IMG/VR virus record: IMGVR_UViG_3300020419_001132
Reading direction: 5' to 3' (one strand)
Source: a virus
Lineage: Duplodnaviria > Caudoviricetes
DNA length: 64,000 bases
The position numbers and the translations under genes were made by a program. How positions within the stretch are numbered: the stretch's first letter is position 1; each line of letters opens with the position of its first letter. Below are positions 1 to 64,000 of this stretch, piece after piece. The notes beneath the pieces are model-generated. The model searched no databases. It saw only the letters and a program-made list of their open reading frames with translations, and had not been told where the DNA came from.

Positions 1-86
1 ACAATTTTAAAATTAGGCAAATTAGGTATAGGATGATTCCTATACATTTCTTTTATGCCAACTATTAATGGTTCAGATATTGCCAT
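1..86 (-). CDS. hypothetical protein, 5' part only (runs off window start)
   Basis: ATG at 86-84 overlaps the end of the upstream methyltransferase; the frame stays open to base 1 (MAISEPLIVGIKEMYRNHPIPNLPNFKI...). Read by hand, not in the ORF track. Confidence 0.4.
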   Translation of the reverse strand, partial: MAISEPLIVGIKEMYRNHPIPNLPNFKI

Positions 87-678
87 TTATAAAATACATT
101 CCTGTTTTCTGTACATATCTATGTTGCTTTTTTGTAGGAGGCATACCGTTATTTTTCATACCCATAGTTGAAACAATTCTTAATTCTCTTGTAAGGTCTG
201 CATGAAAATTAAATCCATACTTACGCATAATTTTTTTCCAGTAGTGTCTATCTCTACAGTTTACATGATGATGTCCTGGTGTTCCTGCAGGTGCATAGGT
301 CATTACAATGTTTCTACATTTTTGGAAAGCCTGTATATAATTTGGTATATATTGTTCATATACATGTTCAACAAACTCAACACACCATCCTATATCGTAA
401 AGTCCAGTTACAGGCGCAGGTCCAGTTGTAAAGTCGTGTATTAGAAAACTTGTAGGATCATGTCTAGTTACAGTATGGTCACCATCGATACCTAATGCCT
501 TCAACTTGTGTTGTTCAGCTAACTGTACCATTCCGCCTGGACCACATCCTATATCTAAAAAACTTCTATGGTTTAAAACATTACTAAACCACTCCATTGC
601 ACCTCTATCTTTATGTGTCTTATCTGCATGTCCTCCTAGATGTATAGGAATGTTTGGATTGATTCTCCCTTTAGCCAT
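73..678 (-). CDS. class I SAM-dependent methyltransferase
   Basis: SAM-binding motif FLDIGCGPG, then GIDGD, HDFT and CVEFVEHV; lies in a sugar-modification neighbourhood. Confidence 0.75.
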   Translation of the reverse strand: MAKGRINPNIPIHLGGHADKTHKDRGAMEWFSNVLNHRSFLDIGCGPGGMVQLAEQHKLKALGIDGDHTVTRHDPTSFLIHDFTTGPAPVTGLYDIGWCVEFVEHVYEQYIPNYIQAFQKCRNIVMTYAPAGTPGHHHVNCRDRHYWKKIMRKYGFNFHADLTRELRIVSTMGMKNNGMPPTKKQHRYVQKTGMYFINGNI

Positions 679-1540
679 TTAGTTGTCTTTCTAATTTGTA
701 TTGATCGTAACACATATCTTGTATACTTTTTGTAAGTAAAACTCTATTTGAAAGTTTATCAACTATATTTACTACAGAGTCGCCTGGTCTTCTAGGTGAT
801 ACGATTCTTATTATTTTTTGTCCTGTAACGTTTTCCATTGCATCGAGCACTTCGTTGACAGTATATCCTTGTTTTGATCCTAAACATTCATATGGAGTAT
901 TTGCAGGTCCTATCTTTATTGCATTTACTATTGCATCAGCAACATCTATGACATGTATATAATCTCTGATACACGTTCCGTCTCTAGTGTCATAGTCGTC
1001 TCCATATACTTTGACATGATCGGTTTTGCCCGATGCGGCCATTGCGGCTACTCTAATAAGATGAGTTGCTGGTCCAACTTGTTTATTAATACCGTCTGTA
1101 CCACTCACATTAAAGAAACGGAAAATAGTATGACTATTTGCTTTCTCTTTAATAATATCCTCAGCACCTACTTTGCTTCTTGCATATGGCGATGCCATTG
1201 CAAATGCACTACTTGAGCTGGCAAATATAAAATGATCTGTGTCTATGTTTTCAAGTAGGTTTAATGTGCCTAGTGTATTAACTCTGTAATATTCTGAAGG
1301 AGTTTTTAAACTTAATGGTACAACACTTCTTCCTGCTAAATGTATAACTGCATCAAATTCTCCATGCAAGTTATTTGATGTTATATCTGCAAGTACAAAT
1401 TCATCTACGTAGTTTTGTATGTCGTTATAAATTCCATGTATGTTAATATCACAACCTACTACATAATGACCGTGTTCTTTTAATGCTTTACAAAGATGGC
1501 TTCCTATGTATCCTGTTGCTCCTGTAACTAATGTTTTCAT
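671..1540 (-). CDS. galE: UDP-glucose 4-epimerase / NAD-dependent epimerase
   Basis: GATGYIG Rossmann motif, HLAG, YxxxK (YARSK), RFFNV, DGTCIRDYIHV, RRPGD. Confidence 0.85.
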   Translation of the reverse strand: MKTLVTGATGYIGSHLCKALKEHGHYVVGCDINIHGIYNDIQNYVDEFVLADITSNNLHGEFDAVIHLAGRSVVPLSLKTPSEYYRVNTLGTLNLLENIDTDHFIFASSSSAFAMASPYARSKVGAEDIIKEKANSHTIFRFFNVSGTDGINKQVGPATHLIRVAAMAASGKTDHVKVYGDDYDTRDGTCIRDYIHVIDVADAIVNAIKIGPANTPYECLGSKQGYTVNEVLDAMENVTGQKIIRIVSPRRPGDSVVNIVDKLSNRVLLTKSIQDMCYDQYKLERQLNG

Positions 1541-2187
1541 TGTATCTGTTGTACTGTTTGATTATAGATTTTTAGATATTTGTCTTTTGTTTTTTGTGCT
1601 CCTTTTAAAGTAAGGAATACACTTTGATGTCCATTTTTTCCTATACTCATCCAGTAGTGTTTTGGATACTGTTCTATATAGGCATACTTTTTACTAAGCT
1701 CTTCTAACACTATTTGATCGTGAAAAGGTGCCCAATCATTTATTGGAGTTTCTAATAATTTATTTGCAAGGTCTTGTCTGAACTGTTTATTACCAAATGT
1801 AACTAATCCTGCTAACCAATGAAAGTCCTTAAGGTGTCGTAACATTGTAATTTTATTTGCTATGTTCACAAATTTTTCGGGTGTAGTTTCTCTAGTGCAA
1901 ATAGTGTCAGCATCTAAAGTCATTACATAGTCCTGATCGTTAAACTTTTCTGCAACCTTTAAAAATCTTACACTCTGTAAATATCCTATTCTTACAGTTT
2001 CATTTGCAAAACTACGTTTTTCAGTAGTATACTTAACACCTTCAATTTTTCTATATTTTTTTGGATTTACAATGTGTACGTGACAAGTTAGCCACGGATT
2101 AAAATGCTTAAGACTTAATAGTAAGTTTATAGCCCAGTCGTTATAGTAATTTTGATCACATCCAATTAAAACATTATAATGTTGCAT
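1537..2187 (-). CDS. putative GT-A fold glycosyltransferase
   Basis: N-terminal strand with GCDQNY, DxD motif (LDADT), HDQ motif, directly upstream of galE. Confidence 0.55.
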   Translation of the reverse strand: MQHYNVLIGCDQNYYNDWAINLLLSLKHFNPWLTCHVHIVNPKKYRKIEGVKYTTEKRSFANETVRIGYLQSVRFLKVAEKFNDQDYVMTLDADTICTRETTPEKFVNIANKITMLRHLKDFHWLAGLVTFGNKQFRQDLANKLLETPINDWAPFHDQIVLEELSKKYAYIEQYPKHYWMSIGKNGHQSVFLTLKGAQKTKDKYLKIYNQTVQQIQ

Positions 2188-2629
2188 CTTCCATGCCTGC
2201 TACCCTTAACTTTACTATATTAGTTATCTGCCATTGTTTCTGGTCCAGTGCTTTTAAGACTCCTAGCCATTTATTTCGTAGCAGGGCAAATTCATTAATT
2301 ATTTTTTCATAATCAACAACATCAGCTTCACCGTCAACATACTTTTCTACATCTCTACTTGATAATGCACGTTGATAGTTTTCTAAATATTTTTTAAAAA
2401 AACCACTACGCAGTCTACGTAGTTCAATATTCATGTAATGTAGTATTGCTTCTATTTCTTGTAACTGATTAAATCTCTGTTCAACAAGGCCTGGCATAGC
2501 GGCAGAAGCTTTCTCTACATTGCCTGCTAGTTTAACTTCTTTACGAGCGTCAACTAGCTCTGACTCATAGTGTGCGATTGCTTCTGGTATCTTACTTATA
2601 TTTCTAGATACTTCGCTATACCATCCCAT
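2174..2629 (-). CDS. uvsY: recombination mediator UvsY
   Basis: Helical 151-aa protein with KKYLENYQRALSSRDVEKYVDGE and KQWQITNIVKLRVAGMED, two genes downstream of uvsX. Confidence 0.85.
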   Translation of the reverse strand: MGWYSEVSRNISKIPEAIAHYESELVDARKEVKLAGNVEKASAAMPGLVEQRFNQLQEIEAILHYMNIELRRLRSGFFKKYLENYQRALSSRDVEKYVDGEADVVDYEKIINEFALLRNKWLGVLKALDQKQWQITNIVKLRVAGMEDATL

Positions 2630-2862
2630 TAATAATCCTCACCGTACTCGTCTTCCTCAGTATAGTCTGTGTCTAAGTCGAGATAGTAAGTAATCGCTTC
2701 GTCTAGTATGTTACAACTACCTAATGCCGCTCTAAACTGTTCGTCGTCTGCTCCAAAGTCTGCACAAACTTCTATATACCGTTCAGCAGTAACGTCTACT
2801 TGCTTTTTATCAACAGCATCTTTAAAGACAGTCCAGATGTCAACAATCTGTTGTTCGTCCAT
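2629..2862 (-). CDS. small acidic hypothetical protein
   Basis: 77-aa ORF tightly coupled between uvsX and uvsY. Confidence 0.7.
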   Translation of the reverse strand: MDEQQIVDIWTVFKDAVDKKQVDVTAERYIEVCADFGADDEQFRAALGSCNILDEAITYYLDLDTDYTEEDEYGEDY

Positions 2863-2865
2863 TGG

Positions 2866-3936
2866 TTAAATCTCCTCTTCTTGCTTTGGGGTATTTACCA
2901 ATTTCTCCTCAAGTTGCTCGACTAATTTGTTACCGTCGGTATCTTTCATTACAAGATCTAACATCGCACCATCCCAGTTTTTCCTATACTCTTTATGTTC
3001 AACTCCGTTAGGATCAGTATACTTTAATCTATTACCGTCCTTAACTAAAATGCCTTGTTTCTCAAACAAGTCAACAAGACCACTATAAGGATTCATTCCA
3101 GTTTCATAAGGAATCTTAACCTGCACACCTTCAAAAGGTTTTGCATAACGTGTTTTCATTACCTTACAACCAGCACGAATACCTCTTACGTCAGTAACTT
3201 TGTTACCATCTTCGTCTTCTTTTAGTTTTAACTTCTTCATTGCAACAACAATACTTGATGCATAGATAAAGCCTTGACCACCTGATATCTTGTCATCAGG
3301 ATCAAACATATCCTGTGACGCATATGTGTGGTTAGTACATACTAGTCCTACATTATGTGAACCAATCATGTTAACTGTGTTACGAACAAGTGAGGTAAGT
3401 GCCTTTGGCTTTCTACCCATATCACCCTTCATATCACCTTTGTTAAATTGATCAACATCTGTAGGTGTTAGTAACATACCTAAACTGTCAATAACAAATA
3501 GTACTTTAGGTCTATCTTCTTCTGGCATGTCTCTGTAGTCTGACATAAACGTACTAATAGTTTTAGCAACGTCATCAATCATGGACATGTTTAGTTTAAG
3601 TAGCTTATCTTCACCTGTATCAACTTTAAGTGCATGTAGCCATTTTTCGTCAAGTGCATTTTCACTATCAATCAATACAACAAATATTCCTTGATCTTGT
3701 GCCGCTTTTACAATGTTACCTGCACAGATGTAACTTTTACCTGCGCCTGATTCTCCTGCAAAAACAGTTACCTTACCCATTGGCACACCTTTATGAAAGT
3801 CGCCACTAATAAGATAGTTGAGTGCATAATTACCTGTGCTAATCCAATCAGTAGGATCGTTAAATCCTGCACTCATGCCTGTAATAGACTTGGTTAACGC
3901 AGTTCTAAATTTGCTTGGGTCAAATGCCTTCGCCAT
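2866..3936 (-). CDS. uvsX: RecA-like recombinase UvsX
   Basis: Walker A GESGAGKS, Walker B region VIDSLG, SGGQGFIYASS, KTRYAKPF; Shine-Dalgarno GGAGA upstream. Confidence 0.95.
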   Translation of the reverse strand: MAKAFDPSKFRTALTKSITGMSAGFNDPTDWISTGNYALNYLISGDFHKGVPMGKVTVFAGESGAGKSYICAGNIVKAAQDQGIFVVLIDSENALDEKWLHALKVDTGEDKLLKLNMSMIDDVAKTISTFMSDYRDMPEEDRPKVLFVIDSLGMLLTPTDVDQFNKGDMKGDMGRKPKALTSLVRNTVNMIGSHNVGLVCTNHTYASQDMFDPDDKISGGQGFIYASSIVVAMKKLKLKEDEDGNKVTDVRGIRAGCKVMKTRYAKPFEGVQVKIPYETGMNPYSGLVDLFEKQGILVKDGNRLKYTDPNGVEHKEYRKNWDGAMLDLVMKDTDGNKLVEQLEEKLVNTPKQEEEI

Positions 3937-3957
3937 ATATTTTTCTCCTAAGTTAAT

Positions 3958-3983
3958 AGGGTGTTACACTTATGCAACACCCT
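3958..3983 (-). terminator. stem-loop between gp32 and uvsX (terminator or processing hairpin)
   Basis: AGGGTGTT...AACACCCT inverted repeat just after the gp32 stop; the U-tail is weak. Confidence 0.4.
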
Positions 3984-3992
3984 TAGCTATTT

Positions 3993-5006
3993 TTATTGGT
4001 TTTGCCTTGATCTAATCATTGCAAGAATATCCGAAGCATTACCTTCAGCTTTTGTATCTTCTACAGGTGCTTCAGCTTTAGGAGCTTCTGCAACTGTTTC
4101 TACAGGTGCTTCAGGAGTTACAGATTCTGTAACAGGTGTTTCGGATTTTACTTCAGGAGCAGTCATTGACGTTGCAGTACCGTTCCTTGAAGCCTTGTTT
4201 GGATCACCAGTTCTAGCACTCATGCCAGCTGGACGGAAGTATTGTGCGAATTTCTCCTCATCATATGCTTCACCGTCAACTGATGCTTCAAACATCTCTT
4301 GCATGACTTTCAGCTCAACCTCTGCAGGCTTTTTAGGAAGGAAGTCACTTAAATTGAATAGTCCATTTGTATTGACTGCTGACATTTCAGAGTCTGACAA
4401 CGGACGCTCTCTACGAGCCCAATTAGACGTGCTATAATCAGCATATCCACCTTTAGATGTTTTGTTTAATCTAAAGTCGACACCAGCAGTATAATCTGTT
4501 GGTAGTTCTTCCATATCAGGATCCATAAGAGCCTGTTTAATAATTTGAAAGATTTGTGGACCAATTATAAATCTACGGATAGGATTTTCTGGAGTAGTAT
4601 CTTCAGAAAGTGGGTTTTCAGTTACAAACCCTTGGAAAAGATAAGAACGCTTTTTCCAATATTTACGACCCATGTCTTCAAGACTTGGATCTTTAAACCA
4701 ACCACGTACTTCATTTAGAATGTTACAAGTTTCACCATACATTTCCATACATGGGATTTGTACCTGTACAGGTCTAGAATCAGTTTGACCTTTTACTCCA
4801 CTAAATGGAAGTTTGATCATCAAACGTTCTTTCCAGAAGAAAGTGTTCGAATCATCTCCATCAGGAAGGAATCGCAGTACTCCGCTTTCGCCTTCTCTAA
4901 TATTCCAAAATGGGTAAATTGCGTTGTCGCCGCCGCCGGTATTTGAACCACCTTGTCGTGATTCTTGCTCTTTGAGCTTTGCTCTTATTTCAGCTAATGA
5001 TGCCAT
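3993..5006 (-). CDS. T4 gp32-like single-stranded DNA-binding protein
   Basis: LRFLPDG, CMEMYGETC, RKYWKKRSY and an acidic C-terminal tail; start moved to MASLAEIRAK (5006), which has an AAGGAGG SD. Confidence 0.9.
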   Translation of the reverse strand: MASLAEIRAKLKEQESRQGGSNTGGGDNAIYPFWNIREGESGVLRFLPDGDDSNTFFWKERLMIKLPFSGVKGQTDSRPVQVQIPCMEMYGETCNILNEVRGWFKDPSLEDMGRKYWKKRSYLFQGFVTENPLSEDTTPENPIRRFIIGPQIFQIIKQALMDPDMEELPTDYTAGVDFRLNKTSKGGYADYSTSNWARRERPLSDSEMSAVNTNGLFNLSDFLPKKPAEVELKVMQEMFEASVDGEAYDEEKFAQYFRPAGMSARTGDPNKASRNGTATSMTAPEVKSETPVTESVTPEAPVETVAEAPKAEAPVEDTKAEGNASDILAMIRSRQNQ

Positions 5007-5073
5007 AATATGCCTCCTTTTATTGTTGCCTATAGCGTTTTGTGCCTTGCTGTGTAGCACGTTTATAATATAT

Positions 5074-5102
5074 ATACTACACAATTATATAGCAGAAGTC
5101 AA
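5074..5102 (-). promoter_or_regulatory. sigma70-type (early) promoter for gp32-uvsX-uvsY
   Basis: TTGACT-N17-TAGTAT on the minus strand, with TG just upstream of the -10. Confidence 0.7.
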
Positions 5103-5130
5103 CCTTTTTCTGCTAAATTCTTGAATTTAT

Positions 5131-7473
5131 TTAATATTTTTGGCCTGAGAGTTGAAGTATACTGTCCAATTCAGTGTTTGCCTTGGGTTCTTGTGTCATC
5201 ATCTGTTCGTATTTAGAATTAATAGCTTCGATAAACTTTTTGGCTGGAGTAATATACTGTTCGCCATAATCTTTTTCAATAGCAGTAAGTATGGCAGTTT
5301 CTCCTTTTGGAAACTGTCCTGTGTGTCTATCATACATTGAAAGAACAAATTCTGTAATTGGCATCTGCTTTTCTTCTGTACTTGCACCAGCAAGTTCCTT
5401 AATTCTATCTAATTCAGTGTCTTCGATACTGTCTTTTATTCCGTCTAAGGCATTGTCTCTAGCCTTACCTTGAGCATAAAAGTCTAGTTCTGGATCCATA
5501 AATAACCTTTTAGCTAATTGCGGATCTTTATAGCCTATAACAGTTTTGAATCTGCCAATAAGGGATTCTCTTACTGAAGTATCTAAACCAGCTGGCATCA
5601 TATGATCAACAATAGTTTCTATATCCATTGCTGGGTTTTGTAATATATGCTTAGGATATTCTAGCATGTCTTTGAGATCTCTTAAGTAAGGCATGACTTC
5701 ATAAATGTCGCCACCTTCTTCACCGTCATCGCCGCCTGCTCTATATTGTTCTATTTCCTTTTCAAGTTCTGCAATGTCCATAAGTATCTTTTTTTGAACA
5801 AGCATTACATGTGGTTTCAACTCTTCCCATGTTACACTTTCTCTATCGAAATCTTGCTCATCTTCATTAGTATCAGCTTCGCCCATTTCTATCTGTTTTA
5901 TAGCGGCCATTAATTCGCCGTATGTTGGATTTGTAATGCCTTTTTTCTTAAGCATGTCCATTGCACGTTCTTTGTTATAATGGCTGTCTCCTGGAGTTTT
6001 GTTCTCCATTACATCTGGAACACCATTTCCGTTTTCATCTCTCCACCATGATCCGGCCTCATCATGTGAATCATGTCCACACTTTGTAGTAGGCATATGC
6101 ATAGTGTCTTCGCAGTCTTTGCAATGATATTTTTTATAGCCTTTCATATAGCCTTCTTCAATAGTTTCGTCTTTTAAAGCAGACTCTACTGTGTCATCTG
6201 CCCATGACTCAAAGCTGTCAAACTGTCCATGATCATAATCGTCGCCACCATAAAGATCTTGATACTCGTCATATGAGCTGGGTTGTCCGTCATAGTCATC
6301 TGAATGATGTATGTCAACACCTATTTCTTCTACTGCTCTTGCTAACTCGTCCATCTCAATCATATGTGGATCGTCAACATTATCGCCGGCCCATTCTTCT
6401 AGATCTTCTATTGACATTGAATCACCATATCTAGAACTTATATCTTTAGCCATTTTGTTGTAGTCAAAATATGCATCATCTTCATTAAAGTTTTCAGGAC
6501 TTAATTCTTGTACCTTACTTGTTTCATTAACAAGGTTGTAAATGTATGGAAAAACATCCTTGAGTTCTTCGTTGAACTGTTTAATAGTTAACTGGTCAAT
6601 CCAATTAGATGCCACATCTTCTGGAACTTCTCGTACTTCTTTTACAGCATAGTTTTCAATTGCTTCTTTATATACTTTTTCTTTCTGCAATCCTTCTACT
6701 GTTTTTTTAACTGTTAATACTCTCTCGTTGACAACGTCCATATACTGAGCAAGTCCTTCTGCCATTACACCTGACCGATTCATGTAACTTTTAAATTTCT
6801 TTAGCTTATATAATTCTTCTGACAATCCTGTAATGTGTTTACCAAACTCGTCATGTGTTTTTCCGCCTTCACTAACATGTCTGGCCATTGCCCTTGCACC
6901 ATTTAAATGTTTAAACGGATACTTAAATCTTTCTCCTTCAGCACTTTCAATATAAATTGCATTGACATGCTGAGTTCGTCCACTAGCAAGTTCCTGATTA
7001 ATTGCTTGATTGTGCTTTAATGCTAACCTAGCAGTTCCTATATCTTGGTAACTTGTTCTACTTGTTCCATACATTTTTGATTCGGTCATTTTTTCCTCTC
7101 CGGAGTCTTTTGCTAAAAATTTATAATCCCTTTTATTTAAGTTGCTCTTAGTTATATCTCTAGTATCAAAGTTCAGTAATCTCTTTTTAGCAAAAAATCT
7201 AAGTTCTTTTAAAAAATCATACCAGTTATTTTTTGTAACTTCATCTTGTCCTTCGACAAAGTTATTACTATACATGACGCTTAAATTACTTTCATCTACA
7301 CTTATACTTATTTTTCCTAAAGACTTTGGGCCCTCTTTATAGTCAAAATCGAAAAAACGTGCTTCCTTAGGATCGTTAGTAACAACACCTTCTGTATTAC
7401 CTATAGTGACCGTAGGAAATCTTCCACGTATTTTATTAAAGAGTTCTTCGCTTATTAAATCAAGGTTTTTCAT
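5131..7473 (-). CDS. large hypothetical protein, probably virion/head associated
   Basis: About 780-aa ORF downstream of terL, acidic middle region, repeated ELDxIxxLxG motif; start MKNL (7473) chosen because a late box lies 5 nt upstream. Confidence 0.65.
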   Translation of the reverse strand: MKNLDLISEELFNKIRGRFPTVTIGNTEGVVTNDPKEARFFDFDYKEGPKSLGKISISVDESNLSVMYSNNFVEGQDEVTKNNWYDFLKELRFFAKKRLLNFDTRDITKSNLNKRDYKFLAKDSGEEKMTESKMYGTSRTSYQDIGTARLALKHNQAINQELASGRTQHVNAIYIESAEGERFKYPFKHLNGARAMARHVSEGGKTHDEFGKHITGLSEELYKLKKFKSYMNRSGVMAEGLAQYMDVVNERVLTVKKTVEGLQKEKVYKEAIENYAVKEVREVPEDVASNWIDQLTIKQFNEELKDVFPYIYNLVNETSKVQELSPENFNEDDAYFDYNKMAKDISSRYGDSMSIEDLEEWAGDNVDDPHMIEMDELARAVEEIGVDIHHSDDYDGQPSSYDEYQDLYGGDDYDHGQFDSFESWADDTVESALKDETIEEGYMKGYKKYHCKDCEDTMHMPTTKCGHDSHDEAGSWWRDENGNGVPDVMENKTPGDSHYNKERAMDMLKKKGITNPTYGELMAAIKQIEMGEADTNEDEQDFDRESVTWEELKPHVMLVQKKILMDIAELEKEIEQYRAGGDDGEEGGDIYEVMPYLRDLKDMLEYPKHILQNPAMDIETIVDHMMPAGLDTSVRESLIGRFKTVIGYKDPQLAKRLFMDPELDFYAQGKARDNALDGIKDSIEDTELDRIKELAGASTEEKQMPITEFVLSMYDRHTGQFPKGETAILTAIEKDYGEQYITPAKKFIEAINSKYEQMMTQEPKANTELDSILQLSGQKY

Positions 7474-7478
7474 ATTAA

Positions 7479-7486
7479 TATTTATC
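7479..7486 (-). promoter_or_regulatory. T4-like late promoter box GATAAATA
   Basis: TAAATA core 5 nt upstream of the ATG at 7473. Confidence 0.6.
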
Positions 7487-9065
7487 AATAATTGGTACTA
7501 ATGAAGATGGGCATGGGTGGTTCATAATCTTCTGTATCTTCTATGCTTTTAAACGTATTGTATATTCTAGGATCCCAGTCTTGTAATACTCCCATAATTC
7601 TAATAACAAGTAATATAGAAGATACTAGATCGTCAGTTTCTCCTGGTTTTGCTCTGTAGGTTGTTCCTGTTGCTACAAATCCTTTTAATTCAGATATAAG
7701 AGGTCCAGAGTTTACTTCCATTTTATCATTTTCTATCATGGTTTTTAATTTACTACATGCTGATATTTTTGTGCTATGTGTTGTGTTAAACCCTTTTCTA
7801 AACTTTCTTACATGTCCTTTTCTAATAGGTTCGCTTACAAATAAGCCCGGAATATTTTCTTCGCCATAATCACTTATTACTATTAAAGCCGCTTCACCAA
7901 TAGAATTGTTTTCTACACTCCAATAGATACTATTTGAGTTTCCTGTTTCCTTTTCTATAAAGTCACATATATCTTTTAGTATACGTATTTGTCCTGGTAT
8001 TGGTGTTGTATTATGTCGCCACTCTCCTACCTGCTTATATGTAGGAAGTTCAAATATCTGAATTGCGGCGTAATCTCCACCTGTACCCATACTAGGATCT
8101 AGTCCAATACAATACGTTGCATCTTTTTTAATTTTTCTGTACCAGCGAGTTTGCCCCATATTCATTATTACCTTTTTAGGTTCCATTGTCGCTAGTTTTA
8201 TACTGTTAATTAATGTTTCGTCGTATACTAAAAATTCACAACCATATTCCCGTCTAAATCTTTCTTCACCAATACGACCAATCTCTGCCTTCTTCCAATC
8301 CTCATCTCTATCTGGATGCTCGTCCCAGTTACAGGTAAAACTGTGAAATCCGTTTATGCCTACATCTTGTTCGTTGCCGTGTTCGTCGAACTTTTGTTCA
8401 GCTTGTTTCCAAATAGTTGCAAATGTATCTTCGTCTGAATTAGGAGTTGAAGTAATAATTGCACGACCACCTGTTGCTAGTGTAGGTGATATAGAAGTCC
8501 AAAATTCGTCTGCAATACTAGGCGCAACAAATGCAAACTCGTCACAGTATAGTAATGATATGGACATACCACGACCTGTATTTCCTGTAGTTGTTGCACT
8601 TACAATACGTGATCCATTTTCAAACTCAATACTACCTTTGTTATAGTTTACAACACCTGCCCTAATATGATCTGGACACATTTCATAAACATAACGTACA
8701 CGTTGCATAATTTCCTGTGCGCCTGTGTACTTGTGGGCCGCAATTAGTATTGTTTGGTCTGGATTAAACATTGCATACCAAGTTAGATATATTGCCGCAC
8801 AGGTAGTTTTTCCTGTTTGTCTAGGTAGCATGTTAATATTAAATCTATGATTATGGTAACTGGATAGTAGTCTTACTTGATATGTGTAAGGGTCAAATAA
8901 CAATTTTCCTTGTACAGGATGTTGTATAAATGCAAATGCTTTTGAAAAGTGCAAATATCCATCTTTTGTATTCATACACCTTGCTAGTTCATCGAGTTGT
9001 GCTTCTGTAAACGCTTCTCGTTGATTTGCTTTTTTGGTTAATACACCGTCTAAACTTTTGCTCAT
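7485..9065 (-). CDS. terL: terminase large subunit (T4 gp17-like)
   Basis: Walker A PRQTGKTT, Walker B LLYCDEFAFV, TSTPN, nuclease motif GLDPSMG, C-terminal DDLV. Confidence 0.95.
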   Translation of the reverse strand: MSKSLDGVLTKKANQREAFTEAQLDELARCMNTKDGYLHFSKAFAFIQHPVQGKLLFDPYTYQVRLLSSYHNHRFNINMLPRQTGKTTCAAIYLTWYAMFNPDQTILIAAHKYTGAQEIMQRVRYVYEMCPDHIRAGVVNYNKGSIEFENGSRIVSATTTGNTGRGMSISLLYCDEFAFVAPSIADEFWTSISPTLATGGRAIITSTPNSDEDTFATIWKQAEQKFDEHGNEQDVGINGFHSFTCNWDEHPDRDEDWKKAEIGRIGEERFRREYGCEFLVYDETLINSIKLATMEPKKVIMNMGQTRWYRKIKKDATYCIGLDPSMGTGGDYAAIQIFELPTYKQVGEWRHNTTPIPGQIRILKDICDFIEKETGNSNSIYWSVENNSIGEAALIVISDYGEENIPGLFVSEPIRKGHVRKFRKGFNTTHSTKISACSKLKTMIENDKMEVNSGPLISELKGFVATGTTYRAKPGETDDLVSSILLVIRIMGVLQDWDPRIYNTFKSIEDTEDYEPPMPIFISTNY

Positions 9066-9070
9066 GTATA

Positions 9071-9077
9071 TATTTAA
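9071..9077 (-). promoter_or_regulatory. late promoter box TTAAATA
   Basis: TAAATA core 5 nt upstream of the terL ATG. Confidence 0.55.
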
Positions 9078-9102
9078 CCAAAAAACAAAGGGTTATTTAG
9101 AA

Positions 9103-9624
9103 TTACGAGTACTCAACTCCTGAATAAAAAGGAATATTTCTATTCTTTATTATACTAGATCCTGGCAAATATGTCAAGTCCATAATACAAGCACAAGCAA
9201 TAACTTTTCCACCTAACGCTTCAACAATATCTATAGCCGCATTCATTGTTCCGCCAGTAGCCATCAAATCATCTATAATAATTACCTTATCATCTTTAGA
9301 TATTGCATCTGATTTAATTTCTAATGTAGCAGTACTATATTCTAACTGATACTCTTTAGACTCTGTAGGAGGTGGGAGCTTTCCCTTTTTTCTGGCCAAA
9401 ACTAATGGTCCTCTTGTCCTGTGAGCAAATACACTTGCAAAAATAAATCCTCTTGCATCTAAGCCTACAATTTTATCTACTGGACAATATTTTAACAATT
9501 TACTGTAAACAAAATTATTTGCCTCGGCAAAGCCTTCTGGACTTTGGCATAGACTTGCTGTGCATTTAAAGTCTATACCGTCTTTAGGAAAACCTTGATA
9601 ACTTCTTACATAATCTTTTATCAT
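9103..9624 (-). CDS. apt: adenine phosphoribosyltransferase
   Basis: FPKDGIDF, GLDARGFIF, RKKGKLP, LEYSTATLEI, PRPP motif IIDDLMATGGT; TAATG coupling to the upstream gene places the start at 9624. Confidence 0.92.
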   Translation of the reverse strand: MIKDYVRSYQGFPKDGIDFKCTASLCQSPEGFAEANNFVYSKLLKYCPVDKIVGLDARGFIFASVFAHRTRGPLVLARKKGKLPPPTESKEYQLEYSTATLEIKSDAISKDDKVIIIDDLMATGGTMNAAIDIVEALGGKVIACACIMDLTYLPGSSIIKNRNIPFYSGVEYS

Positions 9625-10481
9625 TAATAACTCTGTGCTAAACGCCACATTAGATATTCTTTGCTTTCGATAGGATCATACTTGTCTGGTTGGTCTGTTA
9701 GATTTTTTACTATAGTTCCAGGAGTAGGGTCTACAAAGTGTGGCATGCTGTGTCTAGGAATATGACAATGACTATTTTCAACTCTGTGTCGTGTGCTTTT
9801 AAAATAATCATTTGTCCAACGTTGTAACAAGTCTCCGATATTTACAACAACGCCATTCCATACATAAGGAACAGGATGCCATTTTCCATCTAAATCTTCA
9901 ACTTCTAATCCAGGTACGCTGTCTATCTGCCATAATAGTGTTATAGTTCCGTAATCGCTATGTTCACCAATTCTCATTTGTCTGTCTAATGTAGGCTTCA
10001 TTGCAGGATAATGTATGACTCTAGTTGTATTGTAAGGCTCTATATGTGCATCTACTAGTGTAGTTCCACTGTCTAGTATTGTATCAAATTTTGCCAAAAT
10101 ATCTAGCGTGAGTCTATCTGCAACGTCTATTGACTGCAATGCAGTTTCTTTAAATCCTTTGATGCTACTAGGCCAAAGATCATCAGGCATACGTGTATTG
10201 TTATAGTTAAAACTTTCTTTCATATCTTTAGGAGCAGTTGGATCTACATTTTCCGCACCTACTATACTGTAACCTAAATTGGTCTCTGTTCGGTAACTGT
10301 ATTTGTTTTTAGTTTCTTGATCTTGTTCAAAGAAACTTCTCATCAAGTCCCACCATACTTTCATAGTGTCCTGATCAGCATCTGAAAGTGCATGTTGGAA
10401 TACGGCGAAGCCTACCGTTGTATAGGCTTCGCGTATCTCTTCCAGTACTGTATTACTATTGTAATCAATTACTGGTATCAT
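9624..10481 (-). CDS. isopenicillin N synthase-family Fe(II)/2-oxoglutarate oxygenase
   Basis: IPVID N-terminus, HxD (EHSDYGTITLL), NIGDLLQRWTN, STRHRV, RxS (RHS); start MIPVID at 10481. Confidence 0.88.
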   Translation of the reverse strand: MIPVIDYNSNTVLEEIREAYTTVGFAVFQHALSDADQDTMKVWWDLMRSFFEQDQETKNKYSYRTETNLGYSIVGAENVDPTAPKDMKESFNYNNTRMPDDLWPSSIKGFKETALQSIDVADRLTLDILAKFDTILDSGTTLVDAHIEPYNTTRVIHYPAMKPTLDRQMRIGEHSDYGTITLLWQIDSVPGLEVEDLDGKWHPVPYVWNGVVVNIGDLLQRWTNDYFKSTRHRVENSHCHIPRHSMPHFVDPTPGTIVKNLTDQPDKYDPIESKEYLMWRLAQSY

Positions 10482-10482
10482 T

Positions 10483-11571
10483 TTAGTTTGGCACTTTTGC
10501 GTCGATGCCTTCAACATAGTATGTCATACTATCTAGATGAGCTCTACTAGCAACCTCACCGTCTTTAAGTTGAAGTTTGCCAGTATTATCTTTTAAAGGA
10601 CCTGTAAATGCAAAGTAAGTTCCGGCTTCAATAGCGGCTTTAACTTCTTCTGCTTTTGCTCTTACATCATCTGGCATGTTAGTAAACGGTGCCATTCCTA
10701 CTGCACAACCTGTTGCATCACATTCGCTGATGTCACCAAAGTATGTACCTGTTTCCCAAGTACCATCTAATACTGCACCTACTTTAGCAATATAATAAGG
10801 TGACCAGTTATCAATAGTTGCGGTTAACTGTGCTTTAGGAGCAAATCTGTATTGATCACTTGCTTGACCAAAACCAAATATACCTTGCTGTTGTGCAACC
10901 TGTATTGGAGCAGGCGAATCTGTATGTTGTGCAATTACATCACAACCTTGGCTAAACAACGCCTTGGCGGCGTCTGCTTCTTTACCTGGATCATACCATG
11001 TCATTACCCATACAATATCAATATCAACATCTGGGTTTACACTCTTGGCACCTAAGTAATAAGTGTTAATTTCTCTGATAACTTCAGGAATTGGATATGC
11101 GGCAACATAACAAATTTTGTTAGTCTTGGTCATCATACCTGCAATAACGCCCTGCACATGTCTAGCCTGGTACAGTTTTAAACCGTAATTAGCCATGTTA
11201 TCTGCTGTCTTATAACCAGTTGCATGTTCAAATTTTACATTTGGATATTCTTCTGCCACTTTTAACATACTGTCCATGTAACCAAAAGAAGTTGCAAATA
11301 TAATATCTACACCCTGCATAGCCATTTGACGCATTACACGAGATGCATCTGGACCATACTTTACGTTCTCAACGTATGTAGTTTCTACTCGATCACCAAA
11401 ATGTTTTTCGACATCCTGTCTACCAATGTCGTGTCTATAAGTCCAACCGTGATCACCTGTTGGTCCTACATATATAAAGCCTACTTTGACTTTGTCTTTA
11501 GGTTCATCAGCAAATGCTGATCCAGTAATTGCTAAAAAAATAGCAAATAGAGTTGAATAAAATAATTTCAT
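10483..11571 (-). CDS. BMP-family ABC transporter substrate-binding protein (purine nucleoside/nucleobase type)
   Basis: Signal peptide MKLFYSTLFAIFLAITGSAFA, KVGFIYVGPTGDHGWTYRH, IFATSFGY, WYDPGKE, QHTDS. Confidence 0.9.
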   Translation of the reverse strand: MKLFYSTLFAIFLAITGSAFADEPKDKVKVGFIYVGPTGDHGWTYRHDIGRQDVEKHFGDRVETTYVENVKYGPDASRVMRQMAMQGVDIIFATSFGYMDSMLKVAEEYPNVKFEHATGYKTADNMANYGLKLYQARHVQGVIAGMMTKTNKICYVAAYPIPEVIREINTYYLGAKSVNPDVDIDIVWVMTWYDPGKEADAAKALFSQGCDVIAQHTDSPAPIQVAQQQGIFGFGQASDQYRFAPKAQLTATIDNWSPYYIAKVGAVLDGTWETGTYFGDISECDATGCAVGMAPFTNMPDDVRAKAEEVKAAIEAGTYFAFTGPLKDNTGKLQLKDGEVASRAHLDSMTYYVEGIDAKVPN

Positions 11572-11601
11572 GTTTATCTCCTTCCGAGTTGTTATCTTAT
11601 T

Positions 11602-12063
11602 TTAAACAGGAGCATTCCACCAATGCTCCCAAGGAAAGTGTATCCAGATATCTTCCGTATCCTTAGCACATTCCTGTACATAATAATGAGGCTTGAATCC
11701 ACACTCATTATTCCACCAAAGAGATGCAAACCTAACCTCTACTTTCAGTTCAGTTGAACTCTCCATGTGTTCCTTAATTTTTATAAATGTTTCTCCCGAG
11801 TCGCATATATCATCTACAATCAATACACGTTCGTCGGTTTTTTTAGGTAAGTAATCTTCCCATTCTGGAAAATCTCTAAGGGAAGTTTTAATTGGCTTGA
11901 AAGGTTTCTTAAACCAATGAGACAACATTACTCCGGGGGTCAGTCCTCCCCTAGACAGCCCTACAATAACTTGAGGATCAAACTTGTCTAAAGTTACATG
12001 TCTACATAGAGCATTTACATCTCTACGCATCTCGTCCCATTTGTACCAGTGCTTGTGAGGCAT
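11602..12063 (-). CDS. xanthine/guanine phosphoribosyltransferase-like protein (type I PRTase)
   Basis: VGLSRGGL, PRPP motif LIVDDICDSGET, WIHFPWE C-terminus typical of Gpt-like enzymes. Confidence 0.82.
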   Translation of the reverse strand: MPHKHWYKWDEMRRDVNALCRHVTLDKFDPQVIVGLSRGGLTPGVMLSHWFKKPFKPIKTSLRDFPEWEDYLPKKTDERVLIVDDICDSGETFIKIKEHMESSTELKVEVRFASLWWNNECGFKPHYYVQECAKDTEDIWIHFPWEHWWNAPV

Positions 12064-12090
12064 TTTTACTTTCTGAAGTTGTCTACATGG

Positions 12091-12098
12091 TATTTATA
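12091..12098 (-). promoter_or_regulatory. perfect T4 late promoter TATAAATA upstream of the purine operon
   Basis: TATTTATA on plus is TATAAATA on minus, 27 nt upstream of the ATG at 12063 and downstream of a terminator. Confidence 0.65.
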
Positions 12099-12116
12099 AT
12101 ATTAGGAAATTTTGTC

Positions 12117-12144
12117 AAAAAAATAGGCTCCTTAGGAGCCTATT
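12117..12144 (-). terminator. intrinsic terminator
   Basis: 10-bp stem AATAGGCTCC/GGAGCCTATT followed by a T-run on minus, after the 12163-12543 gene. Confidence 0.8.
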
Positions 12145-12162
12145 ATACTTGGGGGGATATTA

Positions 12163-12543
12163 TTAAGCTACTGTTATGCTTGAAGCCGCTACTACATCTG
12201 TACCTGAAATGTCAATGTCATTAGGTCCAATTGAAGTTGTTGTTGCTCCTGCGTCTTTGCCAATAGTTCTTATTCTAGCTTGTAGTTCACTAGCACTTGA
12301 AATATTTGCATCCATTACTAAATGGATAACACCACTGTTATCATTAACAATAAAATATGCTAATGGATTTAATTCTTTTATAATTGCTTCTGCCGCTTCA
12401 TCTACTGCATCATCTTCTGCACGTAAATCAATTGCTGAGTTTGCGGCATTTTCTACTGTTACTTTGTAGCAATTAGCATTAGGTGAGTACATTGTACCAA
12501 CCGTGTTTGCCATTGATCCTACTCTTCTTGTTACTACTGCCAT
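12163..12543 (-). CDS. hypothetical protein, possibly a small virion protein
   Basis: 126-aa Ala/Asp/Thr-rich ORF with an SD and its own terminator. Confidence 0.7.
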   Translation of the reverse strand: MAVVTRRVGSMANTVGTMYSPNANCYKVTVENAANSAIDLRAEDDAVDEAAEAIIKELNPLAYFIVNDNSGVIHLVMDANISSASELQARIRTIGKDAGATTTSIGPNDIDISGTDVVAASSITVA

Positions 12544-12560
12544 TTTTTATCCCCTTATGT

Positions 12561-12806
12561 TTAAATTCCTAGCTTTGTTTCTTGGTTACTTAGAAATTGA
12601 TCCATTTTATCTAAGTTACCTTGAAATTTGTTTTGTAAACTTTGGAAATTCTTTTCCAAGTTTTTAAGTGCATCTCTAGCACCCATTTTATTTAGTATCT
12701 CTGCGAATCTACGCTTTAATTCTTCATCATTTATTTCTGTAGGCATTTGTATATCACTGCTTTTGCCTGTAAAGGTAGTTAGCTTTTCGATTTCATGTAA
12801 ACGCAT
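12561..12806 (-). CDS. hypothetical protein
   Basis: 81-aa ORF in operon context, starts MRLHEIE. Confidence 0.65.
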   Translation of the reverse strand: MRLHEIEKLTTFTGKSSDIQMPTEINDEELKRRFAEILNKMGARDALKNLEKNFQSLQNKFQGNLDKMDQFLSNQETKLGI

Positions 12807-12812
12807 TAAGCA

Positions 12813-15800
12813 TTACCCCATTTTTTTCAGTTTAGCTTGTTGCTCGGCTGTTCTAGCTTCTTTTTCACTCTTATATGTTTTACCACCAAACTCATATCCA
12901 TTAGCAGTCTTTTTATATGTGAACTTTCCGTATGCTTCTTCCAAACCCTTGGCAAGTTGAGCTCTGTATTTGTCTACTTCTTCATTATGTATTGCAGGAT
13001 CCTTAGCACGTAAAGCACCCGGTGGTTTTGGTCTATTTAATCCGCCAGCAATATCTCTAGTCATATAATCATCGTCTTTATATTCCTCATCTGGTGAATT
13101 ATCCCATTCTTCTCCGACATCTTCTTCACCCATTCCGCATGGACTCGGTGAATCCATTGGTCCTTCAGGATCCATCATTTGTATCTTGGATACCATGTCA
13201 TCATGTTTATCCTTGTACATTGGCATATCACTTACTGGTTCTGCCTTTTCCATTCCTGCGTTTCTAAGAAGTGCAACAAGTTCAGCAACTTCTGTAGAGT
13301 TATCGCCGTTCATTGATATGTTCATAGAAGCCGCTTCGTTTACTTTTTTAGTCATGTCGTACTCCTTATTTTCATTTTTTGGAGACCCATCTGGATTATG
13401 AGTTGCTCCGTATAGTCTATCCCATCTATCTTGCATCTTGTTTCTTCCGCCTTGGGTTAGTGGTCTAGGTTTTACACTTGCTTTTGGTTGTTTTGTTTTA
13501 TCTACTGTTTGGTTAGTAGTTGATGCCGCCGCGGCTCCCATTGCTTGTCCATCTTTATAAGCCGCCGCATTTGGATCAGATGTATTAACTTGGTCTTGGC
13601 CTTGACTAACTCCTCCGTCTTGATCAACTGCTTGTGATGTAGTAGTGTCTGACGCTTTTGGTTTACCTACTGTACTTCCGTCAGCTTTAGCTGATGCTAA
13701 GTTAGCAATCTTATCAAAAATTAATTGTTTAGCTGTACCTATAACTTTACCGTCTTTTTTGTAAAATTCTCCTGGATCTATTTCATCTTCTAAATCAGTA
13801 TATAGATCGCTCTTGAACTGTGCTAAGTATGATGCTGAAACTGCTTTGTATTGTTGATTTGTTGTTATCTGTTCAAACACCTCAAAAAGTGCAACTTCAT
13901 CAGTGCCTGCTCCAGTAAAGCCACCTTTCATTGCTTGATAAAGTTTAGCGGCCATTCCTGCTTCGCCGCCAGTTGCTTGGTCAACTTTTTTACTTGTGTT
14001 TTTATCTGATTGCTGGCCGTCTTGATCTTTTGCATCTGTTGACCCGTCATCTTTTGCATCTGTTGACCCGTCATCTTTTGCATCTGTTGACCCGTCATCT
14101 TTTGCATCACTTGCTGGCTTAGCATCACTGAGAGGAGTTGATAGATCCTCACTACCACTTTCTATGTAACCTTTAATGTCTTTACCGTAAGGTATACCTT
14201 GACCGTCTAAAAAGTCCTTAACCATCTGACCTTCAGGCTCAGTTACTTTAGCCATTGTTTGTGTATTTCTTACATAAACTTGCTTGCCGCCACTTATTGA
14301 TCTTACTCTATCTCTTTTACCAACAGGATCTTTTACAATATAAAAATCACTTTCGCTTTCATCCATTAGTGTATCAATGTAGAACGTTGCTGGAGGCAAT
14401 CCTAAGTAATCTAATATATCTTGTGGGAGCGGAATAAATCTACCTTTGCCTGCATCTGCATCTTGCCCAGCACCAGTAGCTGATGCTACCCCCTTAGGAT
14501 CATTTTTAATAACCTGACCCATTAAGTCTTTTACAGACTTAGGTAGTGTCATTTGATATTCTGTATCGTCGAACTTTGCTTTGTGCTTTGCTAACAAGTC
14601 TGAATATTCTTTCTGTTCTGCGGCTGATAATGCTTCAAGCAAATTACCACCTTCTAGAATATTCATAAAATATCTAAACTCTTGTGATTCAGCTTTTACT
14701 TGTTTGGATAATTCAGCCATTCTCTTTAGATCATCATAAAAAGTAATGACGCCGGGAATGTTACCCATTTTCTCCATTGCACCTATTGTGTTTGGTCCTG
14801 CATCACCGTCTTGTTTTGCTCCTAGCATTTCCTGTAAACGCTTCACAGCATCTACAGTACCTTTGCCATACTTTCCATCTATGGACATTTCAATGCCCAT
14901 ATCTTTTAATCTTGATTGTAATTCTTTGATAGCATCTACTTCGTCAGTATCATTGGCAAGTCCGCCTTTACCACTTTTGGCAAACTTTGCTAGAGCACCT
15001 CTTGGTGTGCTATCCTTTTTCTTTTTCTCTTTCTCTTTATCAAAGTCGGGATCAGTTATTGCTGGATCTCCATAAACATCTTTGTTAATGTCTTGGGCTG
15101 TTTTTTCACCATCTAAGTCTGCTTGTGCTGGATCCACGTCTGCATCTTTTCCTGCGGCTGACTTTGTCGCTTTTGCTTTGTTTGCCGCGGCATCAAAACT
15201 TGCTTTTGCTTTTTCTTTTTCAGCGGCTATTGCTATTTCTTTATCATACTTCCATTTATCTACAAGGTCCTGTGCAAAACCTATATTTGCATCATTAATT
15301 GTTTTATTTTTTATAGCAGAGTTCATTGCATCAACAATTTGTTGGAGTTCTAATTCTTCTGCATCTGATAACTTTTCTTCATTTAGCTGTTTGTATAGAT
15401 CACCAAATACAGATCTAAAATCTACATTAGCCATCATTACTTCGCCTTTTTGGGCTTTCTTTAGAAGTTCTTCGTATCTATCTATATACTTCATGATATT
15501 ATCATCAGTTATAGAAATTCCGCCTGCTTTGTCTGCATCTTTAGCTACATCTGTCTTTATTTCTTTACCAGGTACTTTAGTAGTACCTTTAATTTTTGCA
15601 TCGTCACCAAAGAATTTCTTTAACTGTTCTACAGTACCATATGTACGAACTTTTACATTATCTTTGTTAATCTTGTCTACATAGGGTGCAGTTCTGTCTA
15701 TGTTAAAATTACTACGTTTTCCGTTTGATTGTATTCTCCATTCTTTGCCTGGCTTAGAATCTTTTGCTTGAGCATCATCTGCCGCGCCTTTCATTTTTAA

Positions 15801-16241
15801 ATCAATCCTGTATTTTTTTGCAACTTTACCTGGAAGCAACCCTTTATTGTTTTGATCAATAGCATCGTCGTTGTCGCCTCTACCTAATTCATATCTATCA
15901 AATTCATCAACATCTGTAGTAATATATCTACCATTGTTCATGAACATGCCTTTTAATCCTAGGCGTTTTGCTATTTTACCAAAATATTGTCTTTCTAAGA
16001 AATCATCTGTAACTACAAAGTTTTTTATACCAGTAAATATATTATCATTATCTTTGCCGTCATCCAGTGCAAGTGCCATGTCGAAACCTTTGTTTAACAC
16101 AGCATCTCTATTAATCATTTTACCTTTGCTGTGTCCTGCAGATCCTCTAAGGACTGTAGCAACAATTTTATCTATCTCTTTATCAAATGTTGCTTCTGTA
16201 AGTATTTTGTGCCCTTCAGCAATGGTAATAAAATTTCTCAT
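12813..16241 (-). CDS. large putative internal virion protein with a peptidoglycan-binding domain and an annexin-like repeat
   Basis: PG_binding_1-like IKELQSRL...IDGKYGKGTVDAVKRLQ...QDGDAGPNT; annexin-like AAKLYQAMKGGFTGAGTDE; several [IL]xE motifs. Confidence 0.7.
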   Translation of the reverse strand: MRNFITIAEGHKILTEATFDKEIDKIVATVLRGSAGHSKGKMINRDAVLNKGFDMALALDDGKDNDNIFTGIKNFVVTDDFLERQYFGKIAKRLGLKGMFMNNGRYITTDVDEFDRYELGRGDNDDAIDQNNKGLLPGKVAKKYRIDLKMKGAADDAQAKDSKPGKEWRIQSNGKRSNFNIDRTAPYVDKINKDNVKVRTYGTVEQLKKFFGDDAKIKGTTKVPGKEIKTDVAKDADKAGGISITDDNIMKYIDRYEELLKKAQKGEVMMANVDFRSVFGDLYKQLNEEKLSDAEELELQQIVDAMNSAIKNKTINDANIGFAQDLVDKWKYDKEIAIAAEKEKAKASFDAAANKAKATKSAAGKDADVDPAQADLDGEKTAQDINKDVYGDPAITDPDFDKEKEKKKKDSTPRGALAKFAKSGKGGLANDTDEVDAIKELQSRLKDMGIEMSIDGKYGKGTVDAVKRLQEMLGAKQDGDAGPNTIGAMEKMGNIPGVITFYDDLKRMAELSKQVKAESQEFRYFMNILEGGNLLEALSAAEQKEYSDLLAKHKAKFDDTEYQMTLPKSVKDLMGQVIKNDPKGVASATGAGQDADAGKGRFIPLPQDILDYLGLPPATFYIDTLMDESESDFYIVKDPVGKRDRVRSISGGKQVYVRNTQTMAKVTEPEGQMVKDFLDGQGIPYGKDIKGYIESGSEDLSTPLSDAKPASDAKDDGSTDAKDDGSTDAKDDGSTDAKDQDGQQSDKNTSKKVDQATGGEAGMAAKLYQAMKGGFTGAGTDEVALFEVFEQITTNQQYKAVSASYLAQFKSDLYTDLEDEIDPGEFYKKDGKVIGTAKQLIFDKIANLASAKADGSTVGKPKASDTTTSQAVDQDGGVSQGQDQVNTSDPNAAAYKDGQAMGAAAASTTNQTVDKTKQPKASVKPRPLTQGGRNKMQDRWDRLYGATHNPDGSPKNENKEYDMTKKVNEAASMNISMNGDNSTEVAELVALLRNAGMEKAEPVSDMPMYKDKHDDMVSKIQMMDPEGPMDSPSPCGMGEEDVGEEWDNSPDEEYKDDDYMTRDIAGGLNRPKPPGALRAKDPAIHNEEVDKYRAQLAKGLEEAYGKFTYKKTANGYEFGGKTYKSEKEARTAEQQAKLKKMG
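14025..14108. repeat. 24-bp tandem repeat, 3.5 copies, in frame (DAKDDGST)
   Basis: ATCTTTTGCATCTGTTGACCCGTC at 14025, 14049 and 14073, plus a partial copy at 14097. Confidence 0.95.
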
Positions 16242-16810
16242 TATTTACTCCCTATAGGACTTTTGGTGTTTTCAGTATCGCCAATATCTTTTGATTCTCC
16301 TGGCTTTACACCTTCAACAGCGTCTATTTCTCTTTCTTTTCTTGCAGTTTCTAATTCTTTGAGTAGGTCCATAATCCTGTTACCACCTACCTTGTCTTGA
16401 CAATCAGGATCAGCTGATTCCATTTCTTCTGTGGTTAGTTTTGCTTCATATGGTTTTTTCTCTGGATTATCTGGTTGGTATTCTTCAACTGGGTCAAACT
16501 CTCCTCTTACAATACAATATCCGTGTGAGCAAGGAATTGAATCACATAAGTACTTCTCTAACAGGTGTGCTGTTACAGGGTAACCTACTTCTGCTTCAAA
16601 GTGTGTCACTTGTTGATTTTGTAATTGTGGAAAGTCCAACGGCTTTTCTGAAATTGGCGTTGTTTTCCCTTTTGAAAACCCTATAACTTCATATTTGTTA
16701 AGTGCTGTTTCCATTTTGTTTTCGCAATCTTCGGGCAATTCGCCTGCAATGCGTATTTTAAATTTATAAGTCTTTTTAGACTCTGTTAGATATTCTGCAA
16801 ATTTTTTCAT
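16241..16810 (-). CDS. hypothetical protein, probably virion
   Basis: 189-aa ORF starting MKKFAEYLTES, downstream of a late box. Confidence 0.7.
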   Translation of the reverse strand: MKKFAEYLTESKKTYKFKIRIAGELPEDCENKMETALNKYEVIGFSKGKTTPISEKPLDFPQLQNQQVTHFEAEVGYPVTAHLLEKYLCDSIPCSHGYCIVRGEFDPVEEYQPDNPEKKPYEAKLTTEEMESADPDCQDKVGGNRIMDLLKELETARKEREIDAVEGVKPGESKDIGDTENTKSPIGSK

Positions 16811-16829
16811 GATACTGATCCTATATTAT

Positions 16830-17327
16830 CTATTTATCCATATTCTTGAGTTTTTCTAATATGCTGTTACGATCTGCAACTATATAACCTTCGCCTTGAA
16901 CTATTTCACCGTTTGGATTTATGTCTTTATCCAGCTTTTCTTTTTTCAACTGTAGCTCTACCATTTTAAGTTTTTTTTCTAACTTAGCATTTTTTGCATC
17001 TAAATTTGTTTTCAGCATTTGCCCTGCTACTTCAAATATCCTACCGCTATATCGAGATTCTACATTCATACCCAAGTCCATAAGGTCTTCGTAAGCATCC
17101 ATGGATTTTACAGCTACTTCGTCTAGCTCACCATCGCCTAAATCTCCTAATCCTTTTACCTGTGGTAAAGCCGCTTGTATCTTATCAAGTTCCTGTATAC
17201 TACGTATAGTATCTTCTTGTTCTACAATAGCAGATTCTTTTTTTTCCTCTTTGTCCTGATCAATAATTTCTTTTGAATCAGGTAGATTGAGAAGGTCTTC
17301 GAGTTTTTTAGTCATAATAGTTTCCAT
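16830..17327 (-). CDS. terS: terminase small subunit (T4 gp16-like)
   Basis: Helical protein with RIFEVAGQMLK, resembling the RAYEVAGQLIK motif of T4-like gp16; true start may be MTKKL at 17315. Confidence 0.7.
   Translation of the reverse strand: METIMTKKLEDLLNLPDSKEIIDQDKEEKKESAIVEQEDTIRSIQELDKIQAALPQVKGLGDLGDGELDEVAVKSMDAYEDLMDLGMNVESRYSGRIFEVAGQMLKTNLDAKNAKLEKKLKMVELQLKKEKLDKDINPNGEIVQGEGYIVADRNSILEKLKNMDK
16831..16838 (-). promoter_or_regulatory. late promoter box GATAAATA
   Basis: TATTTATC on plus, 20 nt upstream of the ATG at 16810. Confidence 0.55.
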
Positions 17328-18013
17328 TAAATACTAGTATTATTTAGTGTTGATAGCGGATCCTCGGCCCATTCTTCTCTGTCAATTTTGACATACCAAG
17401 CTCTATAAGGCTTTCCGTAACCTTCAAATTTAGGGTTCCATAAGTATTTACGCATCCACTTATCATATCCTTTGCCTGACCCTGCGTTATTTGTTTTAAT
17501 AAAAACTCTTTTTACATGTTTAAAAACATCATTAAAGAAAAACACCCAGTCAAATCTTGTTCCTTGTTCTAGGTATTTCTTTGCTGGTCCGGCAGTTGCT
17601 AGTGAGTCAAACGTTGTTCTAGTAGCAGTAAACAAATCGTATTTTCCAGGAAACTTCATAGGCTTTCTATTATAGATGTACATAGGATGTACTTTGAGAT
17701 TTATAATTTCCCAGCACAATGGATATATTTCTCCTTCAAACTCGTCACCTATATCAGTAGCCTCTACTTGAATGCCTTCTTTCATTAACAACCAAGGAAG
17801 TAATCCGATTCCGGTACCGACATCGATAGCAGTTTTTATTCCGTCCAAATTACATCTCTGAACAAAGAATTCTTTCTCTTTTAAATAATGATCCCATTTA
17901 CGTAAAAACTTTGCTCCTACACCATACTTGTCAGGATATCCGTGATTAGTAGTTTCTATGTTTGGATTTCTTAATAATTTTTGTAATATTTCTTCTTTAT
18001 AGTCTATTATCAT
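17327..18013 (-). CDS. putative SAM-dependent methyltransferase
   Basis: IDVGTGIG motif I, ATDIG motif II, KYDLF. Confidence 0.6.
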   Translation of the reverse strand: MIIDYKEEILQKLLRNPNIETTNHGYPDKYGVGAKFLRKWDHYLKEKEFFVQRCNLDGIKTAIDVGTGIGLLPWLLMKEGIQVEATDIGDEFEGEIYPLCWEIINLKVHPMYIYNRKPMKFPGKYDLFTATRTTFDSLATAGPAKKYLEQGTRFDWVFFFNDVFKHVKRVFIKTNNAGSGKGYDKWMRKYLWNPKFEGYGKPYRAWYVKIDREEWAEDPLSTLNNTSI

Positions 18014-18450
18014 TATCTATTACCTCCTTGATGAAATATATCATTTTCAGTAACTACTCTAAAAGTTATCCTATTTTGTCTACACCAATGTCTCGCGGCT
18101 TCCCACTTTGCTTGGTTCAATATGTAACTTGCTTTGTTGTGATTACTTCTACCAACCTTTTCTCTCAATGCTTGGTTTGCAGGTTTTACTTCAATACATT
18201 CTGCTTTAGGTTTACCATTTCTATCAGTATATGCAATAAAAAAATCTGGTACATACACAGTATGTTTTCCTGTCAGTGGATTTCTATATGGTATCTTAAA
18301 TGCTTCCGAAGCCCATTGACTAACACTTGGATGCTCGTCGCAAAACCGCATGAAAGCAAATTCCCAACTGCTTCTATATGTTGGCGTTTTTCTACCTGAA
18401 TATTTTTCGGGATTCTTTAAGGTATATTTGCCTGAAGCAAACCTAGCCAT
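18013..18450 (-). CDS. head completion nuclease (T4 gp4-like, TnsA fold)
   Basis: KNPEKY...YRSSWE...WASE...YVPDF...IEVKP...KWEAA. Confidence 0.9.
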   Translation of the reverse strand: MARFASGKYTLKNPEKYSGRKTPTYRSSWEFAFMRFCDEHPSVSQWASEAFKIPYRNPLTGKHTVYVPDFFIAYTDRNGKPKAECIEVKPANQALREKVGRSNHNKASYILNQAKWEAARHWCRQNRITFRVVTENDIFHQGGNR

Positions 18451-18451
18451 A

Positions 18452-18823
18452 TTACACCACTACGTTTCTACGTTCACCGTACTCAAATGTAGGAGTAATT
18501 TTAAAACCTAATGTAGACGATTTGTTTCTTTGGAAGTTTAAAACTTGTGTTACTACTTTACTTAATTGTACTTCGTCAAATCCTTTTAACGTATCTAACA
18601 ATTGGAATACATTAACTTCATCTAGTTTAGCTTGTGTTAGTAATGCTTGACTTACAGAAATTGCGGCTGTTTTATCAAAATCTCTTTTTGTAAAAAATCC
18701 AACAACAGCATCAAAATCATTGGCGGAGAATTCTAATGTTTTATTAAAATAATTATTAAAAAATTCTACTACCCGTTGTTCTGACTTTTTTTCTTTGGGA
18801 GGTAACGCTGTATCTTCTGCCAT
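18452..18823 (-). CDS. hypothetical protein
   Basis: 123-aa ORF coupled between the tube-related gene and gp4. Confidence 0.7.
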   Translation of the reverse strand: MAEDTALPPKEKKSEQRVVEFFNNYFNKTLEFSANDFDAVVGFFTKRDFDKTAAISVSQALLTQAKLDEVNVFQLLDTLKGFDEVQLSKVVTQVLNFQRNKSSTLGFKITPTFEYGERRNVVV

Positions 18824-18834
18824 ATCAATATCCT

Positions 18835-19908
18835 TTACTTAGGAAAAATAGTATTTGCAACACCACTAACATCTGATCCACCGATGCCGCCTATGGTGTC
18901 TTTCAAAACACTAAATCCTCCTGCTCGTAAACCGCTTGAATTTAAATTTTGTACATTTCCTATTAAGTTTGCACCTGCTAGTATAGCTGATAATGGGCTA
19001 CTGAATCCTTTACCAGTTCTTGCATAATCAAATAAATCTATACCTGCACCTAGTATTCCGCCTAAGCCTACATTACCACCACCTGCTAGTGTAATTGGAC
19101 TAGGAGTAGTATCGTAATGTGAAGATTCTCCAAAGCCTTTAGGATCACCATTGGCACCTGCTGTTACAGGTCCACGATCATACCATACTGCTTCATATTT
19201 AACTGTCATTTGATTTTGCATAGTTCCACTGCCGTCAGCCATGTCAACTGAATCGTGTGCCCAGTTTTCTATAATTGGATTGACTAATGTATAGGTAGTA
19301 TATGTATGTCTGGATAGTTGACTAATTTGTATGTTTGTAAAAAAAGGATCTGTAGAATCGTTATCTAAACCGTAACGATATTTGTTTAGCTCTGGTCCAG
19401 CATATGTATTATCTCCTGGACTTGCAGAACCAAAAGATGATCCGTCTACTGCTGTTCCTGTAAAACTTCTATTATATGCAACAGGGTATTGTCCATATTG
19501 TCCGTCTACAAAGTAGTATCTGTAGTATGCTTCAAGCATAGCAGTTGTTATTCCAAGATTATCGTCATGGAATGTAATATTTACAGGTTCATAGGATATA
19601 CTTGTTTGTACATTTTTTACACGATTGTATTTTTTTCTAGTATCAACCATCGCAGAAAATTTAGGTAAGTCTGCTGACTTTACTAAAAGTCCTGCTTCTA
19701 ACTTATGTCTATTTTCAAATGTTGGAAAACTTTTTAATGCTAAATTACCAAATTGGAATGCTACATGAAAAAGGAATTTAGCTTTAGGAGCAAGCCTAAA
19801 CGAGTCGTCAACAAACGTGCGAGATGCATGACGAAAGTCTGCTAAGTTACCTTTTGGATTTAAAACACCTGATGCTAGGTTATCTAAAAATCCGTTAAAA
19901 TTAGCCAT
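18835..19908 (-). CDS. tail tube-related baseplate/tube junction protein (gp48/gp54-like)
   Basis: Tube-like segments ADLPKFS, PVNITFHDD and VKYE; directly downstream of the tail tube gene. Confidence 0.6.
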   Translation of the reverse strand: MANFNGFLDNLASGVLNPKGNLADFRHASRTFVDDSFRLAPKAKFLFHVAFQFGNLALKSFPTFENRHKLEAGLLVKSADLPKFSAMVDTRKKYNRVKNVQTSISYEPVNITFHDDNLGITTAMLEAYYRYYFVDGQYGQYPVAYNRSFTGTAVDGSSFGSASPGDNTYAGPELNKYRYGLDNDSTDPFFTNIQISQLSRHTYTTYTLVNPIIENWAHDSVDMADGSGTMQNQMTVKYEAVWYDRGPVTAGANGDPKGFGESSHYDTTPSPITLAGGGNVGLGGILGAGIDLFDYARTGKGFSSPLSAILAGANLIGNVQNLNSSGLRAGGFSVLKDTIGGIGGSDVSGVANTIFPK

Positions 19909-19930
19909 TAAATAAATCTCCTGTTACTAA

Positions 19931-19938
19931 TATTTATC
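19931..19938 (-). promoter_or_regulatory. late promoter box GATAAATA
   Basis: TATTTATC on plus, upstream of an SD and the ATG at 19908. Confidence 0.6.
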
Positions 19939-19967
19939 TTTTGAATTTAAGTGCGTATATAAAGAGA

Positions 19968-19989
19968 AAGGGGTGCCTAAACACCCCTT
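19968..19989 (-). terminator. intrinsic terminator after the tail tube gene
   Basis: AAGGGGTG/CACCCCTT 8-bp stem, 6-nt loop, pyrimidine-rich tail on minus. Confidence 0.7.
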
Positions 19990-20013
19990 CTAATAGATTA
20001 GGATTTGTTGCTG

Positions 20014-20643
20014 TTAGGCTCCAGCGCCTGTAACTAGCGTATTAACTGTTCTACCAACTGCTGTACCAATACCAGTACCTTGTGGTGTTTGAACAGCGTT
20101 GTCGTAACGTACAGCAAGTGTTACTGTAACTGGTTCTGTACCTGCTGAATATGCTAAAGTATTGTAGTTTGCACTTTCAAGGTAACAACCATAAAGTTCA
20201 AATGTTTCAAGTACAGTTGGTGTATTAGCACCGTTACCACCGTCTAGTATTTCAATTCTTGTTGCGAATTTGTAATCTAAACCTGATGCCGCACTTGATT
20301 GCTCGTAAAAGTCAAATTGTTTCTGTAGTTGCTCGCCAACAAGTTTTTGAACATTGTTATTAACATCTTCACGTAAATTAATAGTGATTGGCTCCCAAGT
20401 ATGTTTACCAGCTAGGTACACTCTTGAGTTGTAAATGTCAATTGTCATTTGATCAAAACTTACGTTTGGTCGAGTAACATCAACTACTTGTTTTGTTAGT
20501 TCTGTTGTTGGTGTTGAAACACCAAAGTTTTCTAAAGATAGCCTAAATCTATATTGCATTTTAGGCATTAACAGGCCTTGGTTACTAGCAGAATCGCCGC
20601 TTGCCAAAGGCACAGTCATTTTTGATAGTGTTGATATTGCCAT
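20014..20643 (-). CDS. tail tube protein (gp19-like)
   Basis: YLAGKHTWEPITINLREDV, FELYGCY, YNTLAYS, VTLAVRYDNA; directly downstream of the sheath. Confidence 0.85.
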   Translation of the reverse strand: MAISTLSKMTVPLASGDSASNQGLLMPKMQYRFRLSLENFGVSTPTTELTKQVVDVTRPNVSFDQMTIDIYNSRVYLAGKHTWEPITINLREDVNNNVQKLVGEQLQKQFDFYEQSSAASGLDYKFATRIEILDGGNGANTPTVLETFELYGCYLESANYNTLAYSAGTEPVTVTLAVRYDNAVQTPQGTGIGTAVGRTVNTLVTGAGA

Positions 20644-20665
20644 TATTTTGCTCCTAATCTAATAT

Positions 20666-20673
20666 TATTTATC
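20666..20673 (-). promoter_or_regulatory. late promoter box GATAAATA
   Basis: TATTTATC on plus, upstream of a GGAG SD and the tube gene ATG. Confidence 0.6.
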
Positions 20674-20677
20674 ATAA

Positions 20678-23600
20678 TTACAGTCCTGCTATTTCTCCAG
20701 TATTTTTGAGTCTTAGTGGAATGTATATGAATTCAACTGCCTTGACAGGTTCTACAGCAATATCTAAGTATAACTCATTTCTATCAATTCTTGCCGGAGT
20801 ATTGTTTGATTCGTCACACACTACTAAGAAGTCATATAATGCTCTTTGACCAACAAGTTCAAGCATCAAACTTTCAGCCGCTTGTTTAATTTCATCTCTA
20901 GTAATCTTATCGTTTGGTTCAAACAAGTAAGGTTTTGCAAGTGTATTAAGTTGGCTACGTAGATAAATTACAAGCCTAGCAACATTAATTCTATCTAATG
21001 AACTTGCTGTAAGTTGTCTAGTTTTTTGTCCAAAGTTCACTAAACCTGCACCTGTAATGAATGTAATTGGGTTAACATTATTTGCGTATAATGTGTCTCT
21101 CAATCCCTCATTAAGTGCAACTGATTTAAATTCGCCTTCTGCTGTAATAAACCCTGTTGAACTTGCGTTTGTAATTCCGCCTCTTCTTGTACCTGCTGGT
21201 GCAAACCATGGAAACGAAACTTGATCACTAAGTGCAATAGTTCTAAGCATCATGTGGCTCGGTGGTACTACAACATTTTTACCAAAGTTGTCGCTAGTAA
21301 ATCCACCTGGATAAAATACTGCTAAGTATGGATCCGATGTTACCAATCCGTTGTCATTATCTTCAACGGCTTTGTTAACATTAGTAGCCCAGTTATTAAT
21401 ATCTGTTGCGTTAGCTTTTAATCTAAACGGTGAATCTCCAACTACAAATGCTGTAAGTCCTCTATCGTAGTTTAGTGATTTCATTTCGCCGATTAGTTCT
21501 GGATAACCAGGGCATGCCATCATATTAAAGATTCTTGATTCGTCATCTCTAATATCATCATTACTATTAACCATTGCTTGTAATGATTGTATAATAACTT
21601 TACGCTGAGCTTTTCTACCAAAACTACCAGAACCATCTGGTTGATTTGCTGATTCAGTTACCCAACGATCTGCATGATAGCCAGCCATTGACTGGTCGTT
21701 AAATCTAGTATTGTTTGTTGCTGTGTTAATATAGTTTCTCTTGTACTTCTTAACATTAAATCCACTTCTTCTTGTATTGAAAAGCAACATGCCTTTTGGA
21801 TACAATGCTGGATCTGGAGCGTCTGGGTCCATATAGTCACTTGCCATTAAGTCTGCAATAGTTCCTGGTGTGGAAGAGTTTGCTCCTTGTGTATTGTATC
21901 TAGCATCAGCAAACAGTATACCTTCGTCTGTTGTTTGGTCTCCTGTATCCATTGCAAACCATCTGTTTGCAATAGGAAGATCAGTTCTATCAGCATTATG
22001 TTTGTAAATTTTTGGATAATTTTCTAAGTCTGAAGTGTCAATCCATAAGTCTCCAGTTACTAGTGCAGTTCCGTCACTTTGTAACACTGGCGCTGTTGCA
22101 GAAACTGTAGGACCTTCTGGATCTGGAGTTTTTGTGCTATCTGCATTATAAAATGGAGATGCTGTTGAACTCTGTCCACTTGATCCATCATAAACATAAC
22201 CTACAAACTCACTGCCGTTGTGAACTAAAATATCTGCTTCGTCAACTGTTGAATTGTACCATAGTGTACCTTCAGTAGTTGTAGCAGTAACTTGTGTGTC
22301 ACTAGCTGTGTAGCTTAATACTCTCCAAGTAGTTGCTTGAAGTTGTAATGGATTTGTTGATCCTGATGTTCCCTGTGCATATTGCAGATTAGGTGTTCCG
22401 CTTGTAGCTGAAACATAAGGTGAAAATCCTGCATTTGTTAGTACACTATTTGTATCAACAAATTTCATTTCACCACCTAATGCATGTGATATAACAACAG
22501 TATTAGTTGCGGTAACTGTAGCACTAACATTCTCAATATTAGCTGTGTTAATTGCACCTGCTAATACTCCTGCATCACTAACTGCACCTGTATAAGTTGC
22601 AGAAACTGTTATTGCCGCGTTAAATGCTAGTTGTGTATTATCTGTTGAAGCTACAGTAAATGTTTTAGTTCCTGAAGAAATGCTTCCTGAAATAATTTTG
22701 TTACTTGTAATAACTGTAGGAGCAACACCTTGTCTTCTAAATATTTTAAAAGTACCTAAAGGCTTTGTATCGCCTGCAACATTACTTTGTACATAAAGGT
22801 CTCCGGTAAGCATATTTGTTCCACCACCGGTTTTATCCATTTCATAAATTGCTTCTCTATGTGAAGGATAAATTCCAGGGTTTACTGTTTCCCAAAGCTG
22901 TGTACTGTTATTCCATTTTTTAACTGAATATTTTGCACCAAGATTGGCTGTGGTTGTTTTGATCCATACAGAACCTGTTGGTCTTGAGTAAGTATCAGCA
23001 GTTTTATATTCTGGAATATTTGTATGTTTTGCAATAGTTAATGCTGGCGGATAAAACGTACCAGCAGTTATTCCTAACTCTGTAAGTTTAGTTGAATCGC
23101 CACCTATTAGCACATCACCTGCTGTAGTTGAATCTTCAGCGGCACTACCTGTACCGTCACTGTAAATCTCTAACTTACCGTCAACTGCTTCTGCTGTAAC
23201 TCCTGTAATAGAAAGTCCATTAATTGTAGAAGCAACGTTTGCTACTGTATTAGCTGACGATATTGATACTGATGTACCATTAATACTTATTGAAGCAGTT
23301 CCAGCAAATGTTGGATTTGCTACAGAACCTTGTATTGTAGGCCAACTCTTGCACCAAGGATCACTACCTACTAGTACCCATGTACCACTTGTATTTCTGT
23401 AAAATACTTTATTTAACGTAGAAGTTGCAACAACAGCATAATCACCAACTTTACCGACTGTGCTGGCAGGGATGTCGCCGGAAAATCCGTTAGTACCTAA
23501 TGAACCTGTGTTAACAACTTTTGTTGTATCTGTAATTACAATTGGAACCTTGTTTGTAAACACTTGACCTTTGTTTAATACAGAAGCACCGTTCCATTCT

Positions 23601-24043
23601 TGAACGCCCCATAATGTATTTGCTGTGTCAAGCCAATAAGTTCCATCTGCAGGTGTTGCCGCAGGAGCTGTTGTCGAAGCATCTAGTTGACTTGTGTCAA
23701 CGTCTGCTCTCACTACATAAGCTCTGTTTGCAATACCTAAATATGAATAAGCCGCTTGTAATCCATACTCGTTTAATTCGCTTCCGTGTATTGGATTATT
23801 GCTTGTATCAGTTTTGAAGACCGGATCTCCAAAATTGTCTACTAAATCTCTTTGTGAAGTTAATAAGTACACCTTGCCTGCGTTTGTAGCTAATGTACCT
23901 GGTGCTGTTCCTGTACCTGCACCGTTTTTCTTGTTTGCCGCACTAGCGACAAATATCATTGGAAGGGTACCTGGTTCCGCGGGTGTATAGAAACTTTCAT
24001 CTACTACGCTAACCGATACTCCTGGTGATACTAATCCTGCCAT
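20678..24043 (-). CDS. contractile tail sheath protein (gp18-like), enlarged
   Basis: SPGVSVSVVDES N-terminus, PWFAPAGTRRG, LYANNVNPI, LDRINVARL, FEPND, KAVEFIYI. Confidence 0.95.
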   Translation of the reverse strand: MAGLVSPGVSVSVVDESFYTPAEPGTLPMIFVASAANKKNGAGTGTAPGTLATNAGKVYLLTSQRDLVDNFGDPVFKTDTSNNPIHGSELNEYGLQAAYSYLGIANRAYVVRADVDTSQLDASTTAPAATPADGTYWLDTANTLWGVQEWNGASVLNKGQVFTNKVPIVITDTTKVVNTGSLGTNGFSGDIPASTVGKVGDYAVVATSTLNKVFYRNTSGTWVLVGSDPWCKSWPTIQGSVANPTFAGTASISINGTSVSISSANTVANVASTINGLSITGVTAEAVDGKLEIYSDGTGSAAEDSTTAGDVLIGGDSTKLTELGITAGTFYPPALTIAKHTNIPEYKTADTYSRPTGSVWIKTTTANLGAKYSVKKWNNSTQLWETVNPGIYPSHREAIYEMDKTGGGTNMLTGDLYVQSNVAGDTKPLGTFKIFRRQGVAPTVITSNKIISGSISSGTKTFTVASTDNTQLAFNAAITVSATYTGAVSDAGVLAGAINTANIENVSATVTATNTVVISHALGGEMKFVDTNSVLTNAGFSPYVSATSGTPNLQYAQGTSGSTNPLQLQATTWRVLSYTASDTQVTATTTEGTLWYNSTVDEADILVHNGSEFVGYVYDGSSGQSSTASPFYNADSTKTPDPEGPTVSATAPVLQSDGTALVTGDLWIDTSDLENYPKIYKHNADRTDLPIANRWFAMDTGDQTTDEGILFADARYNTQGANSSTPGTIADLMASDYMDPDAPDPALYPKGMLLFNTRRSGFNVKKYKRNYINTATNNTRFNDQSMAGYHADRWVTESANQPDGSGSFGRKAQRKVIIQSLQAMVNSNDDIRDDESRIFNMMACPGYPELIGEMKSLNYDRGLTAFVVGDSPFRLKANATDINNWATNVNKAVEDNDNGLVTSDPYLAVFYPGGFTSDNFGKNVVVPPSHMMLRTIALSDQVSFPWFAPAGTRRGGITNASSTGFITAEGEFKSVALNEGLRDTLYANNVNPITFITGAGLVNFGQKTRQLTASSLDRINVARLVIYLRSQLNTLAKPYLFEPNDKITRDEIKQAAESLMLELVGQRALYDFLVVCDESNNTPARIDRNELYLDIAVEPVKAVEFIYIPLRLKNTGEIAGL

Positions 24044-24079
24044 GTTAATCTCCTATCGTGGACGTCATCATTCTACTTG

Positions 24080-24086
24080 TATTTAG
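24080..24086 (-). promoter_or_regulatory. late promoter box CTAAATA for the sheath gene
   Basis: TATTTAG on plus in the intergenic region upstream of the sheath. Confidence 0.55.
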
Positions 24087-24143
24087 CAAACAAAGTTGAA
24101 AACACCCATACAAACCTGCATGAAAAGGGGCGGAAAAGGTGAG

Positions 24144-24150
24144 CTAAATA
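24144..24150 (+). promoter_or_regulatory. late promoter box CTAAATA for the HNH gene
   Basis: TAAATA ends 4 nt before the ATG at 24155. Confidence 0.55.
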
Positions 24151-24154
24151 CAAC

Positions 24155-24496
24155 ATGAGACCGATATGTACGTTATGTGTTACTAGACCCGCCGCTATAA
24201 ATTACAAAAAAAATAATAGAACATACTATAGAAAAAAATGTGAAGTATGTTTAAAACATAGTGGTGCAAACTATGGAACTCCTAGATGGAAACAAGTTGG
24301 CTACGAAAAGAAAAACAGTTGCGAAAAATGTGGATATAAAAGTTCTCATTCAGAACAGTTTAATGTATTTCATATAGATGGAAATTTAACTAACTGTAAT
24401 TATAGTAATTTAAAAACTATCTGTGCTAACTGTCAACGTCTTATACAAAAAAACGGTGTCAGATGGAAACAAGGTGATCTTTTACCAGACTTTTAA
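24155..24496 (+). CDS. zinc-binding HNH endonuclease-like protein
   Basis: Four CxxC pairs and HIDGNLTNCNYSNLKTICANC. Confidence 0.75.
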   Translation: MRPICTLCVTRPAAINYKKNNRTYYRKKCEVCLKHSGANYGTPRWKQVGYEKKNSCEKCGYKSSHSEQFNVFHIDGNLTNCNYSNLKTICANCQRLIQKNGVRWKQGDLLPDF

Positions 24497-25052
24497 GATC
24501 TTCAGTAGTTCCGTCGTTTGCTAAAATGTAATCCATTTGTACATTGGCCCAAGCCCATTCAGACTTATGTACATCAGTAGGTTCTTGGCCTAGATCTTTG
24601 TACAATCTAAACCAAAGTGGATCAGGACCTCTTCTAACTTGGCATATTCTTCCACCTAACGATCTAATCATTTTAGCTTCATTCTCAAATCGCACGTCTG
24701 GAATAACATAGTTTTTATCTTTGTTGTTTAATAATTGTTGTTTTACTAAACTTACCCAGATGCCATCATAAAAACCATTACGCATACAATCAGTACCAAA
24801 TAGTTGAAGGATAAGGCGCGGTGTAATTTCTTCACTAGTTTCTTTTGTCCAGAATTCGTCTTGTTGTTCTCGCCACTTTCTTGAGTCATCTGTGTCTCCT
24901 TCTAACATTTGCCTGTCCCAACCAAACACAGAGCTAACTCCGTCTTTTAGTTTATCTGCAAATGAAAGTTTTTCGTAGCTATGTTCTTCGACTAAAATGT
25001 CAGCGACTGTACCTTTTCCTGAGCCAATCAGTCCACAAATACCTATAATCAT
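24459..25052 (-). CDS. deoxynucleoside monophosphate kinase (T4 gp1-like)
   Basis: P-loop GLIGSGKGT, SFADKLK, TPRLILQLFGTD, VIPDVRFENE, HKSE. Confidence 0.92.
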   Translation of the reverse strand: MIIGICGLIGSGKGTVADILVEEHSYEKLSFADKLKDGVSSVFGWDRQMLEGDTDDSRKWREQQDEFWTKETSEEITPRLILQLFGTDCMRNGFYDGIWVSLVKQQLLNNKDKNYVIPDVRFENEAKMIRSLGGRICQVRRGPDPLWFRLYKDLGQEPTDVHKSEWAWANVQMDYILANDGTTEDLKSLVKDHLVSI

Positions 25053-25074
25053 AGTGAGTCCTTTAATTGTATAT

Positions 25075-25103
25075 ATTATACGATATTATAGGGTGTTTGT
25101 CAA
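25075..25103 (-). promoter_or_regulatory. perfect-consensus sigma70 promoter for the dNMP kinase
   Basis: TTGACA-N17-TATAAT on the minus strand, followed by an AAGGA SD. Confidence 0.85.
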
Positions 25104-25110
25104 GTGGTTT

Positions 25111-25869
25111 TTAACCTATGCTAAATCCGTAGCCCATACCGCCTGGTATTGCTGTAGATACTTCAGACTCTAGTTTTTCCATCTCTTGTTGTGCTTCTGA
25201 CTTTAGTGTGTCACCATTAAGTTGTCCACCACCTTGTGGTCCAGCTATTGTTGCAAACTTGCTTCTAGCTTCGCCTAACATGTATTTGCATGTTGCTACA
25301 GTATAGTCTTTCAACCATTGCTTTGCAAGGTAATCATCTAATAACTGCTCATCTGGTCTGTAATTATAGCAAAATAAAAGTAAATCTTCTTCAGCTCTTG
25401 GACGTTGGAGAAGTGTAAGTTTTTTCGTAGTGCTATTCCATTTGAATTCTATAAATGATCCAAACATTCTGCCTACTAATTCTTGGTACTGACTAAACAT
25501 GTCATATGTAGCTAATCCGCCCATATTACTACTTGATAAAAGATAGGTATTCGTATATGCCAAGTTAAATGGTTCGAATAGTGTTCCGCCGTCGCCTCCA
25601 CCTGTCCTAGATCCTATGCTTCTTCTAAACAGTCTTCTTACTTCCATTATCTCACTTGGTAATGTATATTCATTTTGATCTATAACAGTTGGCATAAAAA
25701 AGTAGGATTCTTCTACAGAATTATCAGAACGTTGTCTAAATCTTGTTAATGCTTTTGTAAGTGCAGTTTCATAGTGGTCGGGGTCTAACTCAACGTCAAC
25801 CATACCGCCACCTAGCATGTTATATGCGTAATCAAACACTTCTTGCTTCTTAGTTGCTAATGTTGCCAT
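25111..25869 (-). CDS. neck protein (gp13-like)
   Basis: VDVELDPDHY, WLKDYTVATCK...LGEARSKF, GPQGGGQLNG motifs. Confidence 0.8.
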   Translation of the reverse strand: MATLATKKQEVFDYAYNMLGGGMVDVELDPDHYETALTKALTRFRQRSDNSVEESYFFMPTVIDQNEYTLPSEIMEVRRLFRRSIGSRTGGGDGGTLFEPFNLAYTNTYLLSSSNMGGLATYDMFSQYQELVGRMFGSFIEFKWNSTTKKLTLLQRPRAEEDLLLFCYNYRPDEQLLDDYLAKQWLKDYTVATCKYMLGEARSKFATIAGPQGGGQLNGDTLKSEAQQEMEKLESEVSTAIPGGMGYGFSIG

Positions 25870-25887
25870 ATACTTCTGTCTCCGTAG

Positions 25888-25907
25888 TATTTATCGTTCG
25901 ATAAATA
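25888..25907. promoter_or_regulatory. back-to-back late promoters forming an inverted repeat
   Basis: TATTTATCG-TT-CGATAAATA gives GATAAATA on each strand, between divergent gp13 and gp14. Confidence 0.7.
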
Positions 25908-25912
25908 TGTAT

Positions 25913-27076
25913 ATGCCGAGACTGTCTTTATACAAACCCGAAAAAGGGAAAGATTTCGAATTTATAGATAACAGAATCTATGAGATGTTTACTGTTGGTG
26001 GAACTGATGTAAACATACACAAATACCTTGGTCCCAAGCAAGTAGATAGTGCTAACGCAACTGCGGATCAGCCTGCATACAACGCTGTAGCGGAAACAAA
26101 TATACAAGATTTATTGTTTTTAGAAAATCGAGATAGAAAATATGATCAAGATGTATACACTATAAGAGGTGTATACAATGTTGCAGATATAGACTTTAAT
26201 TTATCACAGTTTGGACTATTTTTAAGTAACGATACGTTGTTTATGACTGTGCATATAAGCTCTAGTGTAAAAACTATTGGTAGAAAGTTGATGTCTGGCG
26301 ATGTTATAGAATTACCACATCTGAAAGATGAATATGCATTAGATGATTTTTCTTTGGCATTGAAAAGATTTTATGTTATTGAGGAGGTAAGTAGAGCTTC
26401 TGAAGGATTTAGTCCAACATGGTATCCTCATTTATATAGAATTAAATTGAAACAAGTAATGGATAGTCAAGAATATAAGGATATCTTTGATCAACCAGCA
26501 GACGAAGAAGTCCCGGGTGGAGATACACTACGTGACTTGATGTCAAATTACAATAAACAAAAAGAAATTAATGATGCTGTTGTAAAACAAGCAGAAGCTG
26601 ACGCAAAATCTGCGGGCTATGATACTACTAATTTGTTTACACTAGCTACAGATGACAATGGTAAAATCGATATTGTTACTACAGATACTAGTGAACTTGA
26701 TGCAAGTGTAGCAACAGAACTAGCTGACAGAGTAATGCAAACACCAAAACGTACAGGATACGATGGTTACTTAATTGGTGACGGAATAGCACCAAATGGA
26801 GAAGCATTTGGGCATGGTATTGCTTTTCCTTCAGGACAATCAGAAGGCGATTTCTTCTTAAGGACAGATATGTTACCTAATAGATTATTTAGATACGATG
26901 GTAGAAGATGGATTAAACAAGAAGATAATGTTAGAATGACCATGAGTCAAACTGATTCCAAATCTACACAAAAAGCAAGTTTTGTTAATAACATAAACAC
27001 AAATAGCATTGCAGGGGAAACTGTACAAGAAAGACAAAGTTTAAGTAAAGCATTGAAACCTAAGGCAGATAACTAA
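25913..27076 (+). CDS. neck/head-closure protein (gp14-like)
   Basis: IQDLLFLENRDRKYD, FNLSQFGLFL, GDVIELPHL, WYPHL; divergent from gp13; start MPRL at 25913. Confidence 0.75.
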   Translation: MPRLSLYKPEKGKDFEFIDNRIYEMFTVGGTDVNIHKYLGPKQVDSANATADQPAYNAVAETNIQDLLFLENRDRKYDQDVYTIRGVYNVADIDFNLSQFGLFLSNDTLFMTVHISSSVKTIGRKLMSGDVIELPHLKDEYALDDFSLALKRFYVIEEVSRASEGFSPTWYPHLYRIKLKQVMDSQEYKDIFDQPADEEVPGGDTLRDLMSNYNKQKEINDAVVKQAEADAKSAGYDTTNLFTLATDDNGKIDIVTTDTSELDASVATELADRVMQTPKRTGYDGYLIGDGIAPNGEAFGHGIAFPSGQSEGDFFLRTDMLPNRLFRYDGRRWIKQEDNVRMTMSQTDSKSTQKASFVNNINTNSIAGETVQERQSLSKALKPKADN

Positions 27077-27348
27077 TGATTGACTTTATAATATTCGGTA
27101 TTGTTGACAATGCTGTTGTGATACTAGGGGCTATGACAGGCCTAACAATAGAAAAATACTTACCGAGTCAATTTCAAAAAGGACTCGGAGCAGTTGTTGG
27201 TGCTGGTTTAGGAAATGCAGTTAGTGACTGGCTAGGTGGTGCATCAACGCTAAGTTGGGATCTAGCTTTTGGTACTGCAATCGGATGTCTGATAGGATTA
27301 ATTTTTATTCCCATATTTAGATTAATAGAGAAATGGTGGAAGAAGTAA
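27076..27348 (+). CDS. small membrane protein, TMEM65/VIT-like motifs
   Basis: Three hydrophobic segments with FGIVDNA and GLGNAVSD. Confidence 0.55.
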   Translation: MIDFIIFGIVDNAVVILGAMTGLTIEKYLPSQFQKGLGAVVGAGLGNAVSDWLGGASTLSWDLAFGTAIGCLIGLIFIPIFRLIEKWWKK

Positions 27349-28815
27349 ATGCAACATTTTTATGACGGACAAATTAGAAGATATCTAACACAAATAATAA
27401 GAATGTTAAGTAATTTTAGCTATAAGGATTCTGAAGAAAAACTTGTGCAAGTACCAGTTATGTATGGAGATATGACTAGACAGGTTGCTTCTATTATTAA
27501 TGGTAATTCGGAAAACAAAGTGCCGTCTGCACCTCGTATAGCTGTATATGTAACAGGACTTGAAATGGATACTGCGAGATTAGCAGACAGTAGTTATGTT
27601 AGTAAACTTAATATAAGAGAACGTGCTTACGATGAATCTGGTAATGAATATCTTAACACACAGGGAAAAAATTATACTGTTGAAAGATTAATGCCTACAC
27701 CATATACTTTGACTGTTAATGCTGACATTTGGTCTACAAATACTGATCAAAAATTACAAATTTTAGAACAGATATTAATGTTGTTTAATCCTAGTTTAGA
27801 AATACAAACAACAGATAACTATGTTGACTGGACTAGTTTATCTGTAGTTAATTTAACCACTACAACTTTCAGCAGTAGAAGTATTCCAATGGGCACAGAG
27901 ACTGAGATAGATGTTGCAACTTTAGGATTTACAACACCTATATACATATCTCCTCCTACGAAAGTAAAACAGTTAGGTGTTGTAACAAATATTGTTACAA
28001 GTATTTTTGATGAATCAAAAGGAACAATAGATTTAAGGATGTCAATGCCTGAAATTAAAGCATTTCAGGATACTAGTAGACCAGAAGCTGATATTAAGCC
28101 AAAAGTTTATATTGATGCAGATGGAGTTGAGCAAAGAGATTATGGTTATATGGACAATATTAAACAAGATACTACGGCTGTTGTATCAACTACCTATAAG
28201 AACTACGATTTATTAGTACTAAACACAAGTTTGAAACTAATTGAAAATGGAATAGCAGGTAAAATAACTTGGGATGAATATACACAAGCATTTAACCAAC
28301 CATATCAGGCAGGAATTACACAGATAAGATTAAAGAGAAGTGATTTAGATAACGAGATTGCAGGTACAGTAACTATTAATCCGTTAGACGAATTTACAAT
28401 GGTTGTAAACTGGGATCCTGATACATTGCCAACAGATACAATAATAGCAGGACCTACAGGTAACAATAGTAAAATAAACTTTATAATAGATCCTTTAAAA
28501 ACAAGTCCTGTAAATTTAAAAACAACAGGTATTAGGATCTTATTGTTAGATGAAAATTTAGGAGATGCTGGAAATACTGATGGTGCTGATGCATGGAAAA
28601 ATGCAGATGGTTCCGACTTTGTTGCAAGTGCTAACGATATTGTAGAATGGGATGGTTCTAAATGGAGCATTGTATTTAATGCAAGTGAAAGTGCTGACCA
28701 AACCGTTTATACTACCAACTTAAATACAGGTGTGCAATATAAGTTTCATAAGGGTGAATGGTTACTAGCATTTGAAGGTGAATATCCACATGGCACCTGG
28801 AGGCTAAAATTTTAA
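27349..28815 (+). CDS. tail terminator / sheath stabiliser (gp15-like) with C-terminal extension
   Basis: HFYDGQIRRY, VPVMYG, MPTPY, QILEQILMLFNP. Confidence 0.75.
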   Translation: MQHFYDGQIRRYLTQIIRMLSNFSYKDSEEKLVQVPVMYGDMTRQVASIINGNSENKVPSAPRIAVYVTGLEMDTARLADSSYVSKLNIRERAYDESGNEYLNTQGKNYTVERLMPTPYTLTVNADIWSTNTDQKLQILEQILMLFNPSLEIQTTDNYVDWTSLSVVNLTTTTFSSRSIPMGTETEIDVATLGFTTPIYISPPTKVKQLGVVTNIVTSIFDESKGTIDLRMSMPEIKAFQDTSRPEADIKPKVYIDADGVEQRDYGYMDNIKQDTTAVVSTTYKNYDLLVLNTSLKLIENGIAGKITWDEYTQAFNQPYQAGITQIRLKRSDLDNEIAGTVTINPLDEFTMVVNWDPDTLPTDTIIAGPTGNNSKINFIIDPLKTSPVNLKTTGIRILLLDENLGDAGNTDGADAWKNADGSDFVASANDIVEWDGSKWSIVFNASESADQTVYTTNLNTGVQYKFHKGEWLLAFEGEYPHGTWRLKF

Positions 28816-28828
28816 GATAACTATATAC

Positions 28829-29260
28829 ATGCAGAATGTAGTATGTAGTGGTGCATTATTTTATACCAAAAAAACCAAAAGATTTCTATTTTTACATAGG
28901 ACACAAGGTAAGCATAAGGACTTGTGGGGATTAGTTGGTGGCACTAACGAAGATAAAGAAACTCCTTGGACAGCATTGCAAAGAGAAATAAAAGAAGAAA
29001 TTGGTAGTGTTGATATTAAAAAAACTATACCATTAGAAACTTTTATTAGTAACGATAATAAGTTTTTGTTTCATACGTATCTATGCGTTGTTGAAGATGA
29101 ATTTATACCTTCCTTAAATAAAGAACATAATGGCTATGCTTGGACTAGTTTTAACAATTGGCCCAAACCTTTGCACCTTGGATTAAGAAATACTTTAAAT
29201 AGTAAAATAAATTTAACAAAGTTAGAAACAGTTTTTAAACTGATAGACTTATTAGAGTAA
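28829..29260 (+). CDS. Nudix hydrolase
   Basis: Complete Nudix box G-TNEDK-E-TPWTALQ-REIKEEIG. Confidence 0.9.
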   Translation: MQNVVCSGALFYTKKTKRFLFLHRTQGKHKDLWGLVGGTNEDKETPWTALQREIKEEIGSVDIKKTIPLETFISNDNKFLFHTYLCVVEDEFIPSLNKEHNGYAWTSFNNWPKPLHLGLRNTLNSKINLTKLETVFKLIDLLE

Positions 29261-29263
29261 AAT

Positions 29264-29638
29264 ATGGAACAGACAAATTTAAAAGATGATGTAAAAAAAT
29301 ACGACTGGGGTAGTGAACTAACCTGGGCTAAAGGGGATAACTACACAGGCAAAATTTTAGTTTTTGAAAAATTACATGCAAAAACTTCTATGCAATTTTT
29401 CAAAGATAGTAACAAAACAATTTTTGTTAATAATGGTAAGTTTAAGATAAGATGGATTAATACACAAAATGCAGAAGTTTTTGAAACGGAGTTAGACGAG
29501 GGACAGACATTCGAATTTAAAGCATTAGTACCTCATCAAATAATTACTCTTTCACAAGGAGGGTCTATTACAGAAGTTGGTGATAAAACTGATGACAATC
29601 ACATATACCATGTAGTAAAAGCGGATAATGTAGGATAA
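29264..29638 (+). CDS. cupin-fold protein with an apparently degenerate metal site
   Basis: WGSELTWA...YTGKIL...SMQFFKDSNKT...PHQI resembles phage cupins. Confidence 0.55.
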   Translation: MEQTNLKDDVKKYDWGSELTWAKGDNYTGKILVFEKLHAKTSMQFFKDSNKTIFVNNGKFKIRWINTQNAEVFETELDEGQTFEFKALVPHQIITLSQGGSITEVGDKTDDNHIYHVVKADNVG

Positions 29639-29913
29639 TGTTACCTAATTTAGCAAATAGTCAACAAGTTCAAGAAAGTATACAAGACTATAGAAAAAAA
29701 TCAGAATACCTTACAAACGATAATGCAAAAGAAATAGTAAACAAACTTATTAACAAATTAGAAGAAGAAGTAAAAATTATAGATCAAGCACATAGAATTA
29801 GAAGTGCCGGCGAATTAAAGCCAAATCTGTTTATGTCTAATAGAGAAAAAGTACACAATCTTAGAAAACAGATTATTACAATTTACAAAGAAAATAATAT
29901 AATTAGATATTAG
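29638..29913 (+). CDS. hypothetical protein
   Basis: 91-aa helical ORF coupled to the cupin gene. Confidence 0.65.
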   Translation: MLPNLANSQQVQESIQDYRKKSEYLTNDNAKEIVNKLINKLEEEVKIIDQAHRIRSAGELKPNLFMSNREKVHNLRKQIITIYKENNIIRY

Positions 29914-31529
29914 ATAGGTGTTAGGCTTATAAGCCCATTCATACCACCGTGTGATGTACACTGGTATCTATAAACTGATCCTGCACCTGAAGGTATATTC
30001 CAATAAAGTGTTCCACTAGTCTTTCCTTGTGCAGAACTTCCTGTGCTTACTGTGCCGTTAGTTGTTACATGAACCAACCCTGTGTTATATGCAGATCCTC
30101 CTGAATCTTGTATTTCAAAAGGATGTCCTCCTGCACTAGATAAGTCAAATGCAAGTGTAGTACCTTTAAAAGCAGAAATTGTAGGATTACTACCTGAATA
30201 GTGACTATTAAATGTGTATGCACTTGAACCTATTGCGGCAACTTCTAGCATAGCAATAGCAGGGCGATATATTTGAGATACATCTAATGAAGCCGACGAC
30301 ACATCAGTTAATCCTGAAAATGAAGTTGCTCCTGATGATGACGTATTAGTTATGGTAATAGTATCTGTACCTGCATTTGTAGTAATACTAATTCCTGAAC
30401 CAGCTGAAAAGTTCAATGTATCTGTTGTACTATCTGCTTCAACATTACTTTGTCCAGAAACTGCGATAGTGTTAAATGCATTTTGATTTGCTTCTCCGCC
30501 GCCACCTCCTGATACTGTAGATGGTTTCCAGTAACCGTTTCCGTTGTCCCACATTAGAACTTGTCCATCTGATGGTGCTACTGTAGTTGTGTTAACATCA
30601 CTCAATGCATCCACACTAATAGCTGACAAGTTACTTCCAGATATAGATGTTAGATAACTTCCTAAGTCACTTATTTGGCTTTCAGTTATAGATAACGCTG
30701 ACTGATGTTGTGTTACAGAAGTTTGTGTAATATTAGCATTAGGAACATTAGCCCAGGTAACTGCCGCTGTAAGATCGTTTATTTCTGCTGTTAACGCACC
30801 TATACCTGCCGCTGTAGGAGGCCTATATCTAAAAACTCCAGTAGTATTATCGTAAGATATTGCACCGTCACCAAGTGGAGACAATTCAACACCTATACTT
30901 AAAGCTGATAGAGCTAGTATTGTAGGTTTATTGTTTAAGTTATTGTAGTCTAGATAATAAGAACCGTCTTGACCGTCTAGTGTATCAGCATCAGTACCTG
31001 CACCGCCGGTAGTTGCATCTATGCCAGGAGCCCATTTGGCTCCATCCCATTTTAATACATTTCCTGATGATGGTGGTGATGAGGTTGTATCAACATCAGA
31101 TAAAAAGTTAATACTATGTGCAGTCATATTAACAGTAACATTTTTGGTATCAGTTGCAACGGCTGTTGCTATATTAGTTCCGCCTAAAACGCTTAATGTG
31201 TCTGTTGACCCAGATGCTACAGCAGAACCGTCATCACTAGTTACAGTTTTAAATACATCACCTGCTCCGCCACTGCCTGATCCTGTATATGCAATAACAA
31301 CTTTGTCACCTGTAATTGCTGTGCTAATATCGGTTCCGCCTTCAAGTGTAAACGAATCATTTACTGCGTCGGCTGTGGTTGTACCTGTGTCAGCTAAGAA
31401 AGTTTTAAAAACAGTATTAGAAACTGTAGAATCTTTTATGGCCCAGCCTGTGCCGTTGTATTGCCAGGTTGTAGTTCCTTGAGTAAAAGTATCGCCATTT
31501 GAAGGAGTGCCTGGAAAATTAATTGCCAT
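29910..31529 (-). CDS. tail fibre-like structural protein with a C-terminal cupredoxin-like module
   Basis: Ser/Thr/Gly-rich, MAINFP start, two LKWDG/LMWDNG fibre motifs, GHPF...YQCTSHGGM. Confidence 0.65.
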   Translation of the reverse strand: MAINFPGTPSNGDTFTQGTTTWQYNGTGWAIKDSTVSNTVFKTFLADTGTTTADAVNDSFTLEGGTDISTAITGDKVVIAYTGSGSGGAGDVFKTVTSDDGSAVASGSTDTLSVLGGTNIATAVATDTKNVTVNMTAHSINFLSDVDTTSSPPSSGNVLKWDGAKWAPGIDATTGGAGTDADTLDGQDGSYYLDYNNLNNKPTILALSALSIGVELSPLGDGAISYDNTTGVFRYRPPTAAGIGALTAEINDLTAAVTWANVPNANITQTSVTQHQSALSITESQISDLGSYLTSISGSNLSAISVDALSDVNTTTVAPSDGQVLMWDNGNGYWKPSTVSGGGGGEANQNAFNTIAVSGQSNVEADSTTDTLNFSAGSGISITTNAGTDTITITNTSSSGATSFSGLTDVSSASLDVSQIYRPAIAMLEVAAIGSSAYTFNSHYSGSNPTISAFKGTTLAFDLSSAGGHPFEIQDSGGSAYNTGLVHVTTNGTVSTGSSAQGKTSGTLYWNIPSGAGSVYRYQCTSHGGMNGLISLTPI

Positions 31530-31692
31530 CTAGTTCACCGTATCTGTCGTGTAATTGTTCATGATATTCCCATTCACCAGTCATATATTCAAGTTCTAAT
31601 GCTAACATTGTTATTGCTCCTAGCAAATAAAACATCACCAAAAATCCTATAATAATTCCTTGTATACCTAAAATAACTTTTATTTTACCCAT
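31519..31692 (-). CDS. 57-aa single-pass membrane peptide (below the ORF-track cutoff)
   Basis: MGKIKVILGIQGIIIGFLVMFYLLGAITMLALELEYMTGEWEYHEQLHDRYGELDGN; fills the gap and overlaps both neighbours. Confidence 0.55.
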   Translation of the reverse strand: MGKIKVILGIQGIIIGFLVMFYLLGAITMLALELEYMTGEWEYHEQLHDRYGELDGN

Positions 31693-33301
31693 TTGATTTA
31701 AATCCTATTGCAGTATTTATTACACTCACTCCTCCACGAGTAGTATAAGGTTGTCTATTATACCTATTAAAAAGCATGTTATTAGATGCACCCATTAAAC
31801 TTGTGGTGGTATTTCCATAATCATTATCAGCACCTGTATCAAATATAACGTTTTTTGCGTCTGCTATAATTTTGGCTTTAAGTTGTGCGGGAGTAAGAGT
31901 AGGTTCAACTCCTAAATGTAAAGCACCTAGTCCACAAACTTGAGGTGATGCCATTGATGTTCCGCTGATACTCATAATTTTATAACTTGCATTGTCGGGG
32001 TGATTAACTGGAGCATATAGTGAATCATAAATATTTGAACATGCACTAACTATTGAACTTCCAGGTGCCCATATTTGCACCCTTGCACCTTTACTGCTAG
32101 ATCCTCGTGGTCTATCTCTATATATTGAACCATCTAATTGTGCAGGTGAATCTATATTACCAACAATAAATGCATTATCGCTATGAGGACTGCTTCCTCT
32201 ATGATAGTAATACGTAGTAGAACCAAAAACTACAGTATTATTATAATCAGTTCCTGTTGAAAGATCTCCTTTGTGATAATCGTTACCAGCCGCAATACAA
32301 ACATGTATGCCATCTGATATCATATCATCTACTTCTGTATCAACAGAAGGTACCCTTAGTGGCACTCTCCTTGCTGTTCCGCCACTAACTAATTGTGTAA
32401 CTATTCCTGTGCTTGTCCATAATATAGTATTATCTGAATAATCTGTAGGCCAAGTCCAACCTGTTCCTCTGTAGTTGCCACTTACTGGATCGCCAGAAAG
32501 TGTGCTTCCATATCCCCAACTCATATTAACTATGGTAGGTCTTTTTACTCCTGTAACAGGATTTACAGGTTTATTATTATGCCATAGTCTAATAGTATCA
32601 AATACATTAGACACACTGATTCCTGTGCCAGCGTCACCGGCTCCTTCTAAACCAGATACTTTCTGTGCGTATATAGCAGAATTTTTTGCCCAACCATATG
32701 TTTTTCCAGCCGATATTCCTGCACAATGGGTACCATGTCCGTCATGATCTCTATAATGATTTACGTTTTGTGTACCTGTTACGCCGCTTTCAGTGTACCA
32801 ATCTATTTGTCGTAATCTAGAGCCTCCTTGCTCGTCAAGCCACTCCGGGTGTCCAACTTGTATACCACTATCTTGTATTACAACATCTACTCCGTCACCG
32901 TCAACAGCATATTCAAATTTATTTGTTCCTGCTGTACTGCTATTACCATATTCGTTTTCTTCCCAGTTGCAACGTCTTAATCCCCAATTTACTAAATTAG
33001 AAGTTAATGTTCCAGGTTTTGTAAATTCACTTGTTTGTGTTTTACGTAACTCTATACTAATATCATCTCTTTGTTCTGGTGGAATTTCCACAGATAGTAT
33101 TCTTGAATCTGCAGATAAAGCAGATGCTTCGTCTTCTGTTAATGCAAAATGCGTTTGTCTAGTACTACCAGGACGTGGATTTACTATGTCTACTTTTCTT
33201 GATGGTATGGGTCCAGAACCTGAAGTTGCTGTAAGTTCTGTTTCAATGTCTGCTAAATCAGATCTATCTTTTACAATTACTGTGTATTCTTTTTCACTCA
33301 T
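31685..33301 (-). CDS. S8 subtilisin-like serine protease with N-terminal prodomain
   Basis: Catalytic Asp VDVVIQDSG, His DGHGTHCAG, oxyanion AAGND, Ser SGTSMASP. Confidence 0.92.
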   Translation of the reverse strand: MSEKEYTVIVKDRSDLADIETELTATSGSGPIPSRKVDIVNPRPGSTRQTHFALTEDEASALSADSRILSVEIPPEQRDDISIELRKTQTSEFTKPGTLTSNLVNWGLRRCNWEENEYGNSSTAGTNKFEYAVDGDGVDVVIQDSGIQVGHPEWLDEQGGSRLRQIDWYTESGVTGTQNVNHYRDHDGHGTHCAGISAGKTYGWAKNSAIYAQKVSGLEGAGDAGTGISVSNVFDTIRLWHNNKPVNPVTGVKRPTIVNMSWGYGSTLSGDPVSGNYRGTGWTWPTDYSDNTILWTSTGIVTQLVSGGTARRVPLRVPSVDTEVDDMISDGIHVCIAAGNDYHKGDLSTGTDYNNTVVFGSTTYYYHRGSSPHSDNAFIVGNIDSPAQLDGSIYRDRPRGSSSKGARVQIWAPGSSIVSACSNIYDSLYAPVNHPDNASYKIMSISGTSMASPQVCGLGALHLGVEPTLTPAQLKAKIIADAKNVIFDTGADNDYGNTTTSLMGASNNMLFNRYNRQPYTTRGGVSVINTAIGFKSNG

Positions 33302-34905
33302 TATGTTACCTTGTATATCACTAGAAATACTTTGGCGTCTACACCACCACCTGTGTCATCTTCTACTTTTACTCTAATTTGTGATGTGCTTGGTTTTGAA
33401 ATTGTAACCATATGACCTGAAGTCTTATCCTGAATTGTTGCTAGTACCTGAAAATCATCTACAGTAGCTCCAAGAGCAGATGTAAAACTTATAGTTATAT
33501 CTCCTGTTCCATTATCAGTAAAGCCATTTGCTCCGCCACCTGAGAAACTTCTAACAGTTTGATCTAACACGCCCATTTTGAAAGGTGCTGGAAAACTGTT
33601 CATAAACACTCCGTCGGGTGCTTTTATTGTTAATGTTGTAGCACTATCTATCTCCGGAGCACCAGCTCCTGTGTTTACAAATTCTCCTGCATATATGCTG
33701 TTTGAAGCTCTTATATCATTCTCAACATTTAGGTCACTGCTCATTGTCACAGCCGGCGTAATAGTAATACCACTACTATCAGCAGTATCTAATGTGCTAC
33801 CTACAAATGTAAAGTTTCCACCAGCGGCATCTGTGATTCCGTATCCAGATACAGTTGTTGGAGTTCCATCAATTGCTGTCCAAGGAACTTTACCAGTACT
33901 TGAATTTACAATAACTGACGAATCATCAGCAACAATATTAATCCTATAATTGCTACCCTCTACTATACCTAAGCCTCCGCCTTCGCCGAAACTAAAATTA
34001 CCATTGCCATCTGTTTTTAATACTTGACCTGCTGTTCCGTCTACTATGCTTAAATCCGTTAATGATGTTACAGCGGCAGGAATAGTTGGTTTGTTAGTTA
34101 AATTATTATAATCTAATGATAAATTACCTGTGCTTGGTTGAACCCATTGGCTTCCGTCTGGATCTGTATAGTAAACATATAATATACCTGTTGTACTATT
34201 AAACCAAATTGCTCCGTTTGACGGACTACTCGGTGCTGTATCACTTACACTAATACTTGCACCACCACTTCCACTTCCGGGATTACTACAAGCAATACTG
34301 TTACCCATATTTAGATGCTGTTGACACCAATAATATAGTGTAGTAGGTGTACTGCTAGTAACAGTTATTTGGACACTTCGCTGTGTAGCACCTGTAAACT
34401 TGCTCCAGTATACAGCTTGTGTTACTACATCATTATCAAGTTTATATAGCACATTTGTAGTATAACTTGTTCCTCCACCTAGTAATCCGTTAGCATTATC
34501 TGCACTGAAGTTCAACGGATGTTGATTAATTGTTCCTCCATCGGGATTTGGATAGTAAACATTTGTTTGATCACTTTGGTCAAAGACATAAGTGTAGCCT
34601 ACAACTAAACTTAATTCAGGCTTGTAACTTCCATCTATAAAATATTTATTTCCACTATCTGCTCCTTGTGCAGAACCTACTGTAACTGCATATGTAACAA
34701 CTGAAACTCCGCTAATACTTAGTTTTTCCTGGATATTTAGATCAGTTATAACCGTTGTGCCTCCGGTTAACTTACCACTGTAAAGACGTAAGGTGTCTGC
34801 TTGTTGATCGTAAAAGACCTCTCCACTACTACCAACATTACGATCAAGAAAATCGTCGGGTCTTGGTATAATTCTTACCCTATCAAATATAGCACTTGTT
34901 GTCAT
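33301..34905 (-). CDS. tail fibre-like structural protein with a cupredoxin-like module
   Basis: QHPLNF...LYYWCQQHLNMG; APSSPSNGAIWFNS; LDYNNLTNKPTI shared with 29910-31529; GQVLKTDGNG. Confidence 0.65.
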   Translation of the reverse strand: MTTSAIFDRVRIIPRPDDFLDRNVGSSGEVFYDQQADTLRLYSGKLTGGTTVITDLNIQEKLSISGVSVVTYAVTVGSAQGADSGNKYFIDGSYKPELSLVVGYTYVFDQSDQTNVYYPNPDGGTINQHPLNFSADNANGLLGGGTSYTTNVLYKLDNDVVTQAVYWSKFTGATQRSVQITVTSSTPTTLYYWCQQHLNMGNSIACSNPGSGSGGASISVSDTAPSSPSNGAIWFNSTTGILYVYYTDPDGSQWVQPSTGNLSLDYNNLTNKPTIPAAVTSLTDLSIVDGTAGQVLKTDGNGNFSFGEGGGLGIVEGSNYRINIVADDSSVIVNSSTGKVPWTAIDGTPTTVSGYGITDAAGGNFTFVGSTLDTADSSGITITPAVTMSSDLNVENDIRASNSIYAGEFVNTGAGAPEIDSATTLTIKAPDGVFMNSFPAPFKMGVLDQTVRSFSGGGANGFTDNGTGDITISFTSALGATVDDFQVLATIQDKTSGHMVTISKPSTSQIRVKVEDDTGGGVDAKVFLVIYKVT

Positions 34906-34924
34906 TTAAATCTCCAGCTATACA

Positions 34925-34932
34925 TATTTATT
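34925..34932 (-). promoter_or_regulatory. late promoter box AATAAATA
   Basis: TATTTATT on plus, upstream of a GGAG SD and the ATG at 34905. Confidence 0.55.
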
Positions 34933-34963
34933 CAAAAAAGTTTTCTACTATGATAATATCAAA

Positions 34964-34969
34964 TAAGTA
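34964..34969 (+). promoter_or_regulatory. late-type box TAAGTA for the plus-strand oxygenase/halogenase operon
   Basis: TAANTA variant exactly 5 nt before the ATG at 34975, the same spacing as at terL, the 7473 gene and gp14. Confidence 0.45.
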
Positions 34970-34974
34970 GTAGT

Positions 34975-35586
34975 ATGAAGAAAGTTAATATTTTTCCTAC
35001 ACCTATTTATGAATTCCACAATAGTGACATAGATAATGACGATATTGTAGAAAAACTATCTAAGGAAACGCTTAGAGAGCATACTGCACTTAGCTCATTG
35101 GAAGATTTGCACACTAAAGAAGGATATGAGGACTTATTTTTATGGTTTGACGAATGTTTAGACAAAATACACAAAGAAATGCGTTATGACTGTGATAAAA
35201 TAACAATTACTAGTAGTTGGTGTAATAAACAATATGCCCAGTCAGGAATGTATCATTCTCCCCATAAACATACAATGAGCATGTTAAGTGGAGTATACTA
35301 CTGCACTCATGGCGCACCTACATGCTTTCAAGATCCTGTAACACAACGCACAGAAGCACAAATAGAAGTACTACAACACGATTTTACACCTTTTGAATAC
35401 ATAGAAGCTGTGCCAGGAAAACTTATTATCTTTCCAAGTTGGATGTATCATTCTACAACTAGAAGTGTAGAAGAGGTTGATAGATGGAGTATAGCATTTA
35501 ACACATTTCCTGATGGAAAAATAAACTATAATATTGCAAGAGATAGTGTAGTAACACTAAAAGTAGGACAACAAGCTATTAAATGA
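34975..35586 (+). CDS. putative Fe(II)/2OG oxygenase (TIGR02466-like)
   Basis: HSPHKH...LSGVYY...LIIFPSWMYH...RWSIAFN. Confidence 0.75.
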   Translation: MKKVNIFPTPIYEFHNSDIDNDDIVEKLSKETLREHTALSSLEDLHTKEGYEDLFLWFDECLDKIHKEMRYDCDKITITSSWCNKQYAQSGMYHSPHKHTMSMLSGVYYCTHGAPTCFQDPVTQRTEAQIEVLQHDFTPFEYIEAVPGKLIIFPSWMYHSTTRSVEEVDRWSIAFNTFPDGKINYNIARDSVVTLKVGQQAIK

Positions 35587-37055
35587 TTAAAACTATTACT
35601 ATATTAGGTGGAGGTACAGCAGGGCTTATTTCTGCACTAATGTTACGATCTACATTTCACTCTTTAAAAATTACAATAGTTGAATCTAGCGAATATGGTA
35701 TAGTAGGTGTAGGAGAAGGAAGTACCGAGCATTGGGTAGGATTTATGGAACATTGTAATATTAGTGTTCAGGAGTTAATAAAAGAAACAGGTGCTACCTA
35801 CAAGACAGGAATAAATTTTCAAGATTGGAACGGTGTTGGCACATGCTATTGGCATAGTTTAGCTGAAAATGTTTTTGAACAAGATAGTCAAACTGGTGTT
35901 TATGCAAATTTAATAAAACAAATAGCAGACAATAGTGATCCATTAGATTCTGTGTTACCTACAGCATTAAAATCTATGCATACAGAACCTTTCCATAAGA
36001 GCTTTGCCCAATATCATTTTGATACAAACAAGCTAAACACTTTTTTACACAAGTTATGTATGGATAGAAATATTCAAATTGTAGACGACATTGTTGAAAA
36101 TGTTACATTAAGGGACGGTTTTGTTACACATTTGGTAGGTAAAAAGCAATCTTATACTTCAGACTTTTTTATTGATTCAAGCGGATTTAGGAGAGTTATA
36201 GATACTAAGTTACAAGGTACTTGGATAGATTGTAAAAAACAACTTCCTATGAATTCTGCTTATGCGGCGCCTAGTCCTTACGAGGAAAATATTCCGTCAC
36301 ACACGTTAGCAAAAGCATTAAGCTCAGGATGGATGTGGCGTATTCCTACACAGGATCGTTTTGGAAATGGTTATGTATATTGTGATGATTTTATAAGTGA
36401 CGATGACGCTGAAATAGAATTTAGAAATCAGTTTCAACATGACATAAAAATAGCAAAACATATTAAGTTCAATGCAGGATACGTTGATCAGTTTTGGAAT
36501 AAAAATTGTTTAAGTGTAGGACTATCCGGAATGTTTGTAGAGCCTTTAGAAGCAACAAGTATTGGATTTACTATACAACAGATGTTTAGTTTTTGTTCTG
36601 GTATACTTAATTGGAACAATCAAAATCAAATCCCTGCAAAAACATATAACTCCGATTTCAAGAAGGTAGCTGAAAACATTATCGACTTTGTCCAACTACA
36701 CTATATTACAAAAAGGAATGACACAGAGTTTTGGAAGTGGGTAAATACTGGGATACAATTGACAGACTTTAACAAAGAAAATTTAGAAAATTTTAAAAGT
36801 ACGCTACCTGGAAGATATAATTTCAATTATAACTATACCATGTTTAAGGAGTTAAATTGGTTACAAATTATGCACGGACTAGGTATGTTTAACATAGAAA
36901 AAATAAACAAATTATTTTATGACAATCTATATCATACTATTCCTTTTATTAAGCAACATAAAGAGCAACAAGAATATTATAGACGCCAAAACACCTATGT
37001 TCTACATAGGCAGGCCTTAAATACTATTTTAGAAAGAGAAACACATGCATATTAA
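35583..37055 (+). CDS. flavin-dependent (tryptophan-halogenase family) halogenase 1
   Basis: GGGTAG, GVGEGS, catalytic-Lys region ATYKTGI, FFIDSSGF, WMWRIP, FVEPLEAT. Confidence 0.9.
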   Translation: MIKTITILGGGTAGLISALMLRSTFHSLKITIVESSEYGIVGVGEGSTEHWVGFMEHCNISVQELIKETGATYKTGINFQDWNGVGTCYWHSLAENVFEQDSQTGVYANLIKQIADNSDPLDSVLPTALKSMHTEPFHKSFAQYHFDTNKLNTFLHKLCMDRNIQIVDDIVENVTLRDGFVTHLVGKKQSYTSDFFIDSSGFRRVIDTKLQGTWIDCKKQLPMNSAYAAPSPYEENIPSHTLAKALSSGWMWRIPTQDRFGNGYVYCDDFISDDDAEIEFRNQFQHDIKIAKHIKFNAGYVDQFWNKNCLSVGLSGMFVEPLEATSIGFTIQQMFSFCSGILNWNNQNQIPAKTYNSDFKKVAENIIDFVQLHYITKRNDTEFWKWVNTGIQLTDFNKENLENFKSTLPGRYNFNYNYTMFKELNWLQIMHGLGMFNIEKINKLFYDNLYHTIPFIKQHKEQQEYYRRQNTYVLHRQALNTILERETHAY

Positions 37056-38550
37056 TTCGCTTGTAATACTAGGTGGTGGAACAGCAGGCCTTATTTCTGC
37101 ATTGATGGCTAAACACAGCTTTCCACATTTAAAAGTAACTGTAATAGAGTCAAAAGAAATAGGAATAATAGGAGTTGGCGAAGGTTCTACAGAGCAATGG
37201 CAGACATTTATGAATCATATAGATCTAAATGCACAAGATTTGCTTATGAATACTGGCGCTACATACAAGATTGGAATAAAATTTACTAACTGGCATGGAG
37301 ATAATACTGCATACTGGCACAGTTTAGCTGAATGGATGGGTGCCCGAGATAACAGGAATGGAACATACTTTATGTTTCAAAAGTTTATAAGTGAAGGGTA
37401 TGAAAATGAAGTATCTGTCTCTGATACTTATAAGGAAAATAGGCATACTGCTCCTTATGATACAGAAACAAATCAATGGCACTTTGATACAAATAAATTA
37501 AATAGTTATTTTCATCATCTTGCCAAATACAAAGGTGTCATTTTTGAAGATGATACCGTACAAGATGTTATATTAGACAATGAAGGCTTTGTATCTTCTT
37601 TAGTAGGAAAACAAGGACAAAAATATGAAGCAGATTTTTTTATAGACTGTAGCGGTTTTAGAAGAGTAATAGCAAGTAAACTCAATACTAAGTGGATAGA
37701 TTGTAAAAAGCAACTTCCTATGAATAGTGCTATTGCATTTCCTACAGGATATGAAGAGGACATTCCTTCGTATACTGAATCAACTGCACTTAGCAGTGGG
37801 TGGACTTGGCGTATTCCTACTCAGGAACGTTTTGGAAACGGATATGTATACTGCGACGACTTTATTAGTGACGATGATGCATTTAAAGAAGTGTCTATGA
37901 GGCACAAGGAAACTATAGAAATAGGTAAAAAAATTAAATTTGGCGCAGGGTATGTAGATAAGTTTTGGAATAAAAATTGTATATCTATGGGGTTAGCAGG
38001 CATGTTTGTAGAACCTTTAGAGGCAACAAGTATTGGAAGTACAATAGAACAAGGTTTCGGATTTCTTACTAGTATTCCTTATTGGAGTAGGCATGATACT
38101 ATACAAGAAAAACAATATAATAAAGTATTTAAGGAAGTAGCTGAAAATATAATATCTTTTGTACAAATACATTACATTACAGAACGTAGAGATAGCGAAT
38201 TTTGGCGTTGTGTAAACAATGATTTACAACTAACCGAATTCAATAAAGAATACTTAGAGTCATTTAAGCAACACATGCCAAGTTTAAATATGTTTACTAA
38301 TGATTTTATATTGTTTAAATGTGTAAATTGGACACAGGTAATGTGGGGTCTTAGAATGTATAATGATAGGGAACTAATAAAACAAAACTATAACAAACAT
38401 TTTTCTTATATGAATGATTGGTTCGAAAAAGAAAAAGCCTGGAGACCAAAAGTAGCACTAAAGCATCGAGAGTGTCTTGCAAAGATTATGAAAGGCGAAG
38501 ATTGTCAGCACGTAAATTATGATCGTAGCACTGATCCTAATTTTAATTGA
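37045..38550 (+). CDS. flavin-dependent halogenase 2 (tandem paralogue)
   Basis: GGGTAG, GVGEGS, ATYKIGI, FFIDCSGF, WTWRIP, FVEPLEAT. Confidence 0.9.
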   Translation: MHINSLVILGGGTAGLISALMAKHSFPHLKVTVIESKEIGIIGVGEGSTEQWQTFMNHIDLNAQDLLMNTGATYKIGIKFTNWHGDNTAYWHSLAEWMGARDNRNGTYFMFQKFISEGYENEVSVSDTYKENRHTAPYDTETNQWHFDTNKLNSYFHHLAKYKGVIFEDDTVQDVILDNEGFVSSLVGKQGQKYEADFFIDCSGFRRVIASKLNTKWIDCKKQLPMNSAIAFPTGYEEDIPSYTESTALSSGWTWRIPTQERFGNGYVYCDDFISDDDAFKEVSMRHKETIEIGKKIKFGAGYVDKFWNKNCISMGLAGMFVEPLEATSIGSTIEQGFGFLTSIPYWSRHDTIQEKQYNKVFKEVAENIISFVQIHYITERRDSEFWRCVNNDLQLTEFNKEYLESFKQHMPSLNMFTNDFILFKCVNWTQVMWGLRMYNDRELIKQNYNKHFSYMNDWFEKEKAWRPKVALKHRECLAKIMKGEDCQHVNYDRSTDPNFN

Positions 38551-39146
38551 TCTTGTAATTCTTCCTCAACAAACTCACTTTTATAACCAAATGGTAATCC
38601 TAACTTAGGTCTACCATCATAGATTAAATCTGCGTTTTCACCATTAACATCAACATATTGAATAAAAACTTGAATTTGTTCATCACCTTCATATGGTCCT
38701 TCTCTCCAATGAGAAAATTTTGCTCCACTGTATACTAACATATCACCAACAGAAAGATCTGCACATAATGGATTATCACTGTCAGGTCCGTCTGCACATA
38801 GAAACCATGGTGTATTTCCTTTTTCTAAACATATAGATACGCTAAATTCACTACTACGTCGATCAAAGTGTTTGTTGAGTCTTGCTCCTGGTCTATATAT
38901 TCTTCCGTAAGAGTAAGATGGTGCTAGTTCTTTGTCTACAAGTTTTTCAATAATTGGCTTAACTGTTAAACTTAAAGCTTCAAGACATGGTGGACAGTAA
39001 GCATTATAACTGTCACCAAATTCTGGTTCTTGTCGTATAGATTGTGGGTCTAGCTCTTGTATAACACCTTCCATTATTCTCATTTCTGTACTAATAAATT
39101 TACATAATTCTTCGCTTACCTGTTTACATAAAATTACTGGATTCAT
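38517..39146 (-). CDS. Fe(II)/2OG oxygenase
   Basis: YSYGRIY, HxD (KHFDR), SVSICL, HWRE. Confidence 0.8.
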   Translation of the reverse strand: MNPVILCKQVSEELCKFISTEMRIMEGVIQELDPQSIRQEPEFGDSYNAYCPPCLEALSLTVKPIIEKLVDKELAPSYSYGRIYRPGARLNKHFDRRSSEFSVSICLEKGNTPWFLCADGPDSDNPLCADLSVGDMLVYSGAKFSHWREGPYEGDEQIQVFIQYVDVNGENADLIYDGRPKLGLPFGYKSEFVEEELQDQLKLGSVLRS

Positions 39147-39415
39147 ATGCTTATTCCTTTTGATTTTTCTATAGCATCTATAATCTCATCTGAACGTACA
39201 CATTTTACTGATTGTATTTTTCCTGGTGGCATACCTTTATAGTCACTCAAAAGGTTTGCAACTAATCCGGGGTAGACGGCTGGATCGGTTATATCAGCTT
39301 GACACAATACTTCCTCTTGGTAAAAAGGTTGAGCAAATACATACATATTTTTTGTACCGTCTGCATTTAGACCGGAAAAAGTAACAACAATCATGAATAC
39401 TATCTCTTTTATCAT
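39143..39415 (-). CDS. small hypothetical protein with a hydrophobic N-terminus
   Basis: 90-aa ORF, signal-like MIKEIVFMIVVTFSGL, two Cys. Confidence 0.55.
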   Translation of the reverse strand: MIKEIVFMIVVTFSGLNADGTKNMYVFAQPFYQEEVLCQADITDPAVYPGLVANLLSDYKGMPPGKIQSVKCVRSDEIIDAIEKSKGISI

Positions 39416-39954
39416 ATCGGCATTAGGCTGAACTGTTGATAGGGAAAGTCCGGCTCCTCATGTATATCAAAACCAAGGGTAATTCTTGGTGTTGTAAACG
39501 GTTCTATAACTTCAACCTTATGCATTCTATTACCAGGTCCAATGTAAATATTTCCTAATTCGTTCTTTATTTTATAATTATCAAAAACTGTTTCTGTATT
39601 TTTAGGATCAATAGAAATATACCCATGGTATGGCCATTCGTGATTATGCCAGTCTAAAACTTCTTCTGGTTTGTGGAAGTTTAACCAACTTTGCATCCAT
39701 AATGGATTCTCATGTCCAATAAATTCTCTAATATATTTTTTTAATTCTACTAATAAATCGTACCATAAAGGACTAGGTGAAGTAGCACAGAATATATTAT
39801 AAAGGTTGTAAGACCAAGTACTATCTTTTTCCGGAAAAGACTTTTTAAAAAATTCATGTACAGCATATAAATCAGTTATCATTTGTCCACTGTATTTGAC
39901 AATGAGTTCTGATTTATATACCTTATAATCACATGACATTTTGCATTCTCGCAA
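39412..39954 (-). CDS. putative Fe(II)/2OG oxygenase
   Basis: SWLNFH, WHNH, HGYISI, HKV, RITLGFD; true start probably downstream of 39954. Confidence 0.65.
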   Translation of the reverse strand: MRECKMSCDYKVYKSELIVKYSGQMITDLYAVHEFFKKSFPEKDSTWSYNLYNIFCATSPSPLWYDLLVELKKYIREFIGHENPLWMQSWLNFHKPEEVLDWHNHEWPYHGYISIDPKNTETVFDNYKIKNELGNIYIGPGNRMHKVEVIEPFTTPRITLGFDIHEEPDFPYQQFSLMPI

Positions 39955-40570
39955 AATTAATATTTAATAGTATTCTGTAAGGTGTGTGTTTATTTGGACT
40001 ACTAGAATGATAATAAAATCCTGGAAATGCAACAATCTTTCCTTGCTTTGGTGTAATTTTATGCTTTACTGTAAACTTTGTGTTAGTTACATAGTCTTGA
40101 TCGTTGGTATCATATTCTTTATTTGTTTCATTAAAAATATAAGTTTCTCCTGAACTATCATTTAGATAATAAATTACATTCCAGTGTTCGTACCAAGAAT
40201 CAATATGCGGTAAATGATGTTCTTGTGGATTATCTCTTACACGTTCATTTAAGTTTAATCTCATTCTTTCTAAACTATTGTTAGGAAATAATTCTAAATC
40301 TTGTATTGTCATCACTAACGGATGGAATATATCAAACATTGGACTTATAATTTTTTGTTCCTCAAATAAAAAGTGATTCCATCCAACAGGATTATAATCA
40401 CTATCTTTTGTAAACATATCTGATGAAACTTGATGTTTATTTAAGTACCAAGGAAATTGTTTATCTGTAACTCTTTCTAAAAGAGTTTTTTGGTATGTTT
40501 TTCCTATAACATTTTCTATTTCAATTATATCATCTGTCATATTATCCTCCTGCATGGGCATAAAACACAA
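39929..40570 (-). CDS. putative Fe(II)/2OG oxygenase
   Basis: PHID, IYYLNDSSGET, YYHSSS, RILLNIN; true start probably MTDD. Confidence 0.75.
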   Translation of the reverse strand: MCFMPMQEDNMTDDIIEIENVIGKTYQKTLLERVTDKQFPWYLNKHQVSSDMFTKDSDYNPVGWNHFLFEEQKIISPMFDIFHPLVMTIQDLELFPNNSLERMRLNLNERVRDNPQEHHLPHIDSWYEHWNVIYYLNDSSGETYIFNETNKEYDTNDQDYVTNTKFTVKHKITPKQGKIVAFPGFYYHSSSPNKHTPYRILLNINFARMQNVM

Positions 40571-41240
40571 GAGTCAGTCTCGATGTTTCTTTACTGTTTC
40601 CAAAAAAGTTATCCGCACTATGCCAAGTTTTTGGATCAAACAAAACACATCTATTAAAAACATTATCTATATTAACACTAGGAGTAAAATAAGAACGTTG
40701 TTTATTTCTATGTTTTGTTGCTTGTTGTCTTTGTTCAGGTGTAGAATTTAAACAATCCTGTTGTATTAATTTATGATATTCTCCATACTCTTCTGATATT
40801 CTATCATCGTATAATGTTGTTCCTGAGTTTAACGGAGCGTTGCCATTAAGATATATAATACCTGTAATTGTTGTATCAGGATCGTCATCATGTACCCAGC
40901 CGTTAACAAAAGTTTCGTCTACCATAAAAAAAGAAGCATTTAAATAATAAAATCCTGTGTACATTGGTAACAATTCTAATAATCTTTCACCAAAAGAATC
41001 AAACAATCCTTTGTCGATTTCAGCTAATGGTGTTGATCTTTGTCCCGGATATGTAGTTACTGTTGCTGGATAATATTTTTGTTGTAGAGCAATATGCCTC
41101 CATAGATGTGGTTCAGGAAAAAAGTCTTCTATAATTCTAGTAGGAAACCTTGGAAATTTTTTTCTATTTTTTAAATCTAACTGATTAATTTTTGTAGATG
41201 CATTTACTGAACTTTGATCTATAAAATCTATATCTGCCAT
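40542..41240 (-). CDS. putative Fe(II)/2OG oxygenase (DUF6445-like)
   Basis: IIEDFF, YPGQRS, WVHDD, GIIYLN, SGT, FNRCVLFD, WHSA, RLTLVFY. Confidence 0.72.
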   Translation of the reverse strand: MADIDFIDQSSVNASTKINQLDLKNRKKFPRFPTRIIEDFFPEPHLWRHIALQQKYYPATVTTYPGQRSTPLAEIDKGLFDSFGERLLELLPMYTGFYYLNASFFMVDETFVNGWVHDDDPDTTITGIIYLNGNAPLNSGTTLYDDRISEEYGEYHKLIQQDCLNSTPEQRQQATKHRNKQRSYFTPSVNIDNVFNRCVLFDPKTWHSADNFFGNSKETSRLTLVFYAHAGG

Positions 41241-41929
41241 TTAAATACTCCATTACAAAAAAAGACTAGAGTCATTCTTGCATCAGCAGACTCTTTACCA
41301 AAAAAGTTTTCTGCACTATGCCATTGCCTAGGATCAAACATAATACATCTGTTAAATCTTGATTCAGCTGTAATTGTTGTTTTAAAAAACGAACGCTGTT
41401 CTAATCTATGATTTCTAAATTTTTCTGGATCATCTCCACAGACATCTTGATGAAATATATCTGTATATTTCTGCATATTAACATCACCTTGTTGGTTATA
41501 TATTACTGTGCCAGATCCTTGAATAACAATATCATTCAAATATATTACACCTGCAAGGTCGTGTGATTCATCATCGTCATGCACCCAACCACTACCAAAG
41601 TTTTCAGGAATAATTTGAAAGGTCATGTCAGATGCAGTAAAGGAGTGAAATAAGCCAGATGCTTTTAACAACTTGCTTTCTATTGTTTCAACTAAGTCAG
41701 GATCTAAATCTTTTATCATAGGGGAACGTAATCCAGGCCAGGATCCTCTATCTCCTTTGTAATATTCTAATCCAATAGCATATTGTCTTACTAGTTGTGG
41801 CAATTCAAAAAAATCGTCTATAACTATAGTAGGGTGCAATGGTTTTTTCTGTTTTCCTTTAAAATTTCTCATTATAGTGTAAAGTTTACTGTTAAAACTA
41901 CTCTCTTTGTGTGTATTTTTGGGCAACAA
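41228..41929 (-). CDS. putative Fe(II)/2OG oxygenase (DUF6445-like, paralogue of 40542-41240)
   Basis: VIDDFF, WPGLRS, WVHDD, GVIYLN, FNRCIMFD, WHSA, RMTLVFF; true start probably MRNF. Confidence 0.72.
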   Translation of the reverse strand: MLPKNTHKESSFNSKLYTIMRNFKGKQKKPLHPTIVIDDFFELPQLVRQYAIGLEYYKGDRGSWPGLRSPMIKDLDPDLVETIESKLLKASGLFHSFTASDMTFQIIPENFGSGWVHDDDESHDLAGVIYLNDIVIQGSGTVIYNQQGDVNMQKYTDIFHQDVCGDDPEKFRNHRLEQRSFFKTTITAESRFNRCIMFDPRQWHSAENFFGKESADARMTLVFFCNGVFKWQI

Positions 41930-42435
41930 CTTGCATGATATCTAGATCCGTCAAACACAACTGCACTATTGATATCACCTTCAAATACTTCATGTGTGGT
42001 GTATTTGTCTACTTTTTCAGTTTCATTGAAAACATGTGTTCTACCATCACTATGCCAAAAATGATAACACGCAGTAATATGTGGGAAGTCTGCATCTATA
42101 TGTGGTTCGTTAAACGCATATGGTTCATGGGGTGTTATGTATCTAGTGTTCATTAAAAGTCCTAAACGCATTCTAAAAACTTTTTTAGGTTGTACATCTA
42201 GTTGATCTATTATACCTTGGTATACAGGTGTAAACCTATCTAAATACTCACTCCTGTGCTGATTGTGTAATAACAAGTGTGCAAATGCAGGTGTTGACCT
42301 ACTTTTTTTATCAGACCGTTCGTATGTTGTATCTTCTAAATAATACCAAGGAAAATCTAAACTAGTTATTAAATTGCACAATTCTTGGTGTGTATTTGTA
42401 TCAACAACACCTGCTAGTTTTTTAGTTTCAAACAT
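41872..42435 (-). CDS. putative Fe(II)/2OG oxygenase
   Basis: FPWYY, PHID, SDGRT, FDGSRYHAS, RVVLTVN. Confidence 0.72.
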   Translation of the reverse strand: MFETKKLAGVVDTNTHQELCNLITSLDFPWYYLEDTTYERSDKKSRSTPAFAHLLLHNQHRSEYLDRFTPVYQGIIDQLDVQPKKVFRMRLGLLMNTRYITPHEPYAFNEPHIDADFPHITACYHFWHSDGRTHVFNETEKVDKYTTHEVFEGDINSAVVFDGSRYHASCCPKIHTKRVVLTVNFTL

Positions 42436-43165
42436 TTTTTCTCCTATGTATGTGATATATATTTCTATCCACGCTTGTGTTAGGTCTGTCTGTTGCTAGT
42501 TTGTTCCAGCAAGGCACACTGACACTAATTCTTTCTCCTTTAGGTTTTGCACAATGATATGCCCTTGAAGGAATATATAATGCATCTCCTGGTTTCAAGT
42601 TTACCTTTAATTCTACTTCTAAATCTTCTTCTTTTAACTTTCCGTTCATTAATCCTGATTTGTATAGATAGCTAATTCTATTTTTAAATAAAGTCCACTC
42701 TGTCTCTCCTTCTATTTGAAAAATAAAATTAGCAGGATAATCATCATGTATTGTAAAAGATTTTGTGTCCTGCATTCCACAATAAACATGAGCGGCGGCA
42801 TGTATATCAAACATTTGTTCCAAGTTATTTAATAACTCTGTAATAGGCTTATTATGAAATCCGTAGTTCATAATGATAAGAGTATTACCGGTGTTAAATC
42901 TATTAAACAAGAACTGTTTATCTTGTACTAATTTCCCGCCAAACTCCCATGCTTTTTCAGACATAGGTATATCAATTTTATTATTGTGTTGATCTATCAT
43001 TTCAAAATTATAAAAATGAGGATTATTTAAGCAGTCTTCGATATCTTGCCAAGAGACAAGAGATTTGTAGCTTTCATTGACAAGTAAATTTTCAAAAAAA
43101 TGTGGCTTGTCTTCATAGAATAGGTTTGTAGTGTTCATGAAAACTTGCCCAATGTTATTAAACAT
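42428..43165 (-). CDS. JmjC/cupin-4 family oxygenase
   Basis: SFTIHDD (HxD), FIFQIEGETEW, LKPGDALYIPSRAYHCA. Confidence 0.82.
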   Translation of the reverse strand: MFNNIGQVFMNTTNLFYEDKPHFFENLLVNESYKSLVSWQDIEDCLNNPHFYNFEMIDQHNNKIDIPMSEKAWEFGGKLVQDKQFLFNRFNTGNTLIIMNYGFHNKPITELLNNLEQMFDIHAAAHVYCGMQDTKSFTIHDDYPANFIFQIEGETEWTLFKNRISYLYKSGLMNGKLKEEDLEVELKVNLKPGDALYIPSRAYHCAKPKGERISVSVPCWNKLATDRPNTSVDRNIYHIHRRKNV

Positions 43166-43781
43166 TTTCTTCTATCCTTAAATTAAAAGCTAAAGAAATT
43201 CTAGGCTCTTCTGATTCACTTGGTAAAACACCATGTTGTAACCATGCTGGAAACAGCACTACTCTACCTTCTCTTGGTGGATATCTCGCTGTTACTCCAC
43301 TTAATGCTGTGTATCTATCATACGAAGCTGTAATTGTTGCTAGTGCAAATTCTTCTAGATAATTTCTATAAAAAATTATATCGCCTGATCCTTTTGGTAT
43401 TTTAAGATAATATGTTCCGGCAATAAAAGACCCGCCGTGTATATGCAACTGATTTATATCTCTTCCTTTATTTTCATTAAACCAAATATTTCCACAAGTG
43501 AGTCTATATCTTTCTGGGTTCAAACCAAAGTCTTCCAAACAGCTTGTGCCAAATGATTGTATCCATTTTATGAATTTCTCTGTTGCTGGAAAGTCACTAG
43601 GCATAAAATTTCTAGTTTGATAGCCGCCAAAGTTACTTAACCAAACTCCTTTGGGATCATCTTCTTTTAAAAATTTAAATAATTCTAATAGTTCTGTATT
43701 GTCGTAGGAAGTATCACTCCACCAGATTGGCGTTGGAAAATAAAAATCACAGTTTAATCTCTTATCCGTGGGCAAACGCAT
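43158..43781 (-). CDS. putative Fe(II)/2OG oxygenase (TIGR02466-like)
   Basis: IWFNEN, LHIHG, AGTYY, LFPAWLQHGV, RISLAFN. Confidence 0.78.
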   Translation of the reverse strand: MRLPTDKRLNCDFYFPTPIWWSDTSYDNTELLELFKFLKEDDPKGVWLSNFGGYQTRNFMPSDFPATEKFIKWIQSFGTSCLEDFGLNPERYRLTCGNIWFNENKGRDINQLHIHGGSFIAGTYYLKIPKGSGDIIFYRNYLEEFALATITASYDRYTALSGVTARYPPREGRVVLFPAWLQHGVLPSESEEPRISLAFNLRIEENV

Positions 43782-44550
43782 ATGTATGGCTCCATCTAAA
43801 GTTTACTGATTTTTCTACATATGCTAAATGACAAATATCGGACTTATATACAGTCATAGTATTTTGGACACAATCGGCCATTCCTAAATATTCAAATCCA
43901 AATCTTTGTAGTTCTTTATCATCGAAGTTAAACCAGCTATTATTTCTTCCTTGTCTAAGCATGTCCTGATATTCGTCATACAGTTTATGCTTAGGATCAA
44001 CTGCAAAATCATAACCGCCAGAAAGTTTGTTACCTATATACTTATAGAACTTTGTTCCTGACGTTCCTTTTTCATGGTTTGTGAACCATAAATTTCCAAC
44101 CATTCCTTGAGGATAATCTATGTGTGGTATTCTATATCCAATAATAGGTTTAGCTCTATCTTTATAATACACATTCCCCCATTCAAATACACGTGGATTT
44201 TTAAAGTTATTTAAAGCGTAATCTAAACTCCAATGGCCACTAAAATGCTGTTGTATATAAAAATCTCTAAGTAATAAACAGATATCTTTGTGTAACCAAT
44301 CGGGTATATGTATAGTATCAAAAGGATTAGGGTCTGGATTATCGGGCCTATTGTTATCTTTAGATATAGGAAAACAAGATACTAATTCTTTGTACAATTC
44401 AAATGTATCATTTTCAAAAGGTGATTGTAGTATCCAGTACCCAATATCTTTATCAAGACTTACATATTGGTGCTTTATGTCTTTTGCATTTTTAAACTTT
44501 ACCACATTTGGAAAAGTATTTGCATCAGGCTTGCATACTTTGAACTGCAT
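43762..44550 (-). CDS. putative Fe(II)/2OG oxygenase-like protein
   Basis: PHID, GNLW, SGTKFY, CHLAY, RWSH. Confidence 0.55.
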   Translation of the reverse strand: MQFKVCKPDANTFPNVVKFKNAKDIKHQYVSLDKDIGYWILQSPFENDTFELYKELVSCFPISKDNNRPDNPDPNPFDTIHIPDWLHKDICLLLRDFYIQQHFSGHWSLDYALNNFKNPRVFEWGNVYYKDRAKPIIGYRIPHIDYPQGMVGNLWFTNHEKGTSGTKFYKYIGNKLSGGYDFAVDPKHKLYDEYQDMLRQGRNNSWFNFDDKELQRFGFEYLGMADCVQNTMTVYKSDICHLAYVEKSVNFRWSHTYAFAHG

Positions 44551-45136
44551 TTGGTGTTCCTACATTTATAGTTAATACTACTCTTTCTTCTTCTGAGTTG
44601 TTGGGTTGAACTCTATGTTTTAACCACCCAGGAAAAATTAATATATCATTTGTTTTACAAGGAATGGCTGTCCAAAGATCTGTTTCTGGATTAATATAAG
44701 AGTTTGCTTTGTGATATTCTAAAGGATCTCTGAATTCTATAAATCCACCGTTGTCTGGTAGATTTAGATAACAAGTAACTACAAAGTCAACAAGGTTATG
44801 AGAATGCTCTAATGTTTCTCCTCCTAGTCCATGTGTGTTTATCCAGGATTGTAATAAACAATTTTCTTTGTCTAATATCCTATGTTCTGTATATATTCTT
44901 TTTAGTGTAATTAAAAGTTCTGCACAAAAGTCTTTAAATTCTGGCCATAAATGTGGAGGATTAGATTGATGTGCAACTGTTGAATATGCTACGCCTTTTT
45001 CAAGAAGAGATGTGTTATTTGGGCGTTCTGAGATATACTCTTGGACTGTGGATTTTATATTTTTATAATTGAGATCGTATGAGGTTTTAAAAAGTAGTGT
45101 AGCCCAGGGATTAATATATACTCCATTAGATAGCAT
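44525..45136 (-). CDS. putative Fe(II)/2OG oxygenase (TIGR02466-like)
   Basis: SWINTH, EHSH, CYLNLP, IFPGWLKHRV, RVVLTIN. Confidence 0.78.
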   Translation of the reverse strand: MLSNGVYINPWATLLFKTSYDLNYKNIKSTVQEYISERPNNTSLLEKGVAYSTVAHQSNPPHLWPEFKDFCAELLITLKRIYTEHRILDKENCLLQSWINTHGLGGETLEHSHNLVDFVVTCYLNLPDNGGFIEFRDPLEYHKANSYINPETDLWTAIPCKTNDILIFPGWLKHRVQPNNSEEERVVLTINVGTPNAVQSMQA

Positions 45137-45371
45137 TTTCTTGACAAGTTTCTATAGCTAATTGCAAACCCATCATAGTGCCTTCCATTTTCATTATATC
45201 TTCCATTAGCTCTTGTCTTTCTGAAAAGTCAATAGTAGTAACACCATAAGGATTAAGTTTTGTATCGTGTAAATTTTCCTCAACTGTTTTTAATTTTTCT
45301 TCTGTCTTCTCTTTTGTAATTTTAATATTAGCACAGACTTTTTCCAATTGTTCTATGATTTTTTCACTCAT
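45126..45371 (-). CDS. small coiled-coil hypothetical protein
   Basis: 81-aa Glu/Lys-rich ORF coupled within the operon. Confidence 0.6.
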   Translation of the reverse strand: MSEKIIEQLEKVCANIKITKEKTEEKLKTVEENLHDTKLNPYGVTTIDFSERQELMEDIMKMEGTMMGLQLAIETCQENAI

Positions 45372-46177
45372 TTTTTTCTCCTATTACTACGATACTTATC
45401 GATAACTTTACGCACTCTAACTAAGCGTGACTTTAATGAATCAAACTTGTAAATTACAGAACTTAATGTATAATTAAAAGATCTTTCCATTTTCCTATCT
45501 TCGTCGGTCGCTTCATCACATATAAAATTAAAATGTGAAGAAACATATGCTTTTCTTGGAATAGGAATGTACTGTATTAAAGGGGTTCCTGCTTTAACTA
45601 GTTCTTCTCCATTTAACACATGCCAAAATAGTTGCACATTAAGAACGTGTGCATATCTAGGATCTAGTAATCCTGTTGCTGGTGTGAATCTTTTTTCATT
45701 TGAATAGTGTACAGGAACTTGTAAAAGTAAGTAATCGTCATCTAATTCTACTCTCCACGGTGTGTGTATTTTCACTACTGTTTTTAAACTTTTACTTGGA
45801 TCATCTAGTATTCTTTCTGTTTGATTTTGATCATGAAAGTCTATATATTTGTCTTGTCCATAACCTTGTTCAAGATTAAATCGTTGGGCTTCGCTATATT
45901 TAAAATTTACACCATCACCGTCTGTTGTAATAATAAAATCTGCAGGTGCTGTTAGTACCCAACCTGCATTTAACATTAATTTTATACCGGGACAATTTTT
46001 TGTAGCAATACTACCGTCGTTTGGATGAGGATTACTAGGTAATTTAATCCAAGGACGTTTTACAGATGCTGTCGGAATAATAGGATGTAAGTCTGCAACA
46101 CCTTCTTGCAAACTATAAAATCTAGCTATAGGTTTCTTTTTTTTAAAAAGATTAAACATCATGCTCGTCAACGCCAC
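45368..46177 (-). CDS. hypothetical protein (DUF6065-like beta-rich fold)
   Basis: CPGI...GWVLTAPAD...KIHTPW...GTPLIQYIPI pattern typical of phage oxygenase clusters. Confidence 0.5.
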   Translation of the reverse strand: MALTSMMFNLFKKKKPIARFYSLQEGVADLHPIIPTASVKRPWIKLPSNPHPNDGSIATKNCPGIKLMLNAGWVLTAPADFIITTDGDGVNFKYSEAQRFNLEQGYGQDKYIDFHDQNQTERILDDPSKSLKTVVKIHTPWRVELDDDYLLLQVPVHYSNEKRFTPATGLLDPRYAHVLNVQLFWHVLNGEELVKAGTPLIQYIPIPRKAYVSSHFNFICDEATDEDRKMERSFNYTLSSVIYKFDSLKSRLVRVRKVIDKYRSNRRKK

Positions 46178-47777
46178 CGTAAATATTATCTTTCAAATAT
46201 TCATAATGTGTTGGTAAAGTTTTAATATACTTTATATACTTTTCTTTTTCGTTTAAGAATCTATTTTTTATCTGTTCTAAGTCTCTTCTTCTTTGTTGTT
46301 CAATTTCTGGACTTTTTCCATGTTTAGCAGTAAACATATGTTCACTAGAAACAGGTCTAACACCCATTCCTGCCATTATAAAGTTCATTCCCTGCATCTG
46401 CGGGTTCATAGCTTGATCGCCATAAACTGTACTGTATGCCATTGCATTGTAATCGTCTCTTGGTACATGAATACCGTTAAGCTCTGGGTCATAATCATTT
46501 GTCTGTGTTGCCCAACGCCAATACGGTGTATCTTGTCTCATTGATAGTCCATAATGGTTTGAAACAAATCTAGCAAATTGGTCTATCGATCTGTTTACAG
46601 TAAAATTATAAACTTCTCTCTCAGTTCTTGATACATAACCTTGTCTTTGATTTAATATACCAATTAAAGAAATAATATTTTCGTGTGTTGTTAACAATCC
46701 TGTTGATTCTAAAGGTTCAACAAACCCGTAACTAAGTCCAATACCAAGTACATTGCCCACCCATGCTTTGACTCTCTTTCCATGTTTAATAGGTATGTTA
46801 AAGTAATCTAATTCTTCTACATTAACGTTTTTATGTACTGTTTTAAGGTGTGCTTTAAATTCTTTTAGTGCTACATCCTTGTGTACAAATCTACTACTGT
46901 AAACATATCCAGTTCCAATTCTATTCCATAATGGAATATTCCATACCCAACCGTTTCCTAATGCATGACAATCGGTAACGTTATGCATTTGTTCTTTTCT
47001 ATTACTATAGGGTAATCTTACAGCCCAAGCATAATCATTTGCTAGTATACCTTTGTAAGAATGGAATATAGATCCTTGCCAACCTTCTAACATAAAAGAT
47101 TTAAAACCAGAACAGTCAATAAATAGATCTGCACCTATGTCTTTGTCTCCTTCAATTAACAAAGAGTGTGTAAAACCTTTATCATCGTGTTTTCTAGCTA
47201 CTACATTTGCCTTTATGTGTGTTACTCCTGCAGGAATACATACCTTGTCACGTAAATATATTCCAAATGCTGTTGCGTCCATATGATAGGCTGTATCATA
47301 ATTAAAATTAAAATATCGTAGTTTGTTGTTTTTATTATCAGTTTGTCTATTATGTGTTGCAAGTAAAGTATTACTTAGTGCATGGAATTCAGCAAACGAC
47401 TTAGGACCAAATTCTTCTGGATATAAAGCAGACAATTCAGACCAAGTAATTAAATTATCTCCTCCTGAGTAGCTATAATCATAGTCATCAACAAAAGGAT
47501 ACTCAAAATGTGTTCCATTATTTTCTCTAAAATTTGTAAATCTGATTGAATTCTTATATGTAGCATTACAAGCAGGCATCCAGTCTTCATCTTTAAGACC
47601 TAACAACCTCATATATCTGTTGATATGTCCTAGTGTAGATTCGCCAACGCCTACAGTTTTAATATTGGGTGATTCAACTAGTGTTACTTTAATGTGAGGA
47701 CAAAGTTTTGCAATGGCCGCGGCAGTCATCCAACCGCTGGATCCTCCTCCTACTACGCATACTCTTTTAATTTTCAT
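46152..47777 (-). CDS. flavin-dependent halogenase 3
   Basis: GGGSSG, GVGEST, ATYKNSI, FIDCSGF, WVWNIP, FVEPLESTG; ATG start MKIK at 47777. Confidence 0.92.
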   Translation of the reverse strand: MKIKRVCVVGGGSSGWMTAAAIAKLCPHIKVTLVESPNIKTVGVGESTLGHINRYMRLLGLKDEDWMPACNATYKNSIRFTNFRENNGTHFEYPFVDDYDYSYSGGDNLITWSELSALYPEEFGPKSFAEFHALSNTLLATHNRQTDNKNNKLRYFNFNYDTAYHMDATAFGIYLRDKVCIPAGVTHIKANVVARKHDDKGFTHSLLIEGDKDIGADLFIDCSGFKSFMLEGWQGSIFHSYKGILANDYAWAVRLPYSNRKEQMHNVTDCHALGNGWVWNIPLWNRIGTGYVYSSRFVHKDVALKEFKAHLKTVHKNVNVEELDYFNIPIKHGKRVKAWVGNVLGIGLSYGFVEPLESTGLLTTHENIISLIGILNQRQGYVSRTEREVYNFTVNRSIDQFARFVSNHYGLSMRQDTPYWRWATQTNDYDPELNGIHVPRDDYNAMAYSTVYGDQAMNPQMQGMNFIMAGMGVRPVSSEHMFTAKHGKSPEIEQQRRRDLEQIKNRFLNEKEKYIKYIKTLPTHYEYLKDNIYGGVDEHDV

Positions 47778-47804
47778 ATACAATCATTCCTTTAAATGCT
47801 CGTA

Positions 47805-47811
47805 TATTTAC
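47805..47811 (-). promoter_or_regulatory. late promoter box GTAAATA heading the halogenase 3 / oxygenase operon
   Basis: TATTTAC on plus, upstream of an AAGGAA SD. Confidence 0.55.
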
Positions 47812-47844
47812 TTAAAAATGCTATAGGCAGGTTATAAAAGCGAT

Positions 47845-48093
47845 TTAGGACTCTATTGCTGTAAATGTTGGATTTGAAGCCCTAAACAGATTACCGTTCC
47901 ATGTTGTTTTGTAATTAAGATCATCTGTATCGTAATGTAAAGTAATAGTTTGTCCTGCCGCTACTCCTCTTGGAATAGTTATAGACATCTTAACTTTTTT
48001 TTCAAAACTAACCAATGTACAGTCTTCAAAGATCTTTCCTGTAGAATAATTTTCACAAATAACTGGACTTTTTGGTATAAATGTAACTGGCAT
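47845..48093 (-). CDS. hypothetical protein
   Basis: 82-aa ORF coupled to the upstream gene. Confidence 0.6.
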   Translation of the reverse strand: MPVTFIPKSPVICENYSTGKIFEDCTLVSFEKKVKMSITIPRGVAAGQTITLHYDTDDLNYKTTWNGNLFRASNPTFTAIES

Positions 48094-48593
48094 TAGCTAT
48101 CTCCCTTATTGTAGCCCCACCAAGCAGGACATCTTTTCCATGCTGGCATCTGTTCGCTTGAAATTTTCATTGGCTGGTCTACACTAGGTTCTCTAATTTC
48201 ATCATATGCTCTTTGCTCTTCAGGTGATAAGTTTTCTCCAGTTGTCTTATCTGGTGCAGGTATGCTTGTTTTAATTAAATCAATATGATTAACCCAAGAA
48301 CCGCCGGCCATATTATTTGCTTTTATATCGTGATATAACATATCTAATTGTGCGCCTACGTCTCCGTATGCAACTTTTCTTTGCATTTCTCTATCAGGAT
48401 GTGGTTCGTCTCTTTCAACCCAAACCATTTCTCCTTTAGATGGACTATACTCTAGTGTCCACATTAATGTGATGTTGTCGGGTGCATCTACCCATTGAAA
48501 CGTTGCATCAGGGCCATTGTAGATCTCAAAATCATCTCCTGGATCTTCAATTTGCATCACATACCCTGCCGCACCTACGATTGCTTTTTTCAT
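48093..48593 (-). CDS. putative tail-fibre assembly/chaperone-like protein
   Basis: RKVAYGDVGAQLDMLYHDI...WVNHIDLIK motif, directly downstream of three fibre-tip paralogues. Confidence 0.45.
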   Translation of the reverse strand: MKKAIVGAAGYVMQIEDPGDDFEIYNGPDATFQWVDAPDNITLMWTLEYSPSKGEMVWVERDEPHPDREMQRKVAYGDVGAQLDMLYHDIKANNMAGGSWVNHIDLIKTSIPAPDKTTGENLSPEEQRAYDEIREPSVDQPMKISSEQMPAWKRCPAWWGYNKGDS

Positions 48594-49450
48594 TATCTAT
48601 ACTCCGTAATTACGATCATGCCGACTCGTCCATCAGCACCTCTAAAGCCACTAAAGTACCCACCAGTACCTCCACTGCCTGGAGCGGCGTGACTTTGATG
48701 ATTGTGTGAAAAGTTTCCGCCCTGTGGGTGTCCTGCGGCGGTATTACCACCCCAATATGAATGCCCACCTGGACCGTGACTTTGGTGATGACTACCACCT
48801 CCTCCACAGTGGATGTTTAAGTTTCCCCCGGAACCGCTACCACTAACGCCTCCTGAGTGTTGATTATTTCTGTTACCACCATATCCTCCGCCTGCTGATA
48901 GATAAGGTCCAAATGATGAACTTGACCCATTACCAGCACCGCCGGAATAGTAAGTACCACCACCTCCACCACCTATCGTACAATAGACGTTTGATATACT
49001 TGTAACATTAATAATTTCTTCTGAATAGCCTCCAGCACCACCTGACTCTCCGTGACCTCCGCCACCTCCTCCACCGCCCATTACCTGAACGTGAATATAT
49101 CTGGTTCCTGATTGTCTGTACCAAGTAGTACTACCTGTGTATACAGCCTGTCTTACTATTCCAAAATTGTTTACCCATTCTAGTCCATTTCCGCTAGAAT
49201 TTGTTCTTAACATATTACCACTACTTCCAATAGAAGTAATGCCAGATCCACCTTTGTTTGTTGCTAGTGTACCTGAGGTTGTATCTGTGTTTAGACCAAC
49301 TGCTCCGGTTCCTATTTTACCAGATGTAACCTGATTGTTTCCAATTTTTCCTGTTTTTACTTCTGAATTTCCAATGTCAGCTGTTTTGACTTGATCATTA
49401 ATCACTGCTGTAGCTGTTAGTTTTTTTAATGTTTGATAATTAAATGCCAT
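48593..49450 (-). CDS. Gly/His-rich fibre-tip (adhesin-like) protein, paralogue C
   Basis: MAFNYQTLKK; polyGly runs; GHGESGG, NRNNQHSGG, GHPQGGNFSHNHQSH. Confidence 0.7.
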   Translation of the reverse strand: MAFNYQTLKKLTATAVINDQVKTADIGNSEVKTGKIGNNQVTSGKIGTGAVGLNTDTTSGTLATNKGGSGITSIGSSGNMLRTNSSGNGLEWVNNFGIVRQAVYTGSTTWYRQSGTRYIHVQVMGGGGGGGGHGESGGAGGYSEEIINVTSISNVYCTIGGGGGGTYYSGGAGNGSSSSFGPYLSAGGGYGGNRNNQHSGGVSGSGSGGNLNIHCGGGGSHHQSHGPGGHSYWGGNTAAGHPQGGNFSHNHQSHAAPGSGGTGGYFSGFRGADGRVGMIVITEYR

Positions 49451-49460
49451 GTGTTAATCC

Positions 49461-50318
49461 TTAATAAAACTCATATACAACGATCATACCGTTTCTGCCA
49501 TTAGCACCTCGAAAGCCACTAAAATATCCACTAGTACCTCCACTGCCTGGTGCGGCATGTCCTTGATGATTGTGTGAAAAATTACCACCTTGTGGGTGTC
49601 CTGCGGCAGTATTACCACCCCAGTATGATGGACCTCCAACGGAAGATCTAGTGTGATGAGCTTGTCCGCCACCACCGTATACATTTAAGTTACCTCCTGA
49701 TCCGTTAACACTAAGTCCGCCTGAGTGTTGATTATTTCTATTTGCTCCATAACCGCCTCCACCTGACAAATAAGGGCCAAATGATGATGATGATCCATTG
49801 CCTGCGGCACCGGAATAATATGTTCCTCCTCCACCGCCACCAATTGTAATAGATACACTACTAATTCCTGTAACATCTAAAACTTCTTCTGCATATCCAC
49901 CGCCACCGCCGGATTCTCCGTGGCCACCGCCACCTCCTCCTCCGCCTACAACGCAGACTTTTACATAACGTACTCCACTTGGTCTACTCCAAGTTGAACT
50001 ACCTGTATAAACACTCATGCTTCTAATTCCGTATGGACGATATTGTAATGCTGATCCGCCATCGTTATATCCTAAAGCATAATAAGCATTACTAGGATTA
50101 CTACTTAAACCTGTACCTCCAGAACTAACAGGTAATGTTCCTGTTACTATCGATCCGGTCATACTAACAGAACCTGTAGCAAGTTTATCAGAAGTTACTG
50201 CGCCATCATTAATATCTGCAGTTTGTACAGTTAAGTTAGCAAGATCTGCTTCTTTAATTTCTCCGTCGATAATTGACTCTGATTTAACTTTTTTTAATGT
50301 TTGATAATTAAATGCCAT
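49461..50318 (-). CDS. Gly/His-rich fibre-tip protein, paralogue B
   Basis: MAFNYQTLKK; the same invariant motifs, HNHQGH. Confidence 0.7.
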   Translation of the reverse strand: MAFNYQTLKKVKSESIIDGEIKEADLANLTVQTADINDGAVTSDKLATGSVSMTGSIVTGTLPVSSGGTGLSSNPSNAYYALGYNDGGSALQYRPYGIRSMSVYTGSSTWSRPSGVRYVKVCVVGGGGGGGGHGESGGGGGYAEEVLDVTGISSVSITIGGGGGGTYYSGAAGNGSSSSFGPYLSGGGGYGANRNNQHSGGLSVNGSGGNLNVYGGGGQAHHTRSSVGGPSYWGGNTAAGHPQGGNFSHNHQGHAAPGSGGTSGYFSGFRGANGRNGMIVVYEFY

Positions 50319-50323
50319 TTTTT

Positions 50324-51175
50324 CTACCTAAAATTTGTAACAACTACAACTCCGTGCCTACCATTAGCTCCTCTAAAGCCACTGTGATAACCGCTTGTGC
50401 CACCACTTCCGTATGCAGAATGGTTTTGGTGATTGTGTGCAAAGTTTCCACCCTGTGGGTGTCCTGCCGCTGTGTTTCCACCGAAAAAGCCCATTCCTCC
50501 GTAACCTGTTCTGTTGTGATGATTTCCACCACCGCCTGTATGAATATTTAGCGATCCACCTGATCCTGAACCACTTACTCCTCCTGAGTGTTGGTTATTT
50601 CTGTTTGCACCGTATCCTAAACTAGCTGATAGATAAGGACCAAATGAACTTGCACCTCCATTACCTCCAGCACTTGAATAATATGTGCCTCCACCTCCAC
50701 CACCTATTGTGACAGATACACTTGATATACTTGAAACATCAATATACTCTTCTGAATATCCTCCAGCACCACCAGATTCTCCGTGACCGCTTCCGCCGCC
50801 ACCTCCACCGCTTACTTGTACCTTAATCCATTTGACTCCACTAGGCCTATTCCAAGTACCATTGCTAGTGTAAACATTCATACTATACAATCCATGTCCT
50901 TGTGAAGTCCAACTACTACCATTTGAAACAATTACACCAGCATTAAATCCTCCTGGATTAGTAGTTCCTGTGCCACCTTTGTTTGTTGGCAATGTTCCTG
51001 AAACCTTATTACTTGCTAGATCAACTGAGCCTGTACCCAATTTATCGCTACTTACTGCATCTGTATTAATCTTATTACTAGTTACTCCTAGTGCTTCTAT
51101 CTGAGTGCCTGTAATAGTTCCATCAACAAATGATTCTGATTTGTATTTTTTTAAAGTTTCGTAGTTAAAAGCCAT
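50324..51175 (-). CDS. Gly/His-rich fibre-tip protein, paralogue A
   Basis: MAFNYETLKK; the same invariant motifs, HNHQNH. Confidence 0.7.
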   Translation of the reverse strand: MAFNYETLKKYKSESFVDGTITGTQIEALGVTSNKINTDAVSSDKLGTGSVDLASNKVSGTLPTNKGGTGTTNPGGFNAGVIVSNGSSWTSQGHGLYSMNVYTSNGTWNRPSGVKWIKVQVSGGGGGGSGHGESGGAGGYSEEYIDVSSISSVSVTIGGGGGGTYYSSAGGNGGASSFGPYLSASLGYGANRNNQHSGGVSGSGSGGSLNIHTGGGGNHHNRTGYGGMGFFGGNTAAGHPQGGNFAHNHQNHSAYGSGGTSGYHSGFRGANGRHGVVVVTNFR

Positions 51176-51184
51176 CGTCTTTCC

Positions 51185-51640
51185 TTAAATTACTTCAACC
51201 TTCCAACCTGCTGTGTCACCATGAAATATCAATGTGAATGATGCTCCTGGAGTATCTACAGTCATATTGTCTGCTGTACCTGCTATCAATTTGCCATTAC
51301 GGTCTATTGTTAATGCATTTGATCCAAACGTATTATGAGAATCTGCAAACTTAATTCTATCGTATTGAGCAGGAGAAGCAGGTAATGATGCAGTAACAGC
51401 ACCGCCAGTTGTATCAACCCAATAACTTCTATTAGATGAAACTCCTGCACTAGATGTTAATGCCGCATTCAATGTTTCATGAATAGCATGCCATCCAGAG
51501 CCATTATATATTTCTAACTGATTGCTATCTGTGTTAAAAAATTTAACACCAGCATTTGCAGTTGTAGGTCGATCAGCCAGTTGTCCTGTCAATGTACTGT
51601 CGGTTTGTGGATATATACCTAAACTTATTTTTCTGCCCAT
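51185..51640 (-). CDS. tail/baseplate-associated structural protein
   Basis: YWVDTTGGAVTASLPASP...IKFAD...NALTIDRNG...GWKV module typical of T4-like fibre/baseplate proteins. Confidence 0.55.
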   Translation of the reverse strand: MGRKISLGIYPQTDSTLTGQLADRPTTANAGVKFFNTDSNQLEIYNGSGWHAIHETLNAALTSSAGVSSNRSYWVDTTGGAVTASLPASPAQYDRIKFADSHNTFGSNALTIDRNGKLIAGTADNMTVDTPGASFTLIFHGDTAGWKVEVI

Positions 51641-51656
51641 GTCACTTCCTTTTTCC

Positions 51657-51977
51657 TTATGCTGTAGATGTTTCTACACCCATAACTACTGCAGAACAGT
51701 TAGCTAGTGTAGATCTTACTACTATTTTTTTAGTTGTGTCCAAGACTATACCTGTTCTTTCAACGACACCTTTTGGTAAAAGTTGTGCGTCATACTCTAT
51801 AAATTCAGCGTTTGTCGGCGTGTCTGCCGCCGCAACTGCAATTCTTACTGCTGAAGTGCTTGTTCCTCTGTTACAAATACTAACAGAGACAACACTAAAA
51901 GTAGTTGCAGGAACTGTGTATATAGTAGTATTAGTAGCCGGTGATAAATCTCCTGAACCTAATATTCCTGTTGCCAT
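51657..51977 (-). CDS. small beta-rich virion protein
   Basis: 106-aa ORF, IYTVPA...SICNR...IEYD...ERTGIVL, directly downstream of the giant fibre gene. Confidence 0.55.
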   Translation of the reverse strand: MATGILGSGDLSPATNTTIYTVPATTFSVVSVSICNRGTSTSAVRIAVAAADTPTNAEFIEYDAQLLPKGVVERTGIVLDTTKKIVVRSTLANCSAVVMGVETSTA

Positions 51978-51993
51978 TTTTCTCTCTCCAATG

Positions 51994-54900
51994 TTATCTT
52001 AACATATAGTTAATTGCTAGTGGTAATCCTACGACCCCACCTTTAAAGTTAACTGTAGCATTGATATTTATCGTAGTACCAGTCACGGTGGTAATCTGAT
52101 TGGTACCAATAAAAATATCTCCAGCTGTTACAGTATTAACGTTTAGTGACGCACCACCGCCACCAATTTGTGCCTCTATGTATGCCTTAACTGCACGTTG
52201 GGTTGGAACAACACTATCTGAATTTGCAGTCATAAACTGATCTGTACTAAATTCTGAAACTGCCGCAGAGTTACCGCCTAGTGTAACCTCTCCCAATGAA
52301 AGTTCTTGTAATCCTGCAATATTAAATGCGTCTGCATTCAATGTAGCAACACCTGTTGCTTGTTCAACGTTAAACAAGTCACCAACTCTAAAGTTACCAT
52401 CTTGGTCAGTTGATGTAAAGAACACCCTACCGCCGTTATTTTGATTAGTTTCTTGAGCTGGTATCGGTGCTATTGCAGGTGTTCCAGGATAATTTGTAGA
52501 TGTAAATCCTCCTGTACCAATATCTAAGAAATCGTGTCCTGTTAAACGTACTTGAGAATATCTAATTCTCATTGTAGTTGGATCACCATGTGGTGGTGAT
52601 AAAGCATGTGTCATGTTAGGCGAAACATTAAGGAATGTTGTATAACTTCCGTCCTGTGTACCAAGGAACGTAACTGTGTTTACTAGTTTGTATACCTGAT
52701 TAGGTATGCTATCAAACACAACATTTGACCCTGGTGTTGGTCTTTCAGTAAGTTGTCTAACTGCAACAAATGTGCCTGTCTGGAAGAAGTCTGCAAAACC
52801 ATTGTTTCCAGTGCTTGACAATTCAGCTGATGCCGCCGCGTATCCACTACCTCTATTAGTAAATGTTGGATTACCTAAACATCCACTTCCTAATCTTACT
52901 GTAGTTTGAACATCAAATACATTGTTAGGATCTGTTATTGTCATTGTAGGTGCACCACTAACATATCCACAACCTGGCTCAACTAATCTTACTTCAAAAA
53001 TCTTTTCACTTGCAACTCCAGCTCTACCAATTGCTGTAACACCTGTTTGCATCCTTGCAATATGTTGTTCTGTTGTACCATTACCTTTGGCCATCCAGTA
53101 ACCTACTTGATTTGGATTACCAAAACAAACTGCCTGGTAACCTGTAATAGCACCATCTGGGTCGCCTATTGCAGTTCTAGTTGTCCAATTTGCTCCGTCT
53201 TCAGTTACTGAAACTGAATTGTATGCTTCTAAATCTGATGCGTTTCCTGGTCCAACTGCCATAAACAGTCCTTGTCCGTACTTAATGTGTGTATACTGTA
53301 CTATACTAGAACCGTCTACGCTTGGAGCTGTAGCATCAATCCAAGTAGCTCCTCTATCCTGACTATATGCCGCTTTGTTGTCGTCACTAGCAATAGTAAT
53401 AAATCTGTTCTTACCAAATGCAACACCCACCCAAGCACTTGTACCTGGTAGTGTAGTAGTTGTCCATGTATCTGCATTATTAAATGCCGCATATGCCGCA
53501 GTAGTTGTTCCGCCTCTAACAGCAACAACTCTTTCTGCCCCATATGCTATGCCTGTATAACCAGTTGTAGCTAATGCATTACTATTCTGTACCCATGTTG
53601 CACCACCGTCACCTGATTCAAAAACATGTCTTGAGCCTTCAAATATTAAGAAGAACTTGTTTTTACCAAAACATATATGTGGTTCTGAATTGTAAGGTCC
53701 GCCTGGAAGATCATTTGCGTTAGTCCAAGTAGTATTGTCTGCACTATACCATACAGGTTTAGTGCTAACACTCGCTTGTGATACAATTACTGTTGAACTT
53801 GTTCTTTCTGTTGACGATCCGTCATTTAATACTCCTGTGCAAAGTTTAACAGATCCTGTAGGTGCTGTTCCTGGTAATGTAGCTGAGGTCCAGTTTGCAC
53901 CAAAGTCTACACTCTTACGAACATCTGCTGATGCACTTGCAACTTCTAGGAATGCTCCTGAAAGGCCTAAGCCATCTGAGTCAACAACAGTTATTGCACC
54001 AGTCGTACTGTTTATACTTGTAACAGTTAGTGTCAAATCATTTGCTGGTGTTGCACCGCCTAAACTTGTTCCTGGTATAACTATTGTGTCGCCCCGTGCA
54101 TATGATGTTCCACCGTTCTGTACTGTTACAACATATTTGCTTGTGTTCCTATAAACTGTAAATCTAGAACTAGTACCAGCTGTTGTTGTCTCTGTACCTT
54201 GAATATTACTATAGATATTTGCTGTTTCACAATACTCCATGTCAGTAGTATTTCTATTTGCACCTAAAACTTGTGCAACTGAGGTATGTGGTGGAGCACT
54301 AAACTCTATGCAAGGTTCTATCAAGTAAATTGATGTTGCATTAGGAGCAACAATAGGTGTTCCTGGATTTAGATGTTCCCAACCAGAGGTTCCGTCATTT
54401 TTAAGTACCGCGGCCAATTTCGCACCACTGTTGTATGTGCTAATTTTACCATACTGTCCTACAGCTTGTCCGCCTGTAATAACAACTCTCATTCCTACAT
54501 ATGCACTATCTGATCTACCATCAGTTGCCGCAATAGTAATTGCAGATGTTGTTCCTGTTTGTGCAGTATTTGTTGTTACAATGTATCCTTTACCGCCTAA
54601 ATCTCCACTGGAATCATCAAGATCTAAAATTCTAATTCTATTAACAGCATTGTCTCTAAACTCGTCTGCTTCAGTTTTTGCTCCAGTACCAGAACCAAAT
54701 ATGCCAATAGCAGATTCTGTGTAATTATTACCTGCATGATCGAATTCAATTGTTATTGGTTGATTACCATCTGTTTCTACTTTTGTTGCAGTAGCTTTGA
54801 ATTGGAATTTGTTATCAACAATTCCTGTTACAGCTATTTCAGTGTTGTCTACACCTTCTGCAACAGATCCAAATGTTCCGTATGAGTTGTTACCATTTGT

Positions 54901-57900
54901 TGCACGTATTCTACCGCCTGCTTCAGCTAAGTAACCAATGTGTGAATAGTAAGTAAACACAGACACAAGCTCAGCTCTACCATTGTTAGTAATCCAAGCA
55001 CCTATACCATCTGATATAACCTGTGTAAAGTCGTTTGACACGATTGAATCGTTACCACCGTTGTGTAATGCACCATCAATCTTTTGACCTATTGCCGCAT
55101 TACCAAATGTAGTTACGTTTTGTACATACGGTGATCTTTCAGTAATCCATACTCTCTTATCATCTGGTCCCCAACCTGGATCAAGTGATGCATAAGCACC
55201 TGCACTAACTCTGCTAGTACCATATGCGTTTGCTTGTAATAAATCACCATTTAAATCTTTAAGTGATTGTAATCTTAATCCTGTTGCATTTCTCAAGTAG
55301 TACATATCTTCTTCTTGAGATCCCATTACAGCATTAATATAATACCTTGCTGAAAATTTTGATCTGTAGTTTGCTGGTAATACAAGTTCAACATCATGTG
55401 AGAAAGAGCATGTATATGGTCTAGTATAATCTTTAGGATAAACTAGATCCCATTTCATTCCATCTACAATTTCTCTAACGTCTCTTGAACATGCAGTTGT
55501 AAATTGATGATCATATATTGGTTGTACAGTACAATTTGATTGGCTTTCAAGAATTGTTTTCTTAGAACCGCCAGGTGTTTCTGAAATTGTAAACTCGTTA
55601 TCATTTACAACTTCTTTAACATAATAAGTTGTTCCTGCAACTAATCCTAAATCTGATACAGAAGTACTAGAGTCTCCTTCGTCTACAAATTTAACTGCAA
55701 GATGTTCTTCTAACCAAGTTGCGTTTTGAGTCATTACAGAGTTTGCAGTAGAACTTACAAAAGTATGGGTATATCTTTGCCCAACTGGTGATGATCCAAC
55801 GTCAACTGTAATTGTATATGTTGTTGCGGCTCTAACTCTTAATAGTGTATCATGGGCCATATCCGAAACTCTTGGATATGGATGATTACTACTATGACCG
55901 TCGAACGAGCAAGTAAACACTAAGCTATCTTTTTTAATTTTTACATGATCGTTAGTTGTAAGGTTGTGTGCTGTAGGAAATGTTAATACCATTATACCTG
56001 TAGTAGCATTGTAAGTTACTGCATTAGGAGTAAAGTTTCTACCAACACTAATCTGTGAACTTGTAACGTTTGTAGATTCAATGGTAGACTTAAAGTGAGT
56101 ATCTACATAACTAGTTGCTTCTTCAACTAAAAACTCTTTGTTAAGTTCGAGCATTCTTTGAGCCGCAAAATTATTAAGTTCTGAAATTTGTTTATTGTTT
56201 GCTTCGTTACCTGCTCCAAAAATTATGTCTGATATCCATTCCCAAGTAAAGTTTATTCCTGAGACCGCAGTTGCATTAAAGTTAACTTTTTTCAGTGCCG
56301 CTTTTCTTTCAAACTCTAAAGCCGCTAATGAAAAATCTTTTTGACTTCCTATAGTTTTTTTAGATGCAGTATTTCGTAGGTATGCATATGCCGCAAACAT
56401 ACTGGCCATATTTGTACCTAACATGAAATCATATCTACACGCATCCACTATGTATTTTAAATCTCTAGTACACTTTGCATGATCGTATACTAGCTTTTGG
56501 TATGTATCACTTATGTATTGTACAACACCTCTAATAGTTTCTTCTAAATCACTTTCTATGTTAGCAAATGCAGTTTGATATTCAGAATCTGCCCAAGTAA
56601 TTGCAGGGTATGTAATAGGTTTAGCTTGTAATACTAATATGCTATCTGCTACACCACTCACAAATGAGTGTGCTGATGTATTTTGAGATTGGCCAACATT
56701 AACAGTAATTGTTGTCGCTGTTTCTGCTGTAATTCTTAATCTTTTCTTATGTGCTGGATCTGTAGATCTTGGATAATCATGATTTGTTGCATTACCGTCC
56801 ATTGCACAAGTAAATCTAATTGCATTATCAGCAATTCTTACTTCGCCGCCTACTTCTAAATTATGAGCACCAATAGTTACAACCATGTCACCTGTGAAGG
56901 GATTATAAGTTGCGCCTGATGGTGTTCTAGTTTGTAAAACATCAAGTGTAAGATCAACACCTGCTTGTACCGAAGCCGCTTCAGTTGCTGTAGCCGCCGC
57001 TCCGTAAGTTACCTGTGTTTCACTGTTTCCTGTTTGTTTTGTGATTGAACTTTCTTGTACAATGTCGTCTAAGATAGACTTCATGTGTGTATATGCACCT
57101 CTTACAACGGCTGTTCCGCTTCCGTCTACACCGTATGTAAGAATTAAGTCGTCATCGATAAAACTATCTGCAATTCTTGACGCCGCTTGATTACCACCAT
57201 ATAGCACGTCATATGCTAACGCATCAATTAGATATTCTGTATCTCTAGTACACTTTGCAACAGTATGAGAATGACTTCCATGATTGACTGCTACCCAAGC
57301 ATTAACGTCTGCTACTATAAATGCTTTATTTCCTATTAACAAGTTTTTAGCATCAACTTTGTCCTGTACAACACCTGCAGGACTCGGTAATGTCAATGCA
57401 TCAGCTACACCGTCTCCTGGTTTAGTATTTGATAATACACCAAGTTCAATAATATTTGTTACTTCGTTAAATGCTGTAGTAATTCTACTTGAAGCATTAC
57501 TTGATCCAGTTGCACTGGATCCATCAGTTGTGACAGAAACTTTTAACAAATCTCTTGCTTTGTTTATTCCAGCAATAGTTTGTGTCATCTGTGTAGATTG
57601 CGTATATTGTGCGTTTCCTCTTTTATAAGAAATACCTGTATATACAGCATTAAAATTTGTACCCATTGCTACGTCATATTTTAAATCTTTAACAATTTTT
57701 CTAATATCTCTTCTGCAATAGTAGCTTTTATGTCTGTATGTTCCGAAGTTTTCACTAACAAAGTCTATAGCATCTTCAGCAATTTCTACAACAGATTCCC
57801 TAAGACTGTTAGAAGCATCTATTAACGCAGAATTTACTCCTGATGTATCAGGATATGTAATACTTGCGGCTGTTGGACCGTTATTAATAATATCAATTAT

Positions 57901-60690
57901 ACCTTGCATCAAAGTAGCAATAGTACTTGCTACGCCTGATGTACTGTTATTTGATCCTGTCTTTTGAGTGTATAAAGAGTTTAACACAGGACTAAGTGTA
58001 AAGTTTTGTCCTACTGTTTGTAAAATTGTTTTTAAGTAGCCATATGCACCTAGTGTAGCAGTTTTTTCTGTTAAGTTTTGTGATAAAACATTTGTACCAC
58101 TCCAGTATGCTAAACCTGCATTTTGCATTTGCCAGTTTCCGCCATAAGTTAAATCATATGCCAATGCATCTAGTATGTAACAAACATCTCTTCTACATTT
58201 TGTTTTACTATATTTTATTGTTGTATAATTTGCAGAAATATATGAAATAATTTCTTCTTGTAAAAATTCTTTGTTTAACAAGATATTATTTCTAGCATAT
58301 CCTTTAGCTGGAGTTGACATATCATACGCAGGAGTGTAAATGGCCTCAACCATTGTTTGAACACCTTTGTCTATGTTACGTTTTATAACTCTACCTAATA
58401 ATTCTGCAGATTTCTTTTCCTTATGATCTCCGATAGGCCATGTTACATCTTGTGTGTTTGTCATTGTAGCTTTTGTTCCGGTTATGCCTGCTCCAGAAAC
58501 TACATGTCCTACAACTTCTGATAATCTATCAATTGCTTTTAAACTCCATTTTGCATCAACTTTTTCAGTTGCAATAGAGTCTGCTTTTGTTTGTGGACTT
58601 ACACTTACTGCACGAAGTTCGTCACCCATTACACAGCAAAGTGCTGGTACTCTAATAGGTAATACTTCTTTATAAGTTCCAGTTGCTACTCTAACAAGTG
58701 TATTCTTTTCGATTCTTGCTGGAACATTTGTATTAACACCTGCTGTAATAGCATCTGTAATAATTTTAATATTAGCATCTATACCAAGTGCAGTAGAAGT
58801 TCCTTCTGCTATTAATGAAGATTGCTTATATTGTACTACTATAGCTGTTGAATTATCACCGTTCGTTGTTTGATAATTTGTTGAAGGATCTGTTTGTGCT
58901 AAAACATTACCTATAACTGTTAATCCATAATTAATAGCGGCAACCGTTTCTTCTTTTTGTCCTTGCAAATAAAAGTTAGGAGCATTGTCAGTATATTCTA
59001 ACGCTGACTCTCTACTTTTAACATTTCCGCCGTGACACAGATCGTATATAATTGCATCAACAATATACCCCATGTCTCTTTCACATTTTGTTTGTTCGTA
59101 TTTGTAAGAACCTGTAAATGGAGAAATAGTATTAGCTACTTGATATTCTACCCATTCTACAATTTCTCTTTGTATAAAAATTCTGTTTAATTCTAAAAGT
59201 CTTCTTGCTTCTGGATACTTTGTGCCATTTTCAATCTGCATACAAGCAAATCTAATCGTTTTGAACGGAGATTCTATTGTTGTACCTCTAACTGGAGCTT
59301 TTGCATCAACTCCGTTTGGTGAAACATAATACACATCTGGATTTTCTCCAAAATATGTCCATTCTGGAACTCCACTATTTGAAACTCTAAGCACCTGTCC
59401 GTCAGTACCAATAGGCAATCTAGTTGGTCCAGATCCACCATAGTAAACCAAGTCACCTGTAGTTGTAAGTACACTTGTTTCAGATCCTGTAACTAACAAG
59501 TTCCAAAATGTTCCTGTACTATCTAAATCTGGTTTAGAGTTTTGTGCTCCACCGCCTGCACCAGTTCTAGTTTCAGTTGAGTAATCATCGCCTTCTGATA
59601 CATGTGATTTTACACAAACATAAGCATTGGTGCCAAATCTTATAACATCGCCAATGACATAATAAGCATCGTCCATCCACTGGCCTCTAAATTTAAATCC
59701 GTAATTTAGTAAGTCCCAATATGTTGTCCAGTCACCTGCATATCCTGGTTCTTTGTTATTACTATCAGCTTTTGCCATGTATGTATGGCCACCTACAGTA
59801 ACAACATCACCTGTTAAATAATCTTGTGAGGAAGAGTCATCACCCCATATTCCTCTAAAATTCATTCCTTTTGAAAATACTTGCCAGTCTGCTGTACTTG
59901 ATGTACACTTAACATCTGTATTTTGTCTAAGTGCAATATACTGATAGCCGCCCCATCTGACTATATCACCTTTTTGGTAGATTCCTCCAGGCGCCCAAAC
60001 ATTTTCAAATTGAATGCCTTCTACAAACTCGCTCCAATTTGCACTATCCCCAGCAAATGTGCTTGAAGTATGTGCTGATGTTGCAATGTATAGTCCACCA
60101 CCGTATTTTACAACGTCATTTACTTTATATCTTATACCTGTTGCCCAAGCAGTTTTATATTCTACTCCAGGATTAAATGAATCCCATTTTGCTTGGTCAG
60201 CTTCTAATCCGCTTGATGCTGAAGCATTTGATGTATGGTGTGTATTACAAACATAAGTTTGTCCTCCATATCTGACTAAATCGTTTGCTTTATATCTTGT
60301 ATTAGTCGACCAAGTGCTTTTCCAATCAAGCCCTGCGCCAAATAAATCCCAATTAGCTATGTCTGCTTCTAATCCAGCAGTTGCAGAAGAGTTTGAAGTG
60401 TGTACTGCTTTAGCTATATAAAGATTTGCACCGTATTTTACAATATCATTATAAACATAAGAAGTACTTATTGCCCAATCGCCCTTCCATGATTGACCAT
60501 CACTTACTAGATTCCATTTTGTTGGTGAAACATCTAAGTCTGTAAAAAAGTCTGCCGCCGCTGTGTGGCCTGTTACACAAATGTATACCCTGCCTCCAAA
60601 GCGTATAACGTCATCTCTATAATAAGATGTGCCAGTTACCCACGCATCTTTCCAAACAAATCTAATTCTACCTAATTTAAATTCTGCCAT
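51994..60690 (-). CDS. giant (2898 aa) tail fibre/baseplate protein: CBM-like repeats, phycobiliprotein-like repeats, beta-helix, Asp-box propeller
   Basis: Seven N-terminal W...Y..xDxV.[YF]G..Y repeats, six C-x-R-D helical repeats, SPYVQN...NDFTQVISDG segment, SxDxGxTW boxes. Confidence 0.75.
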   Translation of the reverse strand: MAEFKLGRIRFVWKDAWVTGTSYYRDDVIRFGGRVYICVTGHTAAADFFTDLDVSPTKWNLVSDGQSWKGDWAISTSYVYNDIVKYGANLYIAKAVHTSNSSATAGLEADIANWDLFGAGLDWKSTWSTNTRYKANDLVRYGGQTYVCNTHHTSNASASSGLEADQAKWDSFNPGVEYKTAWATGIRYKVNDVVKYGGGLYIATSAHTSSTFAGDSANWSEFVEGIQFENVWAPGGIYQKGDIVRWGGYQYIALRQNTDVKCTSSTADWQVFSKGMNFRGIWGDDSSSQDYLTGDVVTVGGHTYMAKADSNNKEPGYAGDWTTYWDLLNYGFKFRGQWMDDAYYVIGDVIRFGTNAYVCVKSHVSEGDDYSTETRTGAGGGAQNSKPDLDSTGTFWNLLVTGSETSVLTTTGDLVYYGGSGPTRLPIGTDGQVLRVSNSGVPEWTYFGENPDVYYVSPNGVDAKAPVRGTTIESPFKTIRFACMQIENGTKYPEARRLLELNRIFIQREIVEWVEYQVANTISPFTGSYKYEQTKCERDMGYIVDAIIYDLCHGGNVKSRESALEYTDNAPNFYLQGQKEETVAAINYGLTVIGNVLAQTDPSTNYQTTNGDNSTAIVVQYKQSSLIAEGTSTALGIDANIKIITDAITAGVNTNVPARIEKNTLVRVATGTYKEVLPIRVPALCCVMGDELRAVSVSPQTKADSIATEKVDAKWSLKAIDRLSEVVGHVVSGAGITGTKATMTNTQDVTWPIGDHKEKKSAELLGRVIKRNIDKGVQTMVEAIYTPAYDMSTPAKGYARNNILLNKEFLQEEIISYISANYTTIKYSKTKCRRDVCYILDALAYDLTYGGNWQMQNAGLAYWSGTNVLSQNLTEKTATLGAYGYLKTILQTVGQNFTLSPVLNSLYTQKTGSNNSTSGVASTIATLMQGIIDIINNGPTAASITYPDTSGVNSALIDASNSLRESVVEIAEDAIDFVSENFGTYRHKSYYCRRDIRKIVKDLKYDVAMGTNFNAVYTGISYKRGNAQYTQSTQMTQTIAGINKARDLLKVSVTTDGSSATGSSNASSRITTAFNEVTNIIELGVLSNTKPGDGVADALTLPSPAGVVQDKVDAKNLLIGNKAFIVADVNAWVAVNHGSHSHTVAKCTRDTEYLIDALAYDVLYGGNQAASRIADSFIDDDLILTYGVDGSGTAVVRGAYTHMKSILDDIVQESSITKQTGNSETQVTYGAAATATEAASVQAGVDLTLDVLQTRTPSGATYNPFTGDMVVTIGAHNLEVGGEVRIADNAIRFTCAMDGNATNHDYPRSTDPAHKKRLRITAETATTITVNVGQSQNTSAHSFVSGVADSILVLQAKPITYPAITWADSEYQTAFANIESDLEETIRGVVQYISDTYQKLVYDHAKCTRDLKYIVDACRYDFMLGTNMASMFAAYAYLRNTASKKTIGSQKDFSLAALEFERKAALKKVNFNATAVSGINFTWEWISDIIFGAGNEANNKQISELNNFAAQRMLELNKEFLVEEATSYVDTHFKSTIESTNVTSSQISVGRNFTPNAVTYNATTGIMVLTFPTAHNLTTNDHVKIKKDSLVFTCSFDGHSSNHPYPRVSDMAHDTLLRVRAATTYTITVDVGSSPVGQRYTHTFVSSTANSVMTQNATWLEEHLAVKFVDEGDSSTSVSDLGLVAGTTYYVKEVVNDNEFTISETPGGSKKTILESQSNCTVQPIYDHQFTTACSRDVREIVDGMKWDLVYPKDYTRPYTCSFSHDVELVLPANYRSKFSARYYINAVMGSQEEDMYYLRNATGLRLQSLKDLNGDLLQANAYGTSRVSAGAYASLDPGWGPDDKRVWITERSPYVQNVTTFGNAAIGQKIDGALHNGGNDSIVSNDFTQVISDGIGAWITNNGRAELVSVFTYYSHIGYLAEAGGRIRATNGNNSYGTFGSVAEGVDNTEIAVTGIVDNKFQFKATATKVETDGNQPITIEFDHAGNNYTESAIGIFGSGTGAKTEADEFRDNAVNRIRILDLDDSSGDLGGKGYIVTTNTAQTGTTSAITIAATDGRSDSAYVGMRVVITGGQAVGQYGKISTYNSGAKLAAVLKNDGTSGWEHLNPGTPIVAPNATSIYLIEPCIEFSAPPHTSVAQVLGANRNTTDMEYCETANIYSNIQGTETTTAGTSSRFTVYRNTSKYVVTVQNGGTSYARGDTIVIPGTSLGGATPANDLTLTVTSINSTTGAITVVDSDGLGLSGAFLEVASASADVRKSVDFGANWTSATLPGTAPTGSVKLCTGVLNDGSSTERTSSTVIVSQASVSTKPVWYSADNTTWTNANDLPGGPYNSEPHICFGKNKFFLIFEGSRHVFESGDGGATWVQNSNALATTGYTGIAYGAERVVAVRGGTTTAAYAAFNNADTWTTTTLPGTSAWVGVAFGKNRFITIASDDNKAAYSQDRGATWIDATAPSVDGSSIVQYTHIKYGQGLFMAVGPGNASDLEAYNSVSVTEDGANWTTRTAIGDPDGAITGYQAVCFGNPNQVGYWMAKGNGTTEQHIARMQTGVTAIGRAGVASEKIFEVRLVEPGCGYVSGAPTMTITDPNNVFDVQTTVRLGSGCLGNPTFTNRGSGYAAASAELSSTGNNGFADFFQTGTFVAVRQLTERPTPGSNVVFDSIPNQVYKLVNTVTFLGTQDGSYTTFLNVSPNMTHALSPPHGDPTTMRIRYSQVRLTGHDFLDIGTGGFTSTNYPGTPAIAPIPAQETNQNNGGRVFFTSTDQDGNFRVGDLFNVEQATGVATLNADAFNIAGLQELSLGEVTLGGNSAAVSEFSTDQFMTANSDSVVPTQRAVKAYIEAQIGGGGASLNVNTVTAGDIFIGTNQITTVTGTTININATVNFKGGVVGLPLAINYMLR

Positions 60691-60709
60691 TTAATTGCTC
60701 CAACTGTAA

Positions 60710-60717
60710 TATTTATC
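60710..60717 (-). promoter_or_regulatory. late promoter box GATAAATA
   Basis: TATTTATC on plus, upstream of a GGAG SD and the ATG at 60690. Confidence 0.6.
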
Positions 60718-60737
60718 AATATCGAAAAACAACATAC

Positions 60738-63700
60738 TTAATCTTCCTTCAAAAATAGTCGCATTGCGAGTGGCATTCCAGTAACTCCTGCATATTGTCC
60801 TGCAAAATTTGTAGTTTTCGGAAATTGTATTTCAAACGCTGTTCCCGGCACAGTTCCACTTACGAGTCCGCCATCTCCAGTATGTTGAATAATATCATTT
60901 TCACCGCCTATTTTAACTAAACCTGCTGTTAAGTCATTAGTTTCTATTTCTGATCCACCTTCTGACAATCGTGTTGCTAAGAAAGTTACGACTGCTTTTT
61001 GCGTAGGCACAATGTTATTAGAATCTTCAATAAACAATGGGTCTGTAGAAAATTCTCTAACTACAGTACCACTACCGCCTAATCTAACGCCGCCGAGTGC
61101 TAATTCAGAAAGCCCGTCTAGGTCAAAGAAATCAGCACTAATTGTTACGATGCCAGTTCCTTGTTCAACACTGAACAATTCACCAGCCCTAAAGTTACCA
61201 TCTTGGTCTGTTGATGTATAAAACACCCTTCCACCATCGTCTTCATAAGTTTCATTTTCTGGATAAACATCATATACATTTCCAGCAACATACAGTTCAG
61301 GATAATTTGTTTGTGTAAAGTTACCACTGCCTATGTCAAGAAGATCATGTCCAGAAATTCTACACTGACTATATAGTTCTCTAATTGAAACTGCTGTTCC
61401 GTGAGCTAAATTATCTGAATTTTCCAACTTTGGTGATATCCTAAATAATACTCTTTTAGTTCCATTACCAGACCCGTCATCTCCAAGCTCGGTGACTTTC
61501 ACTGCTGTAAACGCTCTTAGATCTGTTAAATCTTCTGTCGTATCAGTATTCATTACTCCGGTAATAGATATTTGTGCTCCAGGTCCTGGATAAGCTCCTG
61601 ATAATCCTACAACAGTTAAGTCAGTTGAGTTAGATGGTATCTTATCTGCATATCCGTCACCTGTTAAAGTAACAGTTGTTGTACTAGTTCTATAACCTAT
61701 ACCTCTGTTTATAAAGGTTGGTTGTGCAAGTACGCCATCACCTATTCTCATCTGTACCTGAGCGTCTGTTGTTCCTTTGTTGTCAAAAATAGTTAAAGTT
61801 GGCGCACTAGTGTATCCTGAACCAGGATCCCAAATCTTTAAGAAACCAATTACTCCAGTTGATATATTTGCTATAACTTTTGCTTTTGCTCCTTGTCCTA
61901 CTGCTAATGCAGTATTGCCGCCTTTTGCTAATACAAGCCAATTTTTATTATACTTGCCATATGCACAAGAACTAAACTTATTCGAAAATGTTAAATCACG
62001 TTTGGTCCATGTATATCCATCAGGTGATGATGCCGCTATGGTAGTTGGTCCTGTTGTTGCATCTCCTGCTATAATTCTATTTCCAGTATCACACACAGCA
62101 AAAAATACCCCGTTTCCGTATCTTACTTTGTTCCAATTCATGTGTGTAGAATCATCTAGGTTTGGCATGTTAGATGTCTGCCATGTTTCCGTTACCGGAT
62201 CTCCAATGCAGTATATTGCTTGACCAGTATTTTTTGATACTGCTACAAATCTTCCATTACCAAAAGTTAAGTTACACCAGTCATATGCTCCGCCTGGCGT
62301 TGGAAGTTTATCTTCTGTCACTGTCCAAGTAATTCCATCACTAGATGTTGCAATAGCTCTGTCACTTCCAGATAATGCAACCCATTTTCCGTAACCATAA
62401 CTTACACCTTGCCACTGTTTGGAAGATGATGATAAGTCATCTGATGTACTTGCTGGAATACTGGTTTGAGCCCATGTAGTTCCGTTAGCACTATAAAATA
62501 CTCTATTATCATCTTCGCACACTATGATAAATTGTCCATTGGCATAATGTATATCTTTTAGTGGTGCCGAAGAAGGTAGTGTTGTCACAGCCCATGTTTT
62601 TCCTGTTCGACTATAATTTATAACATCAGTAACAGTATTTGATATCGCAACAAATGTTGTTCCGCCGTGTGCTATAGTCTTCCATGTTTGCGTTGATGCA
62701 GTAAATATTTCACTCCAGGATGTTCCGTCATCGGAGTATGCACTATAATTACCTTCAGCTACTGCTAACCATCTTCCTGCAAATCCAGATCCTTGTACAG
62801 TTACAGTAACAATACTGTTTGTACTATCATCAGAAACTGATGCAACTCTTATTATACAATCGTTTGTAGGACTAGTTCCACCTAATGCTGTTCCTGCAAT
62901 AGTAGTAGTATCACCAACTGCATATCCAATTCCAGTACTCTGTAAAACCGCTGTGTATGTAGCACCAGTTTTAATTATTCTAATAACAGCCGGAGCAGGA
63001 GTTGTATCTATAGTTGTTCCAGTACCTGTACTCATCACATTATTATCATATTGTTCTCTTGTCTCTCCCCATGCCGCGTCAACCCATTCCTTAGGTGATG
63101 TAGGCATTGAATTAGGTAATGTTCTAGTATTAACTGTAAACGGTGGTTCAGATACTGTTATCCTTGGTTGAATTCTATATTGTGTATTTGTTTGTAATGA
63201 TGCTGAAATTTCAAATCCAGGAATAATATGATCCCATCCTGCAGTACCGTCTGTGTGTTTATATATTTGTGCTACTTTTGTACTATCGTTGTATGCTTGT
63301 ATATAACCATATTGTCCTGTTCCTACACCAGAGGTTAAAACTATAAGTTGTCCTATGTAATCTGCTGTTACAGCTGAATCATTACTTGCAAGTGTAATAC
63401 TTGTTGTATTTCCTGTTTGTGCATTGTTACCTACATTTGTATAGTTTGCACCACCTATGTTAGCACTATCGTCTGCTTGTATTAATCTTGCTTCGAATAA
63501 TGAGTCGTCTCTAATATCGTCAAATGATGTGTTTACAAAATTTCCAGAACCAACTACATTGATTGATGCAGAGGTATAATTTTCTCCACAATGTCTATAT
63601 TCAAATGCAAGTATTTTATCTGTAACTTCTCCAGCAAACGCAAATGCAACTTCGGCTTCGTTGTTTCTATTATCAACAGTTGCAGTTTTAGGAGTTTCTG

Positions 63701-64000
63701 TAGAATCAATTCCTAATGCTACTGATCCATAATTTCCGTATGAGTTGTTACCGTTAGTAGCTCTTATCTTTCCGCCTGCTTCAGCTAAGTACCCCATGTG
63801 TGCATAATACGTAAACACAGAAACAAGTTCTGCTCTACCATTGTTAGTTATATGAGCTCCTAGGCCATCTGATATAACCTGTGTAAAGTCGTTTGATACC
63901 ATTGACTTGTTACCACCGTTATGCAAAGCACCGTCAATTTTTTGTCCTGTACATGCTGTACCGATTGTTGTTACACCCTGTATATAGGGTGATCTTGTAG
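60738..64000 (-). CDS. second giant fibre/baseplate protein, paralogue of 51994-60690; C-terminal part only
   Basis: The frame is open from the window end (TRSPYIQGVTTIGTACTGQKIDGALHNGG...); shares NDFTQVISDG, RATNGNNSYG and TSTDQDGNFR with the 2898-aa protein. Confidence 0.8.
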   Translation of the reverse strand, partial: TRSPYIQGVTTIGTACTGQKIDGALHNGGNKSMVSNDFTQVISDGLGAHITNNGRAELVSVFTYYAHMGYLAEAGGKIRATNGNNSYGNYGSVALGIDSTETPKTATVDNRNNEAEVAFAFAGEVTDKILAFEYRHCGENYTSASINVVGSGNFVNTSFDDIRDDSLFEARLIQADDSANIGGANYTNVGNNAQTGNTTSITLASNDSAVTADYIGQLIVLTSGVGTGQYGYIQAYNDSTKVAQIYKHTDGTAGWDHIIPGFEISASLQTNTQYRIQPRITVSEPPFTVNTRTLPNSMPTSPKEWVDAAWGETREQYDNNVMSTGTGTTIDTTPAPAVIRIIKTGATYTAVLQSTGIGYAVGDTTTIAGTALGGTSPTNDCIIRVASVSDDSTNSIVTVTVQGSGFAGRWLAVAEGNYSAYSDDGTSWSEIFTASTQTWKTIAHGGTTFVAISNTVTDVINYSRTGKTWAVTTLPSSAPLKDIHYANGQFIIVCEDDNRVFYSANGTTWAQTSIPASTSDDLSSSSKQWQGVSYGYGKWVALSGSDRAIATSSDGITWTVTEDKLPTPGGAYDWCNLTFGNGRFVAVSKNTGQAIYCIGDPVTETWQTSNMPNLDDSTHMNWNKVRYGNGVFFAVCDTGNRIIAGDATTGPTTIAASSPDGYTWTKRDLTFSNKFSSCAYGKYNKNWLVLAKGGNTALAVGQGAKAKVIANISTGVIGFLKIWDPGSGYTSAPTLTIFDNKGTTDAQVQMRIGDGVLAQPTFINRGIGYRTSTTTVTLTGDGYADKIPSNSTDLTVVGLSGAYPGPGAQISITGVMNTDTTEDLTDLRAFTAVKVTELGDDGSGNGTKRVLFRISPKLENSDNLAHGTAVSIRELYSQCRISGHDLLDIGSGNFTQTNYPELYVAGNVYDVYPENETYEDDGGRVFYTSTDQDGNFRAGELFSVEQGTGIVTISADFFDLDGLSELALGGVRLGGSGTVVREFSTDPLFIEDSNNIVPTQKAVVTFLATRLSEGGSEIETNDLTAGLVKIGGENDIIQHTGDGGLVSGTVPGTAFEIQFPKTTNFAGQYAGVTGMPLAMRLFLKED

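Follow-up and report, generated by a model that had tools for sequence, protein, structure and literature searches.

Introduction

Phage genes that boost the nutrient uptake of the host are known for phosphate. Cyanophages encode PstS, an orphan phosphate-binding protein that cooperates with the Pst permease of the host. Between picocyanobacteria and heterotrophs, free purines serve as a significant currency.

Within the BMP family of binding proteins, the subgroup of AtzT (from Pseudomonas sp. ADP) binds free guanine with a Kd of 0.11 µM and adenine with a Kd of 2.5 µM, GTP not being bound, and the structure 3S99, a basic membrane lipoprotein of Brucella melitensis, contains adenine (PMC6834077). 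Among the 2OG oxygenases, the thymine-7-hydroxylase (T7H) of Neurospora crassa (5C3P-5C3S) oxidises the methyl group of the free base thymine in fungal pyrimidine salvage (PMC4787775).

Here, a 64-kb stretch of viral DNA, referred to as the window, was analysed, in which a BMP-family binding protein and a T7H-like oxygenase are encoded together with two phosphoribosyltransferases (PRTases). The source is a PA5oct-like marine jumbo phage, and the best cultured relatives of its large terminase subunit (TerL) are PA5oct-like Pseudomonas jumbo phages, at 53% identity.

Results

A four-gene cassette inserted upstream of terL

The cassette consists of four genes, all on the minus strand, and searches against Pfam and NCBIfam agreed with all four families. 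The features of the region are the following:

12122-12144, minus strand: intrinsic-terminator-like hairpin of 10 pairs (5 G-C) followed by a T-run, which ends the upstream gene
12113-12118, minus strand: perfect TTGACA (-35-like) box, directly after the terminator T-run
12091-12098, minus strand: TATAAATA word, 28 nt upstream of the PRTase start codon
11602-12063, minus strand: PRTase of the Gpt/XGPRT class, a type I purine phosphoribosyltransferase (153 aa; PF00156)
10483-11571, minus strand: BMP-family binding protein (362 aa; PF02608)
9624-10481, minus strand: 2OG oxygenase of the T7H-like clade (285 aa; PF14226 and PF03171), with ATG 10481 as probable true start
9103-9624, minus strand: Apt (173 aa; NF002636), with ATG 9624 as probable true start
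9066-9085, minus strand: conserved terL leader, TTTTTTGGTTAAATATATAC then ATG, the downstream edge of the insertion
7485-9065, minus strand: terL, large terminase subunit, a flanking landmark

The tight packing of the four genes described in a first-pass annotation of this DNA is seen in the sequence. A single base separates the stop codon TAA of the BMP gene (10485-10483) from the ATG of the oxygenase gene (10481-10479), the TAATG at 9626-9622 overlaps the oxygenase stop with the Apt start, and the 30-nt gap between the PRTase and BMP genes holds a GGAG ribosome-binding site. The terminator that had been placed upstream is also present, as the hairpin at 12144-12122, and the nearest viral record contains a similar copy of it at another place.

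The cassette is an accessory insert, located exactly between the T-tract of the terminator and the conserved terL leader. It was absent from about 75 close relatives, and in most of the cassette-less relatives sampled the terminator directly abuts the terL leader. The proposal that the genes had been inserted between head-protein genes and terL is correct in that the insert is genuine, lies in a morphogenesis region and has terL downstream, but the upstream neighbours are not identifiable as head proteins: two small ORFs without annotation were found there, along with genes for a 1142-aa product bearing a peptidoglycan-binding domain, for a virion protein, and for the tail tube and tail sheath. 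A site amid tail and packaging genes is unusual for a function in nucleotide supply, and counts against the explanation favoured in the Discussion.

A predicted purine-base-binding protein without a phage-encoded permease

The product of the second gene matched PF02608 at 4.5e-50 (170.8 bits; gathering cut-off, 24.1) and could be aligned over its full length with Brucella 3S99 (2.5e-120) and with AtzT (1.4e-96). The pocket residues W43, S95, F96, E163, W192, H216 and D218 are identical to those of 3S99 and invariant in 80 viral and nine close cellular homologues; in AtzT, three of them are replaced by Y, N and N. The pocket so compared comprises an aromatic sandwich, a Ser/Phe backbone, Glu and a residue pair that corresponds to positions 218 and 220 of AtzT. 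Judged from these similarities, the protein belongs to the subgroup that binds purine bases (3S99, AtzT) and not to the nucleoside binders, so that from the earlier statement that BMP proteins bind purine nucleosides or bases only the bases are retained. In the second shell, residue 167 is Glu across the phage/SAR116 clade, Gly in typical cellular relatives including 3S99, and Asn in AtzT. As Glu167 replaces this Gly, the ligand may differ from plain adenine.

A predicted signal peptide, MKLFYSTLFAIFLAITGSAFA, was read from the translation, with AFA followed by the cleavage site before DE and without a lipobox Cys; by this reading the protein is secreted. It differs from 3S99 and AtzT in having such an ordinary signal peptide, in its Glu167 and in being phage-encoded and an orphan, with a putative ligand. 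No permease or ATPase gene was found in the cassette. A BMP-type permease (PF02653) was likewise found neither in the 117-kb nearest record (G001), in which the cassette is present with 99% identity, nor in G004, a relative of 316 kb and 91% completeness that carries the pair of binding protein and oxygenase.

The arrangement resembles that of phage PstS, since in both cases a lytic marine phage encodes a periplasmic binding protein without permease or ATPase and would thereby help the transporter of the host to take up more of a limiting nutrient. It differs in that the protein belongs to the BMP family (cluster B), in that purine bases are the putative nutrient, and in that the BMP protein, unlike PstS, is tied to a cytoplasmic oxygenase and frequently to PRTases as well; its docking to a host permease is putative.

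A T7H-like oxygenase

The oxygenase finds its best match in fungal thymine-7-hydroxylase, whether judged by sequence or by modelled fold. T7H (5C3P) was its nearest solved relative (4e-29, 32% identity), and the top Foldseek matches of an AF2 model (pLDDT 95.5) were also to T7H, with a TM of 0.88. The label of IPNS-like oxygenase in the first-pass annotation was therefore replaced. Isopenicillin N synthase matched at 3e-5 over residues 172-270 only, within the C-terminal third, and about 40 other family members scored better; the two enzymes have the broad superfamily in common (DIOX_N and 2OG-FeII_Oxy domains), but the IPNS label is an automatic annotation without functional meaning here.

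The metal triad HxD...H and the RxS/Tyr residues that bind 2OG are present. Among 80 homologues, H174, D176, H232, R243, Y158 and F249 were invariant and S245 nearly so. In the alignment with T7H, the phage enzyme keeps the facial triad and the RxS motif, along with R190, N87, the base sandwich formed by F292 and Y217, and Y324 and R328 of the C-terminal lid; the functional roles of these residues in T7H have been described (PMC4787775). Not kept are two residues with which T7H holds thymine via water molecules: N takes the place of E122, and D that of N294. A further difference is that the phage oxygenase is linked to a purine-binding protein and T7H to pyrimidine salvage, and the cassette showed no gene for an isoorotate decarboxylase. 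Many family members with unrelated substrates have the fold and the aromatic-sandwich residues in common with it. As no signal peptide was found in its translation, the oxygenase would be cytoplasmic.

Two phosphoribosyltransferases

The assignment of Apt is solid at the sequence level. The protein scored 169 bits in NCBIfam NF002636 (cut-off, 125), although it fell under the cut-off in four other Apt equivalog models, and it contains the PRPP-binding acidic motif VIIIDDLMATGGT followed by a TGGT loop. The Apt proteins of four related jumbo-phage contigs (L004, L173, L174 and L187) share 86-90% identity with it.

The 153-aa enzyme matched PF00156 at 8e-15, carries the PRPP motif VLIVDDICDSGET and has the PRT fold and the size of the XGPRT class; 79 viral relatives were found. 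Its best solved relatives are the archaeal purine PRTases, namely that of P. horikoshii (1VDM, 1e-11) and Sulfolobus GpT-1/2, with E. coli XGPRT matching weakly. The previous designation as Gpt-like can be kept for similarity at the class level but not as the XPRT equivalog, for which NCBIfam gave 43.8 bits, far under the cut-off of 138. On sequence grounds it is a Gpt-class purine PRTase, the assignment holding at the class level only.

Promoter candidates

After the TTGACA box, the best -10-like words are TATAAA, with a spacer of 14 nt, and TAAATA, with a spacer of 16 nt. The site is thus a candidate for a promoter of the sigma-70 type with poor geometry. PA5oct, the nearest studied relative, uses the host RNA polymerase and promoters of the form TTGAC/TATAATA (PMC7318152).

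A perfect late promoter had also been proposed for the cassette. The TATAAATA word is indeed present at 12098-12091, and its 28 nt to the PRTase start is the right distance for a T4-type late promoter, but the reading as a late promoter is unsupported. The word occurs once in the 64-kb window, which holds mostly structural genes, compared to 10.3 copies expected by chance, and twice in the 117 kb of the nearest record. Therefore, its presence is not above chance. Among 13 intergenic regions checked, only the cassette copy was found, with no recurrence before other late genes. Any time of expression assigned to the cassette is presumptive.

Distribution and origin of the cassette genes

The gene for the binding protein lies directly before that for the oxygenase in 77 of the 80 related viral loci, and the pair is also adjacent in SAR116 genomes. 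At least 175 IMG/VR contigs carry the binding-protein gene, nearly always with the oxygenase, which itself forms more than 1000 protein clusters in marine metagenomes. The pair is therefore very common in marine metagenomes and widespread in ocean phages, and this phage itself recurs in near-identical form in runs of at least nine studies. The earlier remark that carrying such a set is unusual for a phage applies to cultured phages, among which the set is rare, but not elsewhere. No published description of the pair was found in the searchable literature. A candidate regulatory RNA, a small 5'-UTR hairpin, was noted at related loci.

A paralogous pair (type B) was found in other phage contigs, again adjacent, with 36-39% identity for the binding protein and 38-44% for the oxygenase; the order in this set is a PRTase of the 153-aa type, binding protein and oxygenase. 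The type B binding protein differs at residues 216, 215 and 167, and each type of binding protein is paired with its own co-diverged oxygenase. Among the five nearest outgroup oxygenases, three come after a Bmp gene, one of them within a full ABC operon.

The association with PRTases is looser. Of 59 loci, 29 had a PRTase at a distance of up to 6 kb, and in 20 it was adjacent; Apt adjoins the pair at about 20 loci besides the one described here. As half of the loci carry the pair without a nearby PRTase, salvage by phage PRTases is not an invariant part of the system, and its core function could be other than nucleotide supply. In T4-like phage contigs, the DNA polymerase gene follows about 3 kb downstream of the cassette.

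The 153-aa PRTase is usually accompanied by another pair of binding protein and oxygenase, or else by a full ABC importer, and complete importers adjoin the same type of PRTase in related phage loci, inside morphogenesis regions. Among cellular organisms, the binding protein has its nearest relatives in SAR116, Planktomarina and two alphaproteobacterial MAGs, and the cellular copies nest inside the viral diversity. An alphaproteobacterial purine locus had been suggested as the source. The alphaproteobacterial affinity of the nearest cellular binding proteins agrees with this, but the cassette is a mosaic, so a single capture from one bacterial purine locus is unlikely, and, with the cellular copies placed within viral diversity, transfer may have gone in either direction.

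Relatives of the two proteins occur in several contexts. A SAR116 SAG and an alphaproteobacterial MAG that hold the same orphan pair each have, in addition, a canonical Bmp gene and two permeases elsewhere. The Planktomarina orthologue of the binding protein (69% identity) adjoins two permeases, an ABC ATPase and XdhC, and a distant relative of the oxygenase shares an operon with a CN-hydrolase, in the vicinity of AtzE/G/H-like genes of ring catabolism.

Discussion

The genes described above are read here as an accessory (auxiliary metabolic) cassette that raises the purine nucleotides of the infected cell by scavenging free bases, an explanation that we consider reasonably probable. As a general reading, the coherent import-and-salvage module of the first-pass annotation is supported, as the predicted families make up a coherent set for purine uptake and salvage. 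Probably, the cassette lets the phage draw purine bases through a host transporter.

In this scheme, the binding protein would be exported to the periplasm and would capture a purine base there. Adenine or a closely related base is the likeliest ligand, as the pocket does not differ from that of the adenine-containing Brucella 3S99. The base would then be handed to a resident BMP-type ABC permease of the host, assumed to be compatible, by analogy with phage PstS and the host phosphate transporter. In the cytoplasm, Apt and the Gpt-class PRTase would join the base to PRPP, giving nucleoside monophosphates for the synthesis of phage DNA and RNA. For the T7H-like dioxygenase, which constantly accompanies the binding protein, the likeliest role is to oxidise the imported base or one of its derivatives; our preferred guess is that it turns a base that cannot be salvaged, such as a methylated purine, into one acceptable to a PRTase, much like the role of T7H towards thymine in the fungal salvage of pyrimidines.

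A sharper version of this explanation takes the ligand itself to be a purine derivative that ordinary salvage cannot use. Examples would be N-methylated purines from RNA or DNA turnover, N6-substituted adenines, or 7-deazapurines such as preQ0 and preQ1. The oxygenase would then be the key enzyme and the reason for the existence of the cassette, dealkylating or repairing the base for Apt or the Gpt-class PRTase. Such a role fits the finding that the oxygenase, and not a PRTase, is the partner that invariably accompanies the binding protein, and also the job done on thymine by T7H, the nearest characterised relative (PMC4787775). The differences at residue 167 in the phage/SAR116 clade and at 216, 215 and 167 in type B suggest tuned specificities, and each type of binding protein has its own co-diverged oxygenase. 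However, in its first shell the pocket matches exactly that of a protein whose crystal contains plain adenine, and the fold and aromatic sandwich of the oxygenase also occur in family members with unrelated substrates. In this strict form, the proposal is rather unlikely.

Less probable still is a role in purine catabolism or nitrogen scavenging, in which the oxygenase would hydroxylate the imported purine as a molybdenum-free analogue of xanthine dehydrogenase, like the fungal XanA. The base would serve as a nitrogen source, or 2-oxoglutarate and succinate would be adjusted, with the PRTases as incidental neighbours. The XdhC gene beside the Planktomarina orthologue, the CN-hydrolase operon near AtzE/G/H-like genes and the lack of a PRTase at half of the related loci are in line with this role. 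However, XanA belongs to a different 2OG-oxygenase subfamily, and no uricase, allantoinase, deaminase or other catabolic gene is present in the cassette of the window. Moreover, the two PRTases here are translationally coupled to or tightly packed with the pair, the adjacency of Apt extends to about 20 other loci, and a slow release of nitrogen would be of little gain for a lytic phage.

As the binding protein is an orphan and no phage-encoded permease was found, it could in principle act outside transport, as a secreted decoy, a signal sensor or a superinfection-exclusion factor, for instance by occupying a host ABC transporter used by other phages or by sequestering a purine signal. Such a function is very improbable given the strict conservation of the ligand pocket in 80 viral homologues, the constant link to a cytoplasmic small-molecule oxygenase and the frequent link to PRTases; the complete ABC importers beside the same PRTase in related phage loci argue for real import.

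Finally, a misjoining of host to phage DNA during assembly, conceivable because the genes are cellular in type (closest cellular copies 69-74% identical) and named in the first-pass annotation as a chimeric insertion to be checked, is rejected as having a negligible chance of being right, since an independent 117-kb viral record is 99% identical across a 3.8-kb span that takes in both flanks, most of the stretch is present in 14 metagenome runs drawn from at least nine studies, four further related contigs repeat the Oxy-Apt-terL junction, the G+C content of the cassette (0.376) is close to that of the window (0.361) with flanks alike, and the junctions at the terminator and the terL leader are clean.

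Beyond the uptake and salvage of purine bases favoured here, a bolder proposal may be put forward, albeit one that is on balance doubtful. The binding protein, the T7H-like dioxygenase and a PRTase may form an unrecognised three-step salvage of purine bases that are otherwise unusable, for example N-methylated ones from marine dissolved organic matter. At least two paralogous versions of this route would exist, which differ in their pockets and PRTases; it would be mobile among marine T4-like phages, PA5oct-like jumbo phages and SAR116, and many of its copies may be under a small unclassified hairpin RNA in the 5'-UTR.

If the cassette is a purine-base counterpart of PstS, nucleobases would join the nutrients for which ocean viruses directly compete. 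The constant link to a T7H-like enzyme points to a chemistry of free purines that is missing from current maps of salvage.

Organisation and integrity of the cassette

The cassette consists of four minus-strand genes next to terL, and the family names of these four genes were borne out by Pfam, PHROGs and NCBIfam.

Features of the cassette and of the region ahead of it (genes located by ORF calling and sequence reading)
12144-12122, minus, terminator-like hairpin
12098-12091, minus, TATAAATA word
11602-12063, minus, PRTase, 153 aa
10483-11571, minus, BMP-family binding protein, 362 aa
10481-9624, minus, 2OG/Fe(II) oxygenase, 285 aa, likely start at ATG 10481
9624-9103, minus, Apt, 173 aa, likely start at ATG 9624

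The tight packing of the four genes described in the first-pass annotation was seen again in the sequence, with a single nucleotide separating the stop of the binding-protein gene from the start of the oxygenase gene, and an overlap of the oxygenase and Apt genes in the form TAATG. The spacer between the PRTase and binding-protein genes is 30 nt long and contains GGAG.

The window encodes a T4-type terminase that, among cultured phages, is closest to PA5oct-like Pseudomonas jumbo phages (53% identity), with other jumbo phages next. The gene order is UvsX, SSB, a virion protein, terL, the cassette, two small ORFs, a 1142-aa protein with a peptidoglycan-binding domain, a virion protein, tail tube and tail sheath, with baseplate and fibre genes further along; therefore, the cassette lies in a morphogenesis and packaging region. 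It had been placed between head-protein genes and terL, which holds for the terL side, whereas the upstream neighbours are not demonstrable as head genes. Three paralogous tryptophan-halogenase-like genes were also observed among the baseplate and tail-fibre genes, as were two large ORFs.

Other features of the window
35583-37055, 37045-38550 and 46152-47783, flavin-dependent tryptophan-halogenase-like genes (phrog_2928)
51994-60690, minus, single ORF of 2898 aa
60738-63926, next ORF, at least 1062 aa

The block is a genuine insert, and an assembly artefact, such as the chimeric host insertion considered in the first-pass annotation, is very unlikely: an independent 117-kb IMG/VR record, the nearest viral one, is 99% identical to window 8900-12700, 72-98% of the sampled words of the block were recovered in 14 marine metagenome runs, drawn from nine or more studies, and the G+C content of the cassette is that of its flanks. 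A DNA-level search for the cassette in 50,697 phage records gave no match, and only protein-level searches were informative.

The insertion site

Among the 80 closest terL loci (IMG/VR, 77-84% identity), the oxygenase and Apt genes were found ahead of terL only in L004, L173, L174 and L187, where the binding protein is also present if the contig extends that far; the remaining loci keep the flanking synteny and do not carry the cassette. In most of the sampled cassette-less relatives, the terminator hairpin and its T-run are joined straight to the leader GGTTAAATA-N5-ATG of terL, whereas the window has the cassette between the terminator with its T-run and this same leader. The cassette therefore occupies precisely this junction, a hot spot. 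The equivalent junction of the related locus L254 (terL 77%, PRTase 93% identical) holds the PRTase, an NMT1/THI5-type binding protein, an ABC ATPase, a permease and an arylsulfotransferase-like protein.

The terL leader itself (TTTTTTTGGTTAAATA-N5-ATG, window 9066-9085) is strongly conserved right after the terminator in the majority of 19 sampled terL loci (for example L161:2165-2191). It has no evident Shine-Dalgarno sequence; the mRNA of terL could lack a leader or be initiated unusually.

Transcription signals

Both the terminator and the TATAAATA box reported ahead of the cassette are present, and the terminator shields the cassette from transcription that comes from upstream. The description of the box as a perfect late promoter is not supported, as TATAAATA occurs once in 64 kb against 10.3 copies expected, with none in the other intergenic regions of the window, and PA5oct uses the host RNA polymerase with TTGAC/TATAATA promoters (PMC7318152). 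The nearest record has two copies in 117 kb. A perfect TTGACA follows the terminator (12118-12113) at poor spacing to any -10-like word, and a sigma-70 promoter scan reported no site upstream of the PRTase. No terminator was found between Apt and terL, so that transcription could continue from the cassette into terL.

A full sigma-70 consensus (TTGACA, 17 nt, TATAAT; 12/12) was detected within the 3' end of the Apt gene, some 80 nt ahead of terL (9149-9177, minus). It was rejected as a part of the cassette because the four Apt-carrying relatives do not share it, and it may be due to chance or be very young.

When metatranscriptome contigs from four runs were compared with the stretch, most matches were 40-50-nt conserved pieces of the binding-protein genes of other organisms. 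A few sparse, near-identical pieces, for which DNA carry-over is possible, fell in the oxygenase (9664-9913), the binding-protein gene (10499-10753) and the upstream ORF (12150-12700).

The binding protein

The best solved relatives of the binding protein were Brucella 3S99 (E 2.5e-120) and AtzT of Pseudomonas sp. ADP (1.4e-96), the nucleoside binders of the BMP family being far weaker matches. AtzT binds guanine (Kd 0.11 uM) and adenine (2.5 uM) and does not bind GTP, and adenine was modelled in the 3S99 structure (PMC6834077). By alignment, the AtzT pocket maps to W43, S95, F96, E163, W192, H216 and D218 of the phage protein, the pattern of 3S99, and none of the seven varies among 80 viral and nine close cellular homologues. 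In the second shell, position 167 carries Glu throughout the phage-containing clade, where ordinary cellular relatives have Gly.

The binding protein begins with a typical cleavable signal that lacks a lipobox, and it is predicted to be in a different compartment from the oxygenase. No BMP-type permease was found in the nearest record (117 kb) or in a 316-kb, 91%-complete relative that carries the pair. A SAR116 single-cell genome and an alphaproteobacterial MAG with the same orphan pair each have a canonical Bmp-plus-permeases locus as well, and the Planktomarina orthologue adjoins permeases, an ATPase and XdhC.

The oxygenase

The oxygenase had been likened to IPNS, to which it has no meaningful similarity (E 3e-5); the closest sequence is the fungal thymine-7-hydroxylase T7H (4e-29, 32% identity), and a fold search with a high-confidence predicted model (pLDDT 95.5) also put T7H first (TM 0.88). 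Across 80 homologues, the metal triad and the residues that bind 2OG show no or almost no variation. R190, F292, Y217, N87 and the lid residues Y324/R328 of T7H, which sandwich the free base and hold it in position (PMC4787775), are all kept in the phage enzyme according to the alignment, whereas E122 and N294 are not conserved. An exhaustive search returned one tight cluster of relatives with at least 63% identity, followed by a fall to 42% or less. The cluster is a distinct, uncharacterised subfamily.

The binding-protein/oxygenase pair and related loci

The unit is the binding-protein/oxygenase pair. The binding-protein gene is followed by the oxygenase gene in 77 of 80 viral loci, and also in SAR116 and two alphaproteobacterial MAGs. 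A Bmp gene also precedes three of the five nearest outgroup oxygenases, in one case within a full ABC operon with a CN-hydrolase. A PRTase lies within 6 kb in 29 of 59 loci with a pair like that of the window (type A). Behind the relatives of the 153-aa PRTase (79 loci, 63-84% identity), there is usually a binding protein of a second type and then a second type of oxygenase (type B), which are 34-39% identical to the type-A binding protein (H216 to T, E167 to N, Q215 to T) and 38-44% identical to the window oxygenase, respectively. The window cassette is a hybrid, with a type-B-associated PRTase ahead of a type-A pair plus Apt.

Type-B cassettes (153-aa PRTase type, BMP protein with pocket T216, N167 and T215, second oxygenase)
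L258:5001-7419, with the binding protein at 5469-6542
L273:5001-7457
L291:5001-7781
about 20 more loci

The remaining type-A pairs come for the most part from uncultured marine T4-like phages whose DNA polymerase is 45-50% identical to the cyanomyophage enzyme. In these phages, the DNA polymerase gene is found about 3 kb downstream of the cassette, and genes for phage lysozyme, Hsp20 and GTP cyclohydrolase are close by. In 27 loci, a HAD-superfamily, class-B acid-phosphatase-like gene (201 aa) was observed immediately upstream of the binding-protein gene (L068:17-622 and 26 other T4-like loci, about 650 nt upstream), which may encode a nucleotidase of the same scavenging module. Three viral contigs hold a complete ABC importer (NMT1/THI5-like binding protein, ATPase and BPD_transp_1 permease) with an arylsulfotransferase-like beta-propeller protein.

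Contigs with the ABC importer
L254:5001-8924, directly upstream of terL, behind the PRTase copy
L001:9173-12631, between BMP protein and oxygenase
L065:9105-12531, between BMP protein and oxygenase

A conserved hairpin ahead of type-A binding-protein genes

A hairpin of 27-31 nt, GGGUG-AARCAU(U0-6)AG(G/U)UUARAGNA-CACCC, was observed 20-35 nt ahead of the type-A binding-protein start in at least 19 distinct phage and SAR116 loci, with a nearly invariant loop; it is absent from the window itself.

Examples of the hairpin
L004:7948-7978; L002:2319-2349; L008:5840-5868; L079:7944-7970; L080:7943-7969, related loci
L083:3940-3968, SAR116
L001:9117-9147; L065:9056-9084, second copies, ahead of the inserted NMT1-type ABC importer

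One stem pair covaries (GC in 16, AU in two, CG in one), and 97.9% of cells are paired versus 37-57% in slid controls. Neither a wide nor a narrow Rfam search gave a match, and single-sequence folding gave no energy signal (z -0.7 to +1.0), so the support for the motif consists of conservation and one covarying pair. We regard the hairpin as a candidate riboswitch or other regulatory RNA of nucleobase-transport genes.

Origin and hosts

In the binding-protein tree, 81 viral sequences formed a fully supported clade with SAR116 single-cell genomes, Planktomarina, two alphaproteobacterial MAGs and L086, apart from the ordinary alphaproteobacterial and gammaproteobacterial Bmp proteins (48-57% identity). 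L086 was binned as a Legionellales MAG and is probably a phage contig because of its BMP-Oxy-Apt-PRT gene content. The acquisition from Alphaproteobacteria proposed earlier is plausible as ancestry of the binding protein; the cellular members nest within the viral diversity, and transfer may have gone in either direction, once or repeatedly.

In several T4-like phage contigs, a two-piece tmRNA gene of alphaproteobacterial type (RF01849, 70-137 bits) was observed immediately upstream of the cassette, which suggests alphaproteobacterial hosts.

Two-piece tmRNA genes (RF01849)
L008:5527-5832
L080:7618-7937
L035:1358-1704
L013:674-982
L002:1906-2310

In L081, from a SAR116 single-cell genome, an Nmad3 (nucleotide-modification-associated) gene (428-1228) lies about 7 kb from an orphan binding-protein/oxygenase/PRTase set, and small ORFs surround them beside the core genes yidC, engB, argB and dapD. 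This stretch may be an island of phage origin.

Proposed function

No earlier description of the cassette was found in the literature, the coverage of which was incomplete and does not prove novelty. Readings of the cassette as serving purine catabolism, or as a decoy, are less likely than import and salvage. The general import-and-salvage model put forward in the first-pass annotation is well supported by the protein families, the conserved residues and the context, and on these grounds we consider it reasonably probable that the phage captures purine bases for salvage. That the oxygenase would make otherwise unusable purines salvageable is attractive by its likeness to T7H and is, in our view, rather doubtful. 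According to the import-and-salvage model, a purine base would be captured by the binding protein, taken in through a host permease and then salvaged.

Follow-up and report, generated by a model that had tools for sequence, protein, structure and literature searches.

Annexins are built from a Ca2+- and lipid-binding unit familiar above all from animals and are usually regarded as eukaryotic, bacterial relatives being rare. The members with which we compare the protein described here are the eukaryotic annexins A2, A4, A5 and A6, the giardins, and bacterial annexins with single or few repeats. The bacterial proteins come from the catalogue of Kodavali et al. (2014; PMC3894181), the one systematic survey, which reported no viral annexins. 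Single annexin domains have also been found in the cargo toxins of the PVC/eCIS phage-tail-like injection systems, where they are proposed to aid the breaching of membranes (Zhang, Aravind et al. 2012; PMC3482391).

Three groups of phage proteins provide further points of reference. The internal proteins IPI, IPII and IPIII of bacteriophage T4, together with Alt, are cargo carrying a capsid-targeting sequence and are cut by the prohead protease gp21. Pseudomonas phage PA5oct encodes gp281, a 498-residue structural protein detected by ESI-MS/MS. Finally, the phage proteins that act on murein include enzymes with a PG_binding_1 domain, namely phiKZ gp144 and the endolysin of Burkholderia phage AP3, as well as lysins associated with the virion, for example T4 gp5. 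Here, we describe P0001, which is encoded by a marine jumbo myovirus, as yet uncultured, whose terminase and that of PA5oct share 53% identity. Its gene was analysed in a stretch of 64,000 nucleotides, referred to below as the window.

Gene and domain organisation

The preliminary description of this DNA had quoted an annexin-like peptide of 63 residues. The peptide is present letter for letter on the minus strand at nucleotides 13764–13952, as residues 764–826 of P0001; the plus strand of the interval 13765–13955 is occupied by stops. The features of P0001 and of the gene upstream are collected in Table 1. The start of P0001 and the stop of the upstream structural gene overlap by 1 nt (TAATG), which suggests that translation of the two is coupled, and the sequence GGGAG lies upstream of the start. 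The T4 late-promoter motif TATAAATA has one copy in the window and none upstream of the P0001 gene. Short contigs in metatranscriptome runs match stretches of the gene exactly; they may stem from phage DNA carried over into the RNA libraries, and the stretches without a contig carry no meaning.

Table 1. Coordinates of P0001, its domains and the neighbouring upstream gene
Feature	Positions	Strand	Remarks
Upstream gene, 189 aa	16241..16810	minus	homologue of PA5oct structural protein gp282
P0001, modular ORF, 1142 aa	12813..16241	minus	variable 'slot' gene between gp282-like gene and terL
N-terminal leader, aa 1–16, MRNFITIAEGHKILTE, ends LTE-AT	16194..16241	minus	candidate capsid-targeting/propeptide segment
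N-terminal α/β region, aa 17–225	15567..16193	minus	pLDDT mostly 70–85 (full-length model)
Helical bundle, aa 245–357	15171..15509	minus	generic spectrin-like/three-helix matches only, Z about 7
PG_binding_1, Pfam aa 436–489, fold aa 413–495	14757..15005	minus	Pfam and structural matches
Conserved helical region and small α/β domain, aa 496–690	14172..14756	minus	
Acidic low-complexity linker, aa 691–757	13971..14171	minus	
Single annexin repeat, aa 759–850	13692..13967	minus	helices A–D, β-hairpin insertion, helix E
AB (Ca2+) loop, aa 771–782, MKGGFTGAGTDE	13896..13931	minus	GxGT at 777–780
Glu820	13782..13784	minus	acidic 'cap' residue of type II annexin Ca2+ site
β-Hairpin insertion between helices D and E, aa 823–836	13734..13775	minus	closest orthologues only
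C-terminal module, aa 955–1104	12930..13379	minus	motifs NEAASMN, LRNAGM, WDNSPDEEY, GGLNRPK

P0001 is a soluble 'beads on a string' protein in which long disordered linkers separate the PG_binding_1 domain from the annexin repeat. Disorder is predicted for 46% of its residues (pLDDT below 50 in the full-length model), and the acidic linker holds a perfect tandem repeat of 3.5 copies of a 24-bp unit (14025–14108), encoding DAKDDGST units. A hydropathy scan revealed no signal peptide and no hydrophobic or membrane segment, the highest 19-residue Kyte–Doolittle mean being 0.79; P0001 therefore has neither the make-up of a spanin nor that of a membrane-anchored lysis protein. For the same reason, the peptidoglycan-binding domain cannot get to murein by way of secretion.

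Much of the remaining chain is without relatives in the collections searched. Residues 17–225 matched no Pfam, PHROG or Atlas family, and neither this region nor the C-terminal module yielded a usable match in Atlas feature searches. Profiles of the middle region and of the C-terminal module returned no credible match among PDB sequences, and no catalytic signature was seen in residues 496–690. Proteins consisting of the C-terminal module alone, and the neighbouring small ORFs, matched no informative Pfam or PHROG family.

The annexin repeat

The annexin-type repeat in P0001 is genuine and goes beyond chance resemblance. The Pfam Annexin model (PF00191) matches P0001 itself at residues 764–821 with an E-value of 7.9e-4 and 19.9 bits, under the gathering score of 25 bits, and orthologues of P0001 lie above this cut-off with 37.5, 32.0, 29.4 and 25.1 bits. 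The copy in a near-identical record, G001, which shares 80% of the 31-mers of the window, scores 24.3 bits, or 25.4 bits if in-frame neighbours are included. When a 19-sequence profile of the annexin region was compared with the PDB, annexin VI was matched at an E-value of 4.7e-61 and single repeats at about 1e-7. At E ≤ 1e-3, the annexin-region profile identified 4154 cluster representatives out of 1.84 billion proteins; these are mainly multi-repeat proteins without names.

The AlphaFold2 model of the repeat, with a pLDDT of 90, has the five helices (A–E) of the annexin repeat fold and an extra β-hairpin between helices D and E. The best 50 Foldseek matches to this model are all annexin structures, annexin A2 crystallisation-chaperone fusions counted, with TMq values of up to 0.70 and rmsd values of 1.2–2 Å. 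VIA-align, which is independent of Foldseek, superimposed the model on annexin A2 with a Z-score of 11.5 (1.8 Å over 75 residues), on giardins with a Z-score of 10.8 and on the isolated domain 1 of annexin I with a Z-score of 9.4. A Pfam HMM search and an AlphaFold model were among the checks proposed in the preliminary description, and both profile matches (in orthologues) and structural matches were obtained. The claim made there of an annexin repeat in a phage protein is thus confirmed by the Pfam scores of the orthologues, by the family profile searched against the PDB and by the fold match. According to the family profile, there is one repeat in P0001 and there are two in its relative P0039. 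P0001 is an annexin-repeat-containing protein, and the core disc of a classical annexin, made up of four or eight tandem repeats, is absent from it.

A type II Ca2+ site is defined here by an (M/L)-K-G-x-G-T loop followed, some 38 residues further on, by an acidic residue. P0001 has kept G777-A-G-T780, with three residues inserted between K-G and GxGT and a spacing to the cap residue that is one residue longer than is canonical. The cap residue, Glu820, is invariant in 19 orthologues and aligns with the cap glutamate of the annexin VI repeats; across the family, this position is Glu or Asp in 44 of 44 distinct phage repeats. Several sister lineages have the exact canonical K-G-x-G-T-D-E loop, and many others, that of the window among them, carry AB-loop insertions of 3–10 residues. 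The model confidence of P0001 drops at the AB loop. Given the insertion and this lower confidence, Ca2+ binding may be altered or abolished in the protein of the window. One lipid-binding site is to be had from a single repeat, compared with four in the classical annexins.

The peptidoglycan-binding domain

The presence of a peptidoglycan-binding domain in the same protein, also put forward in the preliminary description, is borne out by a match of residues 436–489 to PG_binding_1 (PF01471), for which the score is 44.9 bits and the cut-off 23. The model has the three-helix fold of wall-binding domains, and its structural matches are the N-domain of SleB (Z = 10.1), the phage AP3 endolysin (Z = 9.8) and phiKZ gp144 (Z = 8.9). 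Some orthologues contain a LysM domain in addition. No catalytic hydrolase, amidase or peptidase domain was found in P0001 with Pfam, PHROG or PDB profiles, or in a comparison of the full-length model with structures across the PDB that covered mainly residues 243–356, 413–494 and 758–846. A fold search of BFVD with the same model gave global matches that are meaningless, as well as peptidoglycan-binding domains.

A variable gene in a fixed position

The position of the gene, to which we refer as the slot, is the same in 80 of 80 related viral contigs: a gene for a virion protein similar to PA5oct gp282, the P0001 homologue and the large terminase follow one another. The slot sits in a structural block with the sheath, tube, head-completion and terminase genes. 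The 189-residue protein encoded upstream of P0001 is homologous to gp282 (E = 2e-19), which was detected by mass spectrometry in PA5oct.

Across the related loci, the slot protein varies in length from 157 to 1331 residues. Every architecture begins with a short, amphipathic leader and has a conserved C-terminal module that is predicted to be disordered. Among the complete ORFs in the 80 loci, an annexin domain occurs in 19, each of which (19/19) also has a peptidoglycan-binding domain; nine have the peptidoglycan-binding domain alone, and both domains are missing from 38. Where they occur together, they are found in either order along the chain. We conclude that the leader and the C-terminal module constitute the ancestral gene of the slot, between whose halves a wall-binding domain alone, or wall-binding and annexin domains together, have been inserted in some lineages.

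Searches of 50,697 phage genomes with the P0001 gene and protein (megablast and tblastn) gave nothing at 1e-3; at E ≤ 10, the tblastn matches were to the peptidoglycan-binding domain only and came from endolysins. Likewise, tblastn with PA5oct gp281 found PA5oct-like phages only. No significant similarity to gp281 was detected by BLASTP or hhalign with P0001 and the C-module profiles (A3 and A5), the best hhalign result being a local match of 22 columns with a probability of 1.8% and an E-value of 0.027 that refers to a single pairwise comparison.

The leader and the prohead protease

The leader of P0001 ends in LxE-A and resembles that of T4 IPI (...ITE-ATL); its Glu16 is invariant in 19 orthologues. 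A pattern in the style of the T4 internal proteins, composed after the sequences had been seen, matches two of 98 ORFs, P0001 and its upstream neighbour. The best match in the window to the T4 capsid-targeting sequence is the N-terminus of the upstream gene product, MKKFAEYLTE, and the similarity score of P0001 is tied third among the 98 ORFs. Of the 38 distinct leaders in the family, 16 contain an [ILV]xE[AGS] site. The T4-type prohead protease, Peptidase_S77, was identified in G001 with 87.5 bits, at a location outside the window.

Proposed role and alternatives

We favour, with a probability of roughly 0.5, an explanation in which the slot protein with its annexin and peptidoglycan-binding domains acts as a particle-borne tether at the cell envelope. 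Because the leader resembles that of the T4 internal proteins, a T4-type prohead protease is encoded and a signal peptide is absent, we infer that P0001 is carried by the particle and may be ejected from it. That it is probably cargo of the head, to be released at the envelope as a link between wall and membrane, has by our reckoning of the sequence data slightly less than an even chance. The strict synteny beside a homologue of the mass-spectrometrically detected PA5oct gp282 gives indirect support to a particle-borne or internal protein. The interpretation offered in the preliminary description, an ejected internal virion protein bridging cell wall and inner membrane in a Ca2+-dependent way, is supported in part: an annexin repeat and a PG_binding_1 domain do occur in one phage protein encoded among virion genes, and the bridging would be a putative role of it.

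Under this proposal, P0001 would be built into the particle, its leader serving to recruit it to the head and being trimmed there by the prohead protease, and it would be released at the cell envelope during DNA delivery. The peptidoglycan-binding domain would then grip murein, and the annexin repeat would bind anionic phospholipid head groups through Ca2+. The flexible linkers would permit the chain to thread a narrow channel, to span the periplasm and to tether the wall to a membrane round the entry site. Ca2+ is at about 10 mM in seawater and periplasm, and free cytoplasmic Ca2+ is sub-micromolar. Given this gradient, we propose that lipid binding would be switched 'on' once P0001 is in the envelope and would be 'off' at its place of synthesis.

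A more elaborate version of the ejected tether, which we regard as unlikely though worth stating, has the annexin repeat as a Ca2+ sensor of the compartment and the cargo domains inserted at a duplicated site for the prohead protease. The duplicated site would comprise LxE-A after the leader and V-N-E-A where the NEAASMN motif begins, and maturation at it would free a wall-plus-membrane-binding fragment inside the head. If true, this would make the phage repeats the first functional viral annexins and the slot a natural case in which cargo has been inserted at a capsid-targeting cassette.

Two other readings place the protein elsewhere. It could be no part of the virion and assist late in infection in lysis or in remodelling the envelope, remaining cytoplasmic, like canonical endolysins with PG_binding_1, until it meets murein and membranes after holin lesions and there holding or disrupting the envelope. 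The best PHROG matches of the peptidoglycan-binding region are indeed endolysins, holin-dependent endolysins also have no signal peptide, and LysM is found in several relatives; however, no catalytic domain was found in the parts covered by the four kinds of search, the gene lies within the structural block in 80 of 80 loci with its start overlapping the stop of a structural gene by 1 nt, and in PA5oct both the occupant of the slot and its neighbour were detected in virions. We consider such a role rather improbable. We attach similarly little weight to an external decoration or a neck or collar protein on which variable wall-binding, annexin and LysM domains are displayed, in the manner of Hoc, so that the particle adheres to cells, vesicles or debris. 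A length range of 157–1331 residues with constant leader and C-terminal module would suit an anchor with swappable domains, and surface proteins typically have disordered linkers of this kind, with a perfect tandem repeat. Against this, intact Gram-negative or cyanobacterial cells do not expose their murein, leaving no obvious ligand, and an invariant Glu-Ala site in the leader together with a T4-type prohead protease is better suited to internal cargo.

A different doubt concerns the repeat itself, which might be an annexin repeat by descent that has lost Ca2+ and lipid binding and now serves as a helical spacer or protein–protein module without a role at membranes. The loop insertions in many lineages including that of the window, the lower model confidence at the loop and the occurrence of one repeat only all speak for such a loss. 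Of the 44 distinct repeats, essentially all nevertheless retain GxGT and the acidic cap, and several lineages have the exact K-G-x-G-T-D-E motif; since both elements are retained across sequences of 20–30% identity, the Ca2+ site appears to be under selection, and loss of function carries a low probability. Finally, a large protein encoded downstream of the sheath and tube genes could be a tape measure or another protein of the tail lumen with a wall-binding motif, and the top BFVD match of the full-length model is a tape measure protein. This match has a TM-score of 0.06 and an rmsd of 48 Å and is therefore meaningless. We rejected a tape measure on the grounds that P0001 has no continuous helix, consists of discrete domains and is 46% disordered, and a length ruler is ruled out by syntenic orthologues of 157–1331 residues beside conserved tube genes; a place in the tail lumen is thus very improbable.

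Whatever its precise role, the annexin repeat recurs, apparently under selection, as a module of a core gene of the structural block in marine jumbo phages of a widespread lineage. The particle-borne tether is a candidate for how a large phage grips wall and membrane while delivering several hundred kilobases of DNA. The single-repeat phage annexins, some of them with the canonical loop, offer material for studying one repeat alone, and the slot gene, with its modular accretion of cargo between constant leader and C-terminal module, bears on protein packaging in phage heads, engineering included.

Comparison with known systems

In its wall-binding fold, P0001 resembles phiKZ gp144 and the AP3 endolysin (Z = 8.9–9.8), which likewise belong to phages. 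It differs from the phage murein enzymes in that a hydrolase domain was not detected, making it, as far as can be seen, a binder rather than a cutter. With the T4 internal proteins, it has in common a short M-[KR]-x-[FY] leader ending in [IL]-x-E and followed by Ala. Two further features of T4 recur in this phage: a prohead protease in the genome (G001) and highly variable cargo behind a conserved leader. Past the leader there is no homology; P0001 is far larger and modular, and the C-terminal module is absent from the T4 proteins.

PA5oct gp281, the occupant of that phage's own slot, lies like P0001 between a gp282 homologue and terL, and the N-terminal leaders of the two are alike. They also have short motifs in common in the same order (LKNAG, WDNS..E and GDNA...), whereas gp281 has neither an annexin nor a peptidoglycan-binding domain.

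The phage repeats and the known annexins are alike in their length of some 70 residues, their five helices, the K-G..G-T-D-E loop and the acidic cap about 39–40 residues downstream. Unlike the known annexins, P0001 has one repeat and no four-repeat disc, a three-residue insertion in the loop and a β-hairpin between helices D and E, and its repeat is embedded in a 1142-residue protein of a phage structural block. From the PVC/eCIS cargo it is set apart by the absence of a toxin or enzyme domain, by its murein-binding partner domain and by its machine, which is a true phage and not an injector resembling a tailocin. In both, nevertheless, a lone annexin domain is an accessory module linked to a contractile machine of the phage-tail type, and a phage protein combining annexin and wall-binding domains thereby ties to the lone annexin domains in the cargo of phage-tail-like injection systems.

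Annexin homology of the repeat

The plus strand of 13765-13955 contains stops; the annexin-like peptide of the preliminary description, whose strand had gone unstated, is present on the minus strand, within the ORF encoding P0001 (see the table). With the Pfam Annexin HMM (gathering score 25 bits), residues 764-821 of P0001 score 19.9 bits (E 7.9e-4), under the cut-off, but orthologues exceed it at 37.5, 32.0, 29.4 and 25.1 bits. A search profile built by aligning 19 sequences of the repeat region retrieved only annexins from the PDB sequences, matching annexin VI with an E of 4.7e-61 across eight repeats (about 1e-7 for single repeats), and retrieved 4154 proteins at E ≤ 1e-3 among 1.84 billion cluster representatives. 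The AlphaFold2 model from this alignment (pLDDT 90) has four helices, then a β-hairpin, then a fifth helix. Its top 50 Foldseek matches in the PDB are all annexin structures, annexin A2 crystallisation-chaperone fusions being counted as such, with TMq ≤ 0.70 and rmsd of 1.2-2 Å. A structural search other than Foldseek gave annexin A2 (Z 11.5, 1.8 Å over 75 residues), giardins (Z 10.8) and isolated annexin I domain 1 (Z 9.4). The initial observation is confirmed, and annexin homology of the P0001 repeat is firm. P0001 has one such repeat; one relative, P0039, has two.

The classical type II annexin Ca2+ site consists of (M/L)-K-G-x-G-T and an acidic residue some 38 residues downstream. The corresponding loop of P0001, MKGGFTGAGTDE, has GxGT at 777-780 and three additional residues after K-G; Glu820, invariant in 19 orthologues, aligns with the cap position. 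Among 44 distinct phage repeats, the cap residue is E or D in every one, several lineages have the exact K-G-x-G-T-D-E, and in still others the loop is longer by 3-10 inserted residues. Because the cap is always acidic and the canonical loop occurs in several lineages, the putative site looks, from these alignments, ancestral and under selection.

Viruses were without annexins in the survey by Kodavali et al. 2014 (PMC3894181), and our full-text literature searches turned up no publication describing annexin domains in phages; automated Pfam tags already stand on some of the 38 relatives of P0001 in a 5.8-billion-protein collection, all metagenomic and several marine. We conclude that the domain family is a known one and that its novelty here lies in the setting rather than in kind. 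The P0001 gene recurs almost word for word in marine metagenomes from several studies, 2014 to 2025 (at least 78% of sampled 31-mers), and short contigs identical to parts of it occur in marine metatranscriptome libraries from four studies, which is compatible with its transcription but no proof of it.

Protein architecture and genome context

Features of the P0001 locus
Feature	Window (nt)	Strand	Remarks
P0001, 1142-aa ORF	12813..16241	minus	encloses 13765-13955
63-residue annexin-like peptide	13764-13952	minus	residues 764-826 of P0001
24-bp × 3.5 tandem repeat	14025-14108		100% matches; encodes DAKDDGST units, linker before annexin repeat
189-aa gene directly upstream of P0001	16241-16810	minus	homologue of PA5oct gp282, E 2e-19
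PRTase, BMP-type binding protein, oxygenase, 181-aa ORF	9103-12098	minus	between P0001 gene and terL
gp4-type head-closure protein	18013-18450	minus	Pfam Tn7_TnsA-like_N, 81 bits; endonuclease fold
Sole TATAAATA copy	12091-12098	minus	upstream of PRTase gene

P0001, whose gene occupies a slot among virion genes, is soluble and rich in linkers and combines a murein-binding domain with an annexin repeat. The peptidoglycan-binding domain noted earlier in this protein was recovered as PG_binding_1 at residues 436-489 (44.9 bits against a Pfam cut-off of 23). In the full-length model, in which pLDDT is below 50 for 46% of residues, linkers separate discrete folded units: an α/β region at the N-terminus, a bundle of helices, the PG-binding domain, a helical stretch with a small α/β domain, and the annexin repeat. 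The perfect identity of the 24-bp repeats suggests that this linker is recently expanded and length-variable. The most conserved sequence stretch, the C-terminal module (C-module, ~955-1104), is predicted by modelling to be disordered. P0001 has no hydrophobic segment or signal peptide, and Pfam, PHROG, PDB profile and fold searches found no catalytic domain in it, the fold search having covered mainly residues 243-356, 413-494 and 758-846.

The source is a jumbo myovirus. Its large terminase and the one from Pseudomonas phage PA5oct share 53% identity, and the gene order matches that phage through Ad2 adaptor, dNMP kinase, sheath, tube, tube-like protein, gp4-type head closure, small ORFs and terminase. 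The start of P0001 overlaps the stop of the gp282-like gene by 1 nt (TAATG), with GGGAG upstream. The PA5oct annotation lists gp282 as a structural protein with ESI-MS/MS detection; gp281, the PA5oct occupant of the slot, was likewise MS-detected and has only short motifs in common with P0001, the similarity not being significant.

The PRTase-containing block looks like a lineage-specific insertion because it is missing from all 80 related loci (L004-L083), where terL lies within ~0.1-1 kb of the slot gene and 81-aa and 126-aa ORFs are the only recurring ORFs between them. The T4 late-promoter octamer TATAAATA is strongly depleted, with one copy in 64 kb against ~10 expected from shuffles (at least one copy in 100/100 shuffles of the window).

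The slot-gene family

A C-module scan of IMG/VR found 132 encoding contigs, 80 of which were retrieved. The slot gene lies between the gp282-like gene and terL in 80/80, and its product ranges from 157 to 1331 aa; such variation next to tube genes that are conserved excludes a tape-measure role. Counting complete ORFs only, 38 have the C-module alone (about 200-290 aa), nine add a PG-binding domain, three have annexin, PG-binding domain and C-module in that order (578-604 aa), and 13 have PG-binding domain, middle region, annexin and C-module (about 900-1000 aa). In a further three (1142-1331 aa), not counting the window protein and the database set, an N-terminal domain precedes the latter arrangement. 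Both domain orders thus occur, and annexin without a wall-binding domain was never found among slot proteins. In three orthologues (P0014, P0016, P0017, P0039 set) a LysM lies between annexin repeat and C-module, giving two different murein-binding modules per protein. Every architecture retains a short amphipathic N-terminal leader; the ancestral slot gene is therefore leader plus C-module, with envelope-binding domains as insertions between the two.

Many short slot proteins (L035, L039, L043, L046, L065, L070, L071) end in a Cys-rich tail, as in C-G-K...K-K-L-M-A-C-S-S-C-G-C or G-C...E-K-L-Y-A-S-x-C-G, which resembles a small metal-binding knuckle; P0001 lacks it.

Possible head cargo and proposed mechanism

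In T4, the prohead protease cuts a capsid-targeting leader of 10-19 residues from the internal proteins (PMC3012670, PMC10229621); MKTYQEFIAE↓A and MKTFKEF...ITE↓ATL are the leader sequences in the T4 record. A T4-type prohead protease (Peptidase_S77, 87.5 bits) is encoded in a near-identical viral record (117 kb, estimated one third complete). By far the closest window match to MKTYQEFIAE is the gp282-like N-terminus, MKKFAEYLTE↓S, and this likeness, with homology to the MS-detected gp282, makes the 189-aa protein a likely internal head protein. P0001 begins MRNFITIAEGHKILTE↓AT, with E16 invariant in its family; among 98 ORFs its leader is only tied third against the T4 sequence. A T4-internal-protein-style pattern, composed after the sequences had been seen, matches only P0001 and the adjacent gp282-like gene in the 98 ORFs, and fewer than half of the distinct leaders in the family (16/38) have an [ILV]xE[AGS] site. 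In many members V/L/I-N-E↓A precedes the family hallmark NEAASMN, a sequence hint from which one might speculate that a duplicated cleavage site was the point of cargo insertion.

P0001 would be carried by the phage particle, most likely as head cargo, and would reach the cell envelope at infection, where PG_binding_1 may bind murein and the annexin repeat anionic lipid via Ca2+. Since seawater contains ~10 mM Ca2+ and cytoplasmic free Ca2+ is sub-micromolar, lipid binding would be switched on in the periplasm but off inside the cell that makes the protein. P0001 is a plausible candidate for an ejected Ca2+-dependent wall-membrane bridge; the closest precedent is the lone annexin domains in the cargo of PVC-type phage-tail-like injectors (PMC3482391).

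Follow-up and report, generated by a model that had tools for sequence, protein, structure and literature searches.

The halogenase VirX1 of cyanophage Syn10 (PDB 6qgm) has a large, open active site that accepts bulky substrates, and it halogenates many small heterocycles in vitro; kinetics are tabulated for the nitrogen heterocycle 6-azaindole, and a review of the enzyme gives no natural substrate or biosynthetic pathway (PMC8407142). In Syn9, Syn10 and S-CREM1, an annotated gp38-gp54 block runs in the order Gly-rich proteins, gp40, halogenase, gp43, gp44 and then gp45/46/48/49/51/52/53/47/54 types, and a late-type box precedes it. We analysed a 64,000-nt window from a large marine tailed phage (Caudoviricetes; IMG/VR record IMGVR_UViG_3300020419_001132) and found 14 enzyme genes at 34964-47811, three for intact flavin-dependent halogenases and 11 for double-stranded beta-helix (DSBH) oxygenases, with the catalytic ligands intact in all 14 (Table 1). 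This cluster is not new: sequence comparison identifies its 14 minus-strand genes as an operon orthologous to the annotated Syn9/Syn10 block from gp42 (VirX1) to gp54. When compared with Syn9 and S-CREM1, 13 of the 14 minus-strand genes matched in near-identical order. Cassette genes were 34-57% identical and core virion proteins 37-40% identical to Syn9, which gives the cassette no clear edge in conservation over the core. Halogenase 3 has the VirX1 motifs (GxGxxG, Lys, WxWxIP, Glu) and, like VirX1, has gp40 on its upstream and gp43 on its downstream side, but it belongs to a far larger phage lineage with these distant core proteins. The locus also has a single VirX1-type halogenase where the Syn9-type block has two. 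Its gp52 type is duplicated, its gp47 type has moved and gp50 is missing, and it has gained two small ORFs and a convergent add-on carrying two halogenases from a different clade. Its promoter lies after gp40, whereas that of the Syn9-type block lies before gp40.

A preliminary description of this DNA had claimed two convergent operons flanked by fibre-type genes. We found that the 3' ends of the operons overlap at 38517-38550 and that fibre-type genes lie on both sides. Neighbouring genes of the minus-strand operon overlap or abut throughout, and the operon includes three non-enzyme or unassigned ORFs absent from the first count (the gp43 and gp44 orthologues and a 90-aa ORF that gave no match in a family search). 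The plus-strand trio (34975-38550) consists of an oxygenase and two halogenases whose clade is not that of the VirX1 orthologue, and this add-on differs among relatives. The reported lack of a flavin reductase also held: PF01613 had no match in the nearest 117-kb record. Neither gp43 nor gp44, the other two cluster ORFs of more than 80 aa, matched a family of scaffold enzymes, carrier proteins or transporters, and gp44 had no Pfam family that reached or approached its cut-off. The flanking genes scanned were structural or fibre-type.

Table 1. Features of the halogenase-oxygenase cluster and its flanks
Feature	Position	Strand	Basis or remark
2OG-FeII_Oxy_5 oxygenase, HxH...H, first plus-strand gene	34975..35586	+	PF13759 E 2e-16
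Halogenase 1, flavin-dependent, 490 aa	35583..37055	+	PF04820 E 1e-95
TAAATA box	37018..37023	+	27 nt upstream of halogenase 2 start, inside halogenase 1 end
Halogenase 2, 501 aa	37045..38550	+	PF04820 E 4e-102
Syn9 gp54 orthologue, prolyl-hydroxylase-like DSBH, last minus-strand gene	38517..39146	-	41% identity to gp54
90-aa ORF, lineage-specific	39143..39415	-	hydrophobic N-terminus
Syn9 gp47 orthologue, HxH...H oxygenase-like	39412..39954	-	phrog_2696, phrog_81; 38% identity to gp47; gp45 paralogue
Syn9 gp53 orthologue, 2OG-FeII_Oxy_3/5	39929..40570	-	Pfam
DUF6445 oxygenase-like, second gp52-type copy	40542..41240	-	PF20043 E 2e-11; 35% identity to 41228-41929
Syn9 gp52 orthologue, DUF6445, HDD...H	41228..41929	-	Pfam
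Syn9 gp51 orthologue, HxD...H, gp53 paralogue; "DNA endonuclease V" in records	41872..42435	-	
JmjC_2/cupin_8 oxygenase, Syn9 gp49 orthologue	42428..43165	-	PF08007 E 8e-14
Syn9 gp48 orthologue, 2OG-FeII_Oxy_5	43158..43781	-	PF13759 E 9e-23
Syn9 gp46 orthologue, DSBH-like; "minor coat protein" in records	43762..44550	-	phrog_1644; weak DUF6445
Syn9 gp45 orthologue, 2OG-FeII_Oxy_5	44525..45136	-	PF13759 E 8e-12
Syn9 gp44 orthologue, 81 aa	45126..45371	-	57% identity to gp44
Syn9 gp43 orthologue, DUF6065-like	45368..46177	-	dUTPase-like beta-clip fold (weak match)
Halogenase 3, VirX1 orthologue	46152..47777	-	PDB 6qgm E 3e-187, full length; PF04820 E 1e-94
TAAATA late-type promoter core	47805..47810	-	33 nt before halogenase 3 ATG
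82-aa ORF	47845..48093	-	present only in close relatives
gp40 family protein	48093..48593	-	N-terminal domain typical of small gene after fibre genes; Trp-rich tail
Three Gly_rich_2 adhesin-like paralogues, Syn9 gp38/gp39 type	48593..51175	-	PF21722; phrog_863
Fibre-like protein, 2898 aa, start of co-directional fibre block	51994..60690	-	behind TAAATA box

All three halogenases matched the Pfam Trp_halogenase family and kept the GxGxxG, ATYK, WxWxIP and FxEPLE[AS]T motifs, as first described. Halogenase 1 is 53% identical to halogenase 2 and about 36% to its closest phage relatives. The top PDB matches of halogenase 2 were 9luq, Thal and PrnA, with VirX1 among the weakest. The halogenases are not MibH-like: the structure 5uao, which we take to be MibH, was among the weakest matches of all three. 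Halogenase 3 is 52.5% identical to the Syn9/Syn10 halogenase; its ORF opens at TTG 47783, and the ATG at 47777 behind AAGGA is the probable start. Phage halogenases were also found outside fibre contexts, for instance adjoining a recombination nuclease in S-B64 and the terminase in HTVC008M, and these cases include VirX1-type and other halogenases.

The eleven oxygenases all carry HxD or HxH with a distal His, in agreement with the first count. Seven pass Pfam cut-offs (starting at 34975, 39929, 40542, 41228, 42428 (JmjC_2), 43158 and 44525), and four were assigned otherwise: the gp54 orthologue by fold and HxD..H..R, those at 41872 and 39412 by paralogy with Pfam-positive neighbours, and the gp46 orthologue from phrog_1644, weak DUF6445 matches and an invariant HxD..H..R (H143, D145, H241, R252). 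They are deeply divergent, and each is kept as its own orthologue. The idea that they hydroxylate proteins found support in two of them. The JmjC_2 protein, 49-61% identical to its cyanophage orthologues, has the histidyl hydroxylase NO66 and YxbC as its nearest solved chains by sequence, NO66 being the best. The gp54 orthologue, in which H93, D95, H146 and R148 are invariant, gave an AF2 model with pLDDT 84, and the fold search returned PPHD, vCPH and PHD2 at E 5e-8; the small-molecule enzymes SnoN, FtmOx1 and HalD were matched too. That gp54, labelled "ferrochelatase" in records, resembles protein prolyl hydroxylases in fold is new here. The PF13759, DUF6445 and gp46/gp47 families have no characterised member, which counts against protein tailoring. 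A cyanomyovirus virion proteome includes a 2OG oxygenase (PMC12801897).

We then compared the locus with its relatives. Co-occurrence of the cluster with Gly-rich fibre genes, suggested earlier as a check, was found in cultured cyanophages and in 81 of 81 environmental IMG/VR loci, which were retrieved through gp40, and the order adhesin(s), gp40, halogenase was the same in every one of these loci; since all relatives belong to T4-like marine lineages, this conserved order may partly reflect common descent. Clustering the halogenases of the 81 loci gave 38 groups at 90% identity and 13 groups at 70%, and orthologue-by-orthologue order was kept across those 13. Wherever the flank was long enough, oxygenases followed the halogenase, their number varying from about 3 (S-WAM1, S-SZBM1) to 11. 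All 11 cultured phages whose gp40 homologue spans 67% or more of the query had the halogenase adjacent to or just downstream of gp40, and the cassette occurred in cyanophages of several named Kyanoviridae genera. The operon directly follows the distal fibre module on the same strand in every relative examined, and the intergenic gaps from gp40 to gp54 of Syn9 range from 16 to -26 nt.

The preliminary description had named the fibre tips as the obvious substrates. The Gly_rich_2 paralogues are up to 66% identical to Syn9 gp38 and carry conserved His/Tyr/Gln motifs, but the gp40 tail is no worse a candidate substrate than the tips. Wherever gp40 is linked to a halogenase, its C-terminal tail is rich in Trp and contains an invariant P-x-W, a feature new here; in the long forms, P-x-W was present after residue 100 in 81 of 81, with 6-9 Trp each. 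The gp40 forms of the halogenase-less phages P-RSM4 and S-H25 (114 and 102 aa) end before this tail, and S-H25 has a Gly-rich adhesin homologue without the cassette. The gp40 protein is a candidate substrate or adaptor of the halogenase.

The TAANTA box of the preliminary description was not significant, with 242 occurrences in the window where shuffles predict 379, and such a pattern carries no information. The narrower TAAATA was enriched about ten-fold at 12-50 nt upstream of starts (14 seen, 1.4 expected), and it precedes sheath, tube and fibre genes and the VirX1 orthologue. Of the two boxes said to head the operons, the minus-strand one coincides with this enriched motif, and 66 of the 67 relatives whose gap there exceeds 40 nt keep it before halogenase 3; the plus-strand one (TAAGTA, 34964-34969, 5 nt from the ATG of the first gene) is not the enriched motif. 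In Syn9, GATAAATA lies 32 nt before gp40. The main minus-strand operon sits behind a T4-type late box of conserved position, and the plus-strand box fails as a late box. From the promoter motif, the minus-strand enzymes are predicted to be expressed late, at the same time as the fibre proteins.

We propose, with a probability of roughly 45%, that the cassette tailors, late in infection, proteins belonging to the fibre module of the phage itself, the putative substrates; its target is probably a phage protein. The enzymes would be made late with the fibre proteins and would act on fibre-module proteins while these are still in the cytoplasm, ahead of assembly. Halogenation of an aromatic side chain would draw on O2, halide and reduced flavin supplied by a host reductase, and the best candidate targets would be the invariant P-x-W Trp of gp40 and, in the Gly-rich adhesins, the conserved His/Tyr loops. 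Each oxygenase would have a residue of its own to hydroxylate (His, Pro, Asp/Asn or Lys type), gp43 and gp44 would serve as non-catalytic or nucleotide-binding accessories, and the plus-strand trio would be a variable add-on of the same kind.

The foremost alternative, unlikely in our view but deserving serious weight, is that these are auxiliary metabolic genes, with halogenases acting on free tryptophan, indoles or other host metabolites, oxygenases oxidising metabolites or consuming 2-oxoglutarate, and fibre adjacency having arisen by chance in a hyperplastic region. An antibiotic-type or host-metabolite role is the published view (PMC2984593, PMC9964418, PMC10452541), 2OG/NtcA modulation has been proposed (PMC3037559), and the in vitro activity of VirX1 on small heterocycles (PMC8407142), the proximity of halogenases 1 and 2 to the free-substrate enzymes 9luq, Thal and PrnA, and the resemblance of gp54 to SnoN, FtmOx1 and HalD fit such a role. 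However, the cluster and its scanned flanks hold no other enzyme family, carrier protein or transporter, the adhesin-gp40 order is invariant, and the cassette promoter is late-type, whereas a sigma-70-type promoter precedes the dNMP kinase gene in the window. A 2OG sink is also hard to square with eleven deeply divergent oxygenases, each its own orthologue.

It is improbable that the enzymes modify host proteins late in infection (ribosome, EF-Tu or envelope) to sustain translation or prepare lysis. The JmjC_2 protein, which passes the cut-off of JmjC_2, the Pfam family of the ribosomal oxygenases YcfD/RoxA, NO66 and MINA53, has NO66 and MINA53 as nearest solved relatives, and the nearest fold to gp54, PPHD, was solved in complex with EF-Tu. 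But this JmjC protein has only 245 aa, against 440-490 aa for NO66/MINA53 chains, and aligns over the catalytic core alone (residues 105-207); nothing ties the halogenases to host proteins, and the strict gp40/adhesin linkage would be left unexplained. Slightly less probable still is nucleotide or nucleic-acid chemistry, that is, base or nucleotide halogenation or hydroxylation, or oxidative DNA/RNA repair, with gp43 as a nucleotide-handling subunit. Base modification is as a rule early or middle, and the late timing and fibre context do not fit it. As a further new finding, gp43 gave a weak match to a dUTPase/dCTP-deaminase-like fold (PDB E 3e-4, top matches all dUTPases, AFDB in agreement, TM by query about 0.3), and it nearly always lies directly downstream of the VirX1-type halogenase; the dUTPase glycine-rich C-terminal motif was not found in an alignment read by eye. 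A single gp54 homologue out of 12 gave a marginal hit to the AlkB-type PF13532 (E 0.017), but the AlkB, TET and JBP families had no match of meaningful score among the 11 oxygenases. The VirX1 kinetics on 6-azaindole (PMC8407142) and a DNA repair role for cyanophage 2OG enzymes, quoted in a passage of PMC3037559, are consistent with such chemistry. Least probable is that independently acquired enzymes without a common function persist in a permissive insertion hotspot downstream of fibre genes, as the varying oxygenase number, the differing plus-strand add-on and the early view of prnA as a transient gene (PMC1079782) might suggest, since ligands are intact in all 14 enzymes, orthologue order is kept across the 13 halogenase clusters, and the gene overlaps resemble those of one translationally coupled unit.

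The proposed tailoring of the fibre module has partial parallels in known systems. The RiPP halogenase MibH is flavin-dependent and acts on Trp in a ribosomal peptide, and SrpI is likewise a peptide-acting RiPP-pathway halogenase; here, the halogenase gene always adjoins that of a conserved Trp-tail protein. Unlike in RiPP pathways, lanthipeptide/proteusin enzymes are absent, and the N-terminal part of gp40 is a folded domain of a kind encoded behind fibre genes. PBCV-1 vCPH, among the best gp54 fold matches, is a virus-encoded Fe/2OG enzyme said to act on viral Gly-rich/collagen-like structural proteins, and mimivirus L230 is a virus-encoded Fe/2OG hydroxylase of collagen-like virion proteins. 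Each of these is one enzyme, from a eukaryotic giant virus, and has known Pro/Lys targets, whereas this tailed phage encodes eleven oxygenases together with halogenases, and their targets are putative. The 48593-51175 proteins resemble T2/S16 gp38-type adhesins in being Gly_rich_2, in the "tail fiber assembly" label of records and in being followed by a small gene in chaperone position, but unlike that type they carry conserved His-rich C-terminal motifs.

Three halogenases with intact motifs had been described in the cluster, and Pfam scans bore this out with full-length matches to PF04820 for all of them (table). GxGxxG, WxWxIP, the catalytic Lys (ATYK) and the Glu (FxEPLE[AS]T) were present in each of the three proteins (4/4 motifs). 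Halogenases 1 and 2 shared 53% identity, and each was about 27% identical to halogenase 3. Against the PDB, halogenase 3 matched VirX1 of cyanophage Syn10 (6qgm) over its full length (E 3e-187), the second-ranked match having an E-value of 3e-70. Its identity to the Syn9/Syn10 proteins was 52.5%, and its neighbours also matched those phages, with gp40 (Syn9 numbering is used throughout) upstream and gp43 downstream. By these sequence relationships, halogenase 3 alone among the three is a VirX1 orthologue. VirX1 prefers iodide, accepts a broad range of substrates and forms a trimer, and its active site is said to be unusually open (PMC8407142). No flavin reductase (PF01613) was found in the nearest 117-kb record, and the FADH2 for the predicted halogenase activity would need to come from an enzyme of the host. 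The comparison with MibH-type peptide halogenases made in the preliminary description was abandoned, since 5uao (MibH) stood near the bottom of both PDB lists (E 4e-41 and 7e-40). A RiPP cluster was likewise rejected, as Pfam scans turned up no lanthipeptide-type enzymes; the gp40 tail is a candidate substrate.

We then assessed the oxygenases. The earlier count of eleven double-stranded beta-helix (DSBH) oxygenases holds with graded support: seven exceeded Pfam cut-offs (PF13759, PF13640, DUF6445 (twice) and JmjC_2 among the families), and four were assigned by other evidence. The ligand pattern was HxD...H in seven proteins and HxH...H in four (at 34975, 39412, 43158 and 44525), the latter pattern being seen in all four PF13759-type proteins of the window. 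These HxH-type proteins may act without 2OG. The HxG/A replacement of HxD that marks Fe/2OG halogenases was found in none of the eleven. The AlphaFold model of gp54 (pLDDT 84) had PPHD, PBCV-1 vCPH and PHD2, which are protein prolyl hydroxylases, as its closest folds (E about 5e-8), and a PDB profile search built on the alignment of gp54 homologues yielded no useful match. Assignment of gp46 to the DSBH proteins came from its PHROG and weak DUF6445 matches only. The facial triad was invariant in the gp54 and gp46 alignments, both of which also had an invariant Arg after the distal His. Even at E 5, Pfam gave no match for gp43, gp40, gp54 or the small ORFs.

The JmjC protein scored 51.7 bits against PF08007 (cut-off 22). 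Members of the ROX family (YcfD, NO66, MINA53) have additional dimerisation and winged-helix domains; the JmjC protein, with 245 aa, aligned only at residues 105-207 with the core of 440-490-aa chains and was rejected as a ROX enzyme. We also observed that PHROG and GenBank family names are carried through cyanophage records (L004, L005). 'Ferrochelatase', 'DNA endonuclease V' and 'minor coat protein' are names covering DSBH oxygenase-like proteins (gp54, gp51, gp46 and the two proteins at 40542-41929), and the 'triphosphate nucleotidohydrolase', gp43, has a weak dUTPase-like fold. Outside the cluster, a NUDIX hydrolase gene and a small cupin gene ('cysteine dioxygenase' in PHROGs) lie on the opposite strand between neck/sheath-stabiliser and fibre genes; the cupin is a further metal oxygenase.

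Positions and assignments of the features considered in the window
Feature	Coordinates	Strand	Assignment or remark
Tail sheath, 1121 aa	20678-24043	-	closest to Agrobacterium phage Atu_ph07 (42%)
dNMP kinase gene	24459-25052	-	within structural region
NUDIX hydrolase and small cupin	28829-29638	+	outside cluster
538-aa protein	31685-33301	-	phrog_9158 and 'protease' PHROG matches
Plus-strand operon	34975-38550	+	one 2OG-FeII_Oxy_5 protein and two Trp_halogenase proteins
Halogenase 1	35583-37055	+	PF04820 (Trp_halogenase) full-length, 322 bits (Pfam cut-off 21), E 1e-95
Halogenase 2	37045-38550	+	PF04820 full-length, 343 bits (cut-off 21), E 4e-102
Minus-strand operon	47783-38517	-	fourteen overlapping or abutting genes, halogenase 3 first
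gp54	38517-39146	-	'ferrochelatase' in PHROGs/GenBank; invariant H93, D95, H146, R148 in 12 homologues
Small ORF	39143-39415	-	non-oxygenase ORF inside cluster
gp47	39412-39954	-	related to PF13759 protein 44525-45136; touches phrog_81
gp51	41872-42435	-	'DNA endonuclease V' in records; paralogue of Pfam-positive 39929-40570
JmjC protein	42428-43165
gp46	43762-44550	-	'minor coat protein' in records; phrog_1644 common to DUF6445 proteins; invariant HxD..H..R
gp44	45126-45371	-	non-oxygenase ORF inside cluster
gp43	45368-46177	-	non-oxygenase ORF inside cluster
Halogenase 3	46152-47777	-	PF04820 full-length, 318 bits (cut-off 21), E 1e-94
TAAATA box of halogenase 3	47805-47810	-	33 nt before probable ATG at 47777
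Gly-rich proteins	48593-51175		pass PF21722

A megablast search of GenBank phages with the 13-kb cluster gave no match, and relatives were detectable at the protein level only. Comparison with the annotations of Syn9 and S-CREM1, together with a reciprocal BLAST, showed a gene-for-gene match of the minus-strand operon to the neighbourhoods in these phages. The shared order runs from the Gly-rich gp38/39 ('tail fiber assembly') through gp40, the gp42 halogenase, gp43 and gp44 to the gp45, 46, 48, 49 (JmjC), 51, 52, 53, 47 and 54 types, with identities of 34-57% to the Syn9/S-CREM1 counterparts and up to 66% for the Gly-rich domain. Because of this match, the minus-strand operon is a known, annotated VirX1 cassette without functional study, and the sequence feature itself belongs to that cassette. 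We propose no horizontal transfer of the module as a whole, as these identities are not clearly higher than the 37-40% of the core proteins to Syn9.

To sample the surroundings of the cassette, we searched IMG/VR with gp43, which gave 23 loci, and with a gp40 alignment, which gave at least 269 relatives; the best 80 of these, plus one locus from an earlier search, made up 81 environmental loci. The order adhesin(s), gp40, halogenase was found in 81/81, followed by the oxygenase series where the flank allows. At identity thresholds of 90% and 70%, the halogenases of these loci fell into 38 and 13 clusters, respectively. In cultured phages with a gp40 homologue over at least 67% of the query (n = 11), a VirX1-type halogenase adjoined gp40 or lay just downstream in every case; two of them, S-WAM1 and S-SZBM1, have a smaller ORF in the place of gp43 and few oxygenases left. 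The proposed co-occurrence of the cluster with fibre genes was thus confirmed in 81 loci and 11 cultured phages, all of them related. In six loci (L054, L061, L083-L085, L100), an additional oxygenase gene of the gp48 type separates gp40 from the halogenase.

Directly after the full-length VirX1-type halogenase, gp43 was present in 70 of the 81 loci. Most of the remaining loci have a short downstream flank; two (L090, L107) lack gp43 despite sufficient flank, and in these, two halogenases are followed by no detectable gp43 homologue. In the cultured-phage records the halogenase was among the features under the gp43 match, except in Syn10 and S-CREM1, where the coordinates place it directly upstream. 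A gp43 scan of 185,579 prokaryote genomes gave two matches, one on a MAG contig and one on a contig of 3.6 kb from the single-cell assembly of a Prochlorococcus; both contigs are probably viral. The latter (L115, Prochlorococcus sp. AG-418-C09) encodes a gp43 homologue at 35% identity; the contig probably derives from a phage that was infecting the sequenced cell, and it would tie the more distant cassette type to Prochlorococcus. The gp43 protein is DUF6065-like, and its model (pLDDT 85) has a beta-clip-like fold. A complex prediction of halogenase 3 with gp43 scored 0.00, which speaks neither for nor against binding.

Both operons had been said to be headed by a TAANTA box. As a promoter motif TAANTA was rejected, with 242 matches in the window against 379 expected from shuffles. 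The T4 late promoter consensus is TATAAATA; this full octamer occurred once against 10 expected, and TAAATA at a fixed distance was preferred as marker. TAAATA was found 12-50 nt upstream of 14 of the 58 starts, compared with 1.4 expected (about ten-fold enrichment), including those of sheath, tube, neck and fibre genes, the 2898-aa fibre protein and halogenase 3. Of the two boxes in the preliminary description, the minus-strand site coincides with this TAAATA and was retained; the plus-strand site reads TAAGTA, is only 5 nt away from its ATG and differs from the enriched motif, and it was dropped along with the general pattern. TAAATA also lies 27 nt upstream of halogenase 2, and the head of the plus-strand operon is without a T4-type late core. 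Among the environmental loci, 66 of the 67 gp40-halogenase gaps longer than 40 nt contain TAAATA. Syn9 has a GATAAATA box 32 nt upstream of gp40, and its genes from gp40 to gp54 are spaced 16 to -26 nt. On motif evidence, the minus-strand operon carries a T4-type late promoter core upstream, which is kept in relatives.

Sigma-70 promoters and terminators were at chance level within 33000-52500. The dNMP kinase gene differs from its neighbours, which have TAAATA boxes, in being preceded by a near-perfect sigma-70-type promoter (TTGACA, 17 nt, TATAAT); this promoter serves as an internal control for early versus late signals. Contigs from a marine RNA library cover much of the minus-strand operon and the fibre genes and are uninformative on strand, ends, level and timing; the absence of such cover over the plus-strand operon carries no evidential weight. 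One contig from a marine run joins 34118 to 38532 via 90 other letters and would delete the whole plus-strand operon; the shorter side of this junction is just 21 nt, and an artefact or a different strain may account for it.

A YG..QLDMLY motif marks the conserved N-terminal domain of gp40. Every halogenase-linked copy examined has, in addition, a variable linker and a Trp-rich tail in which P-x-W is invariant; these proteins contain 6-9 Trp per about 165 residues. P-RSM4 and S-H25 encode short relatives of the N-terminal domain (114 and 102 aa, respectively) after fibre-type genes, and both phages are without the halogenase cassette and without the P-x-W tail; this halogenase-less class is small, with P-RSM4 and S-H25 read and S-TIM4 and S-CAM8 as similar short matches only. 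An atlas search with gp40 was uninformative (score 0.75). In the Gly-rich adhesins, GHGExG, GTYY, GANRxNQH and HPQGG..F.H.H..H motifs, which contain His, Tyr and Gln, were present in at least 90% of 154 adhesin-like sequences. The adhesin homologue of the cassette-less S-H25 aligns only to about residue 190, and the alignment does not extend over the His-rich end. The 538-aa protein is encoded between two co-directional fibre-type genes.

We infer, at a probability of about 45%, that the enzymes tailor phage-made proteins of the fibre module, with the gp40 tail and the adhesins as candidate substrates; fibre tip and cassette would be made as one late unit. This explanation is favoured because of the late layout, the open VirX1 active site, the lack of any further recognisable biosynthetic enzyme or transporter in the cassette, the retention of every divergent oxygenase as a separate orthologue, and the kinship of two of them, which are nearest to protein hydroxylases. 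A more specific form, in which VirX1-family enzymes are protein halogenases whose natural substrate is their own fibre module (the gp40 P-x-W Trp and/or the Gly-rich adhesins), acting with up to eleven dedicated hydroxylases, is tentative. We consider auxiliary metabolism of small molecules, the published view, unlikely. Hydroxylation of host proteins is improbable. Nucleotide or nucleic-acid chemistry is suggested by the gp43 fold, whose only solved look-alikes in Foldseek were dUTPases and dCTP deaminases (E 3e-4, probability 1.0); this match is weak (TM 0.5-0.68 by target, about 0.3 by query), and such chemistry is less probable again. A functionless hotspot collection, set against the orthologue retention, is the least credible.

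In the literature searched, we found no account of the cassette-fibre linkage, the late-type promoter or a virion-protein target, which the original VirX1/Syn9 papers may mention, and none of the natural substrate or infection role of VirX1. Among viral halogenases only VirX1 has been characterised, and it is a prized biocatalyst; its gene is placed here directly after fibre-tip genes, in an operon that is closely packed and has a promoter of the late type. Explanations offered so far for the 2OG oxygenases of cyanophages (DNA repair, 2OG drain, antibiotic protection) have been no more than guesses. Should it prove true, the functional reading would be new. The receptor-binding machinery of T4-like phages that abound in the sea would then be halogenated and hydroxylated, a virion-associated protein would for the first time be known to undergo enzymatic halogenation, and these phages would rely on the chemistry of halide and oxygen to recognise their hosts. 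If the target is not a virion protein, the cluster is simply one more ordinary example of a cassette that cyanophage records already annotate. The gp40 tail and the linkage open the question of the VirX1 target to simple experiments in the culturable phages Syn9, Syn10 and S-CREM1.

Finally, we considered the phage itself, with a near-identical IMG/VR record in place of the window's own assembly. A marine origin is indicated by 16 DNA runs from ten studies with at least 86% of sampled words; five of these runs may be the source sample. No psbA was found in the nearest record or in five large relatives, all of them fragments; sizes among the relatives go up to 278 kb, with completeness estimated at 75%. 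The tail sheath is nearest to those of the jumbo phages Atu_ph07, Phosso and PA5oct (41-45%) rather than to cyanomyovirus sheaths, and its match to Syn9 covers the last 176 residues only (40%). The phage differs from a typical cyanomyovirus, its core proteins being only 37-40% identical to those of Syn9. Compared with the Syn9/Syn10 cassette, that of the window has three halogenases, a duplicated gp52 type and a convergent add-on, and it resides in a much larger phage.
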